Positions 1 to 64,000 of a DNA stretch of 64,000 bases are shown piece by piece; positions within the stretch are counted from its first letter, which is position 1; each line of letters opens with the position of its first letter. The translations under genes were made by a program, and so were the position numbers. This stretch comes from Lingula anatina (taxonomy: Eukaryota; Animalia; Brachiopoda): assembly GCA_051362555.1 (NCBI GenBank), contig CM120649.1, forward strand, positions 8,618,001-8,682,000, written 5' to 3'. The notes under the pieces are model-generated. The model had not been told where the DNA came from. It did not search any database and saw only the letters and a list, made by a program, of their open reading frames with translations.

Positions 1-802
1 AGCTTTGTTTATTGGAGAAAAATGATGAACTTCTGAGAGCTGTTTAAAAAAGAGATTAAAACCAAGTTTTCAGCTCACCTTATCTACACCTGAATGAAAT
101 TGACAGTTATATAAACACACGTCAATCATTACACTGATAAGTTAATATCATATATCACACGATTATTCGACTTACAACACTCAAATGACATTATATTTTA
201 TCTTATAACAGAAATGAAATTTAAAGTGATTGTTTTTTATTTCCCTGGGAAATGATATTTTAGCATAGGGGGCTCGGTCCATACGTAAAAACAACTTCAA
301 TACGAGGTATATTTTGACTTCTAGGCTGTCTCAACATGGTTGTGACGACAACCACAGAATTGATGGAAATGTGCTAGATGTGACAAGCCGTTGACCACTG
401 TAAATATGTACGTACAATAGGCCATAAAGTCACCATTTATCTCACTAAAGAATATCGTTAAAATTTTTTAATGAACGTCTCTTGGCAGGGTTGATTCAGC
501 AAGTCAAAGTCAACAGGGTATAATTTGCAAAACCTTGTTATTTCCAACTTACTTTCGAACTGGTCATTGTAAGTGTCGCCACTTTCTAAAAACATGTTTT
601 CTGTCACATTCAAAAAGGACATCTTTTTTTTTCAAAGTCAAATAAATTACGTTGTAGCTTGATACCACAATCTAACGTTAAATAAATCGCATGCAAAAGC
701 AACAAAGTCACAGACAGACTACACCTATTCCCTGTGCACCTACAGTAACTATGTCATTTTTCCTTGTATCCTCCAATGTCAAAATACAACTTTGAAGCTA
801 TT

Positions 803-804
803 AC

Positions 805-879
<75 letters not shown>
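803..879. repeat. (CA)n(GA)n microsatellite
   Basis: Directly visible dinucleotide runs. Confidence 0.95.
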
Positions 880-882
<3 letters not shown>

Positions 883-2756
883 ATGAGTTGCAGAAGATAC
901 AGGCATATTTAATTATGTCAATAACAATACCTTACGAAATTAAATGAAGGTGTAGATTGACACTTTAAATGGAATTGGTGACGGTAACTCATTCAAAATA
1001 CAGAACATGCCAGTATCAGTACTTGCACAAAAGTTTGAAAGCATCACAGAAGGATTATTGGTGAGGGGAGAGGGGGGGAGATTAGGGCCATCCGAGCAAA
1101 TTTACGTCTTAGAAGAACGCGAGCTTCAATGGAATAATTCTCGCCTGCAACGCGGACAGTCCGTGTTTGATTCCCAACAGATGCAAAATCTGTTAAACCG
1201 ACAACTATTTGGAAAAAACGATATGCATTAATCCTGTCTTTGGAAACGTATTCTTTGCACAAGGGAGTTTCCTGGGTAGAATACTTTATGGTACAGCAAC
1301 CATGGATATGTTTCTAAATGAATTACTGGGTGGCAGGCTTTGTCAGTGATACGCTTTTATAACTGTTCTCTAATAACTATAGAAACTTTTGTTGTTTGTT
1401 CTAAAAACTGCTTGCAAAAAAGAAGAACCCGAAACAGACCTCTTTTAAGGTGTTTTACTTCGATCAAGTGTAGTATAGTTGTTCTCAAAAATGGCACATG
1501 TTTGGCGCCAAAATAAATCATAGTTAGCATGTGGCCCACCCTAAATGTATGACTCAATTTTTGGAGCCCACCCCTAGCCTTTTAGTAGACAAAAAGAATG
1601 TAACTCACACCTACTGTTTCCGCCCCCCCTTCCCGGGTACTTTATTATTATTCCCTCAATAAAAATATATAGCAATCGCTTTTTATAAGTACCTCAGTAT
1701 TAGGAATCGATAATTCATAAAAAGGTAAATGGATACAGAATACATATATAAATAATCTTACAGTGTGTAGAGGGTACACGTTGTCTGCTCACTGGATAGG
1801 ACATACATGTGGAACACATTGGAGTAGATAGAGGGAGGGGGGCGTACTCTCAGGCCCTACTGGCTGTTACTAAATTCATCCCAGGAACGAATCGAGCAAT
1901 GGTTTGCAATAAGAAAAATATTCTCCAGGAAAATTTAATTTGGTAGCTCCAATTATATTTTACCGATAAAAATATTATCGAATGATTTAATATCAAAATA
2001 AAGATTAATTAAGATTGCCACCTTTGGAATCTTTGGTTTGAGCATCGATCACATCCTGTCAGCCTTATTACTGAAGACAATCTAATTTGCATATAAGAGA
2101 AAAATGCAGTTTTTTTGTTTGTTTTGGATTCATTACACATTTTTTCATAATTTTCAAATATAAATGTTCCTTTTTTACTGATACACTTATGAATATCTTA
2201 TCAATACGCGCAGTTTATTAGTTAAACAATCACAAATAACCATCATATCCCAAGTGTATATGACGTAATCTCTCCCAGGTCATAAAAGTGGTAAAATAGC
2301 GATGATTGCCGCCCAGCTGGTGAAGTAGGCCAATTGCCTGTATAATTCTCCCATACGGTTATCTATTTTTTCTAGTGTGGAACATTTAAGGGGGAAGACG
2401 GTGAGAGAACATTATCAAGTGACCAAAAGAATTGACATAAATAAAGTTACTGAAAGCAAAGTATATTGCAATATTTTACAAAGTTAAAAAAAGTGCCCCA
2501 ATTATTTAATTTCACAGTGTTCAATTTTGCAGATATCGTGAGACCTTTCTATTTCATCTGCCTCTCCCTAAAATGACGCTGCCCGCGTTAACTCTTCAAC
2601 TCCCGGGAAACGCAGAGCGCGTCGTGGCAGCATGAGAACGATGCGTAAACATAGGAGCTAGGAGGGTTAAGAGAGGGTTAATCCCCCCTCATACACACAC
2701 ATTTTCCAATCATCATGGTGGAGTAACATTGTAAAATTTCCCTCGGCTCCAGGGCG

Positions 2757-2893
2757 TATATAAAGATGGAAAGCTATGTGCTTGCAACACTATTTCTACC
2801 CGGCAACCGCGGGCACTTCTTGAGAACAATAAGTGGTTTACTCGTAGTGGACAGTGGTCAACAGGTCACGAAGAGAGCACTTGGGACACTCAG
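2757..2893 (+). promoter_or_regulatory. Candidate TATA promoter and short non-coding first exon of an unidentified + strand transcript
   Basis: TATATAAA at 2757-2764; CpG-richer upstream region; splice donor CAG|GTAAAC at 2893/2894, conserved in the duplicate (40843/40844). Confidence 0.45.
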
Positions 2894-3245
2894 GTAAACT
2901 GACCATTGGTGATGGGTCTGTCATCAGTTGTCAGAGGTCACTGTTAGTGTGTTGTATTTGCATTTTCATAGATTTTGTATCAATAGTTTGTATATGGTAT
3001 CATAATCAGTAATTTAATACCCGTGTATATAAAACCCAGTGAGAACAGAGGGATGAGTTACAGGGGCGGATCCAGGATTATTTAAAGGGGGAGGGTCCGT
3101 TTTTTAGGAATGACAGGCATGCAAAGCTGACCCTCGACCCCCCCCCCCTTCTCCACCCTCATTAGCGTGGGGTTGGGACCCCACTGAAGGGCTCTGAATT
3201 TTTTTTTTTTTGTATTTTAGAGGACCAACGGTGCTGTTTGGAAAT

Positions 3246-3344
3246 GTGTGAGAGAGAGAGAGAGAAAAAGAGAAAAACAGCCAGAAAGAGAAAAAGAAAC
3301 AGAGAGAGACTCAGAGTGAAAGAGCAAAAGAGAGAGAGAGAGAG

Positions 3345-3384
<40 letters not shown>
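3246..3384. repeat. (GA)n/(GT)n microsatellite
   Basis: Directly visible; it explains spurious ORF 3238-3492. Confidence 0.95.
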
Positions 3385-3387
<3 letters not shown>

Positions 3388-4143
3388 AACGAAAAGATTT
3401 CATTTTATCCACTAATTTGTATGGAAAAGACTACCGGTACTCTTGGAATAATTGTTTTAGAAAATGAAAAGGTTTGTGAATTTTGTCTTTAAGTGTCATG
3501 AAACCTAGGAAATATTACTGATGTGAACATTTCCCTTTTTTAAGAAGACCAAAATCAGCTGGGATTTTAAAATTGTTTTTATTAATTTGTTTTATACTTT
3601 TCAGTTAGAACTCATTTACCTCTAAGGATCTGAAGTAATTGGAATATTTCAAGCTGCCCAAATGTCTGAAGGCATTATGACCCGTTTTAAATAAAGCAAG
3701 ACAACTACAGGCCATGCTTGAAGCTCCTTATGAATACCACCATAATTACTGAAGACAGTGATTTCTTTCTGTATTTTTAAGTATCATATATAAACTGACA
3801 ATTGTTTCTCAGGAAAACTTGCCATGTCCAGACAAGGAAACATTTGCTTGGTACTGCACACCTTCTGTGACATTCCATTCCTTGATATTACAATTTTGGA
3901 TTAAGAAACTTGCATAATAAAAGAATTGGCATATCTATTTCATTTAAACGTGAAAATGCTGAAATGTAGAAGCAAAAATATAATACTCAGTAATTGAGCT
4001 GTTTTGGGGTAAGTGCATACCACTGCTCATTTATGTATCTATAGTTAAATGTTTTTTCAATGTAAAAGAAATAAAATAAGAAATGTGATTAAACATTTTG
4101 AGATAAATTAGCTAGCACTTGGATCAGGGAGTCAGAAACTTTG

Positions 4144-4303
4144 GTGCATTGTAATAAAGTAATTGATGTATAACTTCATTAATTGTGCATTGGAATAAAG
4201 TAATTGATGCAGTACTTTGTTTATTGTGCATTGGAATAAAGTAATTGATGTAGTACTTCATTTATTGTGCATTGGAATAAAGTAATTGATGTAGTACTTC
4301 ATT
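4144..4303. repeat. 41-bp minisatellite, about 4 copies
   Basis: GTGCATTGGAATAAAGTAATTGATGTAGTACTTCATTTATT recurs at 4144, 4185, 4226 and 4267. Confidence 0.9.
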
Positions 4304-5277
4304 TTAATATTGTAATTAAAGGTCAGTAGTAATAAGTACTTAGCAATGAGGTGATGCCTTTTTCATTATTGATATATATGTCTTATTGTTATAATTATTG
4401 TTATATCTCACACTACATTCATAAGTAAAGATGAATATAGCTATCTTGAGCATAATCAGGCGAAAAATAAAATAAAAATAAAATAACAATCCTGCTGTAA
4501 TTGGAAGATCAGCAGATTATAATGTTAGGGGCATGAAATGGATGTGAAATGTTTGTTAATAAATTTTTTAACATTGTGGTTGAGAGATTCCTGGGTTCAA
4601 AGCATTGTCTTTTTGCTGGAAAAGGTCCACTCTTAATCAGAATTTAATCTAGGCTCTTTTTCAACTTTGGACAACTATTGGGGTAAAAAAAAGCAACTTT
4701 TCAAAAAAAAAAAATTAACTCTTTGGAATTGCTGGCTTCTTGCCTGTTGTTTCAAATGAATTAAAATAAGAATGGCTATTATAATGCTAACTTAAACTTT
4801 TTAATTTAGAAAAGAAGGCAAAACAAAACTCATTTGATAACAGAAAATAAAATTTTTATTGTAAAACTAAGAGAATGATATACTGAAGTTTTTAAATTGA
4901 CTGCCACAGAGGTAAAAATACTCTAGTAGTTCTGCACTGTCCTCCCTGAAAAATAAGAAGATAAAAACATTAAAATATAATTCAGTTAAAATGTATTAGT
5001 TATTAAAAGGCAGCAATCCAACAACCACCAGGTCTTGGCTGCTATCATATAATAACTGCCGTCAAATACAATATTTACCAGTTGTTTGACATAGGTTGCC
5101 TCTTAAAAACCTTAACTTAGCTATGATGCCATCCAAAGAAGGAAGCAAACAAAATATCTTTCATATGACAGTAAAATTAATCTGTACTTTTGAAAATGAT
5201 GTCAAATTTTCCTAATTTTTTAATGTTTGAAGTGACAATTTTCATTAAATAATAATAATAATAATAATAATAACCAT

Positions 5278-5360
5278 TTATGTCCTTGACCTGCGCCTAA
5301 AGCAGGACGTAAAAAGATTAAATAATCTCCGCCACCGTGAAGGACGGCGATCCTTGGCTG
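5278..5360 (-). CDS. CBM20 gene terminal exon (AKDRRPSRWRRLFNLFTSCFRRRSRT*)
   Basis: tttatttcag| acceptor (NAGNAG); GC-rich island in AT-rich flanks; TAA at 5278-5280; minus-strand AATAAA at 4855-4860. Confidence 0.8.
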
Positions 5361-7228
5361 CTGAAATAAATGACAAAACATTACTCCATAAAATGCTATA
5401 ATATATTATAACCTTCAATATACAATTTGTGCACCATCTTATTTCATAAATAAATCAACATTGAAACACCTGTACCACTGTTAAGAATAATCAAATTTTG
5501 AATTTCAATTAATACTTGTCAAAAGTACAAATACTGTTTGCACAACAAGGAGTGTGTGTGTGTGTGTGTGCATGCAAGTGCATGCACAGTCACATTTTAA
5601 CACTGTAATAAGTAGATACCTATTATATAGACCCTGCCGTCTTACCTCTCTCCTTCACGTCCTCTATCACAATTTTTGTGTCTTTGACATTAACTGAAGA
5701 AAAAAATGGAAAACAAAATAATTCTGTCTATGAGCACAACAAGGATATCATACATAGACAAAGATACAATAATGAATAAGATCACCTAACAGTGAATTAA
5801 CACAATGATTGTGTATGAGAGCCTGCTTCTGTGTGTGTGTGTGTGTGTGTGTGTGTAAACTTTTTGGGTGTGTTTAAATGGACCTAACTTTCTTACCTAT
5901 TTTCTTGATATCCTCAGCAAGTGATACACTGTTTGCGACTTTAATGTCGGCTGAAGCGAAAAATATGGAATGGAAACCAAATGAAACAAAATCCATGTTC
6001 AAACAGAATTCGGGTACAAATACGGAATTACATTGGTGAAAACACATTCAAAGACATAATTCACTTAAAATAAATTTGGATCTTCTTAAGTATGCTAAAG
6101 ACAAGACTTTGGATAAGCAGCATGGTGTGCGTGTACTGTGTGAGAGTGCATGTTAGTGTGTGTGGACGCATGTGCATTACTGAGTTTCTGGTCTCACCTA
6201 TCTCCTCAATACTTTTAACAACTGTTAAAACTGTTGCATATTTCTTGTCTTTGGTATCAACTGAAAGAACAGAAGCAAATTTAAAGGAGTACAAATCATG
6301 TTCAATCTTAACACAGTAAAAGCATGAATTTTTCTGAAAATAAAGAGTGTGTGTGTGTGCAAGTGTGCACATGTGTAGATTTCATATGTGTATTTAAATA
6401 ATAAATATTTTACTGAGATTCCTGTCTTACCAGTCTCTCCAGTGTTAGGAGCCTTTACTCTGTTATCATCCTTGGTATCAACTGAAACAGAATAATTAAA
6501 ATGAAAGGGAATACAATTTATATTGAATCTAAGCTTAACATGTTACGTTACGGCAGTAGTAATGTAATAATACAGGTAAGTAAGAAACAAGAGGGGATGT
6601 GTTAGTCAGTTATATTTTTTTATTAATCTGATTGCATTCTGAAGTTTCCATGGAGTTTGTGCACATTAGCTAGGTAGACAAAATTGACCAAATTCATTGT
6701 GAATGGTCCCTGATAATCAACAGCTTCAAGGGTCAAGACTTGCACCCTGAGAGTTAAGGTGTTTGTAGTAAAAAACAATGATACTTTTACTTCAAGATTC
6801 CTTGCAAATAGTGAGAATGAACAAACACACCATGTAAATTGCTAAAATGAACTGAATTATTACCTGCAATTTGCTTACCACTGGTGTGGACTTCAGCTTC
6901 ATATGTGTAGTTAGACTCTGGAATAAGATGCATACATTTTTTGTTATTCACAAATTATGATATAGACATTGAGAATGAAATAGTCTAAATTTCATTTGAT
7001 AGAATTAAAGGGCCATTTCTTTCCATATCTTACATTTTATAGAATAATAATGTTAATTCGCCTTTCTTTCCATTAGATAGATTTAATAGAATTACAAGAC
7101 CTTTTATTTCCATGTCCAGTTCTCCCCATGTACAGGTCACTTCCATGCTGTCCTTGGTGGTCACCTGGAGGCACCTGTTCCTAAAGGGTTCAGGCTCCCA
7201 TATCCAGCCAGACCCAGGGTGGTAAGGC

Positions 7229-7259
<31 letters not shown>

Positions 7260-8284
7260 ATTGAAGATAAGTAGATGTCTGAAATGTAAAAGAAAATTCA
7301 AATGAAAAGATACATATATTTAAAATTTGACTAATCAAATACATTGTAATCTACAAGAAATGAATGAAGCTAAAAAAAAAAAAACACTTAAATTTGTTGA
7401 ACTTAGATTTTATTTTTCAATAAAAAGGAAAATTATTTTCATCTCAGTTCATTTGTCATTACAAATAAATTAATATATTATACTTACGTTTTGTGGTCTA
7501 ACAAACTTCCACTCTATATTTGCAGCCTTGGGCAGAAGAACTTCCGCCCTTAGAACAGGGACACCCAACTCGGTGCACCTAGCAAGATTTACACCACGTT
7601 GGGTGTCCCATGTTCCAAGGGCAGTTCCTCTGCCCACTGCTTTAGCTTTTAAGATATTGTCCTTTAGGACTATTCGAACAGTGGCCATGGCTGTTCAAAA
7701 TGAAACAGAAAATAGAAAGAAATCTTGTCAATATATCTTTTTGATGTTGTAATTGCAGACATTCAAATCACTCACTAAATATAAAAAAGGGATATATTGC
7801 ATTCTTATTATGAATAAGTAAGTCAATTTCTTTTTCATTTATTTAAGAACATTTAAAAGTATGCAAGAGCAGTTTAGGACAATGTATTGATTTGGTAGAA
7901 CATGTATTAGACTTGGTCCCCATACCTAGATCTATATCTTATATAGGATCAATCCATCCCCAAGAGGTTTCTCCCTAAATTACAATCAACTTAAGCAGCT
8001 GAGATGTGTGTCAGAAGCTGCGAGGGGGATATTAATGATCATTTAGCACCTTCAGTAGGAGTGGCAGACATCTAGACGCTTAAGATGAAAGCAATTTTGG
8101 GAGAAACCCCTTGGAGATGGATCGGCCCTGTTAGATCGATCTAGGTATGGGAACTCAGTCTATGACTCATACAGTGTACAGCCTGATTATATATAAGAAT
8201 AACTTCTCGTGCATGCACGCACACACACAACTTACGAGCACACTGCTCTTCTTTGTTATTTTCAATTTCCATATTAACTGACAT
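5278..8284 (-). CDS. CBM20 (starch/glycogen-binding domain) protein, 9 coding exons, about 238 aa
   Basis: Exons 8236-8284, 7488-7690, 7101-7227, 6879-6917, 6431-6481, 6198-6260, 5897-5950, 5646-5693, 5278-5360. All are GT-AG bounded, phases are compatible, and the 717 nt are open to TAA. The translation has CBM20 hallmarks G..LGTWD..., IEWKFV, WEPEPFRNR and C-terminal TW. Confidence 0.88.
5646..6917 (-). CDS. CBM20 gene: five symmetric phase-1 micro-exons (39, 51, 63, 54, 48 nt)
   Basis: Each is bounded by (t/c)cag| and |gt(a/g)ag. They encode SNYTYEAEVHTS, VDTKDDNRVKAPNTGET, VDTKDKKYATVLTVVKSIEEI, ADIKVANSVSLAEDIKKI and VNVKDTKIVIEDVKER. Confidence 0.8.
7101..7227 (-). CDS. CBM20 gene exon 3, C-terminal half of CBM20 (PYHPGSGWIWEPEPFRNRCLQVTTKDSMEVTCTWGELDMEIK)
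   Basis: tttatttag| acceptor, phase 0 in and phase 1 out; WE..NR motif. Confidence 0.88.
7488..7690 (-). CDS. CBM20 gene exon 2, N-terminal half of CBM20
   Basis: tttgaacag|CCATGG ... CAAAAC|gtaagt; ORF 7470-7688 reads MATVRIVLKD..GTALGTWDTQRGVNL..LPKAANIEWKFV. Confidence 0.9.
7910..8160. mobile_element. Foldback MITE with TA flanks in a CBM20 gene intron
   Basis: Long imperfect inverted arms (CCCATACCTAGATC.. / ..GATCTAGGTATGGG), TA on both sides; related copies near 25089-25335 and 63100-63183. Confidence 0.8.
8236..8284 (-). CDS. CBM20 gene coding exon 1 (MSVNMEIENNKEEQCA)
   Basis: ttgcttgcag|ATG ... GCTC|gtaagt; joins in frame to the next exon. Confidence 0.75.
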
Positions 8285-8509
8285 CTGCAAGCAAAAAATC
8301 AAATCATACTTTAACATGTTCCAATAACAGATTTCAGTTGCATCTTTCTTTTGTAGTGATACACACCATTATATTAATTGGGATTATCAGCAAAAAATTG
8401 ACGTTGTGTAACAGGAAATTCTCCAAAATTTCATTTAGAATAAATTTATCATATAAAAAAACCTGGATACAAACTTTCATGGTCAATTTTGAACAAAAAT
8501 TTAACTTAC

Positions 8510-8630
8510 CAGCTACTGTGCAATATTATATCTTTGCTTTGTTTACTAAAACAATAAACAGGAATAATTACTGTATAAAGAAATTTGATTGGGCGGCTCC
8601 TGTATTGTTCCTTAACTTTAAACCAATAGG
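8510..8630 (-). promoter_or_regulatory. Candidate 5' UTR exon and CCAAT/GC-box promoter of the CBM20 gene
   Basis: Minus-strand donor CTG|GTAAGT at 8510/8509; ATTGG plus GGGCGG at about 8588-8596 and CCAAT at 8623. Confidence 0.45.
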
Positions 8631-8699
8631 AATGGCGCTGTTTTAACGGTCTCGACGTGACTTTCTCTGCTTTACAAATCCACTATATCACACACAACT

Positions 8700-10345
8700 G
8701 GAGCCTGGATATCCTGTGTAAGATTCTTAATGCCTCCATCCTTGCACGTTTTTTTTAGGAAGCAGGCGATGAACCTCTTTCTCTGACTGATATCGGTTGG
8801 GGTGTATGGTGCAAACCCAAAGTCTCACCTCTTGCACAGCGCCATCTATACTCGATGTTAACATGGTGTCAGCGAAAGGTGAAGATGAAAAACCGAAAAT
8901 TTCATCCAACTTTCTGTACACTGGATGTCATCTTCAGTCAGGGCATTCTGAAATGCCATGATTATAAAACGTCATTAGGATAAAACATTTGAAATGAAGG
9001 ATACGTATGTGATATCGACTGTGTCAGTTGTTCACTGTTCACATCACGATGCAATGTGCTTGTCACAATGTGACGATAACACGATTTATAGACCGTTGGC
9101 TGCAGATAATAAGTGCTTTTGGAAAACAGACGAGATTGAATGCCGTCATCCACTTTAACTTTTTCATCTGTAATGATGCAACATTTTGCGATGGCAGGTG
9201 AGATGATTTATTATAAATCAAGCACAACTGACGTTGTGTCTTCTTTTATGAATACAATTTCCTATTGTTCTTCTTGAGTCATCTGAAGAGTTCCAACGCA
9301 AAATGATCGCCGACAGGGTTCCTGTAAATACCCGAAACATAATCATCAACGACCTATATGCTCTTTTGCGCTCCCAGACTGAAGACGACAGGGACATCAG
9401 CTACAGCAGAGAAGTATGGATCCCGACTGATAGGAATATTACTAATGAAAATTTGAACATCAGATTGTTGGCTGAATGGAACGATAATTGACGCTCGTCA
9501 TGATATAATTAAACACCAATTCCCGCTTCCAGAAGGACTCTAGTCTTGTTCACTGGCAGTACAGTTAGATTTCAAACGTCACAAAAATCAATTTATCCAA
9601 ATTATAAACCGAACACCAGACAGTGGAACACATTTTCTCACAGTTTCAAACATCGGGTGTGCCCCAGATCTGGTGAATATATGCGATTCCTCTTTCAGTG
9701 ACATTCCAACCATGGAAAAAATGTGCATTGCAACATTGATAGCACCATCATCAAGAACTCTACAAATTAACGTTTTGGACGTAACCCAACAAAATAACAA
9801 CTAGTAAACTACAATTGCGGTCTGTACGCCCTAGTGAATATGGTTACCTTGGCGCACAGCAAAGATCCAACAACCATGGAAGTATGACCACAAAAAACTT
9901 TGTTCACATTTTTTTTTTGTTTAAAATGACGTCATCTATTGCTTTTCCTATAACAAGCAGGCGTAAAATTAAAAATCATATTAAAAAAAACTCCCTTGTG
10001 ACCAATTTATACTGTGAATGCCACCTGCCAGATACACACACCCTGAATGTCATTTGTGATGGTTGCAATAAAGAATACCATCCTCTATGTATAGGTACAA
10101 CAGACGATGACGTCCTAAAACAAGATGGCATGTATTGTACAAAGTGCACAAAAAGCAGGCAATAATCATAATAATAATAATAACCCAATATATTTATATT
10201 TGTCTTGTTTTTCTTTTAGCATTACATAGATAATGTTCCCTTGTTTCACAATGTATTAAATACACGTTCCGCTTTTTACTGTATTCCGCATTTTAGTCTG
10301 TTCCACTGTTCCGTTGTTCTGGTTTTCTGTCTTTTAGTTTCTGCC
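8700..10345 (+). pseudogene. Decayed DNA-transposon gene: Ulp1-like (C48) cysteine protease plus PHD finger
   Basis: About 9500-9860 translates KHQFP..GL*..FIQIINR..GTHFLTVSNIGC..ICDS..QQ..(shift)NCGLYAL, giving the His/Asp/Gln/Cys residues. ORF 9815-10165 ends in a PHD (YCEC..CDGC..YH..C..YCTKC). Stops and frameshifts are present. TTCCG-rich terminus ends in CTGCC at 10345. Ulp1+PHD is a known cargo of Mutator/Ginger1-type transposons. Confidence 0.75.
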
Positions 10346-10370
10346 ATCACTAACATGTATTAGCACAACC

Positions 10371-10471
10371 CAGGGGCAGATCCAGAGATATTTTCTGAGA
10401 GTCTTCAAAATCATGTTTGTTGATCCATCCTCCATTCTGAAGACCCAGAAGACGGCCTAAATCTGCCCCTG
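10371..10471. mobile_element. hAT-like MITE (CAGGGGC.GAT TIR)
   Basis: TIR CAGGGGCAGAT/ATCTGCCCCTG; flanks CAACC/CTACC; same family as 60964-61131. Confidence 0.75.
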
Positions 10472-10727
10472 CTACCGTCCTGAGTTTCAGTGACCACAGG
10501 AAATCCACCTGTCTTCTGTATTACCAGCACTGGTATAGTAGTATATGCCTCGGCTGTAACCAACAACAACACTTTATTTTGTTAGATAATTTTTTACACA
10601 TTCCTTCACGCTTTATTTGTTGAACGAAAGTAATAAATTGTCAATACTCTCAGACTCTGGAACTTTCTGTGGAAAATTCCTGACCACTGAGTTTTTTATC
10701 TCTTCCAGTCCATCATCTGACTTAAGT

Positions 10728-11902
10728 CTACTACACTGTACTAGGAGACACAGGACTATACTGACACAATGGAATACAATGACTCCAGACTACTACACTG
10801 TACTAGGATACACAGGACTATACTGACACAATGGAATGCAATGACTCCAGACTACTACACTGTACTAGGAGACACAGGACTATACTGACACAATGGAATG
10901 CAATGACTCCAGACTACTACACTGTACTAGGAGACACAGGCCTATACTGACACAATGGAATACAATGACTCCAGACTACTACACTGTACTAGGAGACACA
11001 GGCCTATACTGACACAATGGAATACAATGACTCCAGACTACTACACTGTACTAGGAGACACAGGCCTATACTGACACAATGGAATACAATGACTCCAGAC
11101 TACTACACTATAATAGGAGGCACAGGCCTATACTGACACAATGGAATACAATGACTCCAGACGGCTACACTGTACTAGGAGACACGGGACTATACTAACA
11201 CAATGGAATACAATGACTCCAGAATACTACACTGTACAAGGAGACACGGGACTATACGGACACAATGGAATACAATGATTCCATACTACTTCACTGTATT
11301 AGGAGACACAGGACTATACTGCCACAATGGAATACAATGACTCCAGACTACTACACTGTACTAGAAGACAAAGGACTATACTGACACAATGGAATACAAT
11401 GACTCCAGAATACTACACTGTACTAGGAGGCACAGGGCTATACTGACACAATGGAATACAATGACTCCAGACTACTACACTGTACTAGGAGACACAGGAC
11501 TATACTGCCACAATGGAATACAATGACTCTAGACTACTACACTATACTAGGAGGCACAGGACTATACTGACACAATGGAACACAATGACTCCAGACTACT
11601 ACACTGTACTAGGAGACACAGGCCTATACTGACACAATGGAATACAATGACTCATGACTACTACACTACGAGGCACAGGACTATACTGACACAATGGAAT
11701 ACAATGACTCCAGACTACTACACTGTACTAGGAGACACAGGACTATACTGACACAATGGAATACAATGACTCATGACTACTACACTGTACTAGGAGACAC
11801 AGGACTATACTGACACAATGGAATACAATGACTCCAGACTACTACATTGTACTAGGGGGCACAGGACTATACTGCCACAATGGAACACATTACCTCCAGA
11901 CT
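10728..11902. repeat. 62-bp minisatellite, about 19 copies
   Basis: GACTACTACACTGTACTAGGAGACACAGGACTATACTGACACAATGGAATACAATGACTCCA repeated with period 62. Confidence 0.97.
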
Positions 11903-12878
11903 AATTTTCAAAATGGTCAAGTAACAACATAAGATTCATTTATTAAATGTTCTTCCGTAGATCACATTGTATTCTGGATCTTTTAATATTTCAGTGAATT
12001 TTTGAATCTGTAGTGCTGTAGTATAAAGCTTAATTTGTACAAATTTCTGAAGCATTAGACCAGATTTGACAAAATTATTAATGTATAACTATTTCAAGTC
12101 ATGTAATTTTCAATTTTCTCAGTTATATTGTTCTTTTTAAGAGTGGCCTTACCACGAAAAAGCAGGCAGTGAAAGACAGCACCAAGAGCAGCACCAAGAG
12201 CAGCTATTTTAAATCATGGAGTTTGCCAGTGTTTTTAGTGTAATTTTCATTTTTCTCAAATATATCGTCCATAGAAAATACTTTTCGTTAGACGCAGTCA
12301 ACTGATCAGCGTATCACAGATTTATATTGTTGTTAAGCATTATTTGTGCAAATTTCAGAATCATTGGACAAGATTTGTCCAAATTATTAATATTTAACTA
12401 TTTTAAGTCATGGAATTTGCCAGTGTTTTCAGTTTAATTTTCATTTTTCTTAAATATATTGTCCATAGAAAATACTTTTCGTTAGACACACAGTCAACTG
12501 ATCAGATTATCACAGACTTTTATTGTTCTTAAGCATCATTTGTACAGATTTTAGAAACATTGGATGAGATTTGACAAAATTATTAACGTTTAACTATTTT
12601 AAGTCATGGAATTTGCCAGTGTTTTCAGTTTAATTTTCATTTTTCGCAAATATATCGTCCATAGAAAATACTTTTCGTTAAGCACACAGTCAACTGATCA
12701 GATTATCACAGACTTTTATTGTTATTAAGCATCATTTGTGCAAATTTCAGAAAAATTGGAAAAGATTTGACAAAATTATTTACGTTTAACTATTTTAAGT
12801 CATGGGGTTTGCCAGTTTTTTTCAGTGTAATTTCAGTTTTCTGAAGTTTATTGTTCTTTCTTTCTAGAGTACCCTTAC

Positions 12879-15800
12879 CATGAAAAAGGAGGCAGTGAAA
12901 GACAGCATCAAGAGAAGAACTATGTCTTATCCATGTGTACAATACATGACAAGTGGCAAGATTTAGGACATTGTCAAATATTGTGCTAACAACAACCCAT
13001 TCCAGAAGCCCATTGTAAGGAGTAATCTGCATCTGACATTTATAGTAAGGAGGTGTCTTGTATGTGTATATATTGTTTTCCAGATGACAGCTATAGGTAA
13101 CTTAAAACCTCCTACACAAACAAGCTCAAATCATCACATTTTCTTTTTTCTTTGATAGTAAACAATACATTTCAATATTGAAATATTTGTTTTGGTCAAT
13201 TCTCACACTTCTGATTATCAATTTCCGATAAACTTGGCACTTAAAAAAGACAGTCAACTGATTAGCTTACCACAGATTTTTATTGTTGTTAAGCATCTTT
13301 TGTGCAAATTTTAGAAGTATTGGACAAGATTTGACAAAATTATTAACGTTTAACTATTTTGAGCCTTGAAATTTGCCAGTGTTTTTGTTGTAGTTTTCTG
13401 TTTTTCGAATATATTGCCCCAAAGAACACTTTTCATTTGACATTGACAACTGATCAGCTTATCACAGAATTTTATTGTTGTTAAGCATCATTTGTACAGA
13501 TTTTATAAACATTGGATGAGATTTGACTAAATTATTAACTTTTAACTATTTTAAGTCATGAAATTTGCCAACTTATATTCAGTGTAATTTTGAGTTTTCT
13601 CTAATATATCGTCCAAAGAAAATACTTTTCGTTAGACACAGTCAACTGATCAGCTTATCACAGATTTTTATTGTTGTTAAGCATCATTTGTGCAAATTTC
13701 AGAATCATTGGACAAGATTTGTCCAAATTATTAATATTTAACTATTTTAAGTCATGGAATTTGCCAGTGTTTTCAGTTTAATTTTCATTTTTCTCAAATA
13801 TATTGTCCATAGAAAATACTTTTCGTTAGACACACAGTCAACTGATCAGATTATCACAGACTTTTATTGTTCTTAAGCATCATTTGTACAGATTTTAGAA
13901 ACATTGGAAAAGATTTGACAAAATTATTAACGTTTAACTATTTTAAGTCATGGAATTTGCCAGTGTTTTCAGTTTAATTTTCATTTTTCGCAAATATATC
14001 GTCCATAGAAAATACTTTTCGTTAAGCACACAGTCAACTGATCAGATTATCACAGACTTTTATTGTTATTAAGCATCATTTGTGCAAATTTCAGAAAAAT
14101 TGGAAAAGATTTGACAAAATTATTTACGTTTAACTATTTTAAGTCATGGGGTTTGCCAGTTTTTTTCAGTGTAATTTCAGTTTTCTGAAGTTTATTGTTC
14201 TTTCTTTCTAGAGTACCCTTACCATGAAAAAGGAGGCAGTGAAAGACAGCATCAAGAGAAGAACTATGTCTTATCCATGTGTACAATACATGACAAGTGG
14301 CAAGATTTAGGACATTGTCAAATATTGTGCTAACAACAACCCATTCCAGAAGCCCATTGTAAGGAGTAATCTGCATCTGACATTTATAGTAAGGAGGTGT
14401 CTTGTATGTGTATATATTGTTTTCCAGATGACAGCTATAGGTAACTTAAAACCTCCTACACAAACAAGCTCAAATCATCACATTTTCTTTTTTCTTTGAT
14501 AGTAAACAATACATTTCAATATTGAAATATTTGTTTTGGTCAATTCTCACACTTCTGATTATCAATTTCCGATAAACTTGGCACTTAAAAAAGACAGTCA
14601 ACTGATTAGCTTACCACAGATTTTTATTGTTGTTAAGCATCTTTTGTGCAAATTTTAGAAGTATTGGACAAGATTTGACAAAATTATTAACGTTTAACTA
14701 TTTTGAGCCTTGAAATTTGCCAGTGTTTTTGTTGTAGTTTTCTGTTTTTCGAATATATTGCCCCAAAGAACACTTTTCATTTGACATTGACAACTGATCA
14801 GCTTATCACAGAATTTTATTGTTGTTAAGCATCATTTGTACAGATTTTATAAACATTGGATGAGATTTGACTAAATTATTAACTTTTAACTATTTTAAGT
14901 CATGAAATTTGCCAACTTATATTCAGTGTAATTTTGAGTTTTCTCTAATATATCGTCCAAAGAAAATACTTTTCGTTAGACACAGTCAACTGATCAGCTT
15001 ATCACAGATTTTTATTGTTGTTAAGCATCATTTGTGCAAATTTCAGAATCATTGGACAAGATTTGTCCAAATTATTAATATTTAACTATTTTAAGTCATG
15101 GAATTTGCCAGTGTTTTCAGTTTAATTTTCATTTTTCTCAAATATATTGTCCATAGAAAATACTTTTCGTTAGACACACAGTCAACTGATCAGATTATCA
15201 CAGACTTTTATTGTTCTTAAGCATCATTTGTACAGATTTTAGAAACATTGGAAAAGATTTGACAAAATTATTAACGTTTAACTATTTTAAGTCATGGAAT
15301 TTGCCAGTGTTTTCAGTTTAGTTTTCATTTTTCGCAAATATATCGTCCATAGAAAATACTTTTCGTTAAGCACACAGTCAACTGATCAGATTATCACAGA
15401 CTTTTATTGTTATTAAGCATCATTTGTGCAAATTTCAGAAAAATTGGAAAAGATTTGACAAAATTATTTACGTTTAACTATTTTAAGTCATGGGGTTTGC
15501 CAGTTTTTTTCAGTGTAATTTCAGTTTTCTGAAGTTTATTGTTCTTTCTTTCTAGAGTACCCTTACCATGAAAAAGGAGGCAGTGAAAGACAGCATCAAG
15601 AGAAGAACTATGTCTTATCCATGTGTACAATACATGACAAGTGGCAAGATTTAGGACATTGTCAAATATTGTGCTAACAACAACCCATTCCAGAAGCCCA
15701 TTGTAAGGAGTAATCTGCATCTGACATTTATAGTAAGGAGGTGTCTTGTATGTGTATATATTGTTTTCCAGATGACAGCTATAGGTAACTTAAAACCTCC

Positions 15801-17887
15801 TACACAAACAAGCTCAAATCATCACATTTTCTTTTTTCTTTGATAGTAAACAATACATTTCAATATTGAAATATTTGTTTTGGTCAATTCTCACACTTCT
15901 GATTATCAATTTCCGATAAACTTGGCACTTAAAAAAGACAGTCAACTGATTAGCTTACCACAGATTTTTATTGTTGTTAAGCATCTTTTGTGCAAATTTT
16001 AGAAGTATTGGACAAGATTTGACAAAATTATTAACGTTTAACTATTTTGAGCCTTGAAATTTGCCAGTGTTTTTGTTGTAGTTTTCTGTTTTTCGAATAT
16101 ATTGCCCCAAAGAACACTTTTCATTTGACATTGACAACTGATCAGCTTATCACAGAATTTTATTGTTCTTAAGCATCATTTGTACAGATTTTAGAAACAT
16201 TGGATGAGATTTGACAAAATTATTTATGTTTAACTATTTTAAGTCATGAAATTTGCCAACTTATTTTCAGTGTAATTTTGAGTTTTCTCTTATATATTGT
16301 CCAAAGAAAATACTTTTCGTTAGACACAGTCAACTGATCAGTTATCACAGATTTTTATTGTTGTTAAGCATCACTGGTGCAAATTTCAGAAGTATTTGAC
16401 AAGATTTGACAAAATTATTAACGTTTAACTATTTTGAGCCATGGAATTTGCAAGTGTTTTTATGGTAGTTTTCCGTTTTTCGAAATATATTGCCCCAAAG
16501 AACAATTTTCATTTGACACTAACAACTGATCAGCTTATCACAGATTTTTATTGTTATTAAGCATCATTTGTGCAAATTTCAGAAACATTGGACAAGACTT
16601 GTCAAAATTATTAACATTTAACTATTTTAAGTCATGGAATTTTCCAGTTTTTATTTCAGTGTAATTTTCAGTTTTCTGATGTTTATGTTCTTTCTTTCCA
16701 GAGTACCCTTACCATAAAAAAGCAGGCAGTGAAAGACAGCATCAAGAGAAGAACTATGTCTTATCCATGTGTACAATACATGGCATGTGGCAAGATTTAG
16801 GACATTGTCAAATATTGTGCTAACAACAACCCATTCCAGAAACCGTTTGTAAGGAGTACTCTGCATCTGACATTGATAGTAAGGAGGAGTCTTGTATGGG
16901 TGTATATTGTTTTCCAGATGACAGTTATAGGTAACTTGCAACCTCCTACACAAACAAACTCAAATCATCACATTTGCTGTTTTCTTTGATAGTAAATAAT
17001 ACATTGTAATATTGCAATATTTGTTTTGGTCAATTCTCACACTTCTGATAATCAATTTCCAATAAACTTGGCACTTAAAAAATCACAGTCAACTGATTAG
17101 CTTATCACAGATTTTTATTGTTGTTAAGCATCATTTGTGCAAATTTCAGAAGTATTTGACAAGATTTGACAAAATTATTAACGTTTAACTATTTTGAGCC
17201 ATGGAATTCGCCAGTGTTTTTATGGTAGTTTTCCGTTTTTCGAAATATATTGCCCCAAAGAACAATTTTCATTTGACACTAACAACTGATCAGCTTATCA
17301 CAGACTTTTATTGTTGTTAAGCATCATTTGTACAGATTGTAGAAACATTGAATGAGATTTGACAAAATTATTAACGTTTAACTATTTTAAGTCATGGAAT
17401 TTGCCAACTTATATTCAGTGAAATTTTTAGTTTTCTCTAATATATTGTCCGAAGAAAATACTTTTCGTTAGACACAGTCAACTGATTTTTATTGTTATTA
17501 AGCATCATTTGTGGAAATTTCAGAATCATTGGACAAGATTTGACAAAATTATTAACGTTTAACTATTTTAAGTCATGGAATTTTCCAGTTTTTATTTCAG
17601 TGTAATTTTCAGTTTTCTGAAGTTTATTGTTCTTTCTTTCCAGAGTACCCTTACCATAAAAAAGCAGGCAGTGAAAGACAGCATCAAGAGAAGAACTATG
17701 TCTTATCCATGTGTACAATACATGGCATGTGGCAAGATTGAGGACATTGTCAAATATTGTGCTAACAACAACCCATTCCAGAAACCCATTGTAAGGAGTA
17801 ATCTGCATCTGACATTGATAGGAAGGAGGAGTCTTGTATGGGTGTATATTGTTTTCCAGATGACAGTTATAGGTAACTTGCAACCTC
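12879..17887 (-). pseudogene. Five copies of a 233-nt exon-like segment, possibly from an UNC-93-like MFS transporter
   Basis: Copies at 12879-13111, 14223-14455, 15567-15799, 16713-16945 and 17655-17887, each bounded by tttgtgtag| and |gtaagg. One frame reads RLLLTMGFWNGLLLA..YCTHG*DIVLLLMLSFTACFFM, resembling the UNC93A pattern C-T-x-G-x3-V-x3-M-x2-F-x-A (from memory). Stops are present. Confidence 0.4.
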
Positions 17888-18184
17888 CTACACAAACAAA
17901 CTCAAATCATCACATTTGCTGTTTTCTTTGATAGTAAATAATACATTGTAATATTGCAATATTTGTTTTGGTCAATTCTCACACTTCTGATAATCAATTT
18001 CCAATAAACTTGGCACTTAAAAAATCACTGTCAACTGATTAGCTTATCACAGATTTTTATTGTTGTTAAGCATCATTTCAGAAGTATTTGACAAGATTTG
18101 ACAAAATTATTAACGTTTAACTATTTTAAGTCATGGAATTTTCCAGTTTTTATTTCAGTGTAATTTTCAGTTTTCTGAAGTTTA

Positions 18185-21078
18185 TTGTACCACCAGCGTA
18201 GGCGCTGGCGGTACCCATGGTTTTGGTCCCGACCCATATGTTCCGCCGGCTCCTGCGGCTCCGCCGGCTCCTGCGGCTCCGCCGCCAAGTCACCGTTACC
18301 GCTTCTCCTCCTAGACGGTAAGGGCCCCTGTACCCATCTCTTGGATTTAGGTCACCTATAATCTCAACTCGTTCCACGTAAAATTTGGGCTTTGTTGGTA
18401 TTGGGGTCTAGGTGTGGCACTCATTGCAATGCACCCTTGTCTAAAAATGGCAAAATTAAATGCTAATTATCTACCCTACGGAAGGAGTTATGGGAAAAAT
18501 TTCTACAGACAGCTTTCCAAAAGTCATATGTGTAGATTTCAAAGATGCCCTTGGATTTGACCTTTGACCTTTATTTCAAGGTGAAACGGGCCAAAATTTT
18601 CAAAAAAATGAAATTTTTTACGAAAAAAATTTTTTTTTCCCTGTTATTCAGATACCACACAGACTTAACCAATAATATTATTGGAAAGTGTAACCCTTCG
18701 TGTCATCTTTCATCTCTGTGAATTTGGGGTCAATCGGTGCATTTTCACGGGAGTAGCGGCCATAAAGTACCGAAACTGAAAACTGTCTCTAATTCGGGAA
18801 CCGTTAATGCTAGAGACCCATTCTTTTTTGCATTTTGTAGAGCATGTAAAGCCCAACACTAGAAGTGGTCTCCGTTTTTTGTATTCCATACGGTTTTCAA
18901 GTTACGCTGTATCAAAAAGTACATATTGGTCGTGAAAGCAAAATGTGCAGTACGGTAATGGATAATAAATTTTGAACTCTGGAAAAATAATACATAAGGC
19001 TTGGCAAAGCAGACAACTTGTGGTCAAAAATGACTTCGGAGCACCCCCCATTTCAAGAATTTTGACCAAAATGATGTTTTCTTTATTTTAATTAATCTTT
19101 TCTGTAGGAAATTTATGGCACATTATGGTAACTCCAAAATTATAACATTTAGTCCCTTATAACTCCAAAACTGGCAGAGATAGGTCCAAAGTTACTATTG
19201 AAGTTGAATAGGAAGTCATATACTGGCAATCCAAATGTGACCTTAAAATTGACCTTTGACTTACTTTTCACCATGAACTGAACTTTGCAAATTTTTCTTC
19301 CCTTTTATCTCCAAAACTGGCAGAGATATGTCCATAGTTACTATTGAAGTTGAATGGGAAGTCATATACTGGCAATCTAAATGTGAACTTAAAATTGACC
19401 TTTGTCTTACTTTTCACCATGAACTGAACTTTGCAAATTTTGCTTCCCTTTTATCTCCAAAACTGGCAGAGATTGGTCCATGGTTACTGTTGAACATGAA
19501 TAGGAAGTCATATACTGGCAATCTAAATGTGACCTTAAAATTGACCTTTGACCTATTTTTCACCATGAATTGAACTTTGCAAATTTTGCTTCCCTTATAT
19601 CTCCAAAACTGGCAGAGATAGGTCCATAGTTTTTATTGAACTTGAATGGGAATTCATATACTGGCAATCTAAATGTGACCTTGAAATTGACCTTTGACCT
19701 ACTTTTCACCACTTTGCAAATTTTGCTTCCCCTATATTTCCAAAACTGGCAGAGATAGGTCCATAGTTACTATTGAAGTTGAATAGGAAGTCATATACTG
19801 GCAATCTAAATGTGACCTTAAAATTGACCTTTGACCTACTTTTCACCATGAACTGAACTTTGCAAATTTTGCTTCCCTTTTATCTCCAAAACTGGCAGAG
19901 ATAGGGCCATAGTTACTATTGAACTTGAATAGGAAGTCATATACTGGCAATCTAAATGTGACCTTGAAATTGACCTTTGACCTACTTTTCACCATGAACT
20001 GAACTTTGCAAATTTTGCTTCCCTTTTATCTCCAAAACTGGCAGAGATATGTCCATAGTTACTAATGAAGTTGAATAGGAAGTCATAACTGGCAATCTAA
20101 GTGTGACCTTAAAATTGACCTTTGACCTACTTTTCACCGTGAACTGAACTTTGCAAATTTTGGTTCCCTTTTATCTCCAAAACTGGCAGAGATAGGTCCA
20201 TAGTTACTATTGAAGTTGAATAGGAAGTCATATCCTGGCAATCAAAATGTGACCTTGAAATTGACCTTTGACCTTTCACCATGAACTGAACTTTGCAAAT
20301 TTTGTTTCCCTTTTATCTCCAAAGTTACGCTGTATCAAAAAGTACATATTGGTGGTGAAAGCAAAATGTGCAGTACTGTAATGGATAATAAATTTTGAAC
20401 TCCGGAAAAATAAAACATAAGGCTTGGCAAAGCAGACAACTTGTGGTCAAAAATGACATTATTTCATCAAATTTGAACATCTGGAACTTGGGAGCACCCC
20501 CCATTTCAAGAATTTTGACCAAAATGACCTTTTCTTTATTTTAATTAATTTCTTCTGTAGGAAATTTATGGCACATCATGGTAACTCCAAAATTATAACA
20601 TTTAGTCCCTTATTTCTCCAAAACTGGCAGAGATAGGTCCATAGTTAGTATCGAAGTTGAATAGGAAGTCATATACTGGCAATCCAAATGTGACCTTGAA
20701 ATTGACCTTTGACCTACTTTTCACCATGAACTGAACTTTGCAAATTTTGGTTCCCTTTTATCTCCAAAACTGGCAGAGATAGGTCCATAGTTACTATTGA
20801 AGTTGAATAAGAAGTCATATACTGGCAATTTACTGTGACCTTGAAATTGACCTTTGACCTACTTTTCACCATGAACTGAACTTTTGATGTACCATTTTTA
20901 GTCATATATGTTTTTTTGCATATTTTGAAAATTCTTGTTGATTGCATTTTTACAGCTTGTCAAGCACAAGACTGGTGGCTGTGTCCCTTATTTTGTGTAT
21001 GTGGGGGTTTATACGAATGCGCTTGCTCCAGCTGGTGGTACAATATTCGGAGGCGGTATCGCCTCCTTGATCCTCTAG
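18185..21078 (+). mobile_element. Non-autonomous Helentron/Helitron2-type element (HINE/DINE-like), copy 1, with internal 146-bp tandem repeats
   Basis: Sub-terminal IR TTGTACCACCAGC/GCTGGTGGTACAA, 5' palindrome, (CCGCCGGCT)n microsatellite, 3' stem-loop GAGGCGGTATCGCCTC and CTAG end; no TSD (A|T or T|T site in the satellite); internal duplication of about 18900-19260 at about 20325-20710. Confidence 0.88.
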
Positions 21079-21352
21079 TTGTTCTTTCTTTCCAGAGTAC
21101 CCTTACCATAAAAAAGCAAGCAGTGAAAGACAGCAGCAAGAGCAATATTGCAATATTGAAATATTTGTTTTGGTCAATTCTCACACTTCTGATTATCAAT
21201 TTCCAATAAACTTAACACTCAAAAAAAGACACAGACAACTGATCAGCTTATGACAGATTTTTATTGTTGTTAAGTATCATTTGTAAAAATTTCAGAAATA
21301 TTTGACAAGATTTGACAAAATTATTAATGTTTAACTATTTTAAATCATTTAA

Positions 21353-24101
21353 TTGTACCACCAGCGTTAGCGCTGGCGGTACACATGGTTTCGGTCCCGT
21401 CCGGATCGTTCCGCCGGCTCCGCCGGCTCCGTTGGCTCCGCCGGCTCCGCCGGCTCCGCTGGACGGCTACCGTTACCGCTTCTCCTCCTAGACGGTAAGG
21501 GCCCCCATACCCATCTCATGGATTTAGGTCACCTATAATCTCAACTCGTTCCACGTAAAATTTGGGCTTTGTCGGTATTGGGGTCTGGGTGTGGCACTCA
21601 TTGCAATGCACCCTTGTCTAAAAATGGCAAAATTAAATGCTAATTATCTACCCTACGGAAGGAGTTATGGGAAAAATTTCTATAGACGGCTTTCCAAAAG
21701 TCATATGTGTAGATTTCAAATATATCCTTGGATTTGACCTTTGACCTCTACTTTAAGGTCAAACGGGCCAAAATTTTCAAAAAAATGAAATTTTTTACGA
21801 AAAAAATTTTTTTTGCCCTGTTATTCAGACAACACACAGACTTAACCAATAATATTATTGGAAAGTGTAACCCTTCGTGTCATCTTTCATCTCTGTGAAT
21901 TTGGGGTCAATCGGTGCATTTTCACGGGAGTAGCGGCCATAAGATACCGAAACTGAAAACTGTCTCTAATTCGGGAACCGTTAATGCTAGAGACCCATTC
22001 TTTTTTGCATTTTGTAGAGCATGTAAAGCCCAACACTAGAAGTGGTCTCCGTTTTTTGTATTCCATACGGTTTTCAAGTTACGCTGTATCAAAAAGTACA
22101 TATTGGTGGTAAAAGCAAAATGTGCAGTACGGTAATGGATAATAAATTTTGAACTCTGGAAAAATAAAACATAAGGCTTGGCAAAGCAGACAACTTGTGT
22201 TCAAAAATGACATTATTTCATCAAATTTGAACTTCTGAAACTTCAGAGCACCTCCTATGTCAAGAATTTTGACCAAAATGACATTTTCTTTATTTTAATT
22301 AATTTTTTCTGTACGAAATTTAAGGCACATTATGGTAACTCCAAAATTATAACATCTAGTCCCTTATATCTCCAAAACTGGCAGAGATAGGTCCATAGTT
22401 ACTATTGAACTTGAATAGGAAGTCATATACTGGCAATCTAAATGTGACCTTGAAATTGACCTTTGACCTACTTTTCACCATGAACTGAACTTTGCAAATT
22501 TTTCTTCCCTTTTATCTCCAAAACTGGCAGAGATAGGTCCATAGTTACTATTGAACTTGAATAGGAAGTCATATACTGGCAATCTAAATGTGACCTTAAA
22601 ATTGACCTTTGACCTACTTTACACCATGAACTGAATTTTGCAAATTTTGCTTTCCTTTTATCTCCAAAACTGGCAGAGATAGGTCTGTAATTACTATTGA
22701 ACTTGAATAGGAAGTCATATACTGGCAATCTATATGTGACATTAAAATTGACCTTTGACCTACTTTTCACCATGAACTGAACTTTGCAAATTTTTCTTCC
22801 CTTTTATCTCCAAAACTGGCAGATATAGGTCCATAGTTACTATTGAAGTTGAATAGAAAGTCATATACTGGCAATCTAAATGTGACCTTAAAATTGACCT
22901 TTGACCTACTTTACACCATGAACTGAATTTTGCAAATTTTGCTTTCCTTTTATCTCCAAAACTGGCTGAGATAGGTCCTTAGTTACTATTGATCTTGAAT
23001 AGGAAGTCATATACTGGCAATCTAAATGTGACCTTAAAATTGACCTTTGACCTACTTTTCACCATGAACTGAATTTTGCAAATTTTGCTTCCCTTTTATC
23101 TCCAAAACTGGCAGAGATAGGTCCATAGTTACTATTGAACTTGAAAAGGAAGTCATATACTGGCAATCTAAATGTGACCTTGAAATTGACCTTTGACCTA
23201 CTTTTCACCATAAACTGAACTTTGCAAACTTTTCTTCCCTTTTATCTCCAAAACTGGCAGAGATAGGTCCATAGTTACTATTGAACTTGAAAAGGAAGTC
23301 ATATACTGGCAATCTAAATGTGACCTTAAAATTGACCTTTGACCTACTTTTCACCATGAACTGAATTTTGCAAATTTTGCTTCCCTTTTATCTCCAAAAC
23401 TGGCTGAGATAGGTCCATAGTTACTATTGAACTTGAAAAGGAAGTCATATACTGGCAATCTAAATGTGACCTTAAAATTGACCTTTGACCTACTTTACAC
23501 CATGAACTGAATTTTGCAAATTTTGCTTTCCTTTTATCTCCAAAACTGGCTGAGATAGGTCCGTAGTTACTATTGAACTTGAATAGGAAGTCATATACTG
23601 GCATTATAAATGTGACATTAAAATTGACCTTTGTCCTACTTTTCACCATAAACTGAACTTTGCAAATTTTGCTTCCCTTTTATCTCCAAAACTGGCAGAG
23701 ATAGGTCCATAGTTACTATTGAACTTGAATAGAAAGTCATATACTGGCAATCTAAATGTGACCTTGAAATTGACCTTTGACCTACTTTTCACCATGAACT
23801 GAATTTTGCAAATTTTGCTTCCCTTTTATCTCCAAAACTGGATTCAAGTCATATACTGGCAATTTACTGTGACCTTGAAATTGACCCTTGACCTACCTTA
23901 CGAAGAATTTAAATTTGATTGTACCATATATATTTTTTGCAATAGTTTAAAAATTCTTGTTTTATTGCATTTTTAAAGCTTGTCAAGCACAAAACTGGTG
24001 GCTGTGTCCCTTATTTTGTGTATGTGGGGGTCTATACGAATGCGCTTGCTCCAGCTGGTGGTACAATATTTGGAGGCGGTATCGCCTCTCTGATCCTCTA
24101 G
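21353..24101 (+). mobile_element. HINE-like element, copy 2, with about 11 units of the 146-bp repeat
   Basis: Same termini and internal sequence as 18185-21078; ORFs at 22468 and 23344 are 876 bp (6 x 146) apart. Confidence 0.88.
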
Positions 24102-25088
24102 TTTACCAGTGTTTTCAGTGTAATTTTTCAGTTTTCTCAAATATAACGTCTAAAGAAAATACTTTTCATCAGACACAGTCAACTGATCGGCTTATGACAG
24201 ATTTTTATTGTTGTTAAGTATCATTTGTAAAAATTTCAGAAATATTTGACAAGATTTGTCAAAATTATCGTCCAAAGAACAAGAGATAGTATGAGGCAAA
24301 GGAAGGAAAGAATGTGGTAGTATTTCAATTAGAATGAGGAATGAAAGTTCTGAAGAAAAACTTTCATAAGGTTGGGTGGAAAAGTGGCAAGCTAGAGACA
24401 GATTGGATTGGACCATACAGGTAAATCATAATCATCATCCACTTGTTCACTTATTCAATGCATATATTTTTGTCATATTTCATACAATTTTGATTAAAAT
24501 TAAATTCAAAGGAAGAACAACTGTTCATTTTGTCCAAAAACCAGATTTTCCTAGGGTAAACAATTTTCTATACTGTTAATGACTCCATTCTGACATTCAA
24601 AGTTAGTATAGTCCATGTTTTTTGTAAGAATCATATCATGAAGGTCCATCTCGTCAGATGGCAAGCACAGATTCAAGAATAATAGAAATAATCACTGTTT
24701 TGGTGGTAAAGTGTTATTCATTATAATTCTAGGAAGTATTTACAATGTTTTTATTGTGAAATATTAATTGCATAAAAACAGTTGTTATTTCTTAATTTTG
24801 ACTTAAAGATACAGATATTAGTAGTATATTGGGGGTGGGTGCAAAATAAAATGTAGCTAGCAATTCAGCATGTCAAAATAAACATTATCAAAGCTCTATA
24901 GTACCACTGTGGCTTGCTTGCATACAATTCTCGTAATACATGTAATACTTCTAGGGTAAAAAAAATGGACCAGAAGCAGAATGGAAGGGAAAGAGCTTAA
25001 AACCAAGGTGCCTTAGTTATATTCACTTGAAACCATACACAGAAGGTTAGTTACTTATTCCATCTATGCTTGTCTCCATCTAGACTAA

Positions 25089-25335
25089 GACTGGATTCCC
25101 ATACTTAGATCGATCTATCTGGATCGACCTAACTTCCTGGGGATTCACGCTAAATTGCAGTCAGCTCAAGAGGCTGAAATGTCTGTCACACTTACCGAAT
25201 CAGCTAGGGGTAAAGGTAATTACCCCCTAACAGTTTTACTAGGCGTGACAGATGTTTAATCCGGTTAGTTTGATAGCAATTTAGTGAGACTTCCCAGGGA
25301 GATAGATCGATCCAAATATCTGTGGGAATGGTCCC
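25089..25335. mobile_element. Degenerate foldback MITE, same family as 7910-8160
   Basis: CCCATACTTAGATCGATCTATCT.. and ..GATAGATCGATC..GGGAATGGTCCC arms. Confidence 0.6.
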
Positions 25336-26718
25336 TAAGTTTGCTGATGTAGTTAAAGTAAGGCTACATTCCTGCTTGCATAATTGCATACTGTAACAAT
25401 AGAATTTATGAATAGAAAACCTTTCACTAAATCGTATGGTAACTAATTGTTAATTGCTTCTTGATATACTGAAAATATTAGCTGAACAGTTTCAAGGTAG
25501 GATATTGCATGTAGGTTTTACTGAACGTTGCTTGGTAATTGTAATACAACAAATGTGTAGTTAAAGAATTCACACCCTGTCCCCTGACATAATTTTTGTA
25601 GTGTACCAACATAACCAATTGTTTTGTCCTTTTCAGAGGTTTGGAAAACACCATGACCAAGCCAAAGTGTTTTTTTTTTTTTTTAATTGTTTAGATTTTT
25701 AGGTTTTAAATGGTCATGACCACTCTCTTATGTGATTTAGAGATTTTATTTTTGTCCGCCTGTAGCTTTAAATTTATATCAGAAAATTCAGATATTACTT
25801 TTGCCTTGTAAGCAATGTTAAAACCAAGTTCATTGGGATGTTTTAAAGCCAAACTGTCTGGGATTTGACATGCATAGATTCTCTTTGTAATATGTAATCT
25901 GAACAGTAAAAAAGTGTGTTTAACCATTCGCAATGTGGTTCCAGTATCTACTTTAAAGTTAAAATACCTGCTCAACAAGAGGTCTATCATATACTTCAGT
26001 TGGTACAATTGCTGCAAATATATGCAATTCAGCACAGGCCAATCTGTATATTTATGACCTTGATGGAAGTGTTAATGTCAAAAGGAATGTATTTATGGAA
26101 TGGATTTGAATACTCTCTTTATTAATCATGCCAGTGCAAAGGATATTAAGGACATTATGTGTGAGGTGTTGGATACAAACTATATAACCACTGCTGTTTG
26201 GAAATCTTTTAAGACTGATCATTCTGCATAAACAGAGACTGACTGATCACTCTGCATAAACAGAGACTGAATACAACAAACCACTAGTACAAACCAAAGG
26301 ACTTAAACATTTGCCTTGATCTTGCTTTACACTATCAGGTGGGAAAGGCAATATGTTTTCAAATGTTTGATATTAATTGGATGTCTGTTTGTGCCCTTAG
26401 ATTGCTGTATTCAATTTACCTGTATATTGTATATAGTTCATTCCTGAACAACTAATTCTAATGTATAGACATTGTTTGTATTTGTACTGAGTTAAGGAAA
26501 ACTTGTTTCACAATAAATCTTTGTAAATCAACCATTTCTTCAATTTTGGAATTATTATTATTTTTAAAATTTGTTTAACATTGTAGTGACAATGCATGTA
26601 GAGTACCCGGTACTTGATAAACAGCATTAATAGGGACGTGACAATAAGTTATAAGCATATTTTACATATAAATCAAATAATTAAGATCTACCATGACAGA
26701 AATACATAGATAAGTAAC

Positions 26719-27043
26719 CCTTAGCAAAATTTAAAAAGTGTGCAGCACATGTGCTGCAAATTTACTGCGCATGTACAGCACACTCTACAGTGTGCAGTAG
26801 ACAGCTGTGGGGAGCATGCAGAAGTGTGCAGTAAAAATCTTGCTGCACACCTACTGCACACTTCCATGAGTACAAACAGTGTGCAGAGAGTATGCAAGAG
26901 ACTTGGTATTTCAATAGAAGCATGAGGACAGTGTGCAGTAAACTTAAAATTTGATCAGGAGTTTGCCACAAATGTACAGGAAACTTTAAAATTTTAATAT
27001 AAGTTGTGTGTGTTGAGTGCACGGCAAACTAAATTTCTTCGGG
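26719..27043. mobile_element. Degenerate MITE with CCC...GGG ends and internal GTGTGCAG repeats (CACTA/EnSpm-like?)
   Basis: CCCTTAGCAAAATT ... AAATTTCTTCGGG; many direct and inverted GTGTGCAG/CTGCACAC motifs. Confidence 0.4.
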
Positions 27044-27609
27044 ATTATGCTATTTTAGTGTGTAAAAAACTCATCATTTAAAAAGTGTTTAATGTACCGA
27101 TACAAGATACATGTACTGCCATTGACAATTATGCAAACAAAATACTTTAATACACATTTTACTTTTATAACCATCAATAAGAAAGAATCTATGTTTTAAT
27201 AGAATTTTATTGTCATATGAGCTATATTTATGATGCAGGCCAGATAGAAATCCATCCAGATTTTAAATCACCCTAGGCCAAATTAAAATCTACTCAGATT
27301 TGGGCATATGCGGTTTTAGCTTTTGCTTTGAAAACAAACTGCCAAATTAGTCCAACAAACAAATCAATTACATTACGAAAAGCTAGTTATAAAGTATATT
27401 TTTCTAACAAACAATGGTGTTTACCTCACTCAAAGTATGAGAAAAAGTCAAGGGCAATATAAGTTTAACAACCTGTAAAGGAAAAAATTACTAATGAACC
27501 CTTTAAATTCATTCACTAAATCACTTATGCAAAGCCATACCCACCACTAAAATTTAAGATTATTTTTAGGATGTATCAAAAACAGTCATGAAATCTAGGA
27601 TTATGGTAA

Positions 27610-27909
27610 ACTAGAAAAGCACTCCGAGAGCGCAGACCTCCGCCAAGGCAGCAAAGTCTCTACCCAATGCCGTTTCACCCCTAAATTTTCATTCTATAAT
27701 GATTTAGTTTTTTATTTTTGATTATTGATTGATTATTGATCCGGATCACCACCAAAAACTAATAATCTGTTCCTTGGCCCACTTCTGACAGTTCCTGAAA
27801 ATTTCATCAAAATCAGTTCATAACTTTTTGAGTTATGTTGATGACAGACAGACAGACAGACAAACAAACAAACAGGGGTGAAAACATAACCTCCTTGGCA
27901 GAGGTAATT
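27610..27909 (-). mobile_element. Short HINE/Helitron2-like element
   Basis: Minus strand: TTACCTCTGCCAAGGAGGTTATG, (GTTT/GTCT)n, sub-TIR CCTTGGCGGAGGT, 3' hairpin GCGCTCTCGGAGTGC, CTAGTT end. Confidence 0.8.
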
Positions 27910-28262
27910 GAACATGACTCCTACTAGCATAATCTTGACTTTGCTATTTAATTATCACCAAAAGATAAAAACACAGTATATAATGTATTTTTACTATTTT
28001 TATGATGATATTCACTTCATATTTCTACTAATATATTGAAAGGTCAACCTTATCTAGTCAGATTTTTTAAAAACTTGTCAAATTATTGCCAATAAATTCG
28101 ACCAAATGCCACCATGTATAGTTTCATATAGAATTAATTCAAGAAACAACTCGGGTTTCAGAACTAGAGGAACGGATAAGAGTATCAAGTTTGCGCCCAG
28201 AAATATAATAAATGTGCAGTTTTAAAGCTTTTGTTCGGCTGATTGACAGATAAATTACATTG

Positions 28263-28445
28263 TACATCCGCCAAGGAGGTTATGTTTTCACCCCTGTCTG
28301 TCTGTCTGTTTGTTTGTTTGTCATCAACATAACTCAAAAAGTTAAGGACCGATTTTGATGAAATTTTCAGGGTAGGTGGGAAATGGGTTAACTTAGAAGT
28401 GATTAGTTTTGGTGGTGATCCGGACCAATAATCAATCAATAATAA
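28263..28445 (+). mobile_element. 5' part of the same HINE family, inverted relative to 27610-27909
   Basis: TCCGCCAAGGAGGTTATGTTTTCACCCCTGTCTGTCTG..GGTGGTGATCCGGA. Confidence 0.75.
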
Positions 28446-28575
28446 TAATAATAAAATTGCTGCCTTGTACATTTTCTGTGTTACAGAGAATGTACAGAGC
28501 GGCTTTCTTCTTTGTTATGCGTCTTTAAAAGAAAAAACAAAGCACTTTTTTTAAAAATAAAAATGTTAGAAATAC

Positions 28576-29337
28576 CTGTACAAACCTTAGTCGCCACAAC
28601 TCTAGTGTTAAATATTTACAGTGCTATAGCAATAGGCGACAGCATGTTTTAATTGGGATGCGTTAATAATAATAATAATCTCATTCATTTGGAGTGAAAG
28701 TCTATGGACAAAACAAGATGGTTTGTTTGTGCAATAACCTGATAGATTGCGTTAAGTGTCTTCTCTAACACAATCCCACGACAGTGATACTATTATGTAA
28801 CCAGGTGAGCATTTTGGTGAGAGGTATTCAGATAGGACCAAGGTCAGTAGGAAGAGGAAGAGCTTCATGTGCCACATTGCCACGATTACCACACGTAGAC
28901 TGAAATTTTGGCACTGAGATCTGATGTAGTTTGTTGTAAGTACTGTGTACATGATATAAGGCAACACTGATCGGTTTATGTTGACGATATTTTATCAGAA
29001 AGTATGCATATCCCTCTTCAGTTCAGCTGTAATGGCTCTTGGATATATTTTATTGACATAAATGTCCAAATGAGTTTGAAAAGTTAAATAACTTCTTATG
29101 TTGCTTTTTCCAGAAGGAAAGCATTTGTTCATAAAGAAGTGAGAAGATTATTCCAGTCGTCCAAAGGTCTGAACTCGTTATTCCGTCTTAAACAAAGCAA
29201 GACGACCAAGCAGGTAACTACCGGTACATTCTCAGCTCCCAATGGGTGCCTTCTTCATCTTACAACAGCGGCAATGTCGACTTCCATTGCCTCTAATTTT
29301 CATGATTTCAATTTCATACCATCCTTTATATTACAAT
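28576..29337 (-). pseudogene. Possible decayed N-terminal exon of an UNC-93-like membrane protein
   Basis: Strong acceptor ttttatttcag at 29338; fragments ENVPVVTCLVVLLCL..WNNLLTSL and LPYIMYTVLTTNY..VVIVAMWHMKLFLFLLT loosely resemble the first UNC-93 helices; many stops. Confidence 0.25.
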
Positions 29338-31139
29338 CTGAAATAAAATGCGCGAAAAAAGTATCTGATTTTAAAAGAAATTGAGCTAAAATGCTAGCGT
29401 TCGGATTACAAAATTATTTAAGTGGGTTAATCGGAATAAAGTCATTGGTAAAATCATTATTTTTCTGTCTATAAAAGTGAAGTGGTTTAAATAATCACAT
29501 GTAGCAATAAAATGCTGAATTTATGTCAGACTACTCACAAAATAAGCAATATAATACATAAATAAAGCAAGAGAAAAAACAAACACTTTCTGCATCTTTG
29601 TGCTCTGTAAACCACATGTTAATTGTCATTGACCAGTGTTTTATGTTATCCTACAGAACCGAGGCAATTTAATATTGCTACATTGTAGCCCGCATTTACA
29701 AAATCCTGAATTATCATGATCAAATCTAGGCTTTCTGTCAAATGTTTACATTTATCTACTTTTAATTCCGCAAATATATAAAGTTTTTACGGCCGGTTTT
29801 GTTTTTATGGTAAAATTATCTATGTGGGCAAATATTATATGCAGTCTCCATCAAAATACTCCTCGTGGAGGGATATGGTTTAGCAAAGATAGAAAAAATA
29901 AAGATTAGTATGTTGACGTGTAACAGTGTGTACAGGGCAAGTAATAGTAACGTCGTTATAAAGTATATTATTGTATAGAACGTGTAGATTCAATTTACCT
30001 AGTATATAGCTATTCTCTATGATATGATTTCTGTGTCCTTAATGCATACTGAAATGGATCGGTGTAAAGATTATATTTCACTTTTAAAATTATTAGATAT
30101 AGTTTCTTGCATGTGGATTTCGTATAATTTATTTCATTTTTCATTTACTTTCAGTGTCTCGTAACAACCGTCTTACGATGAAATTGGACGCACTCCCAGC
30201 AAAGACATCAGATTCGTGTTCGCCAGCGCCCGCACCCATGTCAACGTTGTCTTGCGTTTGTTGTATAGTCAACTTGCAGGGTTGACATTTGATTTGGTTT
30301 GAAATGTAATGTTTGGTTTGGGTTGTAATATTCTGCATCAAACCGTGTATCAAATGAAGTGCAGCGTGTAACGAGTGGTTTATTCATGAAACTTCTAATA
30401 AAATGGACTAAATCCAAGCGTCAACGATGCACGTCGCTGGTATATTATTATACATATATGTAAATAAGCTGTAATACAGCACTCTATCCGCACACATACC
30501 AACCAGTTTTCGAATCTGAAACGACACTTTTGAAGTTGTCCTAAAACAAAACAAAAAAAATCCCTTGCTTAATCGATCTATGAAAATAAAATTAATTGCA
30601 AATTTATCATTAAGTGATGTGCAGGTAGAGCACTGTGCTAGTGCGACCGATTTAATGTTTTATTGTAAAATTATATGTGTGGGCAAATATGTAATAAGAC
30701 GCTTTGTTATGCAATCGAAAATGCATGTTTATTCATATTAAATTGGATACAAATATTGATTTTAATGAAACTAACTTTAGAAAAAAAAAAGGTCGCAACT
30801 CCATTACGTAAAATGCCTACAAGAGTTTTATTGTGGGTTCTTTGGAAAAATGAACGAGATGTGAATCTACAATAAGCTGTCAACACTGCAATCCAAATAT
30901 GACACTTATGAAATTGTTAAATGTGCTCAAGTTATTGCAGAACTGCCCACACGTATTGAAACGGGTCTTTTTGAAATTGTGAATATGCGGTTATGACGCA
31001 TGGTAAGAATAAACTTCCTTTGGTTCCCGGTGTTTTGATGTACTAGTAGTGTGTCTGATCAGTGACAGACCCATAGTTATATTGCTGGGAGGGGGGAAAA
31101 ATCTGTATTTTCAGAAAATCAAACCAGGCGTTGGGTTAG

Positions 31140-31170
<31 letters not shown>

Positions 31171-31524
31171 AATAAGTTTTTGTTATTGAAGAAGGAAAAT
31201 TTACTTTTTACCTTCATTACAAGGCGGATATACTCACAAAGAGAAACAGTGAATAGTAGAAATTTGTTTCCTTTTACTTTAAATAAAATGTATATGTAGG
31301 ACTGGCTTTTTATCGCATCTTTTACAACTTGACATGTTAAAAAATCCTTATCAAATTCGTATCAAAAACTACAGTTGTCGAAAAGATCTGTTTTGGGGTA
31401 ATGGGTATTTCCTAGTAATTAAACGAACTTTTGTAGACTGTCAACTTTTGTCAATCCTCTGAAAACACGAAATTGGTCAGTTAATCGCCAATTTAATGAC
31501 TTATCGTCTAAAAATCCTTTTTCT

Positions 31525-31558
<34 letters not shown>

Positions 31559-32900
31559 GTCTAATCAAATATGAAAAGTCGAAATATATATTATCAGAAA
31601 AATGACACTTTGATTGGTTAGAGTAAGTTTTACACAAACTTAGAAGGTTAGTGTTTTATTTAATGTTGATCTTGCACTTGGTACTTTCTTAATTCTGTTT
31701 TGCGATCGGGATCAAGGGGTGACTGAGAACAAAAGGCCCGATTAGATGCCAGTCCTGCAGTGCTGTTGGGTTATTTTTACTGAATGTTTCTTGATCACTG
31801 AGCATCAGAGATCTTTGAGTTTATTAGCATTTTCTTAGTACATGTGATTAGTTATTTTGATTTAAGCGGTTTTCGCATAACCTTTTCAATTTTGTTTACA
31901 TATTGTTCTTAAAAATGACTATGACTAGGATAAGGTTGTAAACTGACCATGTCTTCATGCTGTTCTTGATTCGCACGACGCATAAATTGTGCCATCAAAA
32001 TCCTATTTTAAGATTTAAAGAAAAGAAAAAAAATGACGCAAAATATGAGGTACATATTTATTTATCTATGAGAAAAGCACTCATCAAATTTGCATAATTG
32101 AATAATGTTTGACTGCTGTTTGGTGTTGTGTGTGATCATCAGCATGGCGACATAGAAGAAGTTGTGGTGTCATGAGTGTGTACCCGCGTGCGGGGGGGAA
32201 CGCTTACATGAGAATATATGCATTTTAAATTTTCAATTTGATACCACCTTTGCCTTTGGATAAAAATGCCCCTCGGTGAAATTTTGTATCAGTCACAAGA
32301 CTAATACACCAATGTCAACTTTGAACAATGGCTGTAAAATACTTCACGTCAAATCTTCAACTTTCTCGTCGCAGCAAAAACCTGAGAATTTCTTGTTCTG
32401 GCCAGTATTATGTCGTCTCGTATGTAGTGTTCTTGAACACTTTTTCAAAACCAAAACGATTGATCTTGAGCGACAATTTTCAAAATGCATAGAACCTCCG
32501 ACACATTTAGTTATAGATAGTTGTATTTAAGCTTGATTTACATCTCGAAATGCGAAGTCGTTATAAAAATTACTTTTTATGTACAGCCAAAACTTAATGT
32601 ATGGGTTTTGCATACATCTGTATAGTGGAATTACTTGTATTTGTTATAATAAACGTACATAAAAGTTGTAAGATATGTAGTTTAAAAAATGTGCAAAATG
32701 TCATTCCTGGCTTTCTTTTCTTCAGCTCGACCCGAACCTTTGTTTATTAACTTAGTCTTCTTCTCCTTCTTGGTTTGTCGCCTTACCCACTGAGCCACTG
32801 CCCCAACTTACTTTTTCCTCATGCGTATGATCCTCTTGTAGTAGTCTAAATTGTTTATTTGGGTTTATTTTTGTAAAAGGTAATTTGCTAGGACCTAGAA

Positions 32901-32968
32901 GCGCCAGGAATCGAACTGGGGACCTTCTGTCTCAGAGGCAAGCGCGTTACCTACTTCTCTAAGTGTTC
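32901..32968 (-). mobile_element. tRNA-derived SINE-like head (not a functional tRNA)
   Basis: Minus strand TAGAGAAGTAGGTAACGCGCTTGCCTCTGAGACAGAAGGTCCCCAGTTCGATTCCTGG with A- and B-box-like motifs; the acceptor stem does not pair. Confidence 0.55.
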
Positions 32969-33411
32969 CCACCCACCCTCCTCGGGAAGACTTTCTTCTT
33001 ATAGTAACCGAAGAAAAATTTTGATAGCACCCCTTTGTAATTCCAAAGTGCCCAAGCTAGAAATCGGACCCCAATCCCAGGCTACCACTGAGCCGTGTAG
33101 CCATCAGGAAAACACTAAGACATTTTGTATATTCAGTAAGTTTTTTATTAAGAACAATTCAAATTAATTTTACTGTATTCAGTTATTAATAAAGCATGTA
33201 TCTATAAAATATCATTGTCGTAAGTCTTTTTATTACTGCAAATATCTGTGAGAATATGATTGATGTCTGCATTTAAATTCACTTAAAAGTGTAAAAATAT
33301 AACATTCTTATCTATTCGACTTAACAAAATAAACTGTCTACCACATTAATGGTCTTATGTTTGATCTTAATGAAACGAACAAAATCTTTCAACTTCTTCT
33401 TTAAAAAAAAA

Positions 33412-33536
33412 CAATGGTGGATCTAGTCTCCGCCCTCCCCGAGGAGAAAGACCCATTCTGGACTCGCATGATCAAGTCCTCGAAAGAATCCATCACGCCC
33501 CAAATGTCCCTTTAAAATGTCCTGGATCCGCCATTG
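33412..33536. mobile_element. hAT-like MITE
   Basis: TIR CAATGGTGGATCTAG/CTGGATCCGCCATTG; no clear TSD. Confidence 0.6.
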
Positions 33537-35996
33537 TTTTATCTTTATATAACAATGAAAACTATGAGACATTTGTTAAATGCTCTGTTTAAAATTGCAC
33601 GCTTTTTTGAAGTCGGACACTTATCGTTGGGAACGAAAAAAACGGACACGCACTTTCGTTATATTTGGCAAAAAAGCGTCAAAAGTCCCCAAAAATTAAT
33701 ACAACGTTTATACAGCTATTGACAAAATGTAAAGACTAATGAAAATTAGATAATAAAATGAATATGAAAATTTAAAAAATCGTTACAAAAACAAACAATA
33801 AAATCTATTTAGAAAACAAACTACATGTTCACTTATGAAATCTGGATTAAAATCCAAGGTACATATCACGATATTTCTCATATTTCCTACATCCATTTTT
33901 AATTTCAAAAATCTTGTAACAAATAATTTGCAACCTTCTGAACATAAATTGTTCTAAATACGAGAAAATATCACGATATTTCTGCATCATCTGGTCAATA
34001 GAAAAGAAAACGCTGGTTAGAGAGAATTGCCGAAAACAGTTAAATTTGAAAAATAAAATAATTTTCAATCACATAAATGGTCCTATCATCTTTACCCAGA
34101 ACCTGTATGTGTTCAACAGATGAATGGCAAAAATATAAGTCATTTTCAGGATAAAAAGTGCCATATTTTACATTGTAAGAACTACATTCAGAGATAAATA
34201 CTAAAAAACAAAATAAGTTGCTTTTCCATCCTATGAATGGCATTTACATGTACAATATCAGCTTTTCAAGAAGGGAATTTTCGCAAATGAAAATTGAAAT
34301 TTGCAAATTCTACATACTTCACTAGTAAAAAAATTCGATCTTGGCTCGTAAAATTACATTTCTTTTTCAACAAGTCAGCAAATGTTCAAATTTCAAGGGA
34401 CGATGTGCCTTTTTTCTCATCTGAACATTAAAAGAAAGACACACAATGATCGTTTGTTGTTACATTCTAGATTTCAGTCCATTTGGAGAATGAGACTGAA
34501 GCCGGTAAAAACAGAAATTAAGAATTCGACACCGGGATTGTAGAATTTATCAGCGGTTTCGATAGTGTTCCTTGGGGATTTATTTGAAATTGCTGAATGT
34601 TACAGAAAAAAATTTGGGCTTTAAACCGACATAAAATGTGGAATATTTTTGCTTCCTTAATTCGCATTCGATTTAAACTAGAAAGTCACCCATTGCTGTC
34701 TTGCTGAAGAATACCACAAATAGTATCATTTTACATGTCACGTGTGACCAACTTGAAACTACGACAGTATAGAACATATTTCAGTTCAATAAAATAAGCT
34801 TTCTAACGGATGACCATGCATTCTGATATATGATCACGTTTTAAATATATTACATTTAATTCTTATAAGAACTCAAATTCGTGATGTTATATTGATAAAT
34901 AAAACACGTGAAAAAAAATCGCCTTTAGACAGAGCCTTTTCAAATCCGTCCCAAACAACATTGCGGGCTATCAACTCACCCTTATTTCTTGAAGGGTTCA
35001 TCTTATAATCTGTCACGCAGAAATCTCAAGGACTTCAATTTAGCTCACACATGAAATGAAATATCAAATCTTAATTTATGAAATCTTGTCAATATTCGAA
35101 ATGGAAGTATATAACTGTACCCCCTTAATACTTGAATTATGTTCTTTACTCCAGAAATGGACGTTATCATATATATATCAAAAAGGCTATATCATATTCT
35201 ATAATTCTACTACCAACTGCTCACTAAATATCAACATGTCAATGGCCAGACCCTCACAAGTCATTTCACAGCATTTTCCCCTCCTTGGCCATTTCTCACG
35301 GTAAACTTCCACTGCCAATACTATTTCTACCGACGAAGTTCAAAATACTGAAAATGAAGTGCAACTGCATCTTCCTTTGATTTATGAGATGCGATGAGAT
35401 GAAGTGGTGGAGGTACGTGGGGAAAATGTTGGGAAATGACCAAAACCACTTTTAAGCAAACGGGCGTCAAAATACTTTTCAAAAATAAATCACAATTAAC
35501 TTATCACCAAATACCTGACATTGATTTCTTAAAACGTTATATTGATATGACTGAAATTACGACATTCTTATACTTAATATCTAAGCCGCCTTCGATCCAC
35601 TTCCTGATCATTGAGCACTGAGGCAGTGACGTCTCCTTCCAGGCTGTCCATCCCATTACATTCATGGTAGGGGGAGGTGGCAGGCTAAAGTGGCCGCCTT
35701 TCCTTTTCAACTCTCACCAATATTTGACGGATGAAACTTCATTTGTACTTTACAACTTTAAAAAAACATTGGACGAATTTGTGTTTAGCATATTTCTAAA
35801 AATGCCAGACGAAAATTAACCTCAGATCCTTATCAACCCCAAATTCAAACGACATTATGTAGGTCACTGGCTATCTTGATGTGACGCAATATGGTTCACT
35901 GATTTAAATATCTGAGCAGTTTTTGTTGTTTGACCAACAGACCATGAGATTGAGCCATTTGGAAGTAAACAGAAATGCTGCAATCGGAAACTCGGT

Positions 35997-36049
35997 ACTT
36001 TGCTCGAGATTTATAATTTTATTATAAATTTATAAATCTCGAGCAAAGT
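35997..36049. repeat. Perfect 20-bp inverted repeat (hairpin)
   Basis: ACTTTGCTCGAGATTTATAA ... TTATAAATCTCGAGCAAAGT. Confidence 0.9.
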
Positions 36050-39000
36050 TATAGACATAAAATAACCGGCGAATTATTTGTGAATATACGATGCTTTGAT
36101 ATTTTTATCTGTACAATAAAAGATATTTTATGCATATAATTCTCTCATCTTTGTTCATATTCTTTCATGAATGCATGTGTGAGTGTGTGTGTGCGCGCGC
36201 GCATTCTCTATTGTTAACAAATGCACCAATCATCGAATGGCGATATGGTACCATACAACTAATGATTTATTGTAAATAAAGTGATAGACAAATATGAGGA
36301 AAACAGTAAAGTTATAGGTTATCTACAAACTATAAGAGCTGTTCACGTACAGTTGCCGCCTTACTGAAGGTCAAAACCACATCAAGCGTGAGGAGTTCGA
36401 TACGTTAGTAAGGTAAGCGTTTGACAAAACAACATTTTTCAATATCTCTTATATGAAATACGCATCTTGATATTAACGCAATAAAAAATAATAAATTCAT
36501 TAGACTACTGCATATCTGCACCCTATGGCTGTACATAAGAAAGAATGAAAAACTGCAGCGAATCAAAAAAAAAAAAAAAATTCATCTCGTCTTTTAACCC
36601 AGGGAGACTCATATCACACTTATTTTAAAACAGTTGCACTGGCTCCCTGATAGAGCACGCATTTTATTCAAAATTTTAACTTTTGAGCATGCAGTTTTTT
36701 TTAAATTAACACTCAGATTAACACTCAGATGATAACTAAAAGCTGTCGAAGAGAGCCACGGTCCTCAGATGTATAAATTGGAGCGGGAGAATACAAAGGA
36801 ACTCTTTATTTGCGTAGTTTAAAATATGCATGTTATCACTAGCTGGTGAAACACACTACATGTATTGCGGTCTATTTTATCACAGGTGAGGTGATAATAG
36901 CTTAGCTTAAGCTTTGTTCATTGAAGAAAAATGATGAACTTCTGAGAGCTGTTTAAAAAAAGAGATTAAAACCAAGTTTTCAGCTCACCTTATCTACACC
37001 TGAATGAAATTGACAGTTGTATAAACACACGTCAATCATTACACTGATAAGTTAATATAGGTGTAAAACAGTGACTACGCCAAAAGACGACGCGATATCT
37101 CCAGAGGTATAGATGAATGGAAAAGAATTTTTTCTTTTTTTTAGATTTACACATGTTCATTCGCCGCCAGTTTTAACTCGGCTACTGGGATTATGTGATG
37201 AGAGGTTGCAATTGCAATTGCCAATACTTCCATGTGCCAGTTAATAACCAGTTATTATGCACGAATGGTAACAATTTATTATACCTCGCCAATATCCTCC
37301 AGTTATTTCAACCGGTCAGTACACACGTCTTCAACACATACAACACATACAGTCACATGATTATTCGACATACAACACTCAAATGACACCAATTTTATCT
37401 TATGAAAAAAATTAAATTTAAAGTGATTGTATTTTATTTCCCCGGGAAATTATATTTTAGCATAGGGGGCTCGGTCCTTACGTAAAAACAAAAAACGCGA
37501 TATATTCTGACGTCTGGCCTGTCTCAACATGGTTGTGACGACAACCACAGAATTGATGGAAATGTGCTAGATGTGACAAGCCGTTGACCACTGTAAATAT
37601 GTATATACAGTAGGCCATAAAATAACCATTTTTCTCACTAAAGAATATCATTAAAAGGTTTTTAATTAACGTCTCTTGGCAGGTTAGTTCCCCATCTACC
37701 GATCCGAAATAACAGATCCTTCTATACAAATGTAGAATGAAGTTGTTCATATATCTGTAATAAGAAGTAATACTTGCAACGTGTAATACCACAGTGCGAG
37801 ACGGTGTGTTTTTCATTTGTGTCATACTACACTGTTTTACATTGCCAAGCAAAGAGAGACAATTTTATCCTGCGCCACCCTTCCTGTTTTAAAGTCAACA
37901 GAATATAATTTGCAAAACCTTATCATTTCTAACTTACTTTCAAACTGTTCATTGTAAGTGACGTCACATTCTACAAACATGTTGCCTACCGCATTCAAAA
38001 TGGACATCTTTTTTTTCAAATGAAAGTCAAAGAAATTACGTTGTAGCTTAATACCACAATCTAACGTTAAATAAATCCTCTCTCGAGCGTGCGCACGCCC
38101 TCGCATGCAAAAGCAATAAAGTCACAGACACACACCTGTTCCCTGTGCACCTACAGAAACTGTCATTTTTCTTTGTTTCCTCAAATGTCAAAATACAACT
38201 TTGTAGCTATTACAGAGAGAGAGAGAGAGAGACGTTTTTTTTACATTAAACTTGAACTGTAAATGCGCATAAAGCTTAAAAATGTAATTTTATGTCGACG
38301 ATATATTTTTAAGGCTCTATTTGCCTTTCATATCGTAATTTTACTGGTTATAACAAGATAACAAAGATGAAGATGAATGTTCAGTGACTCAATAATATAC
38401 ATAAAAATCACGAATTATTCGATTTCACGAAAGAGAGATCTGGAGCACAGAGAGAAAGCCGTCTCCAAGACATACCCCCACCCACTCCATAATACCGTGT
38501 TTTCAGAATCATAAACAGACTATGCCTCATTTCGAGAGTTCAGAACTAACGGTCAAAATCTGGTATTTGAATTTAATTCCTTTCATGCAGAAAACCCAAT
38601 TATAAACATTGGTTTGAATGAATAGTAATAAAAAGTACTGAGTGAAACTATTTCTGGCAATCAAGTTAACATTCGTACCTGCTACGCCAGTCTTTGAATC
38701 AAAATGGATGTAAATAGTTTATACGTTTTTAATTATGGTCATTTAATTTGCATCAGCACTTGAAATACACGTAAGCTTACACAAAAGGAGATCTAATGAC
38801 AGAAGTCCAGTAACAGAAACACCCTTCCTCGTCTTAATACATGTATGTACACATTAGTGTGTACATAATGTGTACATACATGAAGCAGAAGATACAGGCA
38901 TGTTAATAACAATTAATACCTTGCGACATTAAATAGAAGTGTAGATTGCCACTTTAAATGAAATTGGTGTCGGTAACTCATTTAAAATACAGAACATTCC

Positions 39001-40644
39001 AGTATAACTTTAACTTGCACAAAAGTTTGAAAGCATCACGGAAGGATTATTGGGGAGGGGGGGGGGGGGTGCGGCAGGGCCATCCAGGCAAATTTACGTC
39101 TTAGAAGCACGCGAGCTTCAATGGAATAATGCTCGCCTGCAACGCGGGCAGTCCGTGTTTGATTCCTAACAGATGCAAAATCTGTTAAACTGACAACTAT
39201 TTTGAAAAAATGATGTGTATTAATCCTGTCTTTAGAAACGTATTCTTTGCACAAGGGAGTTTCCTGGGTAGACTACTTTATGGTACGGCAGCTATGGATA
39301 TGTTTGTAAATATATTACTGGGTGGCAGGCTTTGTCAGTTATACGCTTTTATAACTGTTCTCTAATAAATACAAGAAACTTTTGTTGTTTGTTTTAAAAA
39401 CTGCTTGTAAAAAAGAAGAACCAGAAACAGACCTCTTTTAGATTGTTTTACTTCGACCAAGTGTAGTATTGTTGTTCTCAAAAATTGCACATAGTTGGTG
39501 CCAAAATAAATCCTAGTTAGCATGTGGCCCATCCTTAATGCATGGCTCAATTTTTGGGGCCCACCCCTAGTCTTTTAGTAGACCAAATGAATGTAACCCA
39601 TCCCTACTGTTTCCGCCCCCCCCCCGGTACTTTATTATCATTCCCTCAATAAAGATAGGCCTATATAGAAATCGCTTTTTATAAGCACCTCAATATTAGG
39701 AATCGTTAATTCATAAAAAGGTAAAGGGATACAGAATACATATATGAATAATCTAACAGTGTGTAAAGGGTACACGTTGTCTGCCCACTGGGAAGAGTAC
39801 TCTCAGGCCCTTCTGGCTGTTACTAAATTCATCCCAGGAACGAGTTCGCAATAAGAAAAAAATTCTCCAGGAAAATCTCCAGGAAAGTCATATTTTTACT
39901 GATAAAAATATTATCGAATGATTTAATATCATAATAAGGATTAATTAAGATCGCCACCTTTGGAATCTCTAGTTTGAGCATCGCTTCCTGTCAACTTTAT
40001 TACTGAAGACAATCTAATTTGCATATAAGAGAAAAATGCAGTTTTTTGTTTGTTTTGGGTTCAATACACATTTTTTCATAATTTTCAAATATAAATGTTC
40101 CTTTTTCACTGAAACACTTATGAATATTTTATCACTACGCGCAATTTATTAGTTAAACAATCACAAATAACCATCATATCCCAAGTGTATATGACGTAAT
40201 CTCTCCCAGGTCATAAAAGTGTAAAATAGTGATGATTGCCGCCCAGCTGGTGAAGTAGGTCAATTGCCTGTATAATACTGCCATACGATTATCGATTTTT
40301 TCTAGTGTGGAACATTTTAGGGGGAAGATGATCAGAGAACTTGATCAAGTTACCAAAAAATATTTGACATAAATAAAGTTACTAAAAGCAAAGTATATTA
40401 CAATATTTTAGAAAGTTGAAAAACGGATCCCAATTCTTTAATTTCACAGTGCACATATTTTGCAGATATCGTGAGACATTTCTATTTCATCTGCCTCTCC
40501 CTAAAATGGCGCTGACCTCGTTAACTCTTCAACTCCCGGGAAATGCAGAGAATCCAGCACGTTGTGGCAGCATGAGAACCGATACGTACACATAGGAGCT
40601 GTGGTGAGTTAAGAGAGGGTTAATTCCTCGGCTCCAGGGCGTAA

Positions 40645-40706
40645 TAGCACGAAAATTCATGCGTTAGCACTCCTATTGACGATTCTGATATGTACTGTCT
40701 GTGCTA
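40645..40706. mobile_element. 62-bp mini insertion with 6-bp TIR and 10-bp flanking direct repeat
   Basis: CAGGGCGTAA-[TAGCAC...GTGCTA]-CAGGGCGTAA; absent from copy 1 at about 2750-2760. Confidence 0.8.
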
Positions 40707-40939
40707 CAGGGCGTAAATGAAGAAGAAAAGCTATGTGCTTCCACACTATTTCTACCCGGCAACCAGTTCTTGAGAACTATGAGTGGGTCACTTGTAGTGG
40801 ACAGTGGTCAACAAGTCAGGACGACAGTATTAGGGACACTCAGGTAAACTGACCATTAGTGATGGGGGTCATCAGTTGACCACAATACAGAGGTCACTGT
40901 CAGTGTCATATTTACATTTTCATAGATTTTTGTAGCAGT

Positions 40940-41994
40940 GCTAAGTAATAGATTGACCCCGAGTCAGCGAGGGTTATGTGGCATACACGAGTGCGTAGCA
41001 CGAGTGGATGTCACATAACCCTCGCTGACGAGGGGTCTATCTTACTTAGACCACGGTCCATTAACTTCAACAACAGTTCACGACATCACACGCAACTACC
41101 CCGCTATCTTCATGACCACATTATTCATCATGTTTGGAGCGGAGGAGGACGTCACCCTCTCTCAGCTAGATTTATTACCAACCCAATCGTTATATAAGGT
41201 GGATATCGATGCAGAATCAAAGCGGTTCGAAGAGCCAGTACATTCCGCTGAATTTGAAAAAATGGTTGCAGACAGAATTCCAACAAACACAGAAAAATAC
41301 GACCTGGGCATGTAATATCTTTAAGGTCTGGCGCACGTGGCGTAATTTTAGAACTGTCACTATGGCCGACCCTCACTGGCCTATTCCAACCCTTGAGGAG
41401 GGAAATCTAGAGATTTTGAACTATTGGTTGGCTAGATTCATAACGGAAATTAAGCACCAAGATGGCAATTCCTATCCGCCAGGTGTGTTTAATTTTTCTT
41501 ATCATTCGTTATTATCTTTTAAGTCGCAGCAGCACCCTGCTTCAATATTGTTAAGACATTTCAAATAAATATGCAATATTCGTGAAACAACTATATTTTG
41601 AATTTCAAAAGCATCGTGCGCTTCAGTAACTTCATCTTCAACCCAGCCTGCAAGCTCTTTATCGGCACCTCCAATGAAGCAAATTACGGAAAAGGACGAC
41701 AAAATTTTAACAATTGAAATACTTTCTGTTATTGAGAAAGTTGTAATAATAAAAAACGGCAAAAAGATAACTTTTGAAATATAATACAGCTTGTTTTTTT
41801 TTCTTTCTTTTTTCATATGTGGTGATAAACGCTCAGTCCCTAATTAACTTGCTTTCAGGTGTGTTTACGGTTCTGTGCTTCGATGAGTAGTATGTTTGTG
41901 TTTTAGCGGGTTATAACGCATTCATGCAAGACGTGCGGTTATGCGAGTTACACCACGTCTGAGTCTTTTGTTCTTCACTTCCACCGTGGTCTAA
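40940..41994 (+). mobile_element. Crypton-like tyrosine-recombinase element, internally deleted
   Basis: Absent from the paralogous site (about 2984). 41112-41483 encodes, with one frameshift, ..EFEKMVADRIPTNT-KNTTWACNIFKVWRTWRN..LNYWLARFITEIKHQDGNSYPP, the N-terminal core-binding region of Crypton/ZMYM-QRICH1-KCTD1 (DUF3504-associated) recombinases. Left-terminal hairpin; no catalytic domain visible. Confidence 0.8.
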
Positions 41995-43085
41995 ATTTGT
42001 ATATGATATCTTAATCAGTAATTAATTCTGCATATAAAAACCAGTGAGAGCAGAGGGATGGGTTGTAACCTTTTTTTAACCACTAAATTTCCCATGTTTT
42101 GAGATTTGATTCGTTCAAGTATATATTGATTTATTATAATAATTATTATAATTATCATTATGATGATGATGATAATGATGATGATAGAATTTCATTTGTT
42201 GACTACAGCTCAGCATTCCTTATGGTTAACTGATACAGAATGTTGCCAGTGTTAGGTGGACTGTTGTATTCACTTGATAACAACTTGAAATATTTTAATA
42301 AAATATTTGAAATATTTTAAAAAATGACACTCTTTGAACTGGGAGAGAAGGGATTGTAGAAATGCACCATGTGTGAATTGTAACAAGTAACATTTTACAA
42401 TCTATAGTGGAGGACAGACAAATGGAGCAAAATATGAATAATGATGATCTGCAAGTTTATTACTTGACATGCAATTGACATATTTAGTAATTAAGATTAA
42501 GAACTAATTTTTGCCCAGTGACAGATTTTATTATTTCATAATTTATTACCTCCACGAATCAGGATGTGTTTTTTACTGAGTTTGTTTGTTCTTATGATTA
42601 TCACTTTTAATTACTTGACCACTATCCACCTACCCACTACCCCAAACACTAAAAATATTCATACAGCATCTGTTTACCTGTTCCTCTGTGTACCCCACCT
42701 TTACCTGGAGGATAGGTGGTTACACTTTCATTAGATATTTAATAAAACTTTCTGTACTTGAAGTTGTTTTCAATGAAAAAGGAATTTGTTATAAAATAAT
42801 TTGTTAATTATTATCACACTAAAATATTAATAGAATGGATGAAATGTTTTAAACTTTATACTTTTTACTTTATATTTGTATATAAATATATATTCCTTGG
42901 GGGGAATTGTCTGGGGGAGAATTGTCCTGGGGGAAGTTGTCCTAGAATACTAGAAACATTATGCAAAAAGTTATAAATAGAGTTTGATGACATTTGTAGA
43001 AACTGAAGAGGCCAAGAAACAAAAAACTGGATTTTGGTTGTGATCCATTTCATAATAATTAGTTTTATAAATAAATAAAATAAAT

Positions 43086-43087
<2 letters not shown>

Positions 43088-43154
<67 letters not shown>

Positions 43155-43270
43155 AAAGGGCAAAAGAGAAAGAAAGAGACAGAGAGAGGAGAGTGAGAGA
43201 GAGAGTGTGTGTGTGTTTGAGAGAGAGAGAGAGAAAGAGAGAGAGAGGGTGTTTGAGAGAGTCAGTGAGA
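43088..43270. repeat. (GT)n/(GA)n microsatellite
   Basis: Directly visible; source of spurious ORFs 43065-43439. Confidence 0.95.
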
Positions 43271-43410
43271 GAGTTTCAGTAAGAGGAAGAGAACAGGGTG
43301 GAGAGAGAAAGGAGATAGAGAGTTCCTTCCCAACAATCAATATGGATGCCTTCGTATCACGTCCGAGGTTATTGTCGAGTGCGGAGACATCCGAGTAGTT
43401 CCGAGTATAG

Positions 43411-44630
43411 CACTGTGACATAAACAATTGTGGTTGCATTATGGGAATACATTGAGCATTGTGACATCAACAATTGCAGTTGCATTATGGGAATACATTG
43501 AGCATTGTGACATCAATAATTGCAGTTGCACTACGGGAATACATTGAGCATTGTGACATCAACAATAGCAGTAATTGTAGTTGCATTATGGGAATACATT
43601 GATCATTGTGACATCAACAATAGCAATAATTGCAGTTGCATTATGGGAATACATTGAGCATTGTGACACCAACAATTGCAGTTGCATTATGGGAATACAT
43701 TAAGCATTGTGACATCAACAATAGCAGTGATTGTAGTTGCATTATCGGAATACATTGATCATTGTGACATCAACAATAGCAATAATTGCAGTTGCATTAT
43801 GGGAATACATTGAGCATTGTGACATCAACAATTGCAGTTGCATTATGGGAATACATTGAGCATTGTGAGATCAACAATTGCAGTTGCATTATGGGAATAC
43901 ATTGAGTATTGTGACATCAACAATAGTAATAATTGCAGTTGCATTATGGGAATACATTGAGCATTGTGACATCAACAATAGCAGTGATTGTAGTTGCATT
44001 ATGGGAATACATTGATCATTGTGACATCAACAATAGCAATAATTGCAGTTGCATTATGGGAATACATTGAGCATTGTGACATCAACAATTGCAGTTGCAT
44101 TATGGGAATACATTGAGCATTGTGACATCAACAATTGCAGCTGCATTATGGGAATACATTGAGTATTGTGACATCAACAATAGTAATAATTGCAGTTGCA
44201 TTATGGGAATACATTGAGCATTGTGACATCAACAATAGCAATAATTGCAGTTGCATTATGGGAATACATTGAGCATTGTGACATCAACAATAGCAATAAT
44301 TGCAGTTGCATTATCGGAATACATTGAGCATTGTGACATCAATAATTGCAGTTGCATTATGGGAATACATTGAGCATTGTGACATCAACAATAGCAGTAA
44401 TTGTAGTTGCATTATGGGAATACCTGTACATTGATCATTGTGACATCAACAACAACAATAATTGCAGTTGCATTATGGGAATACATTGAGCATTGTGACA
44501 TCAACAGTTGCAGTTGCATTATGGGAATACATGAAGCATTTTAACATCAACAAGCGCTGCTGCATTTTGGTAAGAGATTGAACATTGTGACATCAAGTGG
44601 TGTTATAATGATATTATTGGGAATACATTG
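43411..44630. repeat. 46/55-bp minisatellite, about 23 copies
   Basis: CATTGTGACATCAACAAT(AGCAATAAT)TGCAGTTGCATTATGGGAATACATTGAG. Confidence 0.97.
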
Positions 44631-47600
44631 CTTTTTTCACTTGCTTATTATATTATTCAATCAGATGATTTCTTTGAATTTATTATTTTCTCTGTTTTAT
44701 GTACAGACACATTGTGCCTGTATATGTAGCCATTACCTGCATCTGTTGTAGTTGTCCCCAACATTTTTGTTGTCCCTGTGCACTTTCAGTGTCAACATGA
44801 TATTATTAAGTGGAAAACTGCTTGCAAAACTGATGAACATTCGTGATATACAGGCAGAATTCGAAAACCGGCATAATCCCACCAATTTTTTCAAAAATTA
44901 ACCTGTGTTTTTTTCCCCCCAATTTTTTTCAGCATGTATGCAATACAGGCAACACATTTCAAGGAAAACTGATAGGCCTTTTGTTTTCAAACTTACAGGA
45001 GTGACCAATGTTACCAGAGTACAGGTTGAATAAGAAAATCCAGTTATTCAAACTATTCTTCTGGAATTTATGCATATTTCTTTCAGTATTTTTCATCCTG
45101 TATGCAACACTGACAGCACATTTCAAGGAAAACCAATAATATTGTCTTCAAACCTTCAGGAGTGATCAATATTATTTTTATGCTTTTTTTTTTTTTTTTT
45201 TTTTGTATGTATTATAATATATGCTGTACAGATAACACATTTCAAACTTACAGGACTGATCAATAGTGTTAATATACAGTCCAAGTCTAAAAATCAGCTT
45301 GATGGGACCATTTTTCTTGAATTTATGTGTTTTTTGTTTTATTTCTCAGCATATACTCTAATTCTGGAACCATAAATGCTAGAGACCTCTTGTTTGCTGC
45401 ATTTTATAGAGCTTGTCAAGCGCAACACTGGAAGTGGTGTCATTTTTTGTTCGTTTGTATTTTTTTCGTTTGTATTTTGTATTTTTTTTAAAATGGTATA
45501 CGAGTTGTGCTGTATCAAAAAGTACAGTGTGGTGGTGAATATAAGATGTGAAATACGGTAATCACCCAAACCCAATATAGACGTGCAATTGATATCACAA
45601 GCATGTTATTTAAAATATTTACTGCACAGATTGCTAACTGTGTTTGATTATTTTAGGGTCCCACATGAAGAAGCTTGTATTAAATTTTCACTCTCCTGGA
45701 ACCATGAATAATTAAAAATAATTCATCATTTAACCCCAAAAAGGTACATACGTTACTGTCACAAATACAAAACGTCCAACTGTGAAACGTTCTACTCACT
45801 TTGAAAATTCAGTCATCACTGGTTTTGTTCATTGATTTATCTCCTACAAGTATAACGTTGCTAAAAATGATAATAATCTTCTGTATAGAGCAGTTAATTG
45901 TTTTTGAGCGACTTTAGTTTGCTTGTCACAGAATATTAAAAAAAATGGGGAAAATACACCCTACCGACAGTAAAATAAGCATTAAATAAAAAAATTTCCC
46001 TTCGTGATCCAAATACTATATCAGAAATGTCAAACTATCATGGAACCACAATATATTGTTCGGTCAGCAAAAGAAAACATTGTATCTCTTGCACACAAGT
46101 ACTTGAACAAAATGAAACATTTTGACAATTTTTCTAGGGAACGTATGTTACCTAGTATAAGTGATGACGCAAAGCCCCTTGAGATACAGTTTAAATATTT
46201 ATAAAAACGTCCTTACATCATGATTAATTTACCATGACTGAACCATTAAAAAATATATCGGAACGCGGCATAAAAATGAAAATTAAGTGGCAAGAACATA
46301 CGTTACCGTACGGTTTTTTGGAACATAAACATACGTTACCATTGAGGGGTCTTTGCATAATGTTAAAGACATGGTAAAATTTAAAAATTGAATTTCAGTT
46401 GAGACAGACTCACAGTCGTGATTTTTTGTTCTTCACACATATATGTTTTGAAATATTGTATACAATTTTGAATTCATTCATTTTTATGTATTTTCATATA
46501 GCCGTCACCTGCGTCTGTCGTCGCCATCGCCGTCACCGTGCACTCAGCGATAACACAATAAGTGGAATACCGTTTTACATTTTGTATTCAAATTTACAGA
46601 ACTGATGAATATTCATAATACGCAGGTCAAGTGCGAAAATCAGCATGATCGGGCCATTTTTAGGGAAGTTATGCTGTTTTTTCACTTTTTTCAGCATATA
46701 TGCAGCACCGATAACACGATAAGTAGAAAACCATTTTACTTTTTGGCTTGAAACTTACAAAACACAAGACAGACAACACAAGGCAGGTTGCGTAACAAGC
46801 GGTAATCACATCGATGTTAAGCCCAGCTCTCACTGAGCTCCTGCAGAGCAGGTACAATGCTATCTTCGTGCATGCAGATTTGATTGCTCCCATCTGGCCA
46901 AATGTTACAAGGTCGCCTCACCAAAAATGTCCACATAATAATAACTGTGGCCCTGGTAGAGGGTAGTTACTTATGATTCTCAAACTGTCTGAAAAGATTC
47001 ATTGGACTGAAGCACAGCTTGTGTTGGAAAAACAGTGTGATTGTTTTCTGTTTTGGAAGCAATGTAGTTCTTTATGAAATTTTTATTTCTTACATAGTCC
47101 TTGGTGTTATATGGATACAATGGATGGCCAGTCTGTAATTGTTCCCTTGGGTAATCACTAGCGTTCAGAACGTTTAGATCACTTGCCTAATTAAGTTTCA
47201 GGATACCATTAAATGAGATTACATAAAACACACATGTTGAGATTTCCATAGGTTTAGCTCTCTGCCAGATACTGTTTGTAATAGCCTAAATTAACAGTGT
47301 CACATAATTAGGAATCGGTGATAATTATGCAGGTAAATGTAGTTTAATATTGCAACTAAGTTACAAAAGAAAAAATATTTTGTGTAATGCCAACATAAAT
47401 GCTATAGATGAATAACACTGAATTATTATCTTCAAACTCAATGGGGTTATTTATATCATATGAACACAGCTAGATTAAAAGTTTGAATAGCAGCTTTATT
47501 GGAATATTTTTTGTTATTATTTCTTTTTTAATTTTTTTCAAACACTGGCATTTCAAGGTGTGACTTCGTACTCCCATTCACCTGAAGCTCTGTACATTTT

Positions 47601-47711
47601 CTGTATTTCCACACAAGCATTTGTATTGGTGTTTATGTCTTTAAACAATATGTAATATTATTTTATGTACTGTCATAATTTTTCACATATTGGGATTTTC
47701 ATTATGTGAAT

Positions 47712-47917
47712 TTGAACTCTCATGGTCCTGACACTGTAATTTTATTGACCTAATTACCTTTTATGCATGATTAAAATTCATTGTTGATTGACTGTTCTGT
47801 TATTCCATAATTACCTTGAACTCTCATGGTCCTGACACTGTAATTTTATTGACCTAATTACCTTTTATGCATGATTAAAATTCATTGTTGATTGACTGTT
47901 CTGTTATTCCATAATTA
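47712..47917. repeat. ~104-bp tandem duplication
   Basis: TTGAACTCTCATGGTCCTGACACTG..CCATAATTA occurs twice (47712, 47816). Confidence 0.9.
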
Positions 47918-47989
47918 TTTATTATTGCATTAAAATTGACAAAATGACCTATTTTCTGCATTTTTATTTTCTGCTTTTTGTCTGTACAT

Positions 47990-48095
47990 TTGACAGCTTC
48001 GCTGCCTTGTTTTTGTCTTGCTTTTCATACGAATGCACTTACTCCAGCTGGCGGTACAATACCCAGAGGCAGTATCACCTCTCTGGTCCTCTAGT
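47990..48095 (+). mobile_element. 3' end of a diverged member of the large HINE family; related internal fragment at about 45360-45560
   Basis: ATACGAATGC..CTCCAGCTGGCGGTACAATA..GAGGCAGTATCACCTC..CCTCTAGT matches 21011-21079. Confidence 0.75.
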
Positions 48096-49224
48096 AGGGT
48101 ACTTGACTTTTGCCTAAAATGCTTTGCCCTTTTGTATGTACTGTATTTGGTGGAAATAGTTTATTTCATAAGGCTGGGAAATATACTAGCATGGTCTCAG
48201 TTAGAAGTTGACTTATTAGAATATATTAGAGAAAAATGAAAGCTCATTGATATATTCTGATCAAGTAAAAAAAAAAATTTTTTTAGAATTTTGTACAGTA
48301 TACTCTGGATTGGAAGATGTATACTTTATTTTATTAAGCATACAGAGGAATCGTACAAAATATTGTCAAAAATATCAGTAATATCAATCATCATATAGCA
48401 TTTCGTAAGCATAAGTAAAATATGTACAGTGGGAAATAATCACAATGTGAGGAGGTCACTGAAGCATATTCAGTATATTCTACATATTTTCCATTACTTA
48501 TATACATGTATTTTTCCATTTCGAAATAGTTCTTTAGTTTATTTTGTAAACATTGAAAATTTTATCTTTTTTCATTCATTCTTTTTTCATATATATAATA
48601 CTTCATTACCAGTATGAGTATACTAATGGCTGCACATTTTGTATCATTTTTCAGAAACTATATCTGCTAAAGAAAAATTAATATTCAAGAGTGATTTCTC
48701 AATAAATATCAATTTTTTTTAATCTTCCCATAGTGGTTGAACCAAATCACAATAAAAGAACACGTTCAATGCTTTCATTTTCCTTTTCACAAAAAGAACA
48801 CAATGAGCTATCTTTAACCTTAATTCTTTTTAGAAAATCATTTGTTGCAATAATTCTATGTACTATTCTATATTGAAACCATCTTAAAGTAGTATCTTTC
48901 GTAAAGTAGAAAAATATTTTTATTTATCAAGGTCCAGTCTAAATTTTCATCAATATCTTTTTTCATCTCCCATTTAGCCTCAGATGCCAGTTTACAATAC
49001 GCATTATTAATCAATATATCATATATTGACCGCAATCCCTTAGATTCTTTACAGATTATTTCTATAAATTTAGGTCCGAAGGGTAGCGCCAGTTTGACGT
49101 TTTCTTCCCTTAGCTCTGGCCACCATTGTGTAATTGAAGTCCTAACTCCGAGAAATAATGTAAACGGACATTTAATGTCATACTGGGAACTAAATGTTTC
49201 AAAAGAATGCAGTTTTCCACTATT

Positions 49225-51780
49225 AGAGAGCTTTCGCACCAGCACGTTTAGGCGACCGACGACATTTAGCTATCCGTAACCTTAAAGTGACCAACGTTTA
49301 TTTTTTCGTGATTTAGCCTTTATAGATAGCCGAATTGTACAGTAGGCTAATACGTGTTTCCCGTGCTGTAAGCAGAGACATTAATTGAGGTCCTACCGCT
49401 GTTGACAGGTTAGGTAATATTTGCTGCACGCGGGTCACACGGGTCTTTGCCTTCCTGGACTCTTGAAAGAATTTAAAAGTTATATTGTCTCCTGTAGCAA
49501 AGTACTACTTGGTAGGTGGTCTTTTGGTCAACTGCCATACCTGTGTGTATGGCAATCAGACAAGTCGGTACTTTTAACTAGATCCTCCCACCGTGGAGAA
49601 CTATTTAGCATGAACTGTACAGGTGTAAATTGTGCGTATGAAAAATTAAAGAGTAAAATCTAAAATTCATACAGGAAGCAAACATTTATACAAATGAAAT
49701 CTTGAAATAAAAAAACTACTGTTTTAACAAAGATTCAGCCCTTATGTATTTTGTAGGCAGCAAGAGCCTAGTATGTGAGTTCAGTTTTTCTTTTTAACCA
49801 AAGACATAACCATCTCCATCATTTGTTTGTCTTTCTCAATTTGAGCTTCTCGCTCTTTCTTTTCTAATTCAAAGCGTTCTTTCTCGAAGGCCAACTTGTC
49901 TTTCAGGTAAGTGACATAATCTACTGATGAATCGGTGCGGCGCTTCTTAGTTGGCGGCATGTTGTCGCAATTTTCAGCTGAAAAAAATAAGTGTGTCATC
50001 AATTAAAGCAGCGTCAGTTTTTGTTTCTGATATAATCAATTTTTAATCAATATATTTGCTATTAGAGACAATTTCATGTATAGAAAGATGTGCTGTCCCT
50101 ACTTTTATTGCAATGGTCATGGTTATCCTCACTATCACCATCCACATCCAGATCGCCTTTTTGTTTCTTGACCTTGAGTGATTCCATTGCAGCCTGACGG
50201 ATCGCTCTGCCTTGGGCTTCCTTATCATCAGTGCATTTGTTATCTTCCTGCTTTTTGACCATTTTTTCTTCGTCAAGGTTTGCCAACTCTGTGAGCAACT
50301 GAGTCCGCTCATCGTACTCTTCAGCTGTTCCTGAACTGAAATTGAAATGAAAAAGTACATGAAGCTTCTTGGTTATGTGCAACACTGGTCTGGTTACACT
50401 CGAAATGTATTTCACACAAATCAATTTTCCCATGGCCCGAAGTATGTCATGAGGGTCTGTAGGCAGAAAATATGTTACAAAAAAGTGTTTTAAAAAGTGT
50501 TGATCTAAAAACATATTTAGAGTGCAATCCGCGTTAGGTATTTCAGTCTAAAGTGAAATTGACTGTACATACAAAATAAATCAATGAAAATGTGTATTAA
50601 TGGATGATAAAAAGCATGGCATTGCATACTCCAATTTAGGCCTGGAAATATCAATATCCCTGGAAAATGAAAGTACATGTATACATAGAATTGGAGGAGG
50701 GGACATGCAGATCTTTGGGGATTTGAATTACATTTCAATACGATATCTTTTCAATGTTAGGTTACTTATGCTCTTAGAGATGCCATCTCATCTTTCCTGT
50801 GTGCTTCTTGTAAAGTTCTCACACGATCCTTACAAGCTCGGAGAGTGACGAAGCTATCAGGTTTCACGTTCTTCAATGCTTCGTTGACATTTTTATGCAC
50901 TATATCCCAGGTGGCTTTTGACGAGGGTTGCGCTGCTACTACTTCACGTAGAAGAAGAACATCAAGAGCAGGGAAGAATCGAGTAGGCATTGTTTTTTGG
51001 TTGGAACATGTGGGCAGTTTGCTTGTAGGTTCGGTCGTCATTCTAAACGAGATGCAGCAAGTTGTTTTTAATTTTTGAGATTTTAATAAATGCAGGCGCC
51101 CATGCAGCTGATGCCTGCAGGCCTATTTCTCATCCCAAAAATTCAGAGTACACATTCATTCAAATACACAAAACAGGACGCCATGTGACTTTCGAAACAA
51201 GGCTTCATAAAATTTGCATTAAAAGTTTAGGAGACATGTCTCATGTCAACTAATGGAGAAAATCGAGCTACTAGTAGTATCTTACTAAACGTCACTTACC
51301 TTGCGGATATCCTGCTTGTTATGCGTCAAGTACAGACGGCTAGTCTATAGACCACTTATAAAGACGTGTACTCGTAACAACTGCTCACAAGATGATGACC
51401 TAACAGTCTTATAATACAATCCGTCACGCGTGCGGAAGGCCAGTTCTGACTGCCTTGTGGTCAGTGAAAAATACCTTTTTTACGGATATAACCTATATTT
51501 CAATAGTAAAAAAAATATAGACACAAATAACAGAGACAAAATGTTTCACATATATTGCAAAAAGAAAACGTTCAATATCATTTTAGCAGAGAAACGATCA
51601 ATTTTGAAAGGCTTGATTTCATAAAATTATGCTGATTTGTCAAACCGTTTTTCAATGATGGGTAGCAATCTAGCTGCGGATAATGTTCTCTCTAACCGTT
51701 TGTGTACACGTCACTAGACAGCAAAATATGATGACCTAAACTGAGTCATTCGCCTAAACGTACAGGTGCGAAAGCTCTCT
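49225..51780 (-). mobile_element. PIF/Harbinger-superfamily element (non-autonomous), 3-bp ATT TSD
   Basis: TIR AGAGAGCTTTCGCACC..CGTTTAGGCGA / TCGCCTAAACG..GGTGCGAAAGCTCTCT; ATT at 49222-49224 and 51781-51783; no DDE transposase ORF seen. Confidence 0.88.
49781..51041 (-). CDS. Harbinger accessory Myb/SANT-like DNA-binding plus coiled-coil protein (3 exons, 233 aa; first donor mutated)
   Basis: Exons 50770-51041, 50103-50335 and 49781-49977 join in frame (702 nt). Motifs DVLLLREV..W..V..CKDRV and ASLRA-SGTAEEYDERTQLL; NLS-like PPTKKRR; EKERFELEK coiled coil. The donor reads ATAAGT instead of GTAAGT. Confidence 0.75.
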
Positions 51781-51989
51781 ATTTTCAAACAGGTCATTTA
51801 CTATATTTACACTCCTATCATTCCAAGACTTGAAATAAATATCATTATTATCCACCATCACCTCTGAACTATTCCATATAGGCTTTTTCAAAATATCTTC
51901 CAAAGTATTTCTGAACTCGAGATACGAGGGTTGATTGATAAGTAGTGAGCCTCATATAGAAGGGGTACACATTTTACAAGTATTTTTCT

Positions 51990-53030
51990 TTATTTTTCAA
52001 CATAGTCTCCTTGAGTATCTATACACTTTTGCCAGCGAGTTTTGAGAGCCTCTATGCCACTTTTATAGAAGCCCTTCGCTTGGCCGTTCAGAAACCCCTC
52101 CACTTCACGTATGATGTCATCATCTGACACAAAGTGAGTACCTGAAATGGCCTTTTTCAATTCGGGAAATAGATAATAGTCAGAGGGAGCAAGATCAGGC
52201 GAATAAGGTGGATGTTCTATCAGTTCAAAGCCACACTCGTTGATTGCAGCCATGGCAGTGACAGACTTGTGAGCAGGGCCATTGTCCTAGAGGAACAGAA
52301 CACCTTTCCAGAGCTTTCTGCGGCGTTTGAGCTTTATATTTTCTCTTGATTGTCTTAGAAGAGATGCATAATATCTGCCATTGATTGTTTGCCCCTTCTG
52401 AAGATAATCTACCATAAGGATGCCCGTGGCATCCTAGAAAACTGGGGCCATAACCTTCCCAGCTGATGGAACAGTCTTTGCCTTCTTTGGCAGGGTGAGC
52501 CAGGGTGCTCCCATTGTTTAGACTGTTGTTTAGTCTCTGGTGTGAAGTGATGGACCCAAGTTTCATCCATAGTCACAAACCTCTGCAGAAAATTATCGGG
52601 ATCTGCCTCTAAAAGGTTCAGGTTGGCAAAGTCCGCCTGATGTGTTTCTGATCAACTGTCAGAAGTCTTGGTACCCATCGTGCTGAAAGCTTTTTCATTT
52701 CAAGATCTTCCGTAAGAATGGAATGTACTCTTTCCTGTGAAATGCCAGTTTTACTGGCTACATATCTTTCTGTAACACGCCTGTCGGTCATCACAATATT
52801 ATGGACTTTACTGACCATTTCTGGGGTGGCAACTGTGACAGGCCTCCCAGGGCGGGCGTCGTCCTCAATGCTCTCTCTTCCACGCTTAAATTCGGCCACC
52901 CACCTTTTAACTGTGGCATATGAAGGGGCATCATTCCCTAGTGTTGCTACCATATCAGTATGGATATCCTTTGGTGTTAGACCTTTCTAATGCAAATATT
53001 AATAACTGCTCTTTCAGAGTGTTTGTCCAT
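51990..53030 (-). pseudogene. Mariner (DD34D-type) transposase, frameshifted
   Basis: WVPRLL, TMDETWVHH and HPPYSPDLAPSDY motifs spread over ORFs 52618-52953 and 51990-52253 and the frames between; stops and frameshifts present. Confidence 0.93.
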
Positions 53031-53943
53031 TTTGCAAAAGTCACTTGCCACCCCTGTGAAGTTGATTCCTGGTTCCTTATTCCTTATTCGGTTACTTATT
53101 CAAATGTGAAGTTGGTTACTTATTCCCGGTTCCTTATTCGGTTACTTATTCAACTTTTTTATGTTTTTTTATGATTTTGATGCTAAAATACCTGTTTCAT
53201 CATACTAGCACCCCCTCTTCATCTAGATGACACCCTAAAATTGTTAAATATACCACTAAAAACACAAAATATAACCCATTCCTTATTCAAAAGTCCTGTT
53301 ACTTATTCGGTTACTTAATTATTCCTTATTCGGTTACTTATTCCTTATTCGGTTACTTATTCAACTTTTTTATGTTTTTTTATGATTTTGATGCTAAAAT
53401 ACCTGTTTCATCATACTAGCACCCCCTCTTCATCTAGATGACACCCTAAATTGTTAAATATACCAATAAAAACACAAAATATAACCCATTCCTTATTCAA
53501 AAGTCCTGTTACTTATTCGGTTACTTATTCCTTATTCGGTTACTTTTTTCCAAGGAGCTTAGGCTCTGACGTCATTGTGACAATGATCATCCGTGGACTT
53601 GCTGCCTGCTGATTGGTACACTATGACATGATTCCCATTTAAATCCATAAAATATGAGATCAAAAAAGCACTTAAAGACTAACTATATAAATCCAATGAT
53701 GCCCATTTTTACTATGACGCCAGAGCCCAAACCTCACTTTGAAAGGGGATTCCCCACCCACATGACTAACTATAAACCCACAATAAAATCCAAAAGACAA
53801 AAGGAGATGAATTTAGGAAATTCTTTGTAATTCAACTTCAGGTTGATTAACAGTATTTTGAAGAGACAAGAATATACAAGCAGTAGATGAATTAGAAGGG
53901 TGTGAGAAATTAAGTGTATAAACTGCAAATAAGGCTATGTTAC

Positions 53944-56900
53944 TGTCGTAGTTTTTCTGTTGTTATGTAACTCAAGTTAACATTTTTTTAATAACTCATT
54001 TATTACATAACACATCCAGCCATGCTGGCTAACTGGTAGAGAAGAAACAATGCATTATGGGAGATATGTTAATTACATTATAATATGCAACATCTCCCTT
54101 TTTTTTTTAATAAAAATAAATCCTGGAATTTTTTTTTTTTTTTTTTAAGTTGCTAATAAACATAATCAGTTCACTGTCCGTGTTGTCTTTGTCTCCAAGA
54201 CATTTCAATGTTCACAGTTCATAGGCACATGTAAATGTTTTTTGTTTTAACACAAAAGTCAACAGAATCTCAAGTCCAGAGTTCATAAATGAAACAATTA
54301 TGATTAAGCTTATTCAAATTACAGTCAATTTGTGACACTTTCACAACTGACTTGTTACAGTCACTATTACTGAATTTATTCATAAGTTCAGTCTCTCTGG
54401 AGGTTTAATGTTCCTGCTTGATCTGCGTAAGGGTTGAGATCGAGGTGTTTCACATTTTGTAACAGTCTCTGTGTTTGTAATGTCAACAAGAGGTTCATCA
54501 GTTTCCTCAATCTCATTGTTTCTGAAATCAAAATGTTCTTTTGTCTTATGAATGTGTTTCCTGTTGCGTCGGTAATTTCCACCATTGGATTCCACATAAT
54601 AAGATCTGGGTTTGTCTGATACAGTTTTAACTTTGGCAGGTTGCCATGTATTATTCTGAGTGTCATACATGCGAACAAATTCTCCTTCATGTAAAGGTTC
54701 AAGTGGTTTGACATGCTGATCATAGTGTGTTTTACTTGCGTTCTGTCTCTTCTGTAATGCTACATTGTAGTCGGAGTTCAACTGTGACTGTCCAGCGGGA
54801 ATATTTGTTTTATACTTCCGGTTATTCAATAACTCACAAGGCGCTGGTAGGTTGTGATCAATGGGTGTTGTGCGAAGACATAACATGGATAGGTGGGGAT
54901 CTGAATTTGATTCCCATGCTTTCTGAAATAGACTTTTAACAGTCTGTACCATTCGTTCTATGAATCCATTTGACTGCGGATACATAGGTGAGGATGTAAT
55001 GTGCGTAAATCCCCAAGTGTTTGCGAAGTTTTTGAATCCTTCTGATGAAAACTGAGGTCCATTGTCAGTTTTAAGAATCTCAGGAATGCCATGCTCCTCG
55101 AATATGCTCTTTAAGTGTGCAATTACACTGCCTGATGATGTACTTGGAAGTTTCCGCACTAAGGGATATTTGCTGTACTGGTCAGCAACTAATAAGTAGT
55201 CAGTTTGTCTCCAATAAAACAAATCTGCTGCTAATGTGTGCCATGCGCGGGGAGGTACATCTGCTGGCAATAAGGGTTCCTTACTGTTGGCAGCTTGGTG
55301 TTTCTGGCAAGGTGGACACAGTCCGACTGTGTGCTCAATATCATTATTCATGCCAGGCCAGAATACAGACGATTTTGCACGTAGCTTACATTTCTCCACT
55401 CCCTGGTGGGCATAATGTAGCTGTTTAAGTAGGTCAGGGCGAAGTACTGTAGGAATAATCATCCTATTCCCCTTTATTATGATTCCATCTGCGATGCCTA
55501 ACTCATCACGGTAGTTCCAGTATGGGTGAAGAATTTCTGGACACTCGCTGCGTGTAGCTGGCCATCCTACAGAAATCATTTCACGAAGAGCTGCTAGCTT
55601 TGGTTCCTTACTAGTTTCCTCGCGAATTTGCTCAATGCGTGTTGGACTTGCGTTCATGTACGAGTGTAATTCATGTACTGTAATGTCAAGTCCTTTGATG
55701 TCGTCACCATCACAAGGTTTCATGCGAGAGAGGGCATCAGCTAGTCCTATGTTTTTGCCTGGGACATACACAATCTCTGTGTCATAACACTGCGTTCTCA
55801 GCAACATGCGGGTCAGACGCGGTGGTGCATTGTGTAGGTGCTTCTTGAAAATGGCTTCTAGAGGCTTATGGTCAGTCTCTACTTTAACATGTCTACCATA
55901 GACATAATGGTGAAACTTTTCAAGACCAAACACTACTGCTAACATCTCGCGTTCAATGTTTGAGTAACGTGACTCTGTTTCTGTGAGTGCTTTGCTAGCA
56001 TATGCAACTGGGCCTTTATCCTGGATTAAGGCAGCTCCTAATCCATAAGATGAAGCGTCAACTTGGAGTGTAAGTGACTTGCTACTGTCGTAGAATTGTA
56101 GGTTGGTTGCATTTGCTATTTCTCTTTTAATCTCGTTGAATGCAATACTGTGTTCAGCATTCCACTGAAAAACACTATCCTTCTTGCACAGGTCTCTGAG
56201 ACTGGCTGTAAGTTGAGACATATGGGGAATGTATCTGCTTAGATAATTTGTCATCCCAAGGAATGTTTGTAGCTTGGATACATTTCTCGGCTCATTCATT
56301 ACATTAATGGCTTCTACCTTTGCTGGGTCTGGTTTTAGCCCGTCTTTTCCTATAATATGACCGAAGAATGGAATTTCCTCCTTTCTAAGAATCATCTTGT
56401 CTTCATTAAAGCGTATCCCCTTTCTTCTGGCTGTATCTAATACTACGCGCAGAGTCGCATCGTGGTCAGATCCGTCTTCTTGCCAACCTGCTATGATGAG
56501 GTCGTCGGCGATTCCGGTACACCCTGGAATGTCTTTGAATACTTCTTCAATCTTGGCCTGGAAGACGTCTTGAGATAGCGAGAGGCCAAAGGGTAGTCTG
56601 TTGTATCTAAATCTTCCGAAGGGCGTATTGAAGGTAGTCAGAAGAGAACTTTCTTCATCTAACGTGATATTCCAATACCCACTCCGAAGGTCAAGTATAC
56701 TGAAATAACGTGCGCCACTCAGTTGAGGTAGGATGTCATCCAGTGTTGGTGTGTAGTGGTGTGGACGTCTAATTGCCGTATTTAAGTCTTTTGGATCCAG
56801 GCAGAGACGTATTTTTCCATTGGGTTTGGTAACACATACACATGAGTTTACCCATTTCGTTGGTTGTGTGACAGGTGACAGGATCCCTTGCTCAACGAGA

Positions 56901-58569
56901 GAGTCCAACTCCTCCTTGAGTGCTGGCTGCAATGCAATAGGTACACGCCGTGGTGGGTGAACAACAGGAGAAACAGTGGGGTCAATATTTATGTGATATT
57001 CCCCATCCAATTTCCCGATACCTTCAAAGATATCCTTATACTCTGATAGTATGGACTGTCTTGTCACTGTATTTATGTTCAGAGTAACAAGTCCCAGTTT
57101 CTGACTGGTTTCCATTCCTAGTATAACTGGTCCTTCACAGTCCACAATATAACTGTCTGAGGTCACCATGACCTTGTCATTTGTGAATGTCAATGTTGCT
57201 ATTCCACATACTGGTAACTTACTGCCACCATATGCAGTAATCGTGTCATTTGTAGGCTTTAGTGGTTGCTTAATTGCAAGTTTTTTGAAAGAAGACAGTG
57301 GTATTACATTTCCCTCAGCACCAGTGTCTATTTTGCAACATAATGTTGAAGTAGAGTTCCCAACTTTAACTTCAATGTCAGCAAATGGCTTAACTGAGGA
57401 CTGTTTTGACTGAATACTATCTACATATATAGAGTCAAAGTATACACTGCTACTGTCACTTTCATTTGCTACTGAATGCACAGTTTTACTATGGGTCGAT
57501 GCAGTTACTGTTTTTGTTCTACATACCCTTTTCCAGTGATCTGGCTTGCCACATTTGAGACAAATTGTACCTTTAGCTGGGCACTGTTGAAAAACATGTT
57601 CAGTTCCACACTTACCACATTCTTGCAGTGGCTGTCGTGAGCGTTGTTTGTTTGGTACCTTTGATTGAGTTTGCTGGCGAGGAGTGCGAGGTTGTGGCTG
57701 TCTGTAACGCGGTCTCCCTCTTTGACTGTTTCCACTTGGCCGTAGTGCATGAATTTCCTTTGCTGCTGTACTGTGAAGATCCTCAATCTGTTTCTTAGTT
57801 GCTTCCTCTGTTCGTGCAATAACAAGAGCCTGATCTAGAGTCAAATCGTCCTCTCTTTGTAATAATTTCGCCTGAATTCTCTCCGAGTTAGTGCCAAAAA
57901 TGAGAGTGTCAATTATGTGTTGATCAACATCGGTATATTTGCATTCATTTGCCACGAGTCTGATTCGTCTGACAAAAGAATCAATGCTCTCACCTGCTTC
58001 TTGTCTGCATGCTCTAAGTTTAAATCTCTGAATTCGAAAGTTACTCTTGGGCTTCGTGTATTCTTCCAATTTTTGCCAATACGAGGTCAACACGTCTGGA
58101 TCATCAATGTTAAAAGTTTTCACAATTTCGCGGCCTTTTTCTCCGATCCAAAGGAGAAGAAATTTCACTTGTCTTTCCTCTGACACAGCATCTAAAGGTC
58201 CTTGGAATATCAATTCACACTTTTCCTTGAAAAGTTTGAACGTACGCGGTAAGTCCATGGATTCCCAGTCCATGTGAGGCGGTTGTATCCCATACATGTG
58301 CTCCATTTTTTTTTTCCTTTTTTTTTTTAGTGATTCTAAATCCGTTTTTATCTTGTAGTTTGTGGGTCATCCGATCTCCAAATCATGCTACATCCAATGT
58401 AGATCCCGATTCTGACACCATGTCGTAGTTTTTCTGTTGTTATGTAACTCAAGTTAACATTTTTTTAATAACTCATTTATTACATAACACATCCAGCCAT
58501 GCTGGCTAACTGGTAGAGAAGAAACAATGCATTATGGGAGATATGTTAATTACATTATAATATGCAACA
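53944..58569 (-). mobile_element. Full-length Ty3/Gypsy (Mag-like) LTR retrotransposon
   Basis: 149-bp LTRs (53944-54092, 58421-58569), TG..CA, identical by eye; 5-bp TSD GTTAC; PBS TGGTGTCAGAA (tRNA-Leu-like) at about 58404-58420; PPT at 54093-54108. Confidence 0.97.
54380..58306 (-). CDS. Gag-Pol polyprotein, 1308 aa, uninterrupted
   Basis: Two zinc knuckles (CGKCGTEH..C, CLKCGKPDH..C), protease DTGA, RT LPFGL/IADD, RNase H DAS, integrase HHCC plus D,D35E, in Gypsy order. Confidence 0.97.
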   Translation of the reverse strand: MEHMYGIQPPHMDWESMDLPRTFKLFKEKCELIFQGPLDAVSEERQVKFLLLWIGEKGREIVKTFNIDDPDVLTSYWQKLEEYTKPKSNFRIQRFKLRACRQEAGESIDSFVRRIRLVANECKYTDVDQHIIDTLIFGTNSERIQAKLLQREDDLTLDQALVIARTEEATKKQIEDLHSTAAKEIHALRPSGNSQRGRPRYRQPQPRTPRQQTQSKVPNKQRSRQPLQECGKCGTEHVFQQCPAKGTICLKCGKPDHWKRVCRTKTVTASTHSKTVHSVANESDSSSVYFDSIYVDSIQSKQSSVKPFADIEVKVGNSTSTLCCKIDTGAEGNVIPLSSFKKLAIKQPLKPTNDTITAYGGSKLPVCGIATLTFTNDKVMVTSDSYIVDCEGPVILGMETSQKLGLVTLNINTVTRQSILSEYKDIFEGIGKLDGEYHINIDPTVSPVVHPPRRVPIALQPALKEELDSLVEQGILSPVTQPTKWVNSCVCVTKPNGKIRLCLDPKDLNTAIRRPHHYTPTLDDILPQLSGARYFSILDLRSGYWNITLDEESSLLTTFNTPFGRFRYNRLPFGLSLSQDVFQAKIEEVFKDIPGCTGIADDLIIAGWQEDGSDHDATLRVVLDTARRKGIRFNEDKMILRKEEIPFFGHIIGKDGLKPDPAKVEAINVMNEPRNVSKLQTFLGMTNYLSRYIPHMSQLTASLRDLCKKDSVFQWNAEHSIAFNEIKREIANATNLQFYDSSKSLTLQVDASSYGLGAALIQDKGPVAYASKALTETESRYSNIEREMLAVVFGLEKFHHYVYGRHVKVETDHKPLEAIFKKHLHNAPPRLTRMLLRTQCYDTEIVYVPGKNIGLADALSRMKPCDGDDIKGLDITVHELHSYMNASPTRIEQIREETSKEPKLAALREMISVGWPATRSECPEILHPYWNYRDELGIADGIIIKGNRMIIPTVLRPDLLKQLHYAHQGVEKCKLRAKSSVFWPGMNNDIEHTVGLCPPCQKHQAANSKEPLLPADVPPRAWHTLAADLFYWRQTDYLLVADQYSKYPLVRKLPSTSSGSVIAHLKSIFEEHGIPEILKTDNGPQFSSEGFKNFANTWGFTHITSSPMYPQSNGFIERMVQTVKSLFQKAWESNSDPHLSMLCLRTTPIDHNLPAPCELLNNRKYKTNIPAGQSQLNSDYNVALQKRQNASKTHYDQHVKPLEPLHEGEFVRMYDTQNNTWQPAKVKTVSDKPRSYYVESNGGNYRRNRKHIHKTKEHFDFRNNEIEETDEPLVDITNTETVTKCETPRSQPLRRSSRNIKPPERLNL

Positions 58570-60221
58570 GTTACAATAGTAAAATTGATAAATAAACAGT
58601 ATTTAATCAAGGGAAGACATAAAACCGGTTTTAATTATTGATTTAAACGGAAATTGATGGCAGGTGACTATGAAAGGAGAGGTAGTATAAACCTGTTGAT
58701 GATTAAATTAACTAGGCTATAGTCTGTTTGACGAAACCTTGCTGTCTTTAGAAGCGCAACACTCTATATGAATGTATTCATAAGTTCAAAATTCTAGCAT
58801 CAAAATCATAAAACAACATAAAAAAGTTGAATAAGTAACCGAATAAGGAATAAGTAACCGAATAAGTAACAGGACTTTTGAATAAGGAATGGGTTATATT
58901 TTGTGTTTTTAGTGGTATATTTAACAATTTTAGGGTGTCATCTAGATGAAGAGGGGGTGCTAGTATGATGAAACAGGTATTTTAGCATCAAAATCATAAA
59001 AAACATAAAAAAGTTGAATAAGTAACCGAATAAGGAATAAGTAACCGAATAAGTAACAGGACTTTTGAATAAGGAATGGGTTATATTTTGTGTTTTTATT
59101 GGTATATTTAACAATTTTAGGGTGTCATCTAGATGAAGAGGGGGTGCTAGTATGATGAAACAGGTATTCTAGCATCAAAATCATAAAAAAAACATAAAAA
59201 AGTTGAATAAGTAACCGAATAAGGAATAAGTAACCGAATAAGGAATAAGTAACCGAATAAGTAACAGGACTTTTGAATAAGGAATGGGTTATATTTTGTG
59301 TTTTTATTGGTATATTTAACAATTTTAGGGTGTCATCTAGATGAAGAGGGGGTGCTAGTATGATGAAACAGGTATTCTAGCATCAAAATCATAAAAAAAC
59401 ATAAAAAAGTTGAATAAGTAACCGAATAAGGAACCGGGAATAAGTAACCAACTTCACATTTGAATAAGTAACCGAATAAGGAATAAGGAACCAGGAATCA
59501 ACTTCACCGGGGTTCACTTGCCTTGCTTATTTGAAAGTGCTACCTCGTCGACATAAACTAACCAAATGACACCAAACTTCGGCTACACACCTTTAAATAG
59601 TCAGGGAATAGAAGAGCTGAAAAGGGATATCCCTGCTTAACCCCTTCCACACGAGGCTCACTACTTATCAATCAACCCTCGTATCTCTTATAAAATCCAC
59701 AAGATAAAGAACGATTTCTTTCCAGAAATAATTGGTCATGTTTTCTGCACACCTAACCAAGTAGAAGTCTCCCTGATCAATAAGTCGATTTATATTAATG
59801 TTTTGTGTATCTATCATAAGTCTAACCCAATCTGTTTCATTTAATTGTCATTGGTTTCCTTATCCAAGTTAATTTTAAGCTTTTTATAAATGTTTGTATG
59901 TCAATCATTTGACAGCCTCCACATTCTATTGGTTGAATAAGCACCTTCCTAGCTATCCTATCCCTTTTATTGTTCCAAATAAATTTAAAAAACACGTCTT
60001 CCAATCTTTTTATCGTATCATCTTTTGTTAATTCACAGGGCAATTAAGTGTGGTGGGGTAAAAGGAACACAATATCCCACAGGTCCTGCGGTCTACTGGC
60101 TTAAAATTTAAAATGGGTGATTATTGGAAGATGGACAGCAAAAACATTTTCATTATTAATTTACTCATATGATTTCAGAAATAGAACAATCACGCCCGCC
60201 CAATCACACACACTCTATTAT

Positions 60222-60261
60222 TACACACACACACACACACACATATGTACACACATACTAT

Positions 60262-60306
<45 letters not shown>

Positions 60307-60318
60307 CACACACACACT
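60222..60318. repeat. (CA)n microsatellite
   Basis: Directly visible. Confidence 0.9.
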
Positions 60319-60963
60319 ATTATTTTAACAAATCTACGTTAACAAACTTTTAGTTTTTAAACATGTTGAAACTTTTATTAACAATAAAAACAAACAATAC
60401 CAGACAAGATGTCGCTTACTGCATGTTAAAACTAAAATTTTTAACTACAATTGTGCACACATACATGTTTTGTAATGTATTCTGGTCTTGTATATTTTTA
60501 TTAAACATACAGATAGTTAGTTCCGTAGGTTATAAGGGGGGACACTAGTGCACCCCATATATACGATTTGGGTTTTGTGTCCAGACCCTTATAGCACACC
60601 CCATGCAACATTGCTCCATAATATGCCTTGGTTGCTAGCAGCCGTGTGGTCATCCGCCGTGCAGTTGCTATTAAACGTCACACACAGAATATTTAAAGAG
60701 GCCATCGTTTCCATAGGATATCGACCTGAGACCCGGGAAGATTTTTTTTGACTAAATTTCATTCTCCAGCACAGGGAGCAGTCATGACAGATATTAATCA
60801 GCACTTGAAGTCCAGTCACAGTTGTAGAAAAATTTGTTAAATCGTCAGCATAGGTTAATATTACCTATTATTATTATTATTATTATTATTATATTATGTA
60901 AGTTATTTCTGATTAAAACACCAGCGTGCCCGCAGTGGTACAGGGCACACTGGGGAGGATTAT

Positions 60964-61131
60964 CAGGGGCGGACCCAAGATATTTTCTGACTGTCTTCCA
61001 AATTATCTTTGTTGATTTATCCTTCATTTTTGACCGTCTTCCAACAGAAAAAAATTAGATACCCATCAATGTAAACTTGAAAATCTGACCGTCTTCCGGA
61101 AGACCCAGAAGACGGCCTAAATCCGCCCCTG
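60964..61131. mobile_element. hAT-like MITE with 5-bp TSD (ATTAT), inserted in a LINE
   Basis: ATTAT-CAGGGGCGGA ... TCCGCCCCTG-ATTAT. Confidence 0.8.
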
Positions 61132-62200
61132 ATTATAGACTCAATGAGTTTAGAGTATGTAGTGCTGATGGTGATTGGCTGGTAGTTCTCTGGATGGTTT
61201 GGGTTTAGTCCAAGCTTTTTCAGCATGGGGATTAACACCCCCTCTGCAAAGGTGACCTGGACAATATTGTAACGCAGAATAATGCAGAATAGCGAAAAGA
61301 TCACATAACACGTCGCTTTTAGCAAAGGCAATATGTTCGGCAGTTATGCCATCGATGCCTGGAGAACAATTTCTTTTCAGGCTATCCATAACTTGTTGAG
61401 TAGTGACTGTTATATTAGTTTGAGAACCAAGTAATGATTTGTAACACATCTCAACAACCTAAGAGATGTAAGCTTGCTCTGAGGTCAGGTCCTTGCTGCC
61501 CGTCATAATCCCTTTATGAAATTCGGCAAATTGAGTAGCAGTTAAGTTCAAGTTTGGCTTTACAGAGTCCCTCCTCCTAAGCTTTTTCCACAGCCTATTT
61601 TTGTTCCTGGTATAAAATAGATTCTTCATTTCATTTATTTCAGAGTTAATTGTGTTTTGGGAATACTAGCAACAGAAGTTTCTGCAGTCATAAATTACGC
61701 CTTTCTGAGGGTGGCCATTTGATGTCCAGATTTTGCCACCAGAGTTTTTTCTTTACTTGCAATTGACTCAAGTGTGGGCACCACCAATGCTAGAATGAAG
61801 ATTTATTGTGTACTGAGCAACAAGCCTCTCTAGCTGCTTCATGGCAAATGTTGCTTAGGCTGGTCATTGCTCCGTTGATCTCGTTTTTTATTTTATCGGG
61901 CTGTAGCAATTCAAACGCCTGCAACTTTACATATTATTATATATTTTTAGGCTGCGCTGTAAGTCCATGATTAAGAAGACATTTCCTCTGATTGGCCAGT
62001 GGTAGCCATGAAGGCTTCTGGAGAATAACTGTTTTCCACCTGTATTTAGAAAAGACTTCGAATTCCTAGAAAAAGAGGAGGTAGGCTGAAAGGGATCATG
62101 CAATAGCAGAGATGAGAAAACCATGTGATTAACAGAAAAAGTGGAAGCTATTGGCATATACAAAATTGCATAATGTCACTGTAAGACAAATAACTCCTCA
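61132..62200 (-). pseudogene. Decayed non-LTR retrotransposon ORF2 fragment (RT N-terminus, possible endonuclease remnant)
   Basis: SPGIDGITAEH..GVLIPMLKK..NYQPITISTTYSKLIE are RT domain 0-1 motifs; frameshifted. Confidence 0.85.
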
Positions 62201-62885
62201 CTGTCAGCTAAACATTTTTAAATATTAGTGTATAGAAATGAGATCTTTCAGAAAAATTGTGAAAAAGTTATTCCATTTATTGACTGAGGCAGTTGATAAT
62301 GATTTATTTTGTAAAACTAAACATTAAATAAATTGTTGGATAATTTGCCCAAATCAGCGACTTATTTAAATGAAAACAGTTATTAATTTCAAAAATTATA
62401 AAATCTGTAGGTATGATTATGTGGATATAAAGAAAGGTTGTGTGATGATCCTCTTTAATACAGAGTTCAAAGACCTAGATGATGTCAACACTGGATAGGT
62501 GTTTATGCAGGTGAGTCATGAGTTTGCAAAAACAATAAGCATTGCCCTCTTTTTTATCACTTCAAAATTAGTTTAGATGAATTCCTGCTTTAAAATGGCA
62601 ACTCCATTGCACATCTTAAATTGTTTTTATAGTTATAGAAAAAGATCCAAAGAACAGCTTAACTTCTGAGATATTACCATAATTGATTCCACTATTTCTA
62701 AATGATATACAATTATTTTTAGTTCATAACACAATTGTTAGAAGTCTATGCCTTTTTTTAAATTGTAAATATACACCCTCAGATAAAACTAACACTTAGT
62801 CTAATAACTTCATTTTTAATATTTATTCACTTAAACCTCTCTCCATAGAACACCCCAAACTTTTTTTATTGTCATGGCCTTTTTT

Positions 62886-63079
62886 ATTGTCAAGGTACCC
62901 CAGATAGGAACATGTACTGGTACAGGCATGTTATGTCATATATTGTCATAGTCATATTGTCAAGGTACCCCAGATAGGTACATGTACTGGTACAGGCATG
63001 TTATGTCATATATTGTCATGGTCATATTGTCAAGGTACCCCAGATAGGTACATGTACTGGTACAGGCATGTCATGTCAT
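62886..63079. repeat. 70-bp tandem repeat, about 3 copies
   Basis: ATTGTCAAGGTACCCCAGATAGG..ACAGGCATG at 62886, 62956 and 63026. Confidence 0.92.
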
Positions 63080-63183
63080 TTAGAAAAGTGATGTGGTCCT
63101 AGGGACCATTCCCAGACCCTATTGTACTAACTGTGAATCGATCTATCTCCAAGGGGATTCTCACTAAATTGCAATCAACTTAA

Positions 63184-63760
63184 GGGACGGATGTACCCAA
63201 ATATAGCTAAAAATAGTCATTTTTGGTTTTTAATGTCTAATTATTGGTTAAATGTGTATCTAACGTTTAACAGAATAAAATTTTTACATTTTGAACCAAA
63301 AATATGTTTTTTTCTGAGGATTCTGATGCTGCACACATCAGCACCGGTGGCCTGGTCTATGCCCCGCCTTCGTTGTCAACGGCCGTTGGCATGGGTAAAC
63401 TCGGTGGGCGGACCTTAGCAGCATCAGCAAGTCTAGGGAAACAATAGAACAGGGATGTGCCATGCCCCCTTTGTCATAAACAGCGATCGGCAAAGCAGTG
63501 CCTATTGTTCCACTTAAGCTGTTTTGAAAGTCGCTCTTGATTGTGATCAGCGCTAAGATGAATCTTTTCCGACACATTGGATTTGCTCGAAATACGCGTT
63601 CTCCCTTGAATATTGCTTGTCACACGCGCTCTTTCCATTTTCTTGTGAACTTTTTGAGATATGCAAAAGAAAAGAAGAAAATTCCGTTGCTTGCTACCCG
63701 TGACAACAATCGTCATACTTTCTATCCATTATCGACAACAGCTTGATGCAGTTGTTAGAT
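63184..63760 (-). mobile_element. Possible Kolobok-like element end with a decayed THAP domain
   Basis: Begins GGGACGG directly after TTAA, interrupting a foldback MITE. The minus strand reads GIFFFSFAYLKKFTRKWKERV*..MCRKRF..TALP, which is THAP-like. The other end is not seen. Confidence 0.35.
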
Positions 63761-64000
63761 TTTAATAATCTACATGGGCGTAACTAGGCATACGCACAGA
63801 TGCACTGTGCGTACAATTTTTTGGCCAACCATGCTATTATTTCATATAAATTTTCACGGAATATAAAGAAATCCTCTGCTTATTAAAGTCACCTATATGA
63901 ACAAATCCTCTGTATCAAAATCCAAGAACTAGGTCACACGATGAAGTTGGAGCTGTGTTCCAAGCATAATTAGATATTTTGAGGATACATTAAATGAATA

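What the first reader, a model, noticed from the sequence alone, without database searches (positions are those of the whole stretch)
5278..8284. Hidden CBM20 gene with an architecture inverted relative to STBD1: N-terminal CBM20, repeat linker, C-terminal basic amphipathic tail
Seen: nine GT-AG exons splice to an open 238-aa protein that the ORF track misses. Established: animal CBM20 proteins are mainly STBD1/genethonin-1 (N-terminal membrane anchor, C-terminal CBM20), laforin (CBM20 plus phosphatase) and GPCPD1 (CBM20 plus GDPD). This protein has no catalytic domain and no N-terminal TM; it ends in RRPSRWRRLFNLFTSCFRRRSRT, a polybasic/hydrophobic helix with a Cys. Inference: a lineage-specific glycogen-to-membrane tether, possibly S-palmitoylated. 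Site-1-type residues (LGxW, K, WE, NR) are kept, while the Trp of the usual PxW motif is Leu (PVL), suggesting one-site binding.
Basis: partly seen in the sequence, partly recalled or inferred. Interest (0 to 1): 0.8.

Follow-up and report, generated by a model that had tools for sequence, protein, structure and literature searches.

The report
Brachiopod glycogen-binder with membrane-type tail
This is a real, spliced lamp-shell (Lingula) gene for a starch/glycogen-binding-type domain, whose near-identical copies are already in a published survey of invertebrate STBD1-like proteins; its one undescribed part is a short basic tail that likely anchors it to membranes.

Summary
The nine minus-strand exons are real and give an open 238-aa protein. 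Exon 2 alone passes Pfam's CBM_20 cut-off, and a paralogue's model has the CBM20 fold. One of four RNA runs shows the three introns leading to the tail. The gene is not hidden: RefSeq holds Lingula anatina models about 91% identical, one with the same tail. The 'inverted' layout is not new either. Ren et al. 2026 (PMC12913940) named single N-terminal-CBM20, anchor-less, non-catalytic proteins STBD1-alpha, counted three in Lingula, and their alignment holds these RefSeq proteins. What that paper's main text does not mention is the tail: a basic amphipathic helix with a Cys, present in 3 of 6 Lingula copies. Yeast Atg45 uses the same plan (N-terminal glycogen-binding domain, AIM, C-terminal membrane-binding helix). 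Best reading: a divergent, Lingula-restricted glycogen adaptor that likely reaches membranes through its tail. Membrane binding, palmitoylation, glycogen binding and orthology to oyster STBD1 are untested.

The parts
8829..8864 (-). Upstream coding exon used by the RefSeq copies (12 aa), donor GTGAGA
   Evidence: tblastn of XP_023932861.1 residues 1-12, 100%; donor; no reads laid here
8510..8660 (-).
   Evidence: motifs; inference only
8236..8284 (-). Exon 1 of the finding: acidic N-terminal leader; ATG directly follows an AG acceptor
7488..7690 (-). Exon 2: first two thirds of CBM20, with site-1 Trp and Lys
   Evidence: Pfam CBM_20 27 bits; 97-99% to RefSeq copies
7101..7227 (-). Exon 3: rest of CBM20 (WE, NR, final Trp); weak donor
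6864..6917 (-). Exon 4: linker; two in-frame donors, 6879 (finding) and 6864 (RefSeq)
6431..6481 (-). Exon 5: linker repeat, phase 1-1
   Evidence: loose ends of 11 reads from exon 6; 76% alike to exon 6 acceptor region over 62 nt
6198..6260 (-). Exon 6: linker repeat holding the only AIM-like YxxV outside CBM20 and tail
5897..5950 (-). Exon 7: linker repeat
   Evidence: spliced reads on both sides
5646..5693 (-). Exon 8: linker repeat
   Evidence: spliced reads on both sides
5278..5360 (-). Exon 9: basic amphipathic tail (10 K/R, 1 acidic, Cys at -8, RRxS at -23 and -6) and stop
   Evidence: 9 junction reads; hydrophobic moment 0.785, 253 of 10000 shuffles reach it

Best explanation
An expressed Lingula gene family encodes a non-catalytic protein with an N-terminal CBM20 predicted to bind glycogen, a repeat-exon linker, and a C-terminal basic amphipathic helix that likely binds membranes, so it would work as a glycogen-to-membrane adaptor of the STBD1-alpha/Atg45 type. 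Shown: gene structure, CBM20 membership and fold, spliced transcripts to the tail, amphipathic pattern. Inferred: glycogen binding through site 1 only; tail insertion into an anionic membrane, possibly fixed by S-acylation of the Cys and loosened by phosphorylation at RRxS; delivery of glycogen to autophagic membranes, perhaps aided by the YxxV motif.
For: CBM_20 above cut-off, no second domain. Paralogue model (pLDDT 72, domain about 80-90) matches STBD1 CBM20 8x8k at Z 11.8, rmsd 1.9, 92 aligned, tied with GPCPD1 and glucoamylase. Site-1 Trp, Lys, Trp, Asn invariant in 4 of 4 Lingula CBM20 copies, matching STBD1 W293/K322/W334/N339. No transmembrane stretch (max 19-residue hydropathy 1.0) and tail moment 0.785; W, L, F, L, F, C, F on one helix face. 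Tail kept in 3 of 6 copies (window, P0002, P0012). Oyster STBD1 of this layout binds glycogen and GABARAPL2 (PMC12913940). Atg45 needs a C-terminal amphipathic helix plus AIM (PMC11145338).
Against: The three tail-bearing copies are close (22-26 of 27 identical), so conservation says little; 3 of 6 models (P0001, P0003, P0004) lack the tail, though P0003's end begins like read-through of the exon-8 donor. The single YxxV is chance-level (59% of shuffles give one or more) and sits in a basic context. Of STBD1's second site (H271, Y272, R333, W355), needed for full glycogen binding, only the Trp appears kept, by register. No mollusc or vertebrate STBD1 appeared at E<=0.001, so orthology to oyster STBD1 is not shown. 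Depth on the exons is only 6-13 in one run.
Confidence: 0.45

Rival explanations
1. Ordinary soluble STBD1-alpha: a cytosolic glycogen receptor like the oyster protein, with a tail that has no membrane role (for example a nuclear signal or a calmodulin/protein-binding helix).
For: Same layout as STBD1-alpha; RefSeq copies are in that paper's alignment and Lingula is given three such genes. 3 of 6 copies lack the tail. Two arginine clusters about 9 residues apart and a W/F-anchored basic helix also fit nuclear-signal and calmodulin-binding patterns (recalled, not tested).
Against: Tail amphipathy exceeds 97.5% of shuffles and the Cys lies on the hydrophobic face; the tail is a spliced exon of its own.
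Confidence: 0.27
2. An independent Lingula-specific CBM20 family, not an STBD1 orthologue, acting as a membrane-proximal glucan sensor or scaffold outside autophagy (immune-type, as proposed for the RNF213 CBM20, or glycogen positioning at the cell cortex).
For: Only Lingula proteins score strongly; next hits are algal, protist or unnamed at E 6e-10 to 1e-3. By eye, mollusc STBD1-alpha share WKW...RWEE.NR...PWN, which a fifth Lingula protein (XP_023931029.1) resembles more than this gene does; the paper's trimmed alignment puts exon-1 residues in the first-strand columns for these three proteins (against the model). Several young copies with variable repeat exons. RNF213 CBM20 precedent (passages).
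Against: The paper states that lophotrochozoan and chordate STBD1 form one clade; EWK and final Trp are shared with STBD1; lowest rmsd of the top three structural matches is to STBD1. No test of selection was possible.
Confidence: 0.2
3. A decaying, lowly used duplicate whose CBM20 no longer binds glucan well.
For: Both described second sites look degenerate; some RefSeq copies are partial (P0004, P0012); low depth.
Against: Open frame across 9-10 exons; CBM20 is 103 of 106 identical to two copies while the linker is 54 of 71 and 77 of 92, which points to constraint on the domain; site 1 invariant even in a 42%-identical paralogue.
Confidence: 0.08

Closest known systems
Lophotrochozoan STBD1-alpha (Ren et al. 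2026, PMC12913940; oyster LOC105333128)
   Same: Single N-terminal CBM20, no N-terminal hydrophobic anchor, no catalytic domain, site-1 W/K/W/N, Y/F-type AIM candidates; the RefSeq copies XP_023933041.1, XP_023932861.1 and XP_023930636.1 are in the paper's alignment and Lingula is credited with three such genes.
   Different: Very divergent CBM20 (no mollusc hit at E<=0.001), lacks the R before the site-1 Trp and the EE after it; repeat-exon linker; basic amphipathic Cys tail, which the main text does not mention. Whether oyster STBD1 has such a tail could not be checked.
Yeast Atg45 (PMC11145338)
   Same: N-terminal glycogen-binding domain, downstream YxxL/V motif, C-terminal amphipathic helix; in Atg45 the helix binds membranes and works with the AIM.
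   Different: Atg45 has a CBM48-like domain, not CBM20; no homology claimed; the Lingula tail is strongly basic and has a Cys; nothing is tested in Lingula.
Vertebrate STBD1/genethonin-1
   Same: CBM20 fold (8x8k, Z 11.8, rmsd 1.9) and site 1; glycogen domain plus membrane-targeting end; mouse Stbd1 is lipid-modified (N-myristoyl; PMC5358331 abstract).
   Different: Reverse order; transmembrane N-terminus absent; no WxxV AIM; site 2 mostly lost.
Laforin and GPCPD1
   Same: N-terminal CBM20 with site 1.
   Different: No phosphatase or GDPD domain; the transcript reaches a stop in exon 9.

Membership tests
CBM20 (PF00686) | Score above Pfam gathering cut-off | tested here: met
   27 bits for window exon 2; 30.7, 32.5, 33.3 for three RefSeq copies; cut-off 23.3; P0004 falls short at 21.3
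CBM20 (PF00686) | Beta-sandwich fold | tested here: met
   Model of paralogue P0003 (83 of 106 identical in the domain): Z 12.4, 12.2, 11.8 to glucoamylase, GPCPD1 and STBD1 CBM20
CBM20 (PF00686) | Site-1 Trp, Lys, Trp, Asn | tested here: met
   W56, K90, W106, N113 invariant in 4 of 4
CBM20 (PF00686) | Fungal/bacterial site 2 aromatics (PxW Trp and two Tyr; residue list recalled) | tested here: not met
   PVL aligns to PLW of 1ac0; not required for membership
STBD1-alpha | Single N-terminal CBM20, no other domain | tested here: met
   definition
STBD1-alpha | No N-terminal hydrophobic domain | tested here: met
   max 19-residue hydropathy 1.0
STBD1-alpha | Placement in the STBD1 clade | tested here: inconclusive
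   Paper counts 3 in Lingula; that these are the three copies is my inference from five Lingula rows; tree file was cut; no own tree, as no mollusc STBD1 was retrieved
STBD1-alpha | Y/F-x-x-L/V/I AIM binding Atg8 | tested here: inconclusive
   One YxxV in the linker, chance-level; absent from P0003
STBD1-alpha | Glycogen binding and starvation-linked turnover | not testable with these tools
   bench assay needed
Vertebrate STBD1 (beta) | N-terminal membrane anchor with C-terminal CBM20 | tested here: not met
Vertebrate STBD1 (beta) | Second site H271/Y272/R333/W355 | tested here: not met
   By register K38/D39/I105/W130: 1 of 4 kept; read by eye, not from a residue-level structural alignment
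Laforin | Dual-specificity phosphatase domain after CBM20 | tested here: not met
   No such Pfam hit; stop in spliced exon 9
GPCPD1 | GDPD domain after CBM20 | tested here: not met
   a separate GPCPD1-like Lingula row is
Atg45 (yeast) | CBM48-like glycogen-binding domain | tested here: not met
   Domain is CBM20; Atg45 is an analogue, not the family
Atg45 (yeast) | C-terminal amphipathic helix that binds membranes | tested here: inconclusive
   Amphipathy computed; binding not tested
RNF213-type CBM20 | CBM20 within a giant AAA+/E3 protein, or closest to its domain | tested here: inconclusive
   Protein is short and ends in exon 9; kinship of the domain was not resolved

The most novel reading that the evidence does not exclude
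Lingula independently built an Atg45-like glycogen receptor from a CBM20 that is not the oyster STBD1 orthologue, adding a repeat-exon spacer and an S-acylated, RRxS-phosphorylation-switched basic helix, so that glycogen is docked to and released from membranes by a kinase-controlled switch: a third, convergent solution beside vertebrate STBD1 and yeast Atg45.
Probability: 0.12. Interest if true: 0.6.

Novelty: new variant of a known kind. Interest (0 to 1): 0.3.

Why it matters
Ren et al. argue that invertebrate STBD1 lacks a membrane anchor and binds glycogen as a free protein. A member with a C-terminal membrane helix would be an exception and would show convergence with yeast Atg45, suggesting that glycogen receptors repeatedly need a direct membrane contact. 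It would also test whether 'STBD1-alpha' is one orthologous group or a layout reached several times. The reach is narrow: one brachiopod family, no experimental system.

Tried and rejected
No whole genome is held, so copy number and synteny could not be checked. No RNA holder was listed by index; raw-read runs were added by species label, and X4, X7, X8 gave 0 reads, which is no test. Single-sequence fold of P0002 was useless (pLDDT 35). Three word-based searches returned only Lingula proteins: 2 of 113, 3 of 37, 5 of 3489 candidates. P0006 is a repeat-driven chance hit; P0010 has a look-alike tail in an unrelated low-complexity protein at E 1e-3, so the motif may arise often. Atlas search with linker plus tail gave no usable hit. 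RNF213 is not among the listed fold matches, which does not exclude it. Gene transfer from algae or protists was considered from the order of hits and dropped: scores are weak and lifted by repeated domains. A downstream catalytic exon: only 2 stop-free stretches of 30 codons or more follow a strong acceptor below 5278, neither examined further. Rfam found nothing in 1-12000. Literature searches for Lingula with glycogen, CBM20 with palmitoyl, and glycogen CBM with amphipathic helix (listings only) showed no paper on this tail. Earlier scan notes: none.

Full report
Observation. The finding lies on the minus strand of an AT-rich animal window. Nine exons with AG/GT ends splice to 717 nt and an open 238-aa protein with the stated tail. 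No ORF of 100 aa or more holds it, as expected for short exons. Exon 2 alone hits Pfam CBM_20 at 27 bits against a cut-off of 23.3.

Annotation. Exon 2 is 97-99% identical to two RefSeq proteins named as Lingula anatina. XP_023933041.1 (257 aa) has the same layout and a tail identical at 26 of 27 positions; XP_023932861.1 (206 aa) stops after exon 6. Both start on an exon at 8864-8829 and use the lower exon-4 donor, which in this window gives 255 aa, 91% identical to each. The window copy is identical to none. Three more Lingula models belong here: XP_023930636.1, XP_013391095.1 and the CBM20-less fragment XP_013420440.1. Alleles and paralogues cannot be told apart.

Expression. Four runs were laid on 3400-6320. 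Run X1 (about 6 in 100 of it read) gave 658 reads; X4, X7 and X8 gave none. X1 shows introns 6, 7 and 8 with 8, 10 and 9 reads, all in minus-strand sense, and 11 loose ends that continue into exon 5. Two further joints carry letters that, read by eye, fit the XP_023933041.1 version, so at least two versions are expressed. Most reads are 95-99% alike, so this exact copy is not proved active. Exons 1-5 have no read test here; the CBM20-to-tail link rests on the exon 5-6 ends and the RefSeq model.

Domain. A model of paralogue XP_023930636.1 from a 9-row alignment has pLDDT of about 80-90 over the domain and under 50 after residue 131. It matches glucoamylase, GPCPD1 and STBD1 CBM20 at Z 12.4, 12.2 and 11.8, a tie, with STBD1 at rmsd 1.9 over 92 residues. 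Site-1 W56, K90, W106, N113 (255-aa numbering) are invariant in 4 of 4 copies with the domain. PVL stands against PLW of the Aspergillus domain. STBD1 uses a different second site, H271/Y272/V273/R333/W355 (PMC11406230, passages); by register only the Trp is kept. One-site binding is therefore a fair inference, and binding may be weaker than in STBD1.

Linker and tail. Exons 4-8 are short phase-1 exons; exons 5 and 6 share 76% over 62 nt, the others show no DNA match. The linker is less conserved than the domain. The tail has 10 K/R and 1 acidic residue, a best 11-residue hydrophobic moment of 0.785 reached by 253 of 10000 shuffles, and no transmembrane stretch exists. The Cys sits at -8 on the hydrophobic face in 3 of 3 tail copies; RRxS occurs at -23 in 3 of 3 and at -6 in 2 of 3. 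Reading RRxS as a PKA-type site is recalled knowledge. 3 of 6 models lack the tail. The one AIM-like YxxV in the linker is chance-level.

What is known. Ren et al. 2026 (PMC12913940; I read parts 1-4 of 10 of the main text, search passages, supplementary files 1, 5 part 6, 6 part 1 and passages of files 3 and 6) show that oyster STBD1 has an N-terminal CBM20, no hydrophobic anchor, binds glycogen and GABARAPL2, and they name the type STBD1-alpha. Their table gives Lingula three STBD1-alpha, one STBD1-related and one GPCPD1; their alignment holds five Lingula rows, three being copies of this gene. That those three are the STBD1-alpha is my inference. The main text has no hit for Lingula, brachiopod, palmitoyl or amphipathic. 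Yeast Atg45 (PMC11145338, passages) has an N-terminal glycogen-binding domain, an AIM and a C-terminal amphipathic helix that binds membranes and aids glycophagy. RNF213 is a further animal CBM20 protein (PMC11549300, passages). PMC5358331 was seen as abstract and outline, the Spiralia preprint as three passages.

Orthology is open. A full HMMER search of 1.84 billion representatives gave 8 hits at E<=0.001: two Lingula, four algal, protist or unnamed CBM20 proteins, two without CBM20; no mollusc or vertebrate STBD1. By eye, the mollusc signature fits Lingula XP_023931029.1 better than this gene, and the published trimmed alignment fills the first-strand columns of these three proteins with exon-1 residues. 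The tree could not be read. So it works like STBD1-alpha and Atg45 and meets STBD1-alpha's layout, but clade membership is not shown here.

Verdict. Real gene, known layout, known to RefSeq and present in a 2026 survey. The tail is the one undescribed part and gives a testable Atg45-like tether model at about 45%. New variant of a known kind; interest 0.3.

Noticed in passing
window about 2785-2891 and 3602-4180, + strand: A spliced plus-strand transcript converges on the CBM20 gene: depth up to 309 in run X1, far above the gene's 6-13, loose ends tie 3602 to an exon ending at 2891 (GT-AG), and a second, more common first-exon variant exists. Longest ATG ORF 26 codons, no Rfam hit; 2501-2976 has a 78% copy at 40433-40930. 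Looks like a multi-copy non-coding RNA.
   Followed up: partly
window 53944-58569, - strand: Ty3/Gypsy-like element with one open 1328-aa frame (RT, RNase H, integrase), identical 149-bp direct repeats with TG...CA ends and a 5-bp target duplication: a very recent insertion with unusually short LTRs.
   Followed up: partly
window 53050-53548 and 59017-59513: About 500-bp inverted repeats, 97.8% alike, with internal tandem units, enclose the Gypsy-like element: probably a DNA-transposon-type element that received the insertion.
   Followed up: partly
window 10510-10554, - strand: The last exon of RefSeq model XP_023932861.1 matches here (93%), upstream of the gene, although in that model it follows exon 6: a tandem partial copy, a repeat or an assembly quirk in the other scaffold.
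   Followed up: partly
window 10728-23841: Large tandem arrays just upstream of the gene: 62-bp x 19, about 196-bp x 17, and two 146-bp arrays.
   Followed up: no
window 7908-8162: Intron 1 holds an inverted repeat about 72% alike, with short matches elsewhere in the window: likely a small mobile element.
   Followed up: no
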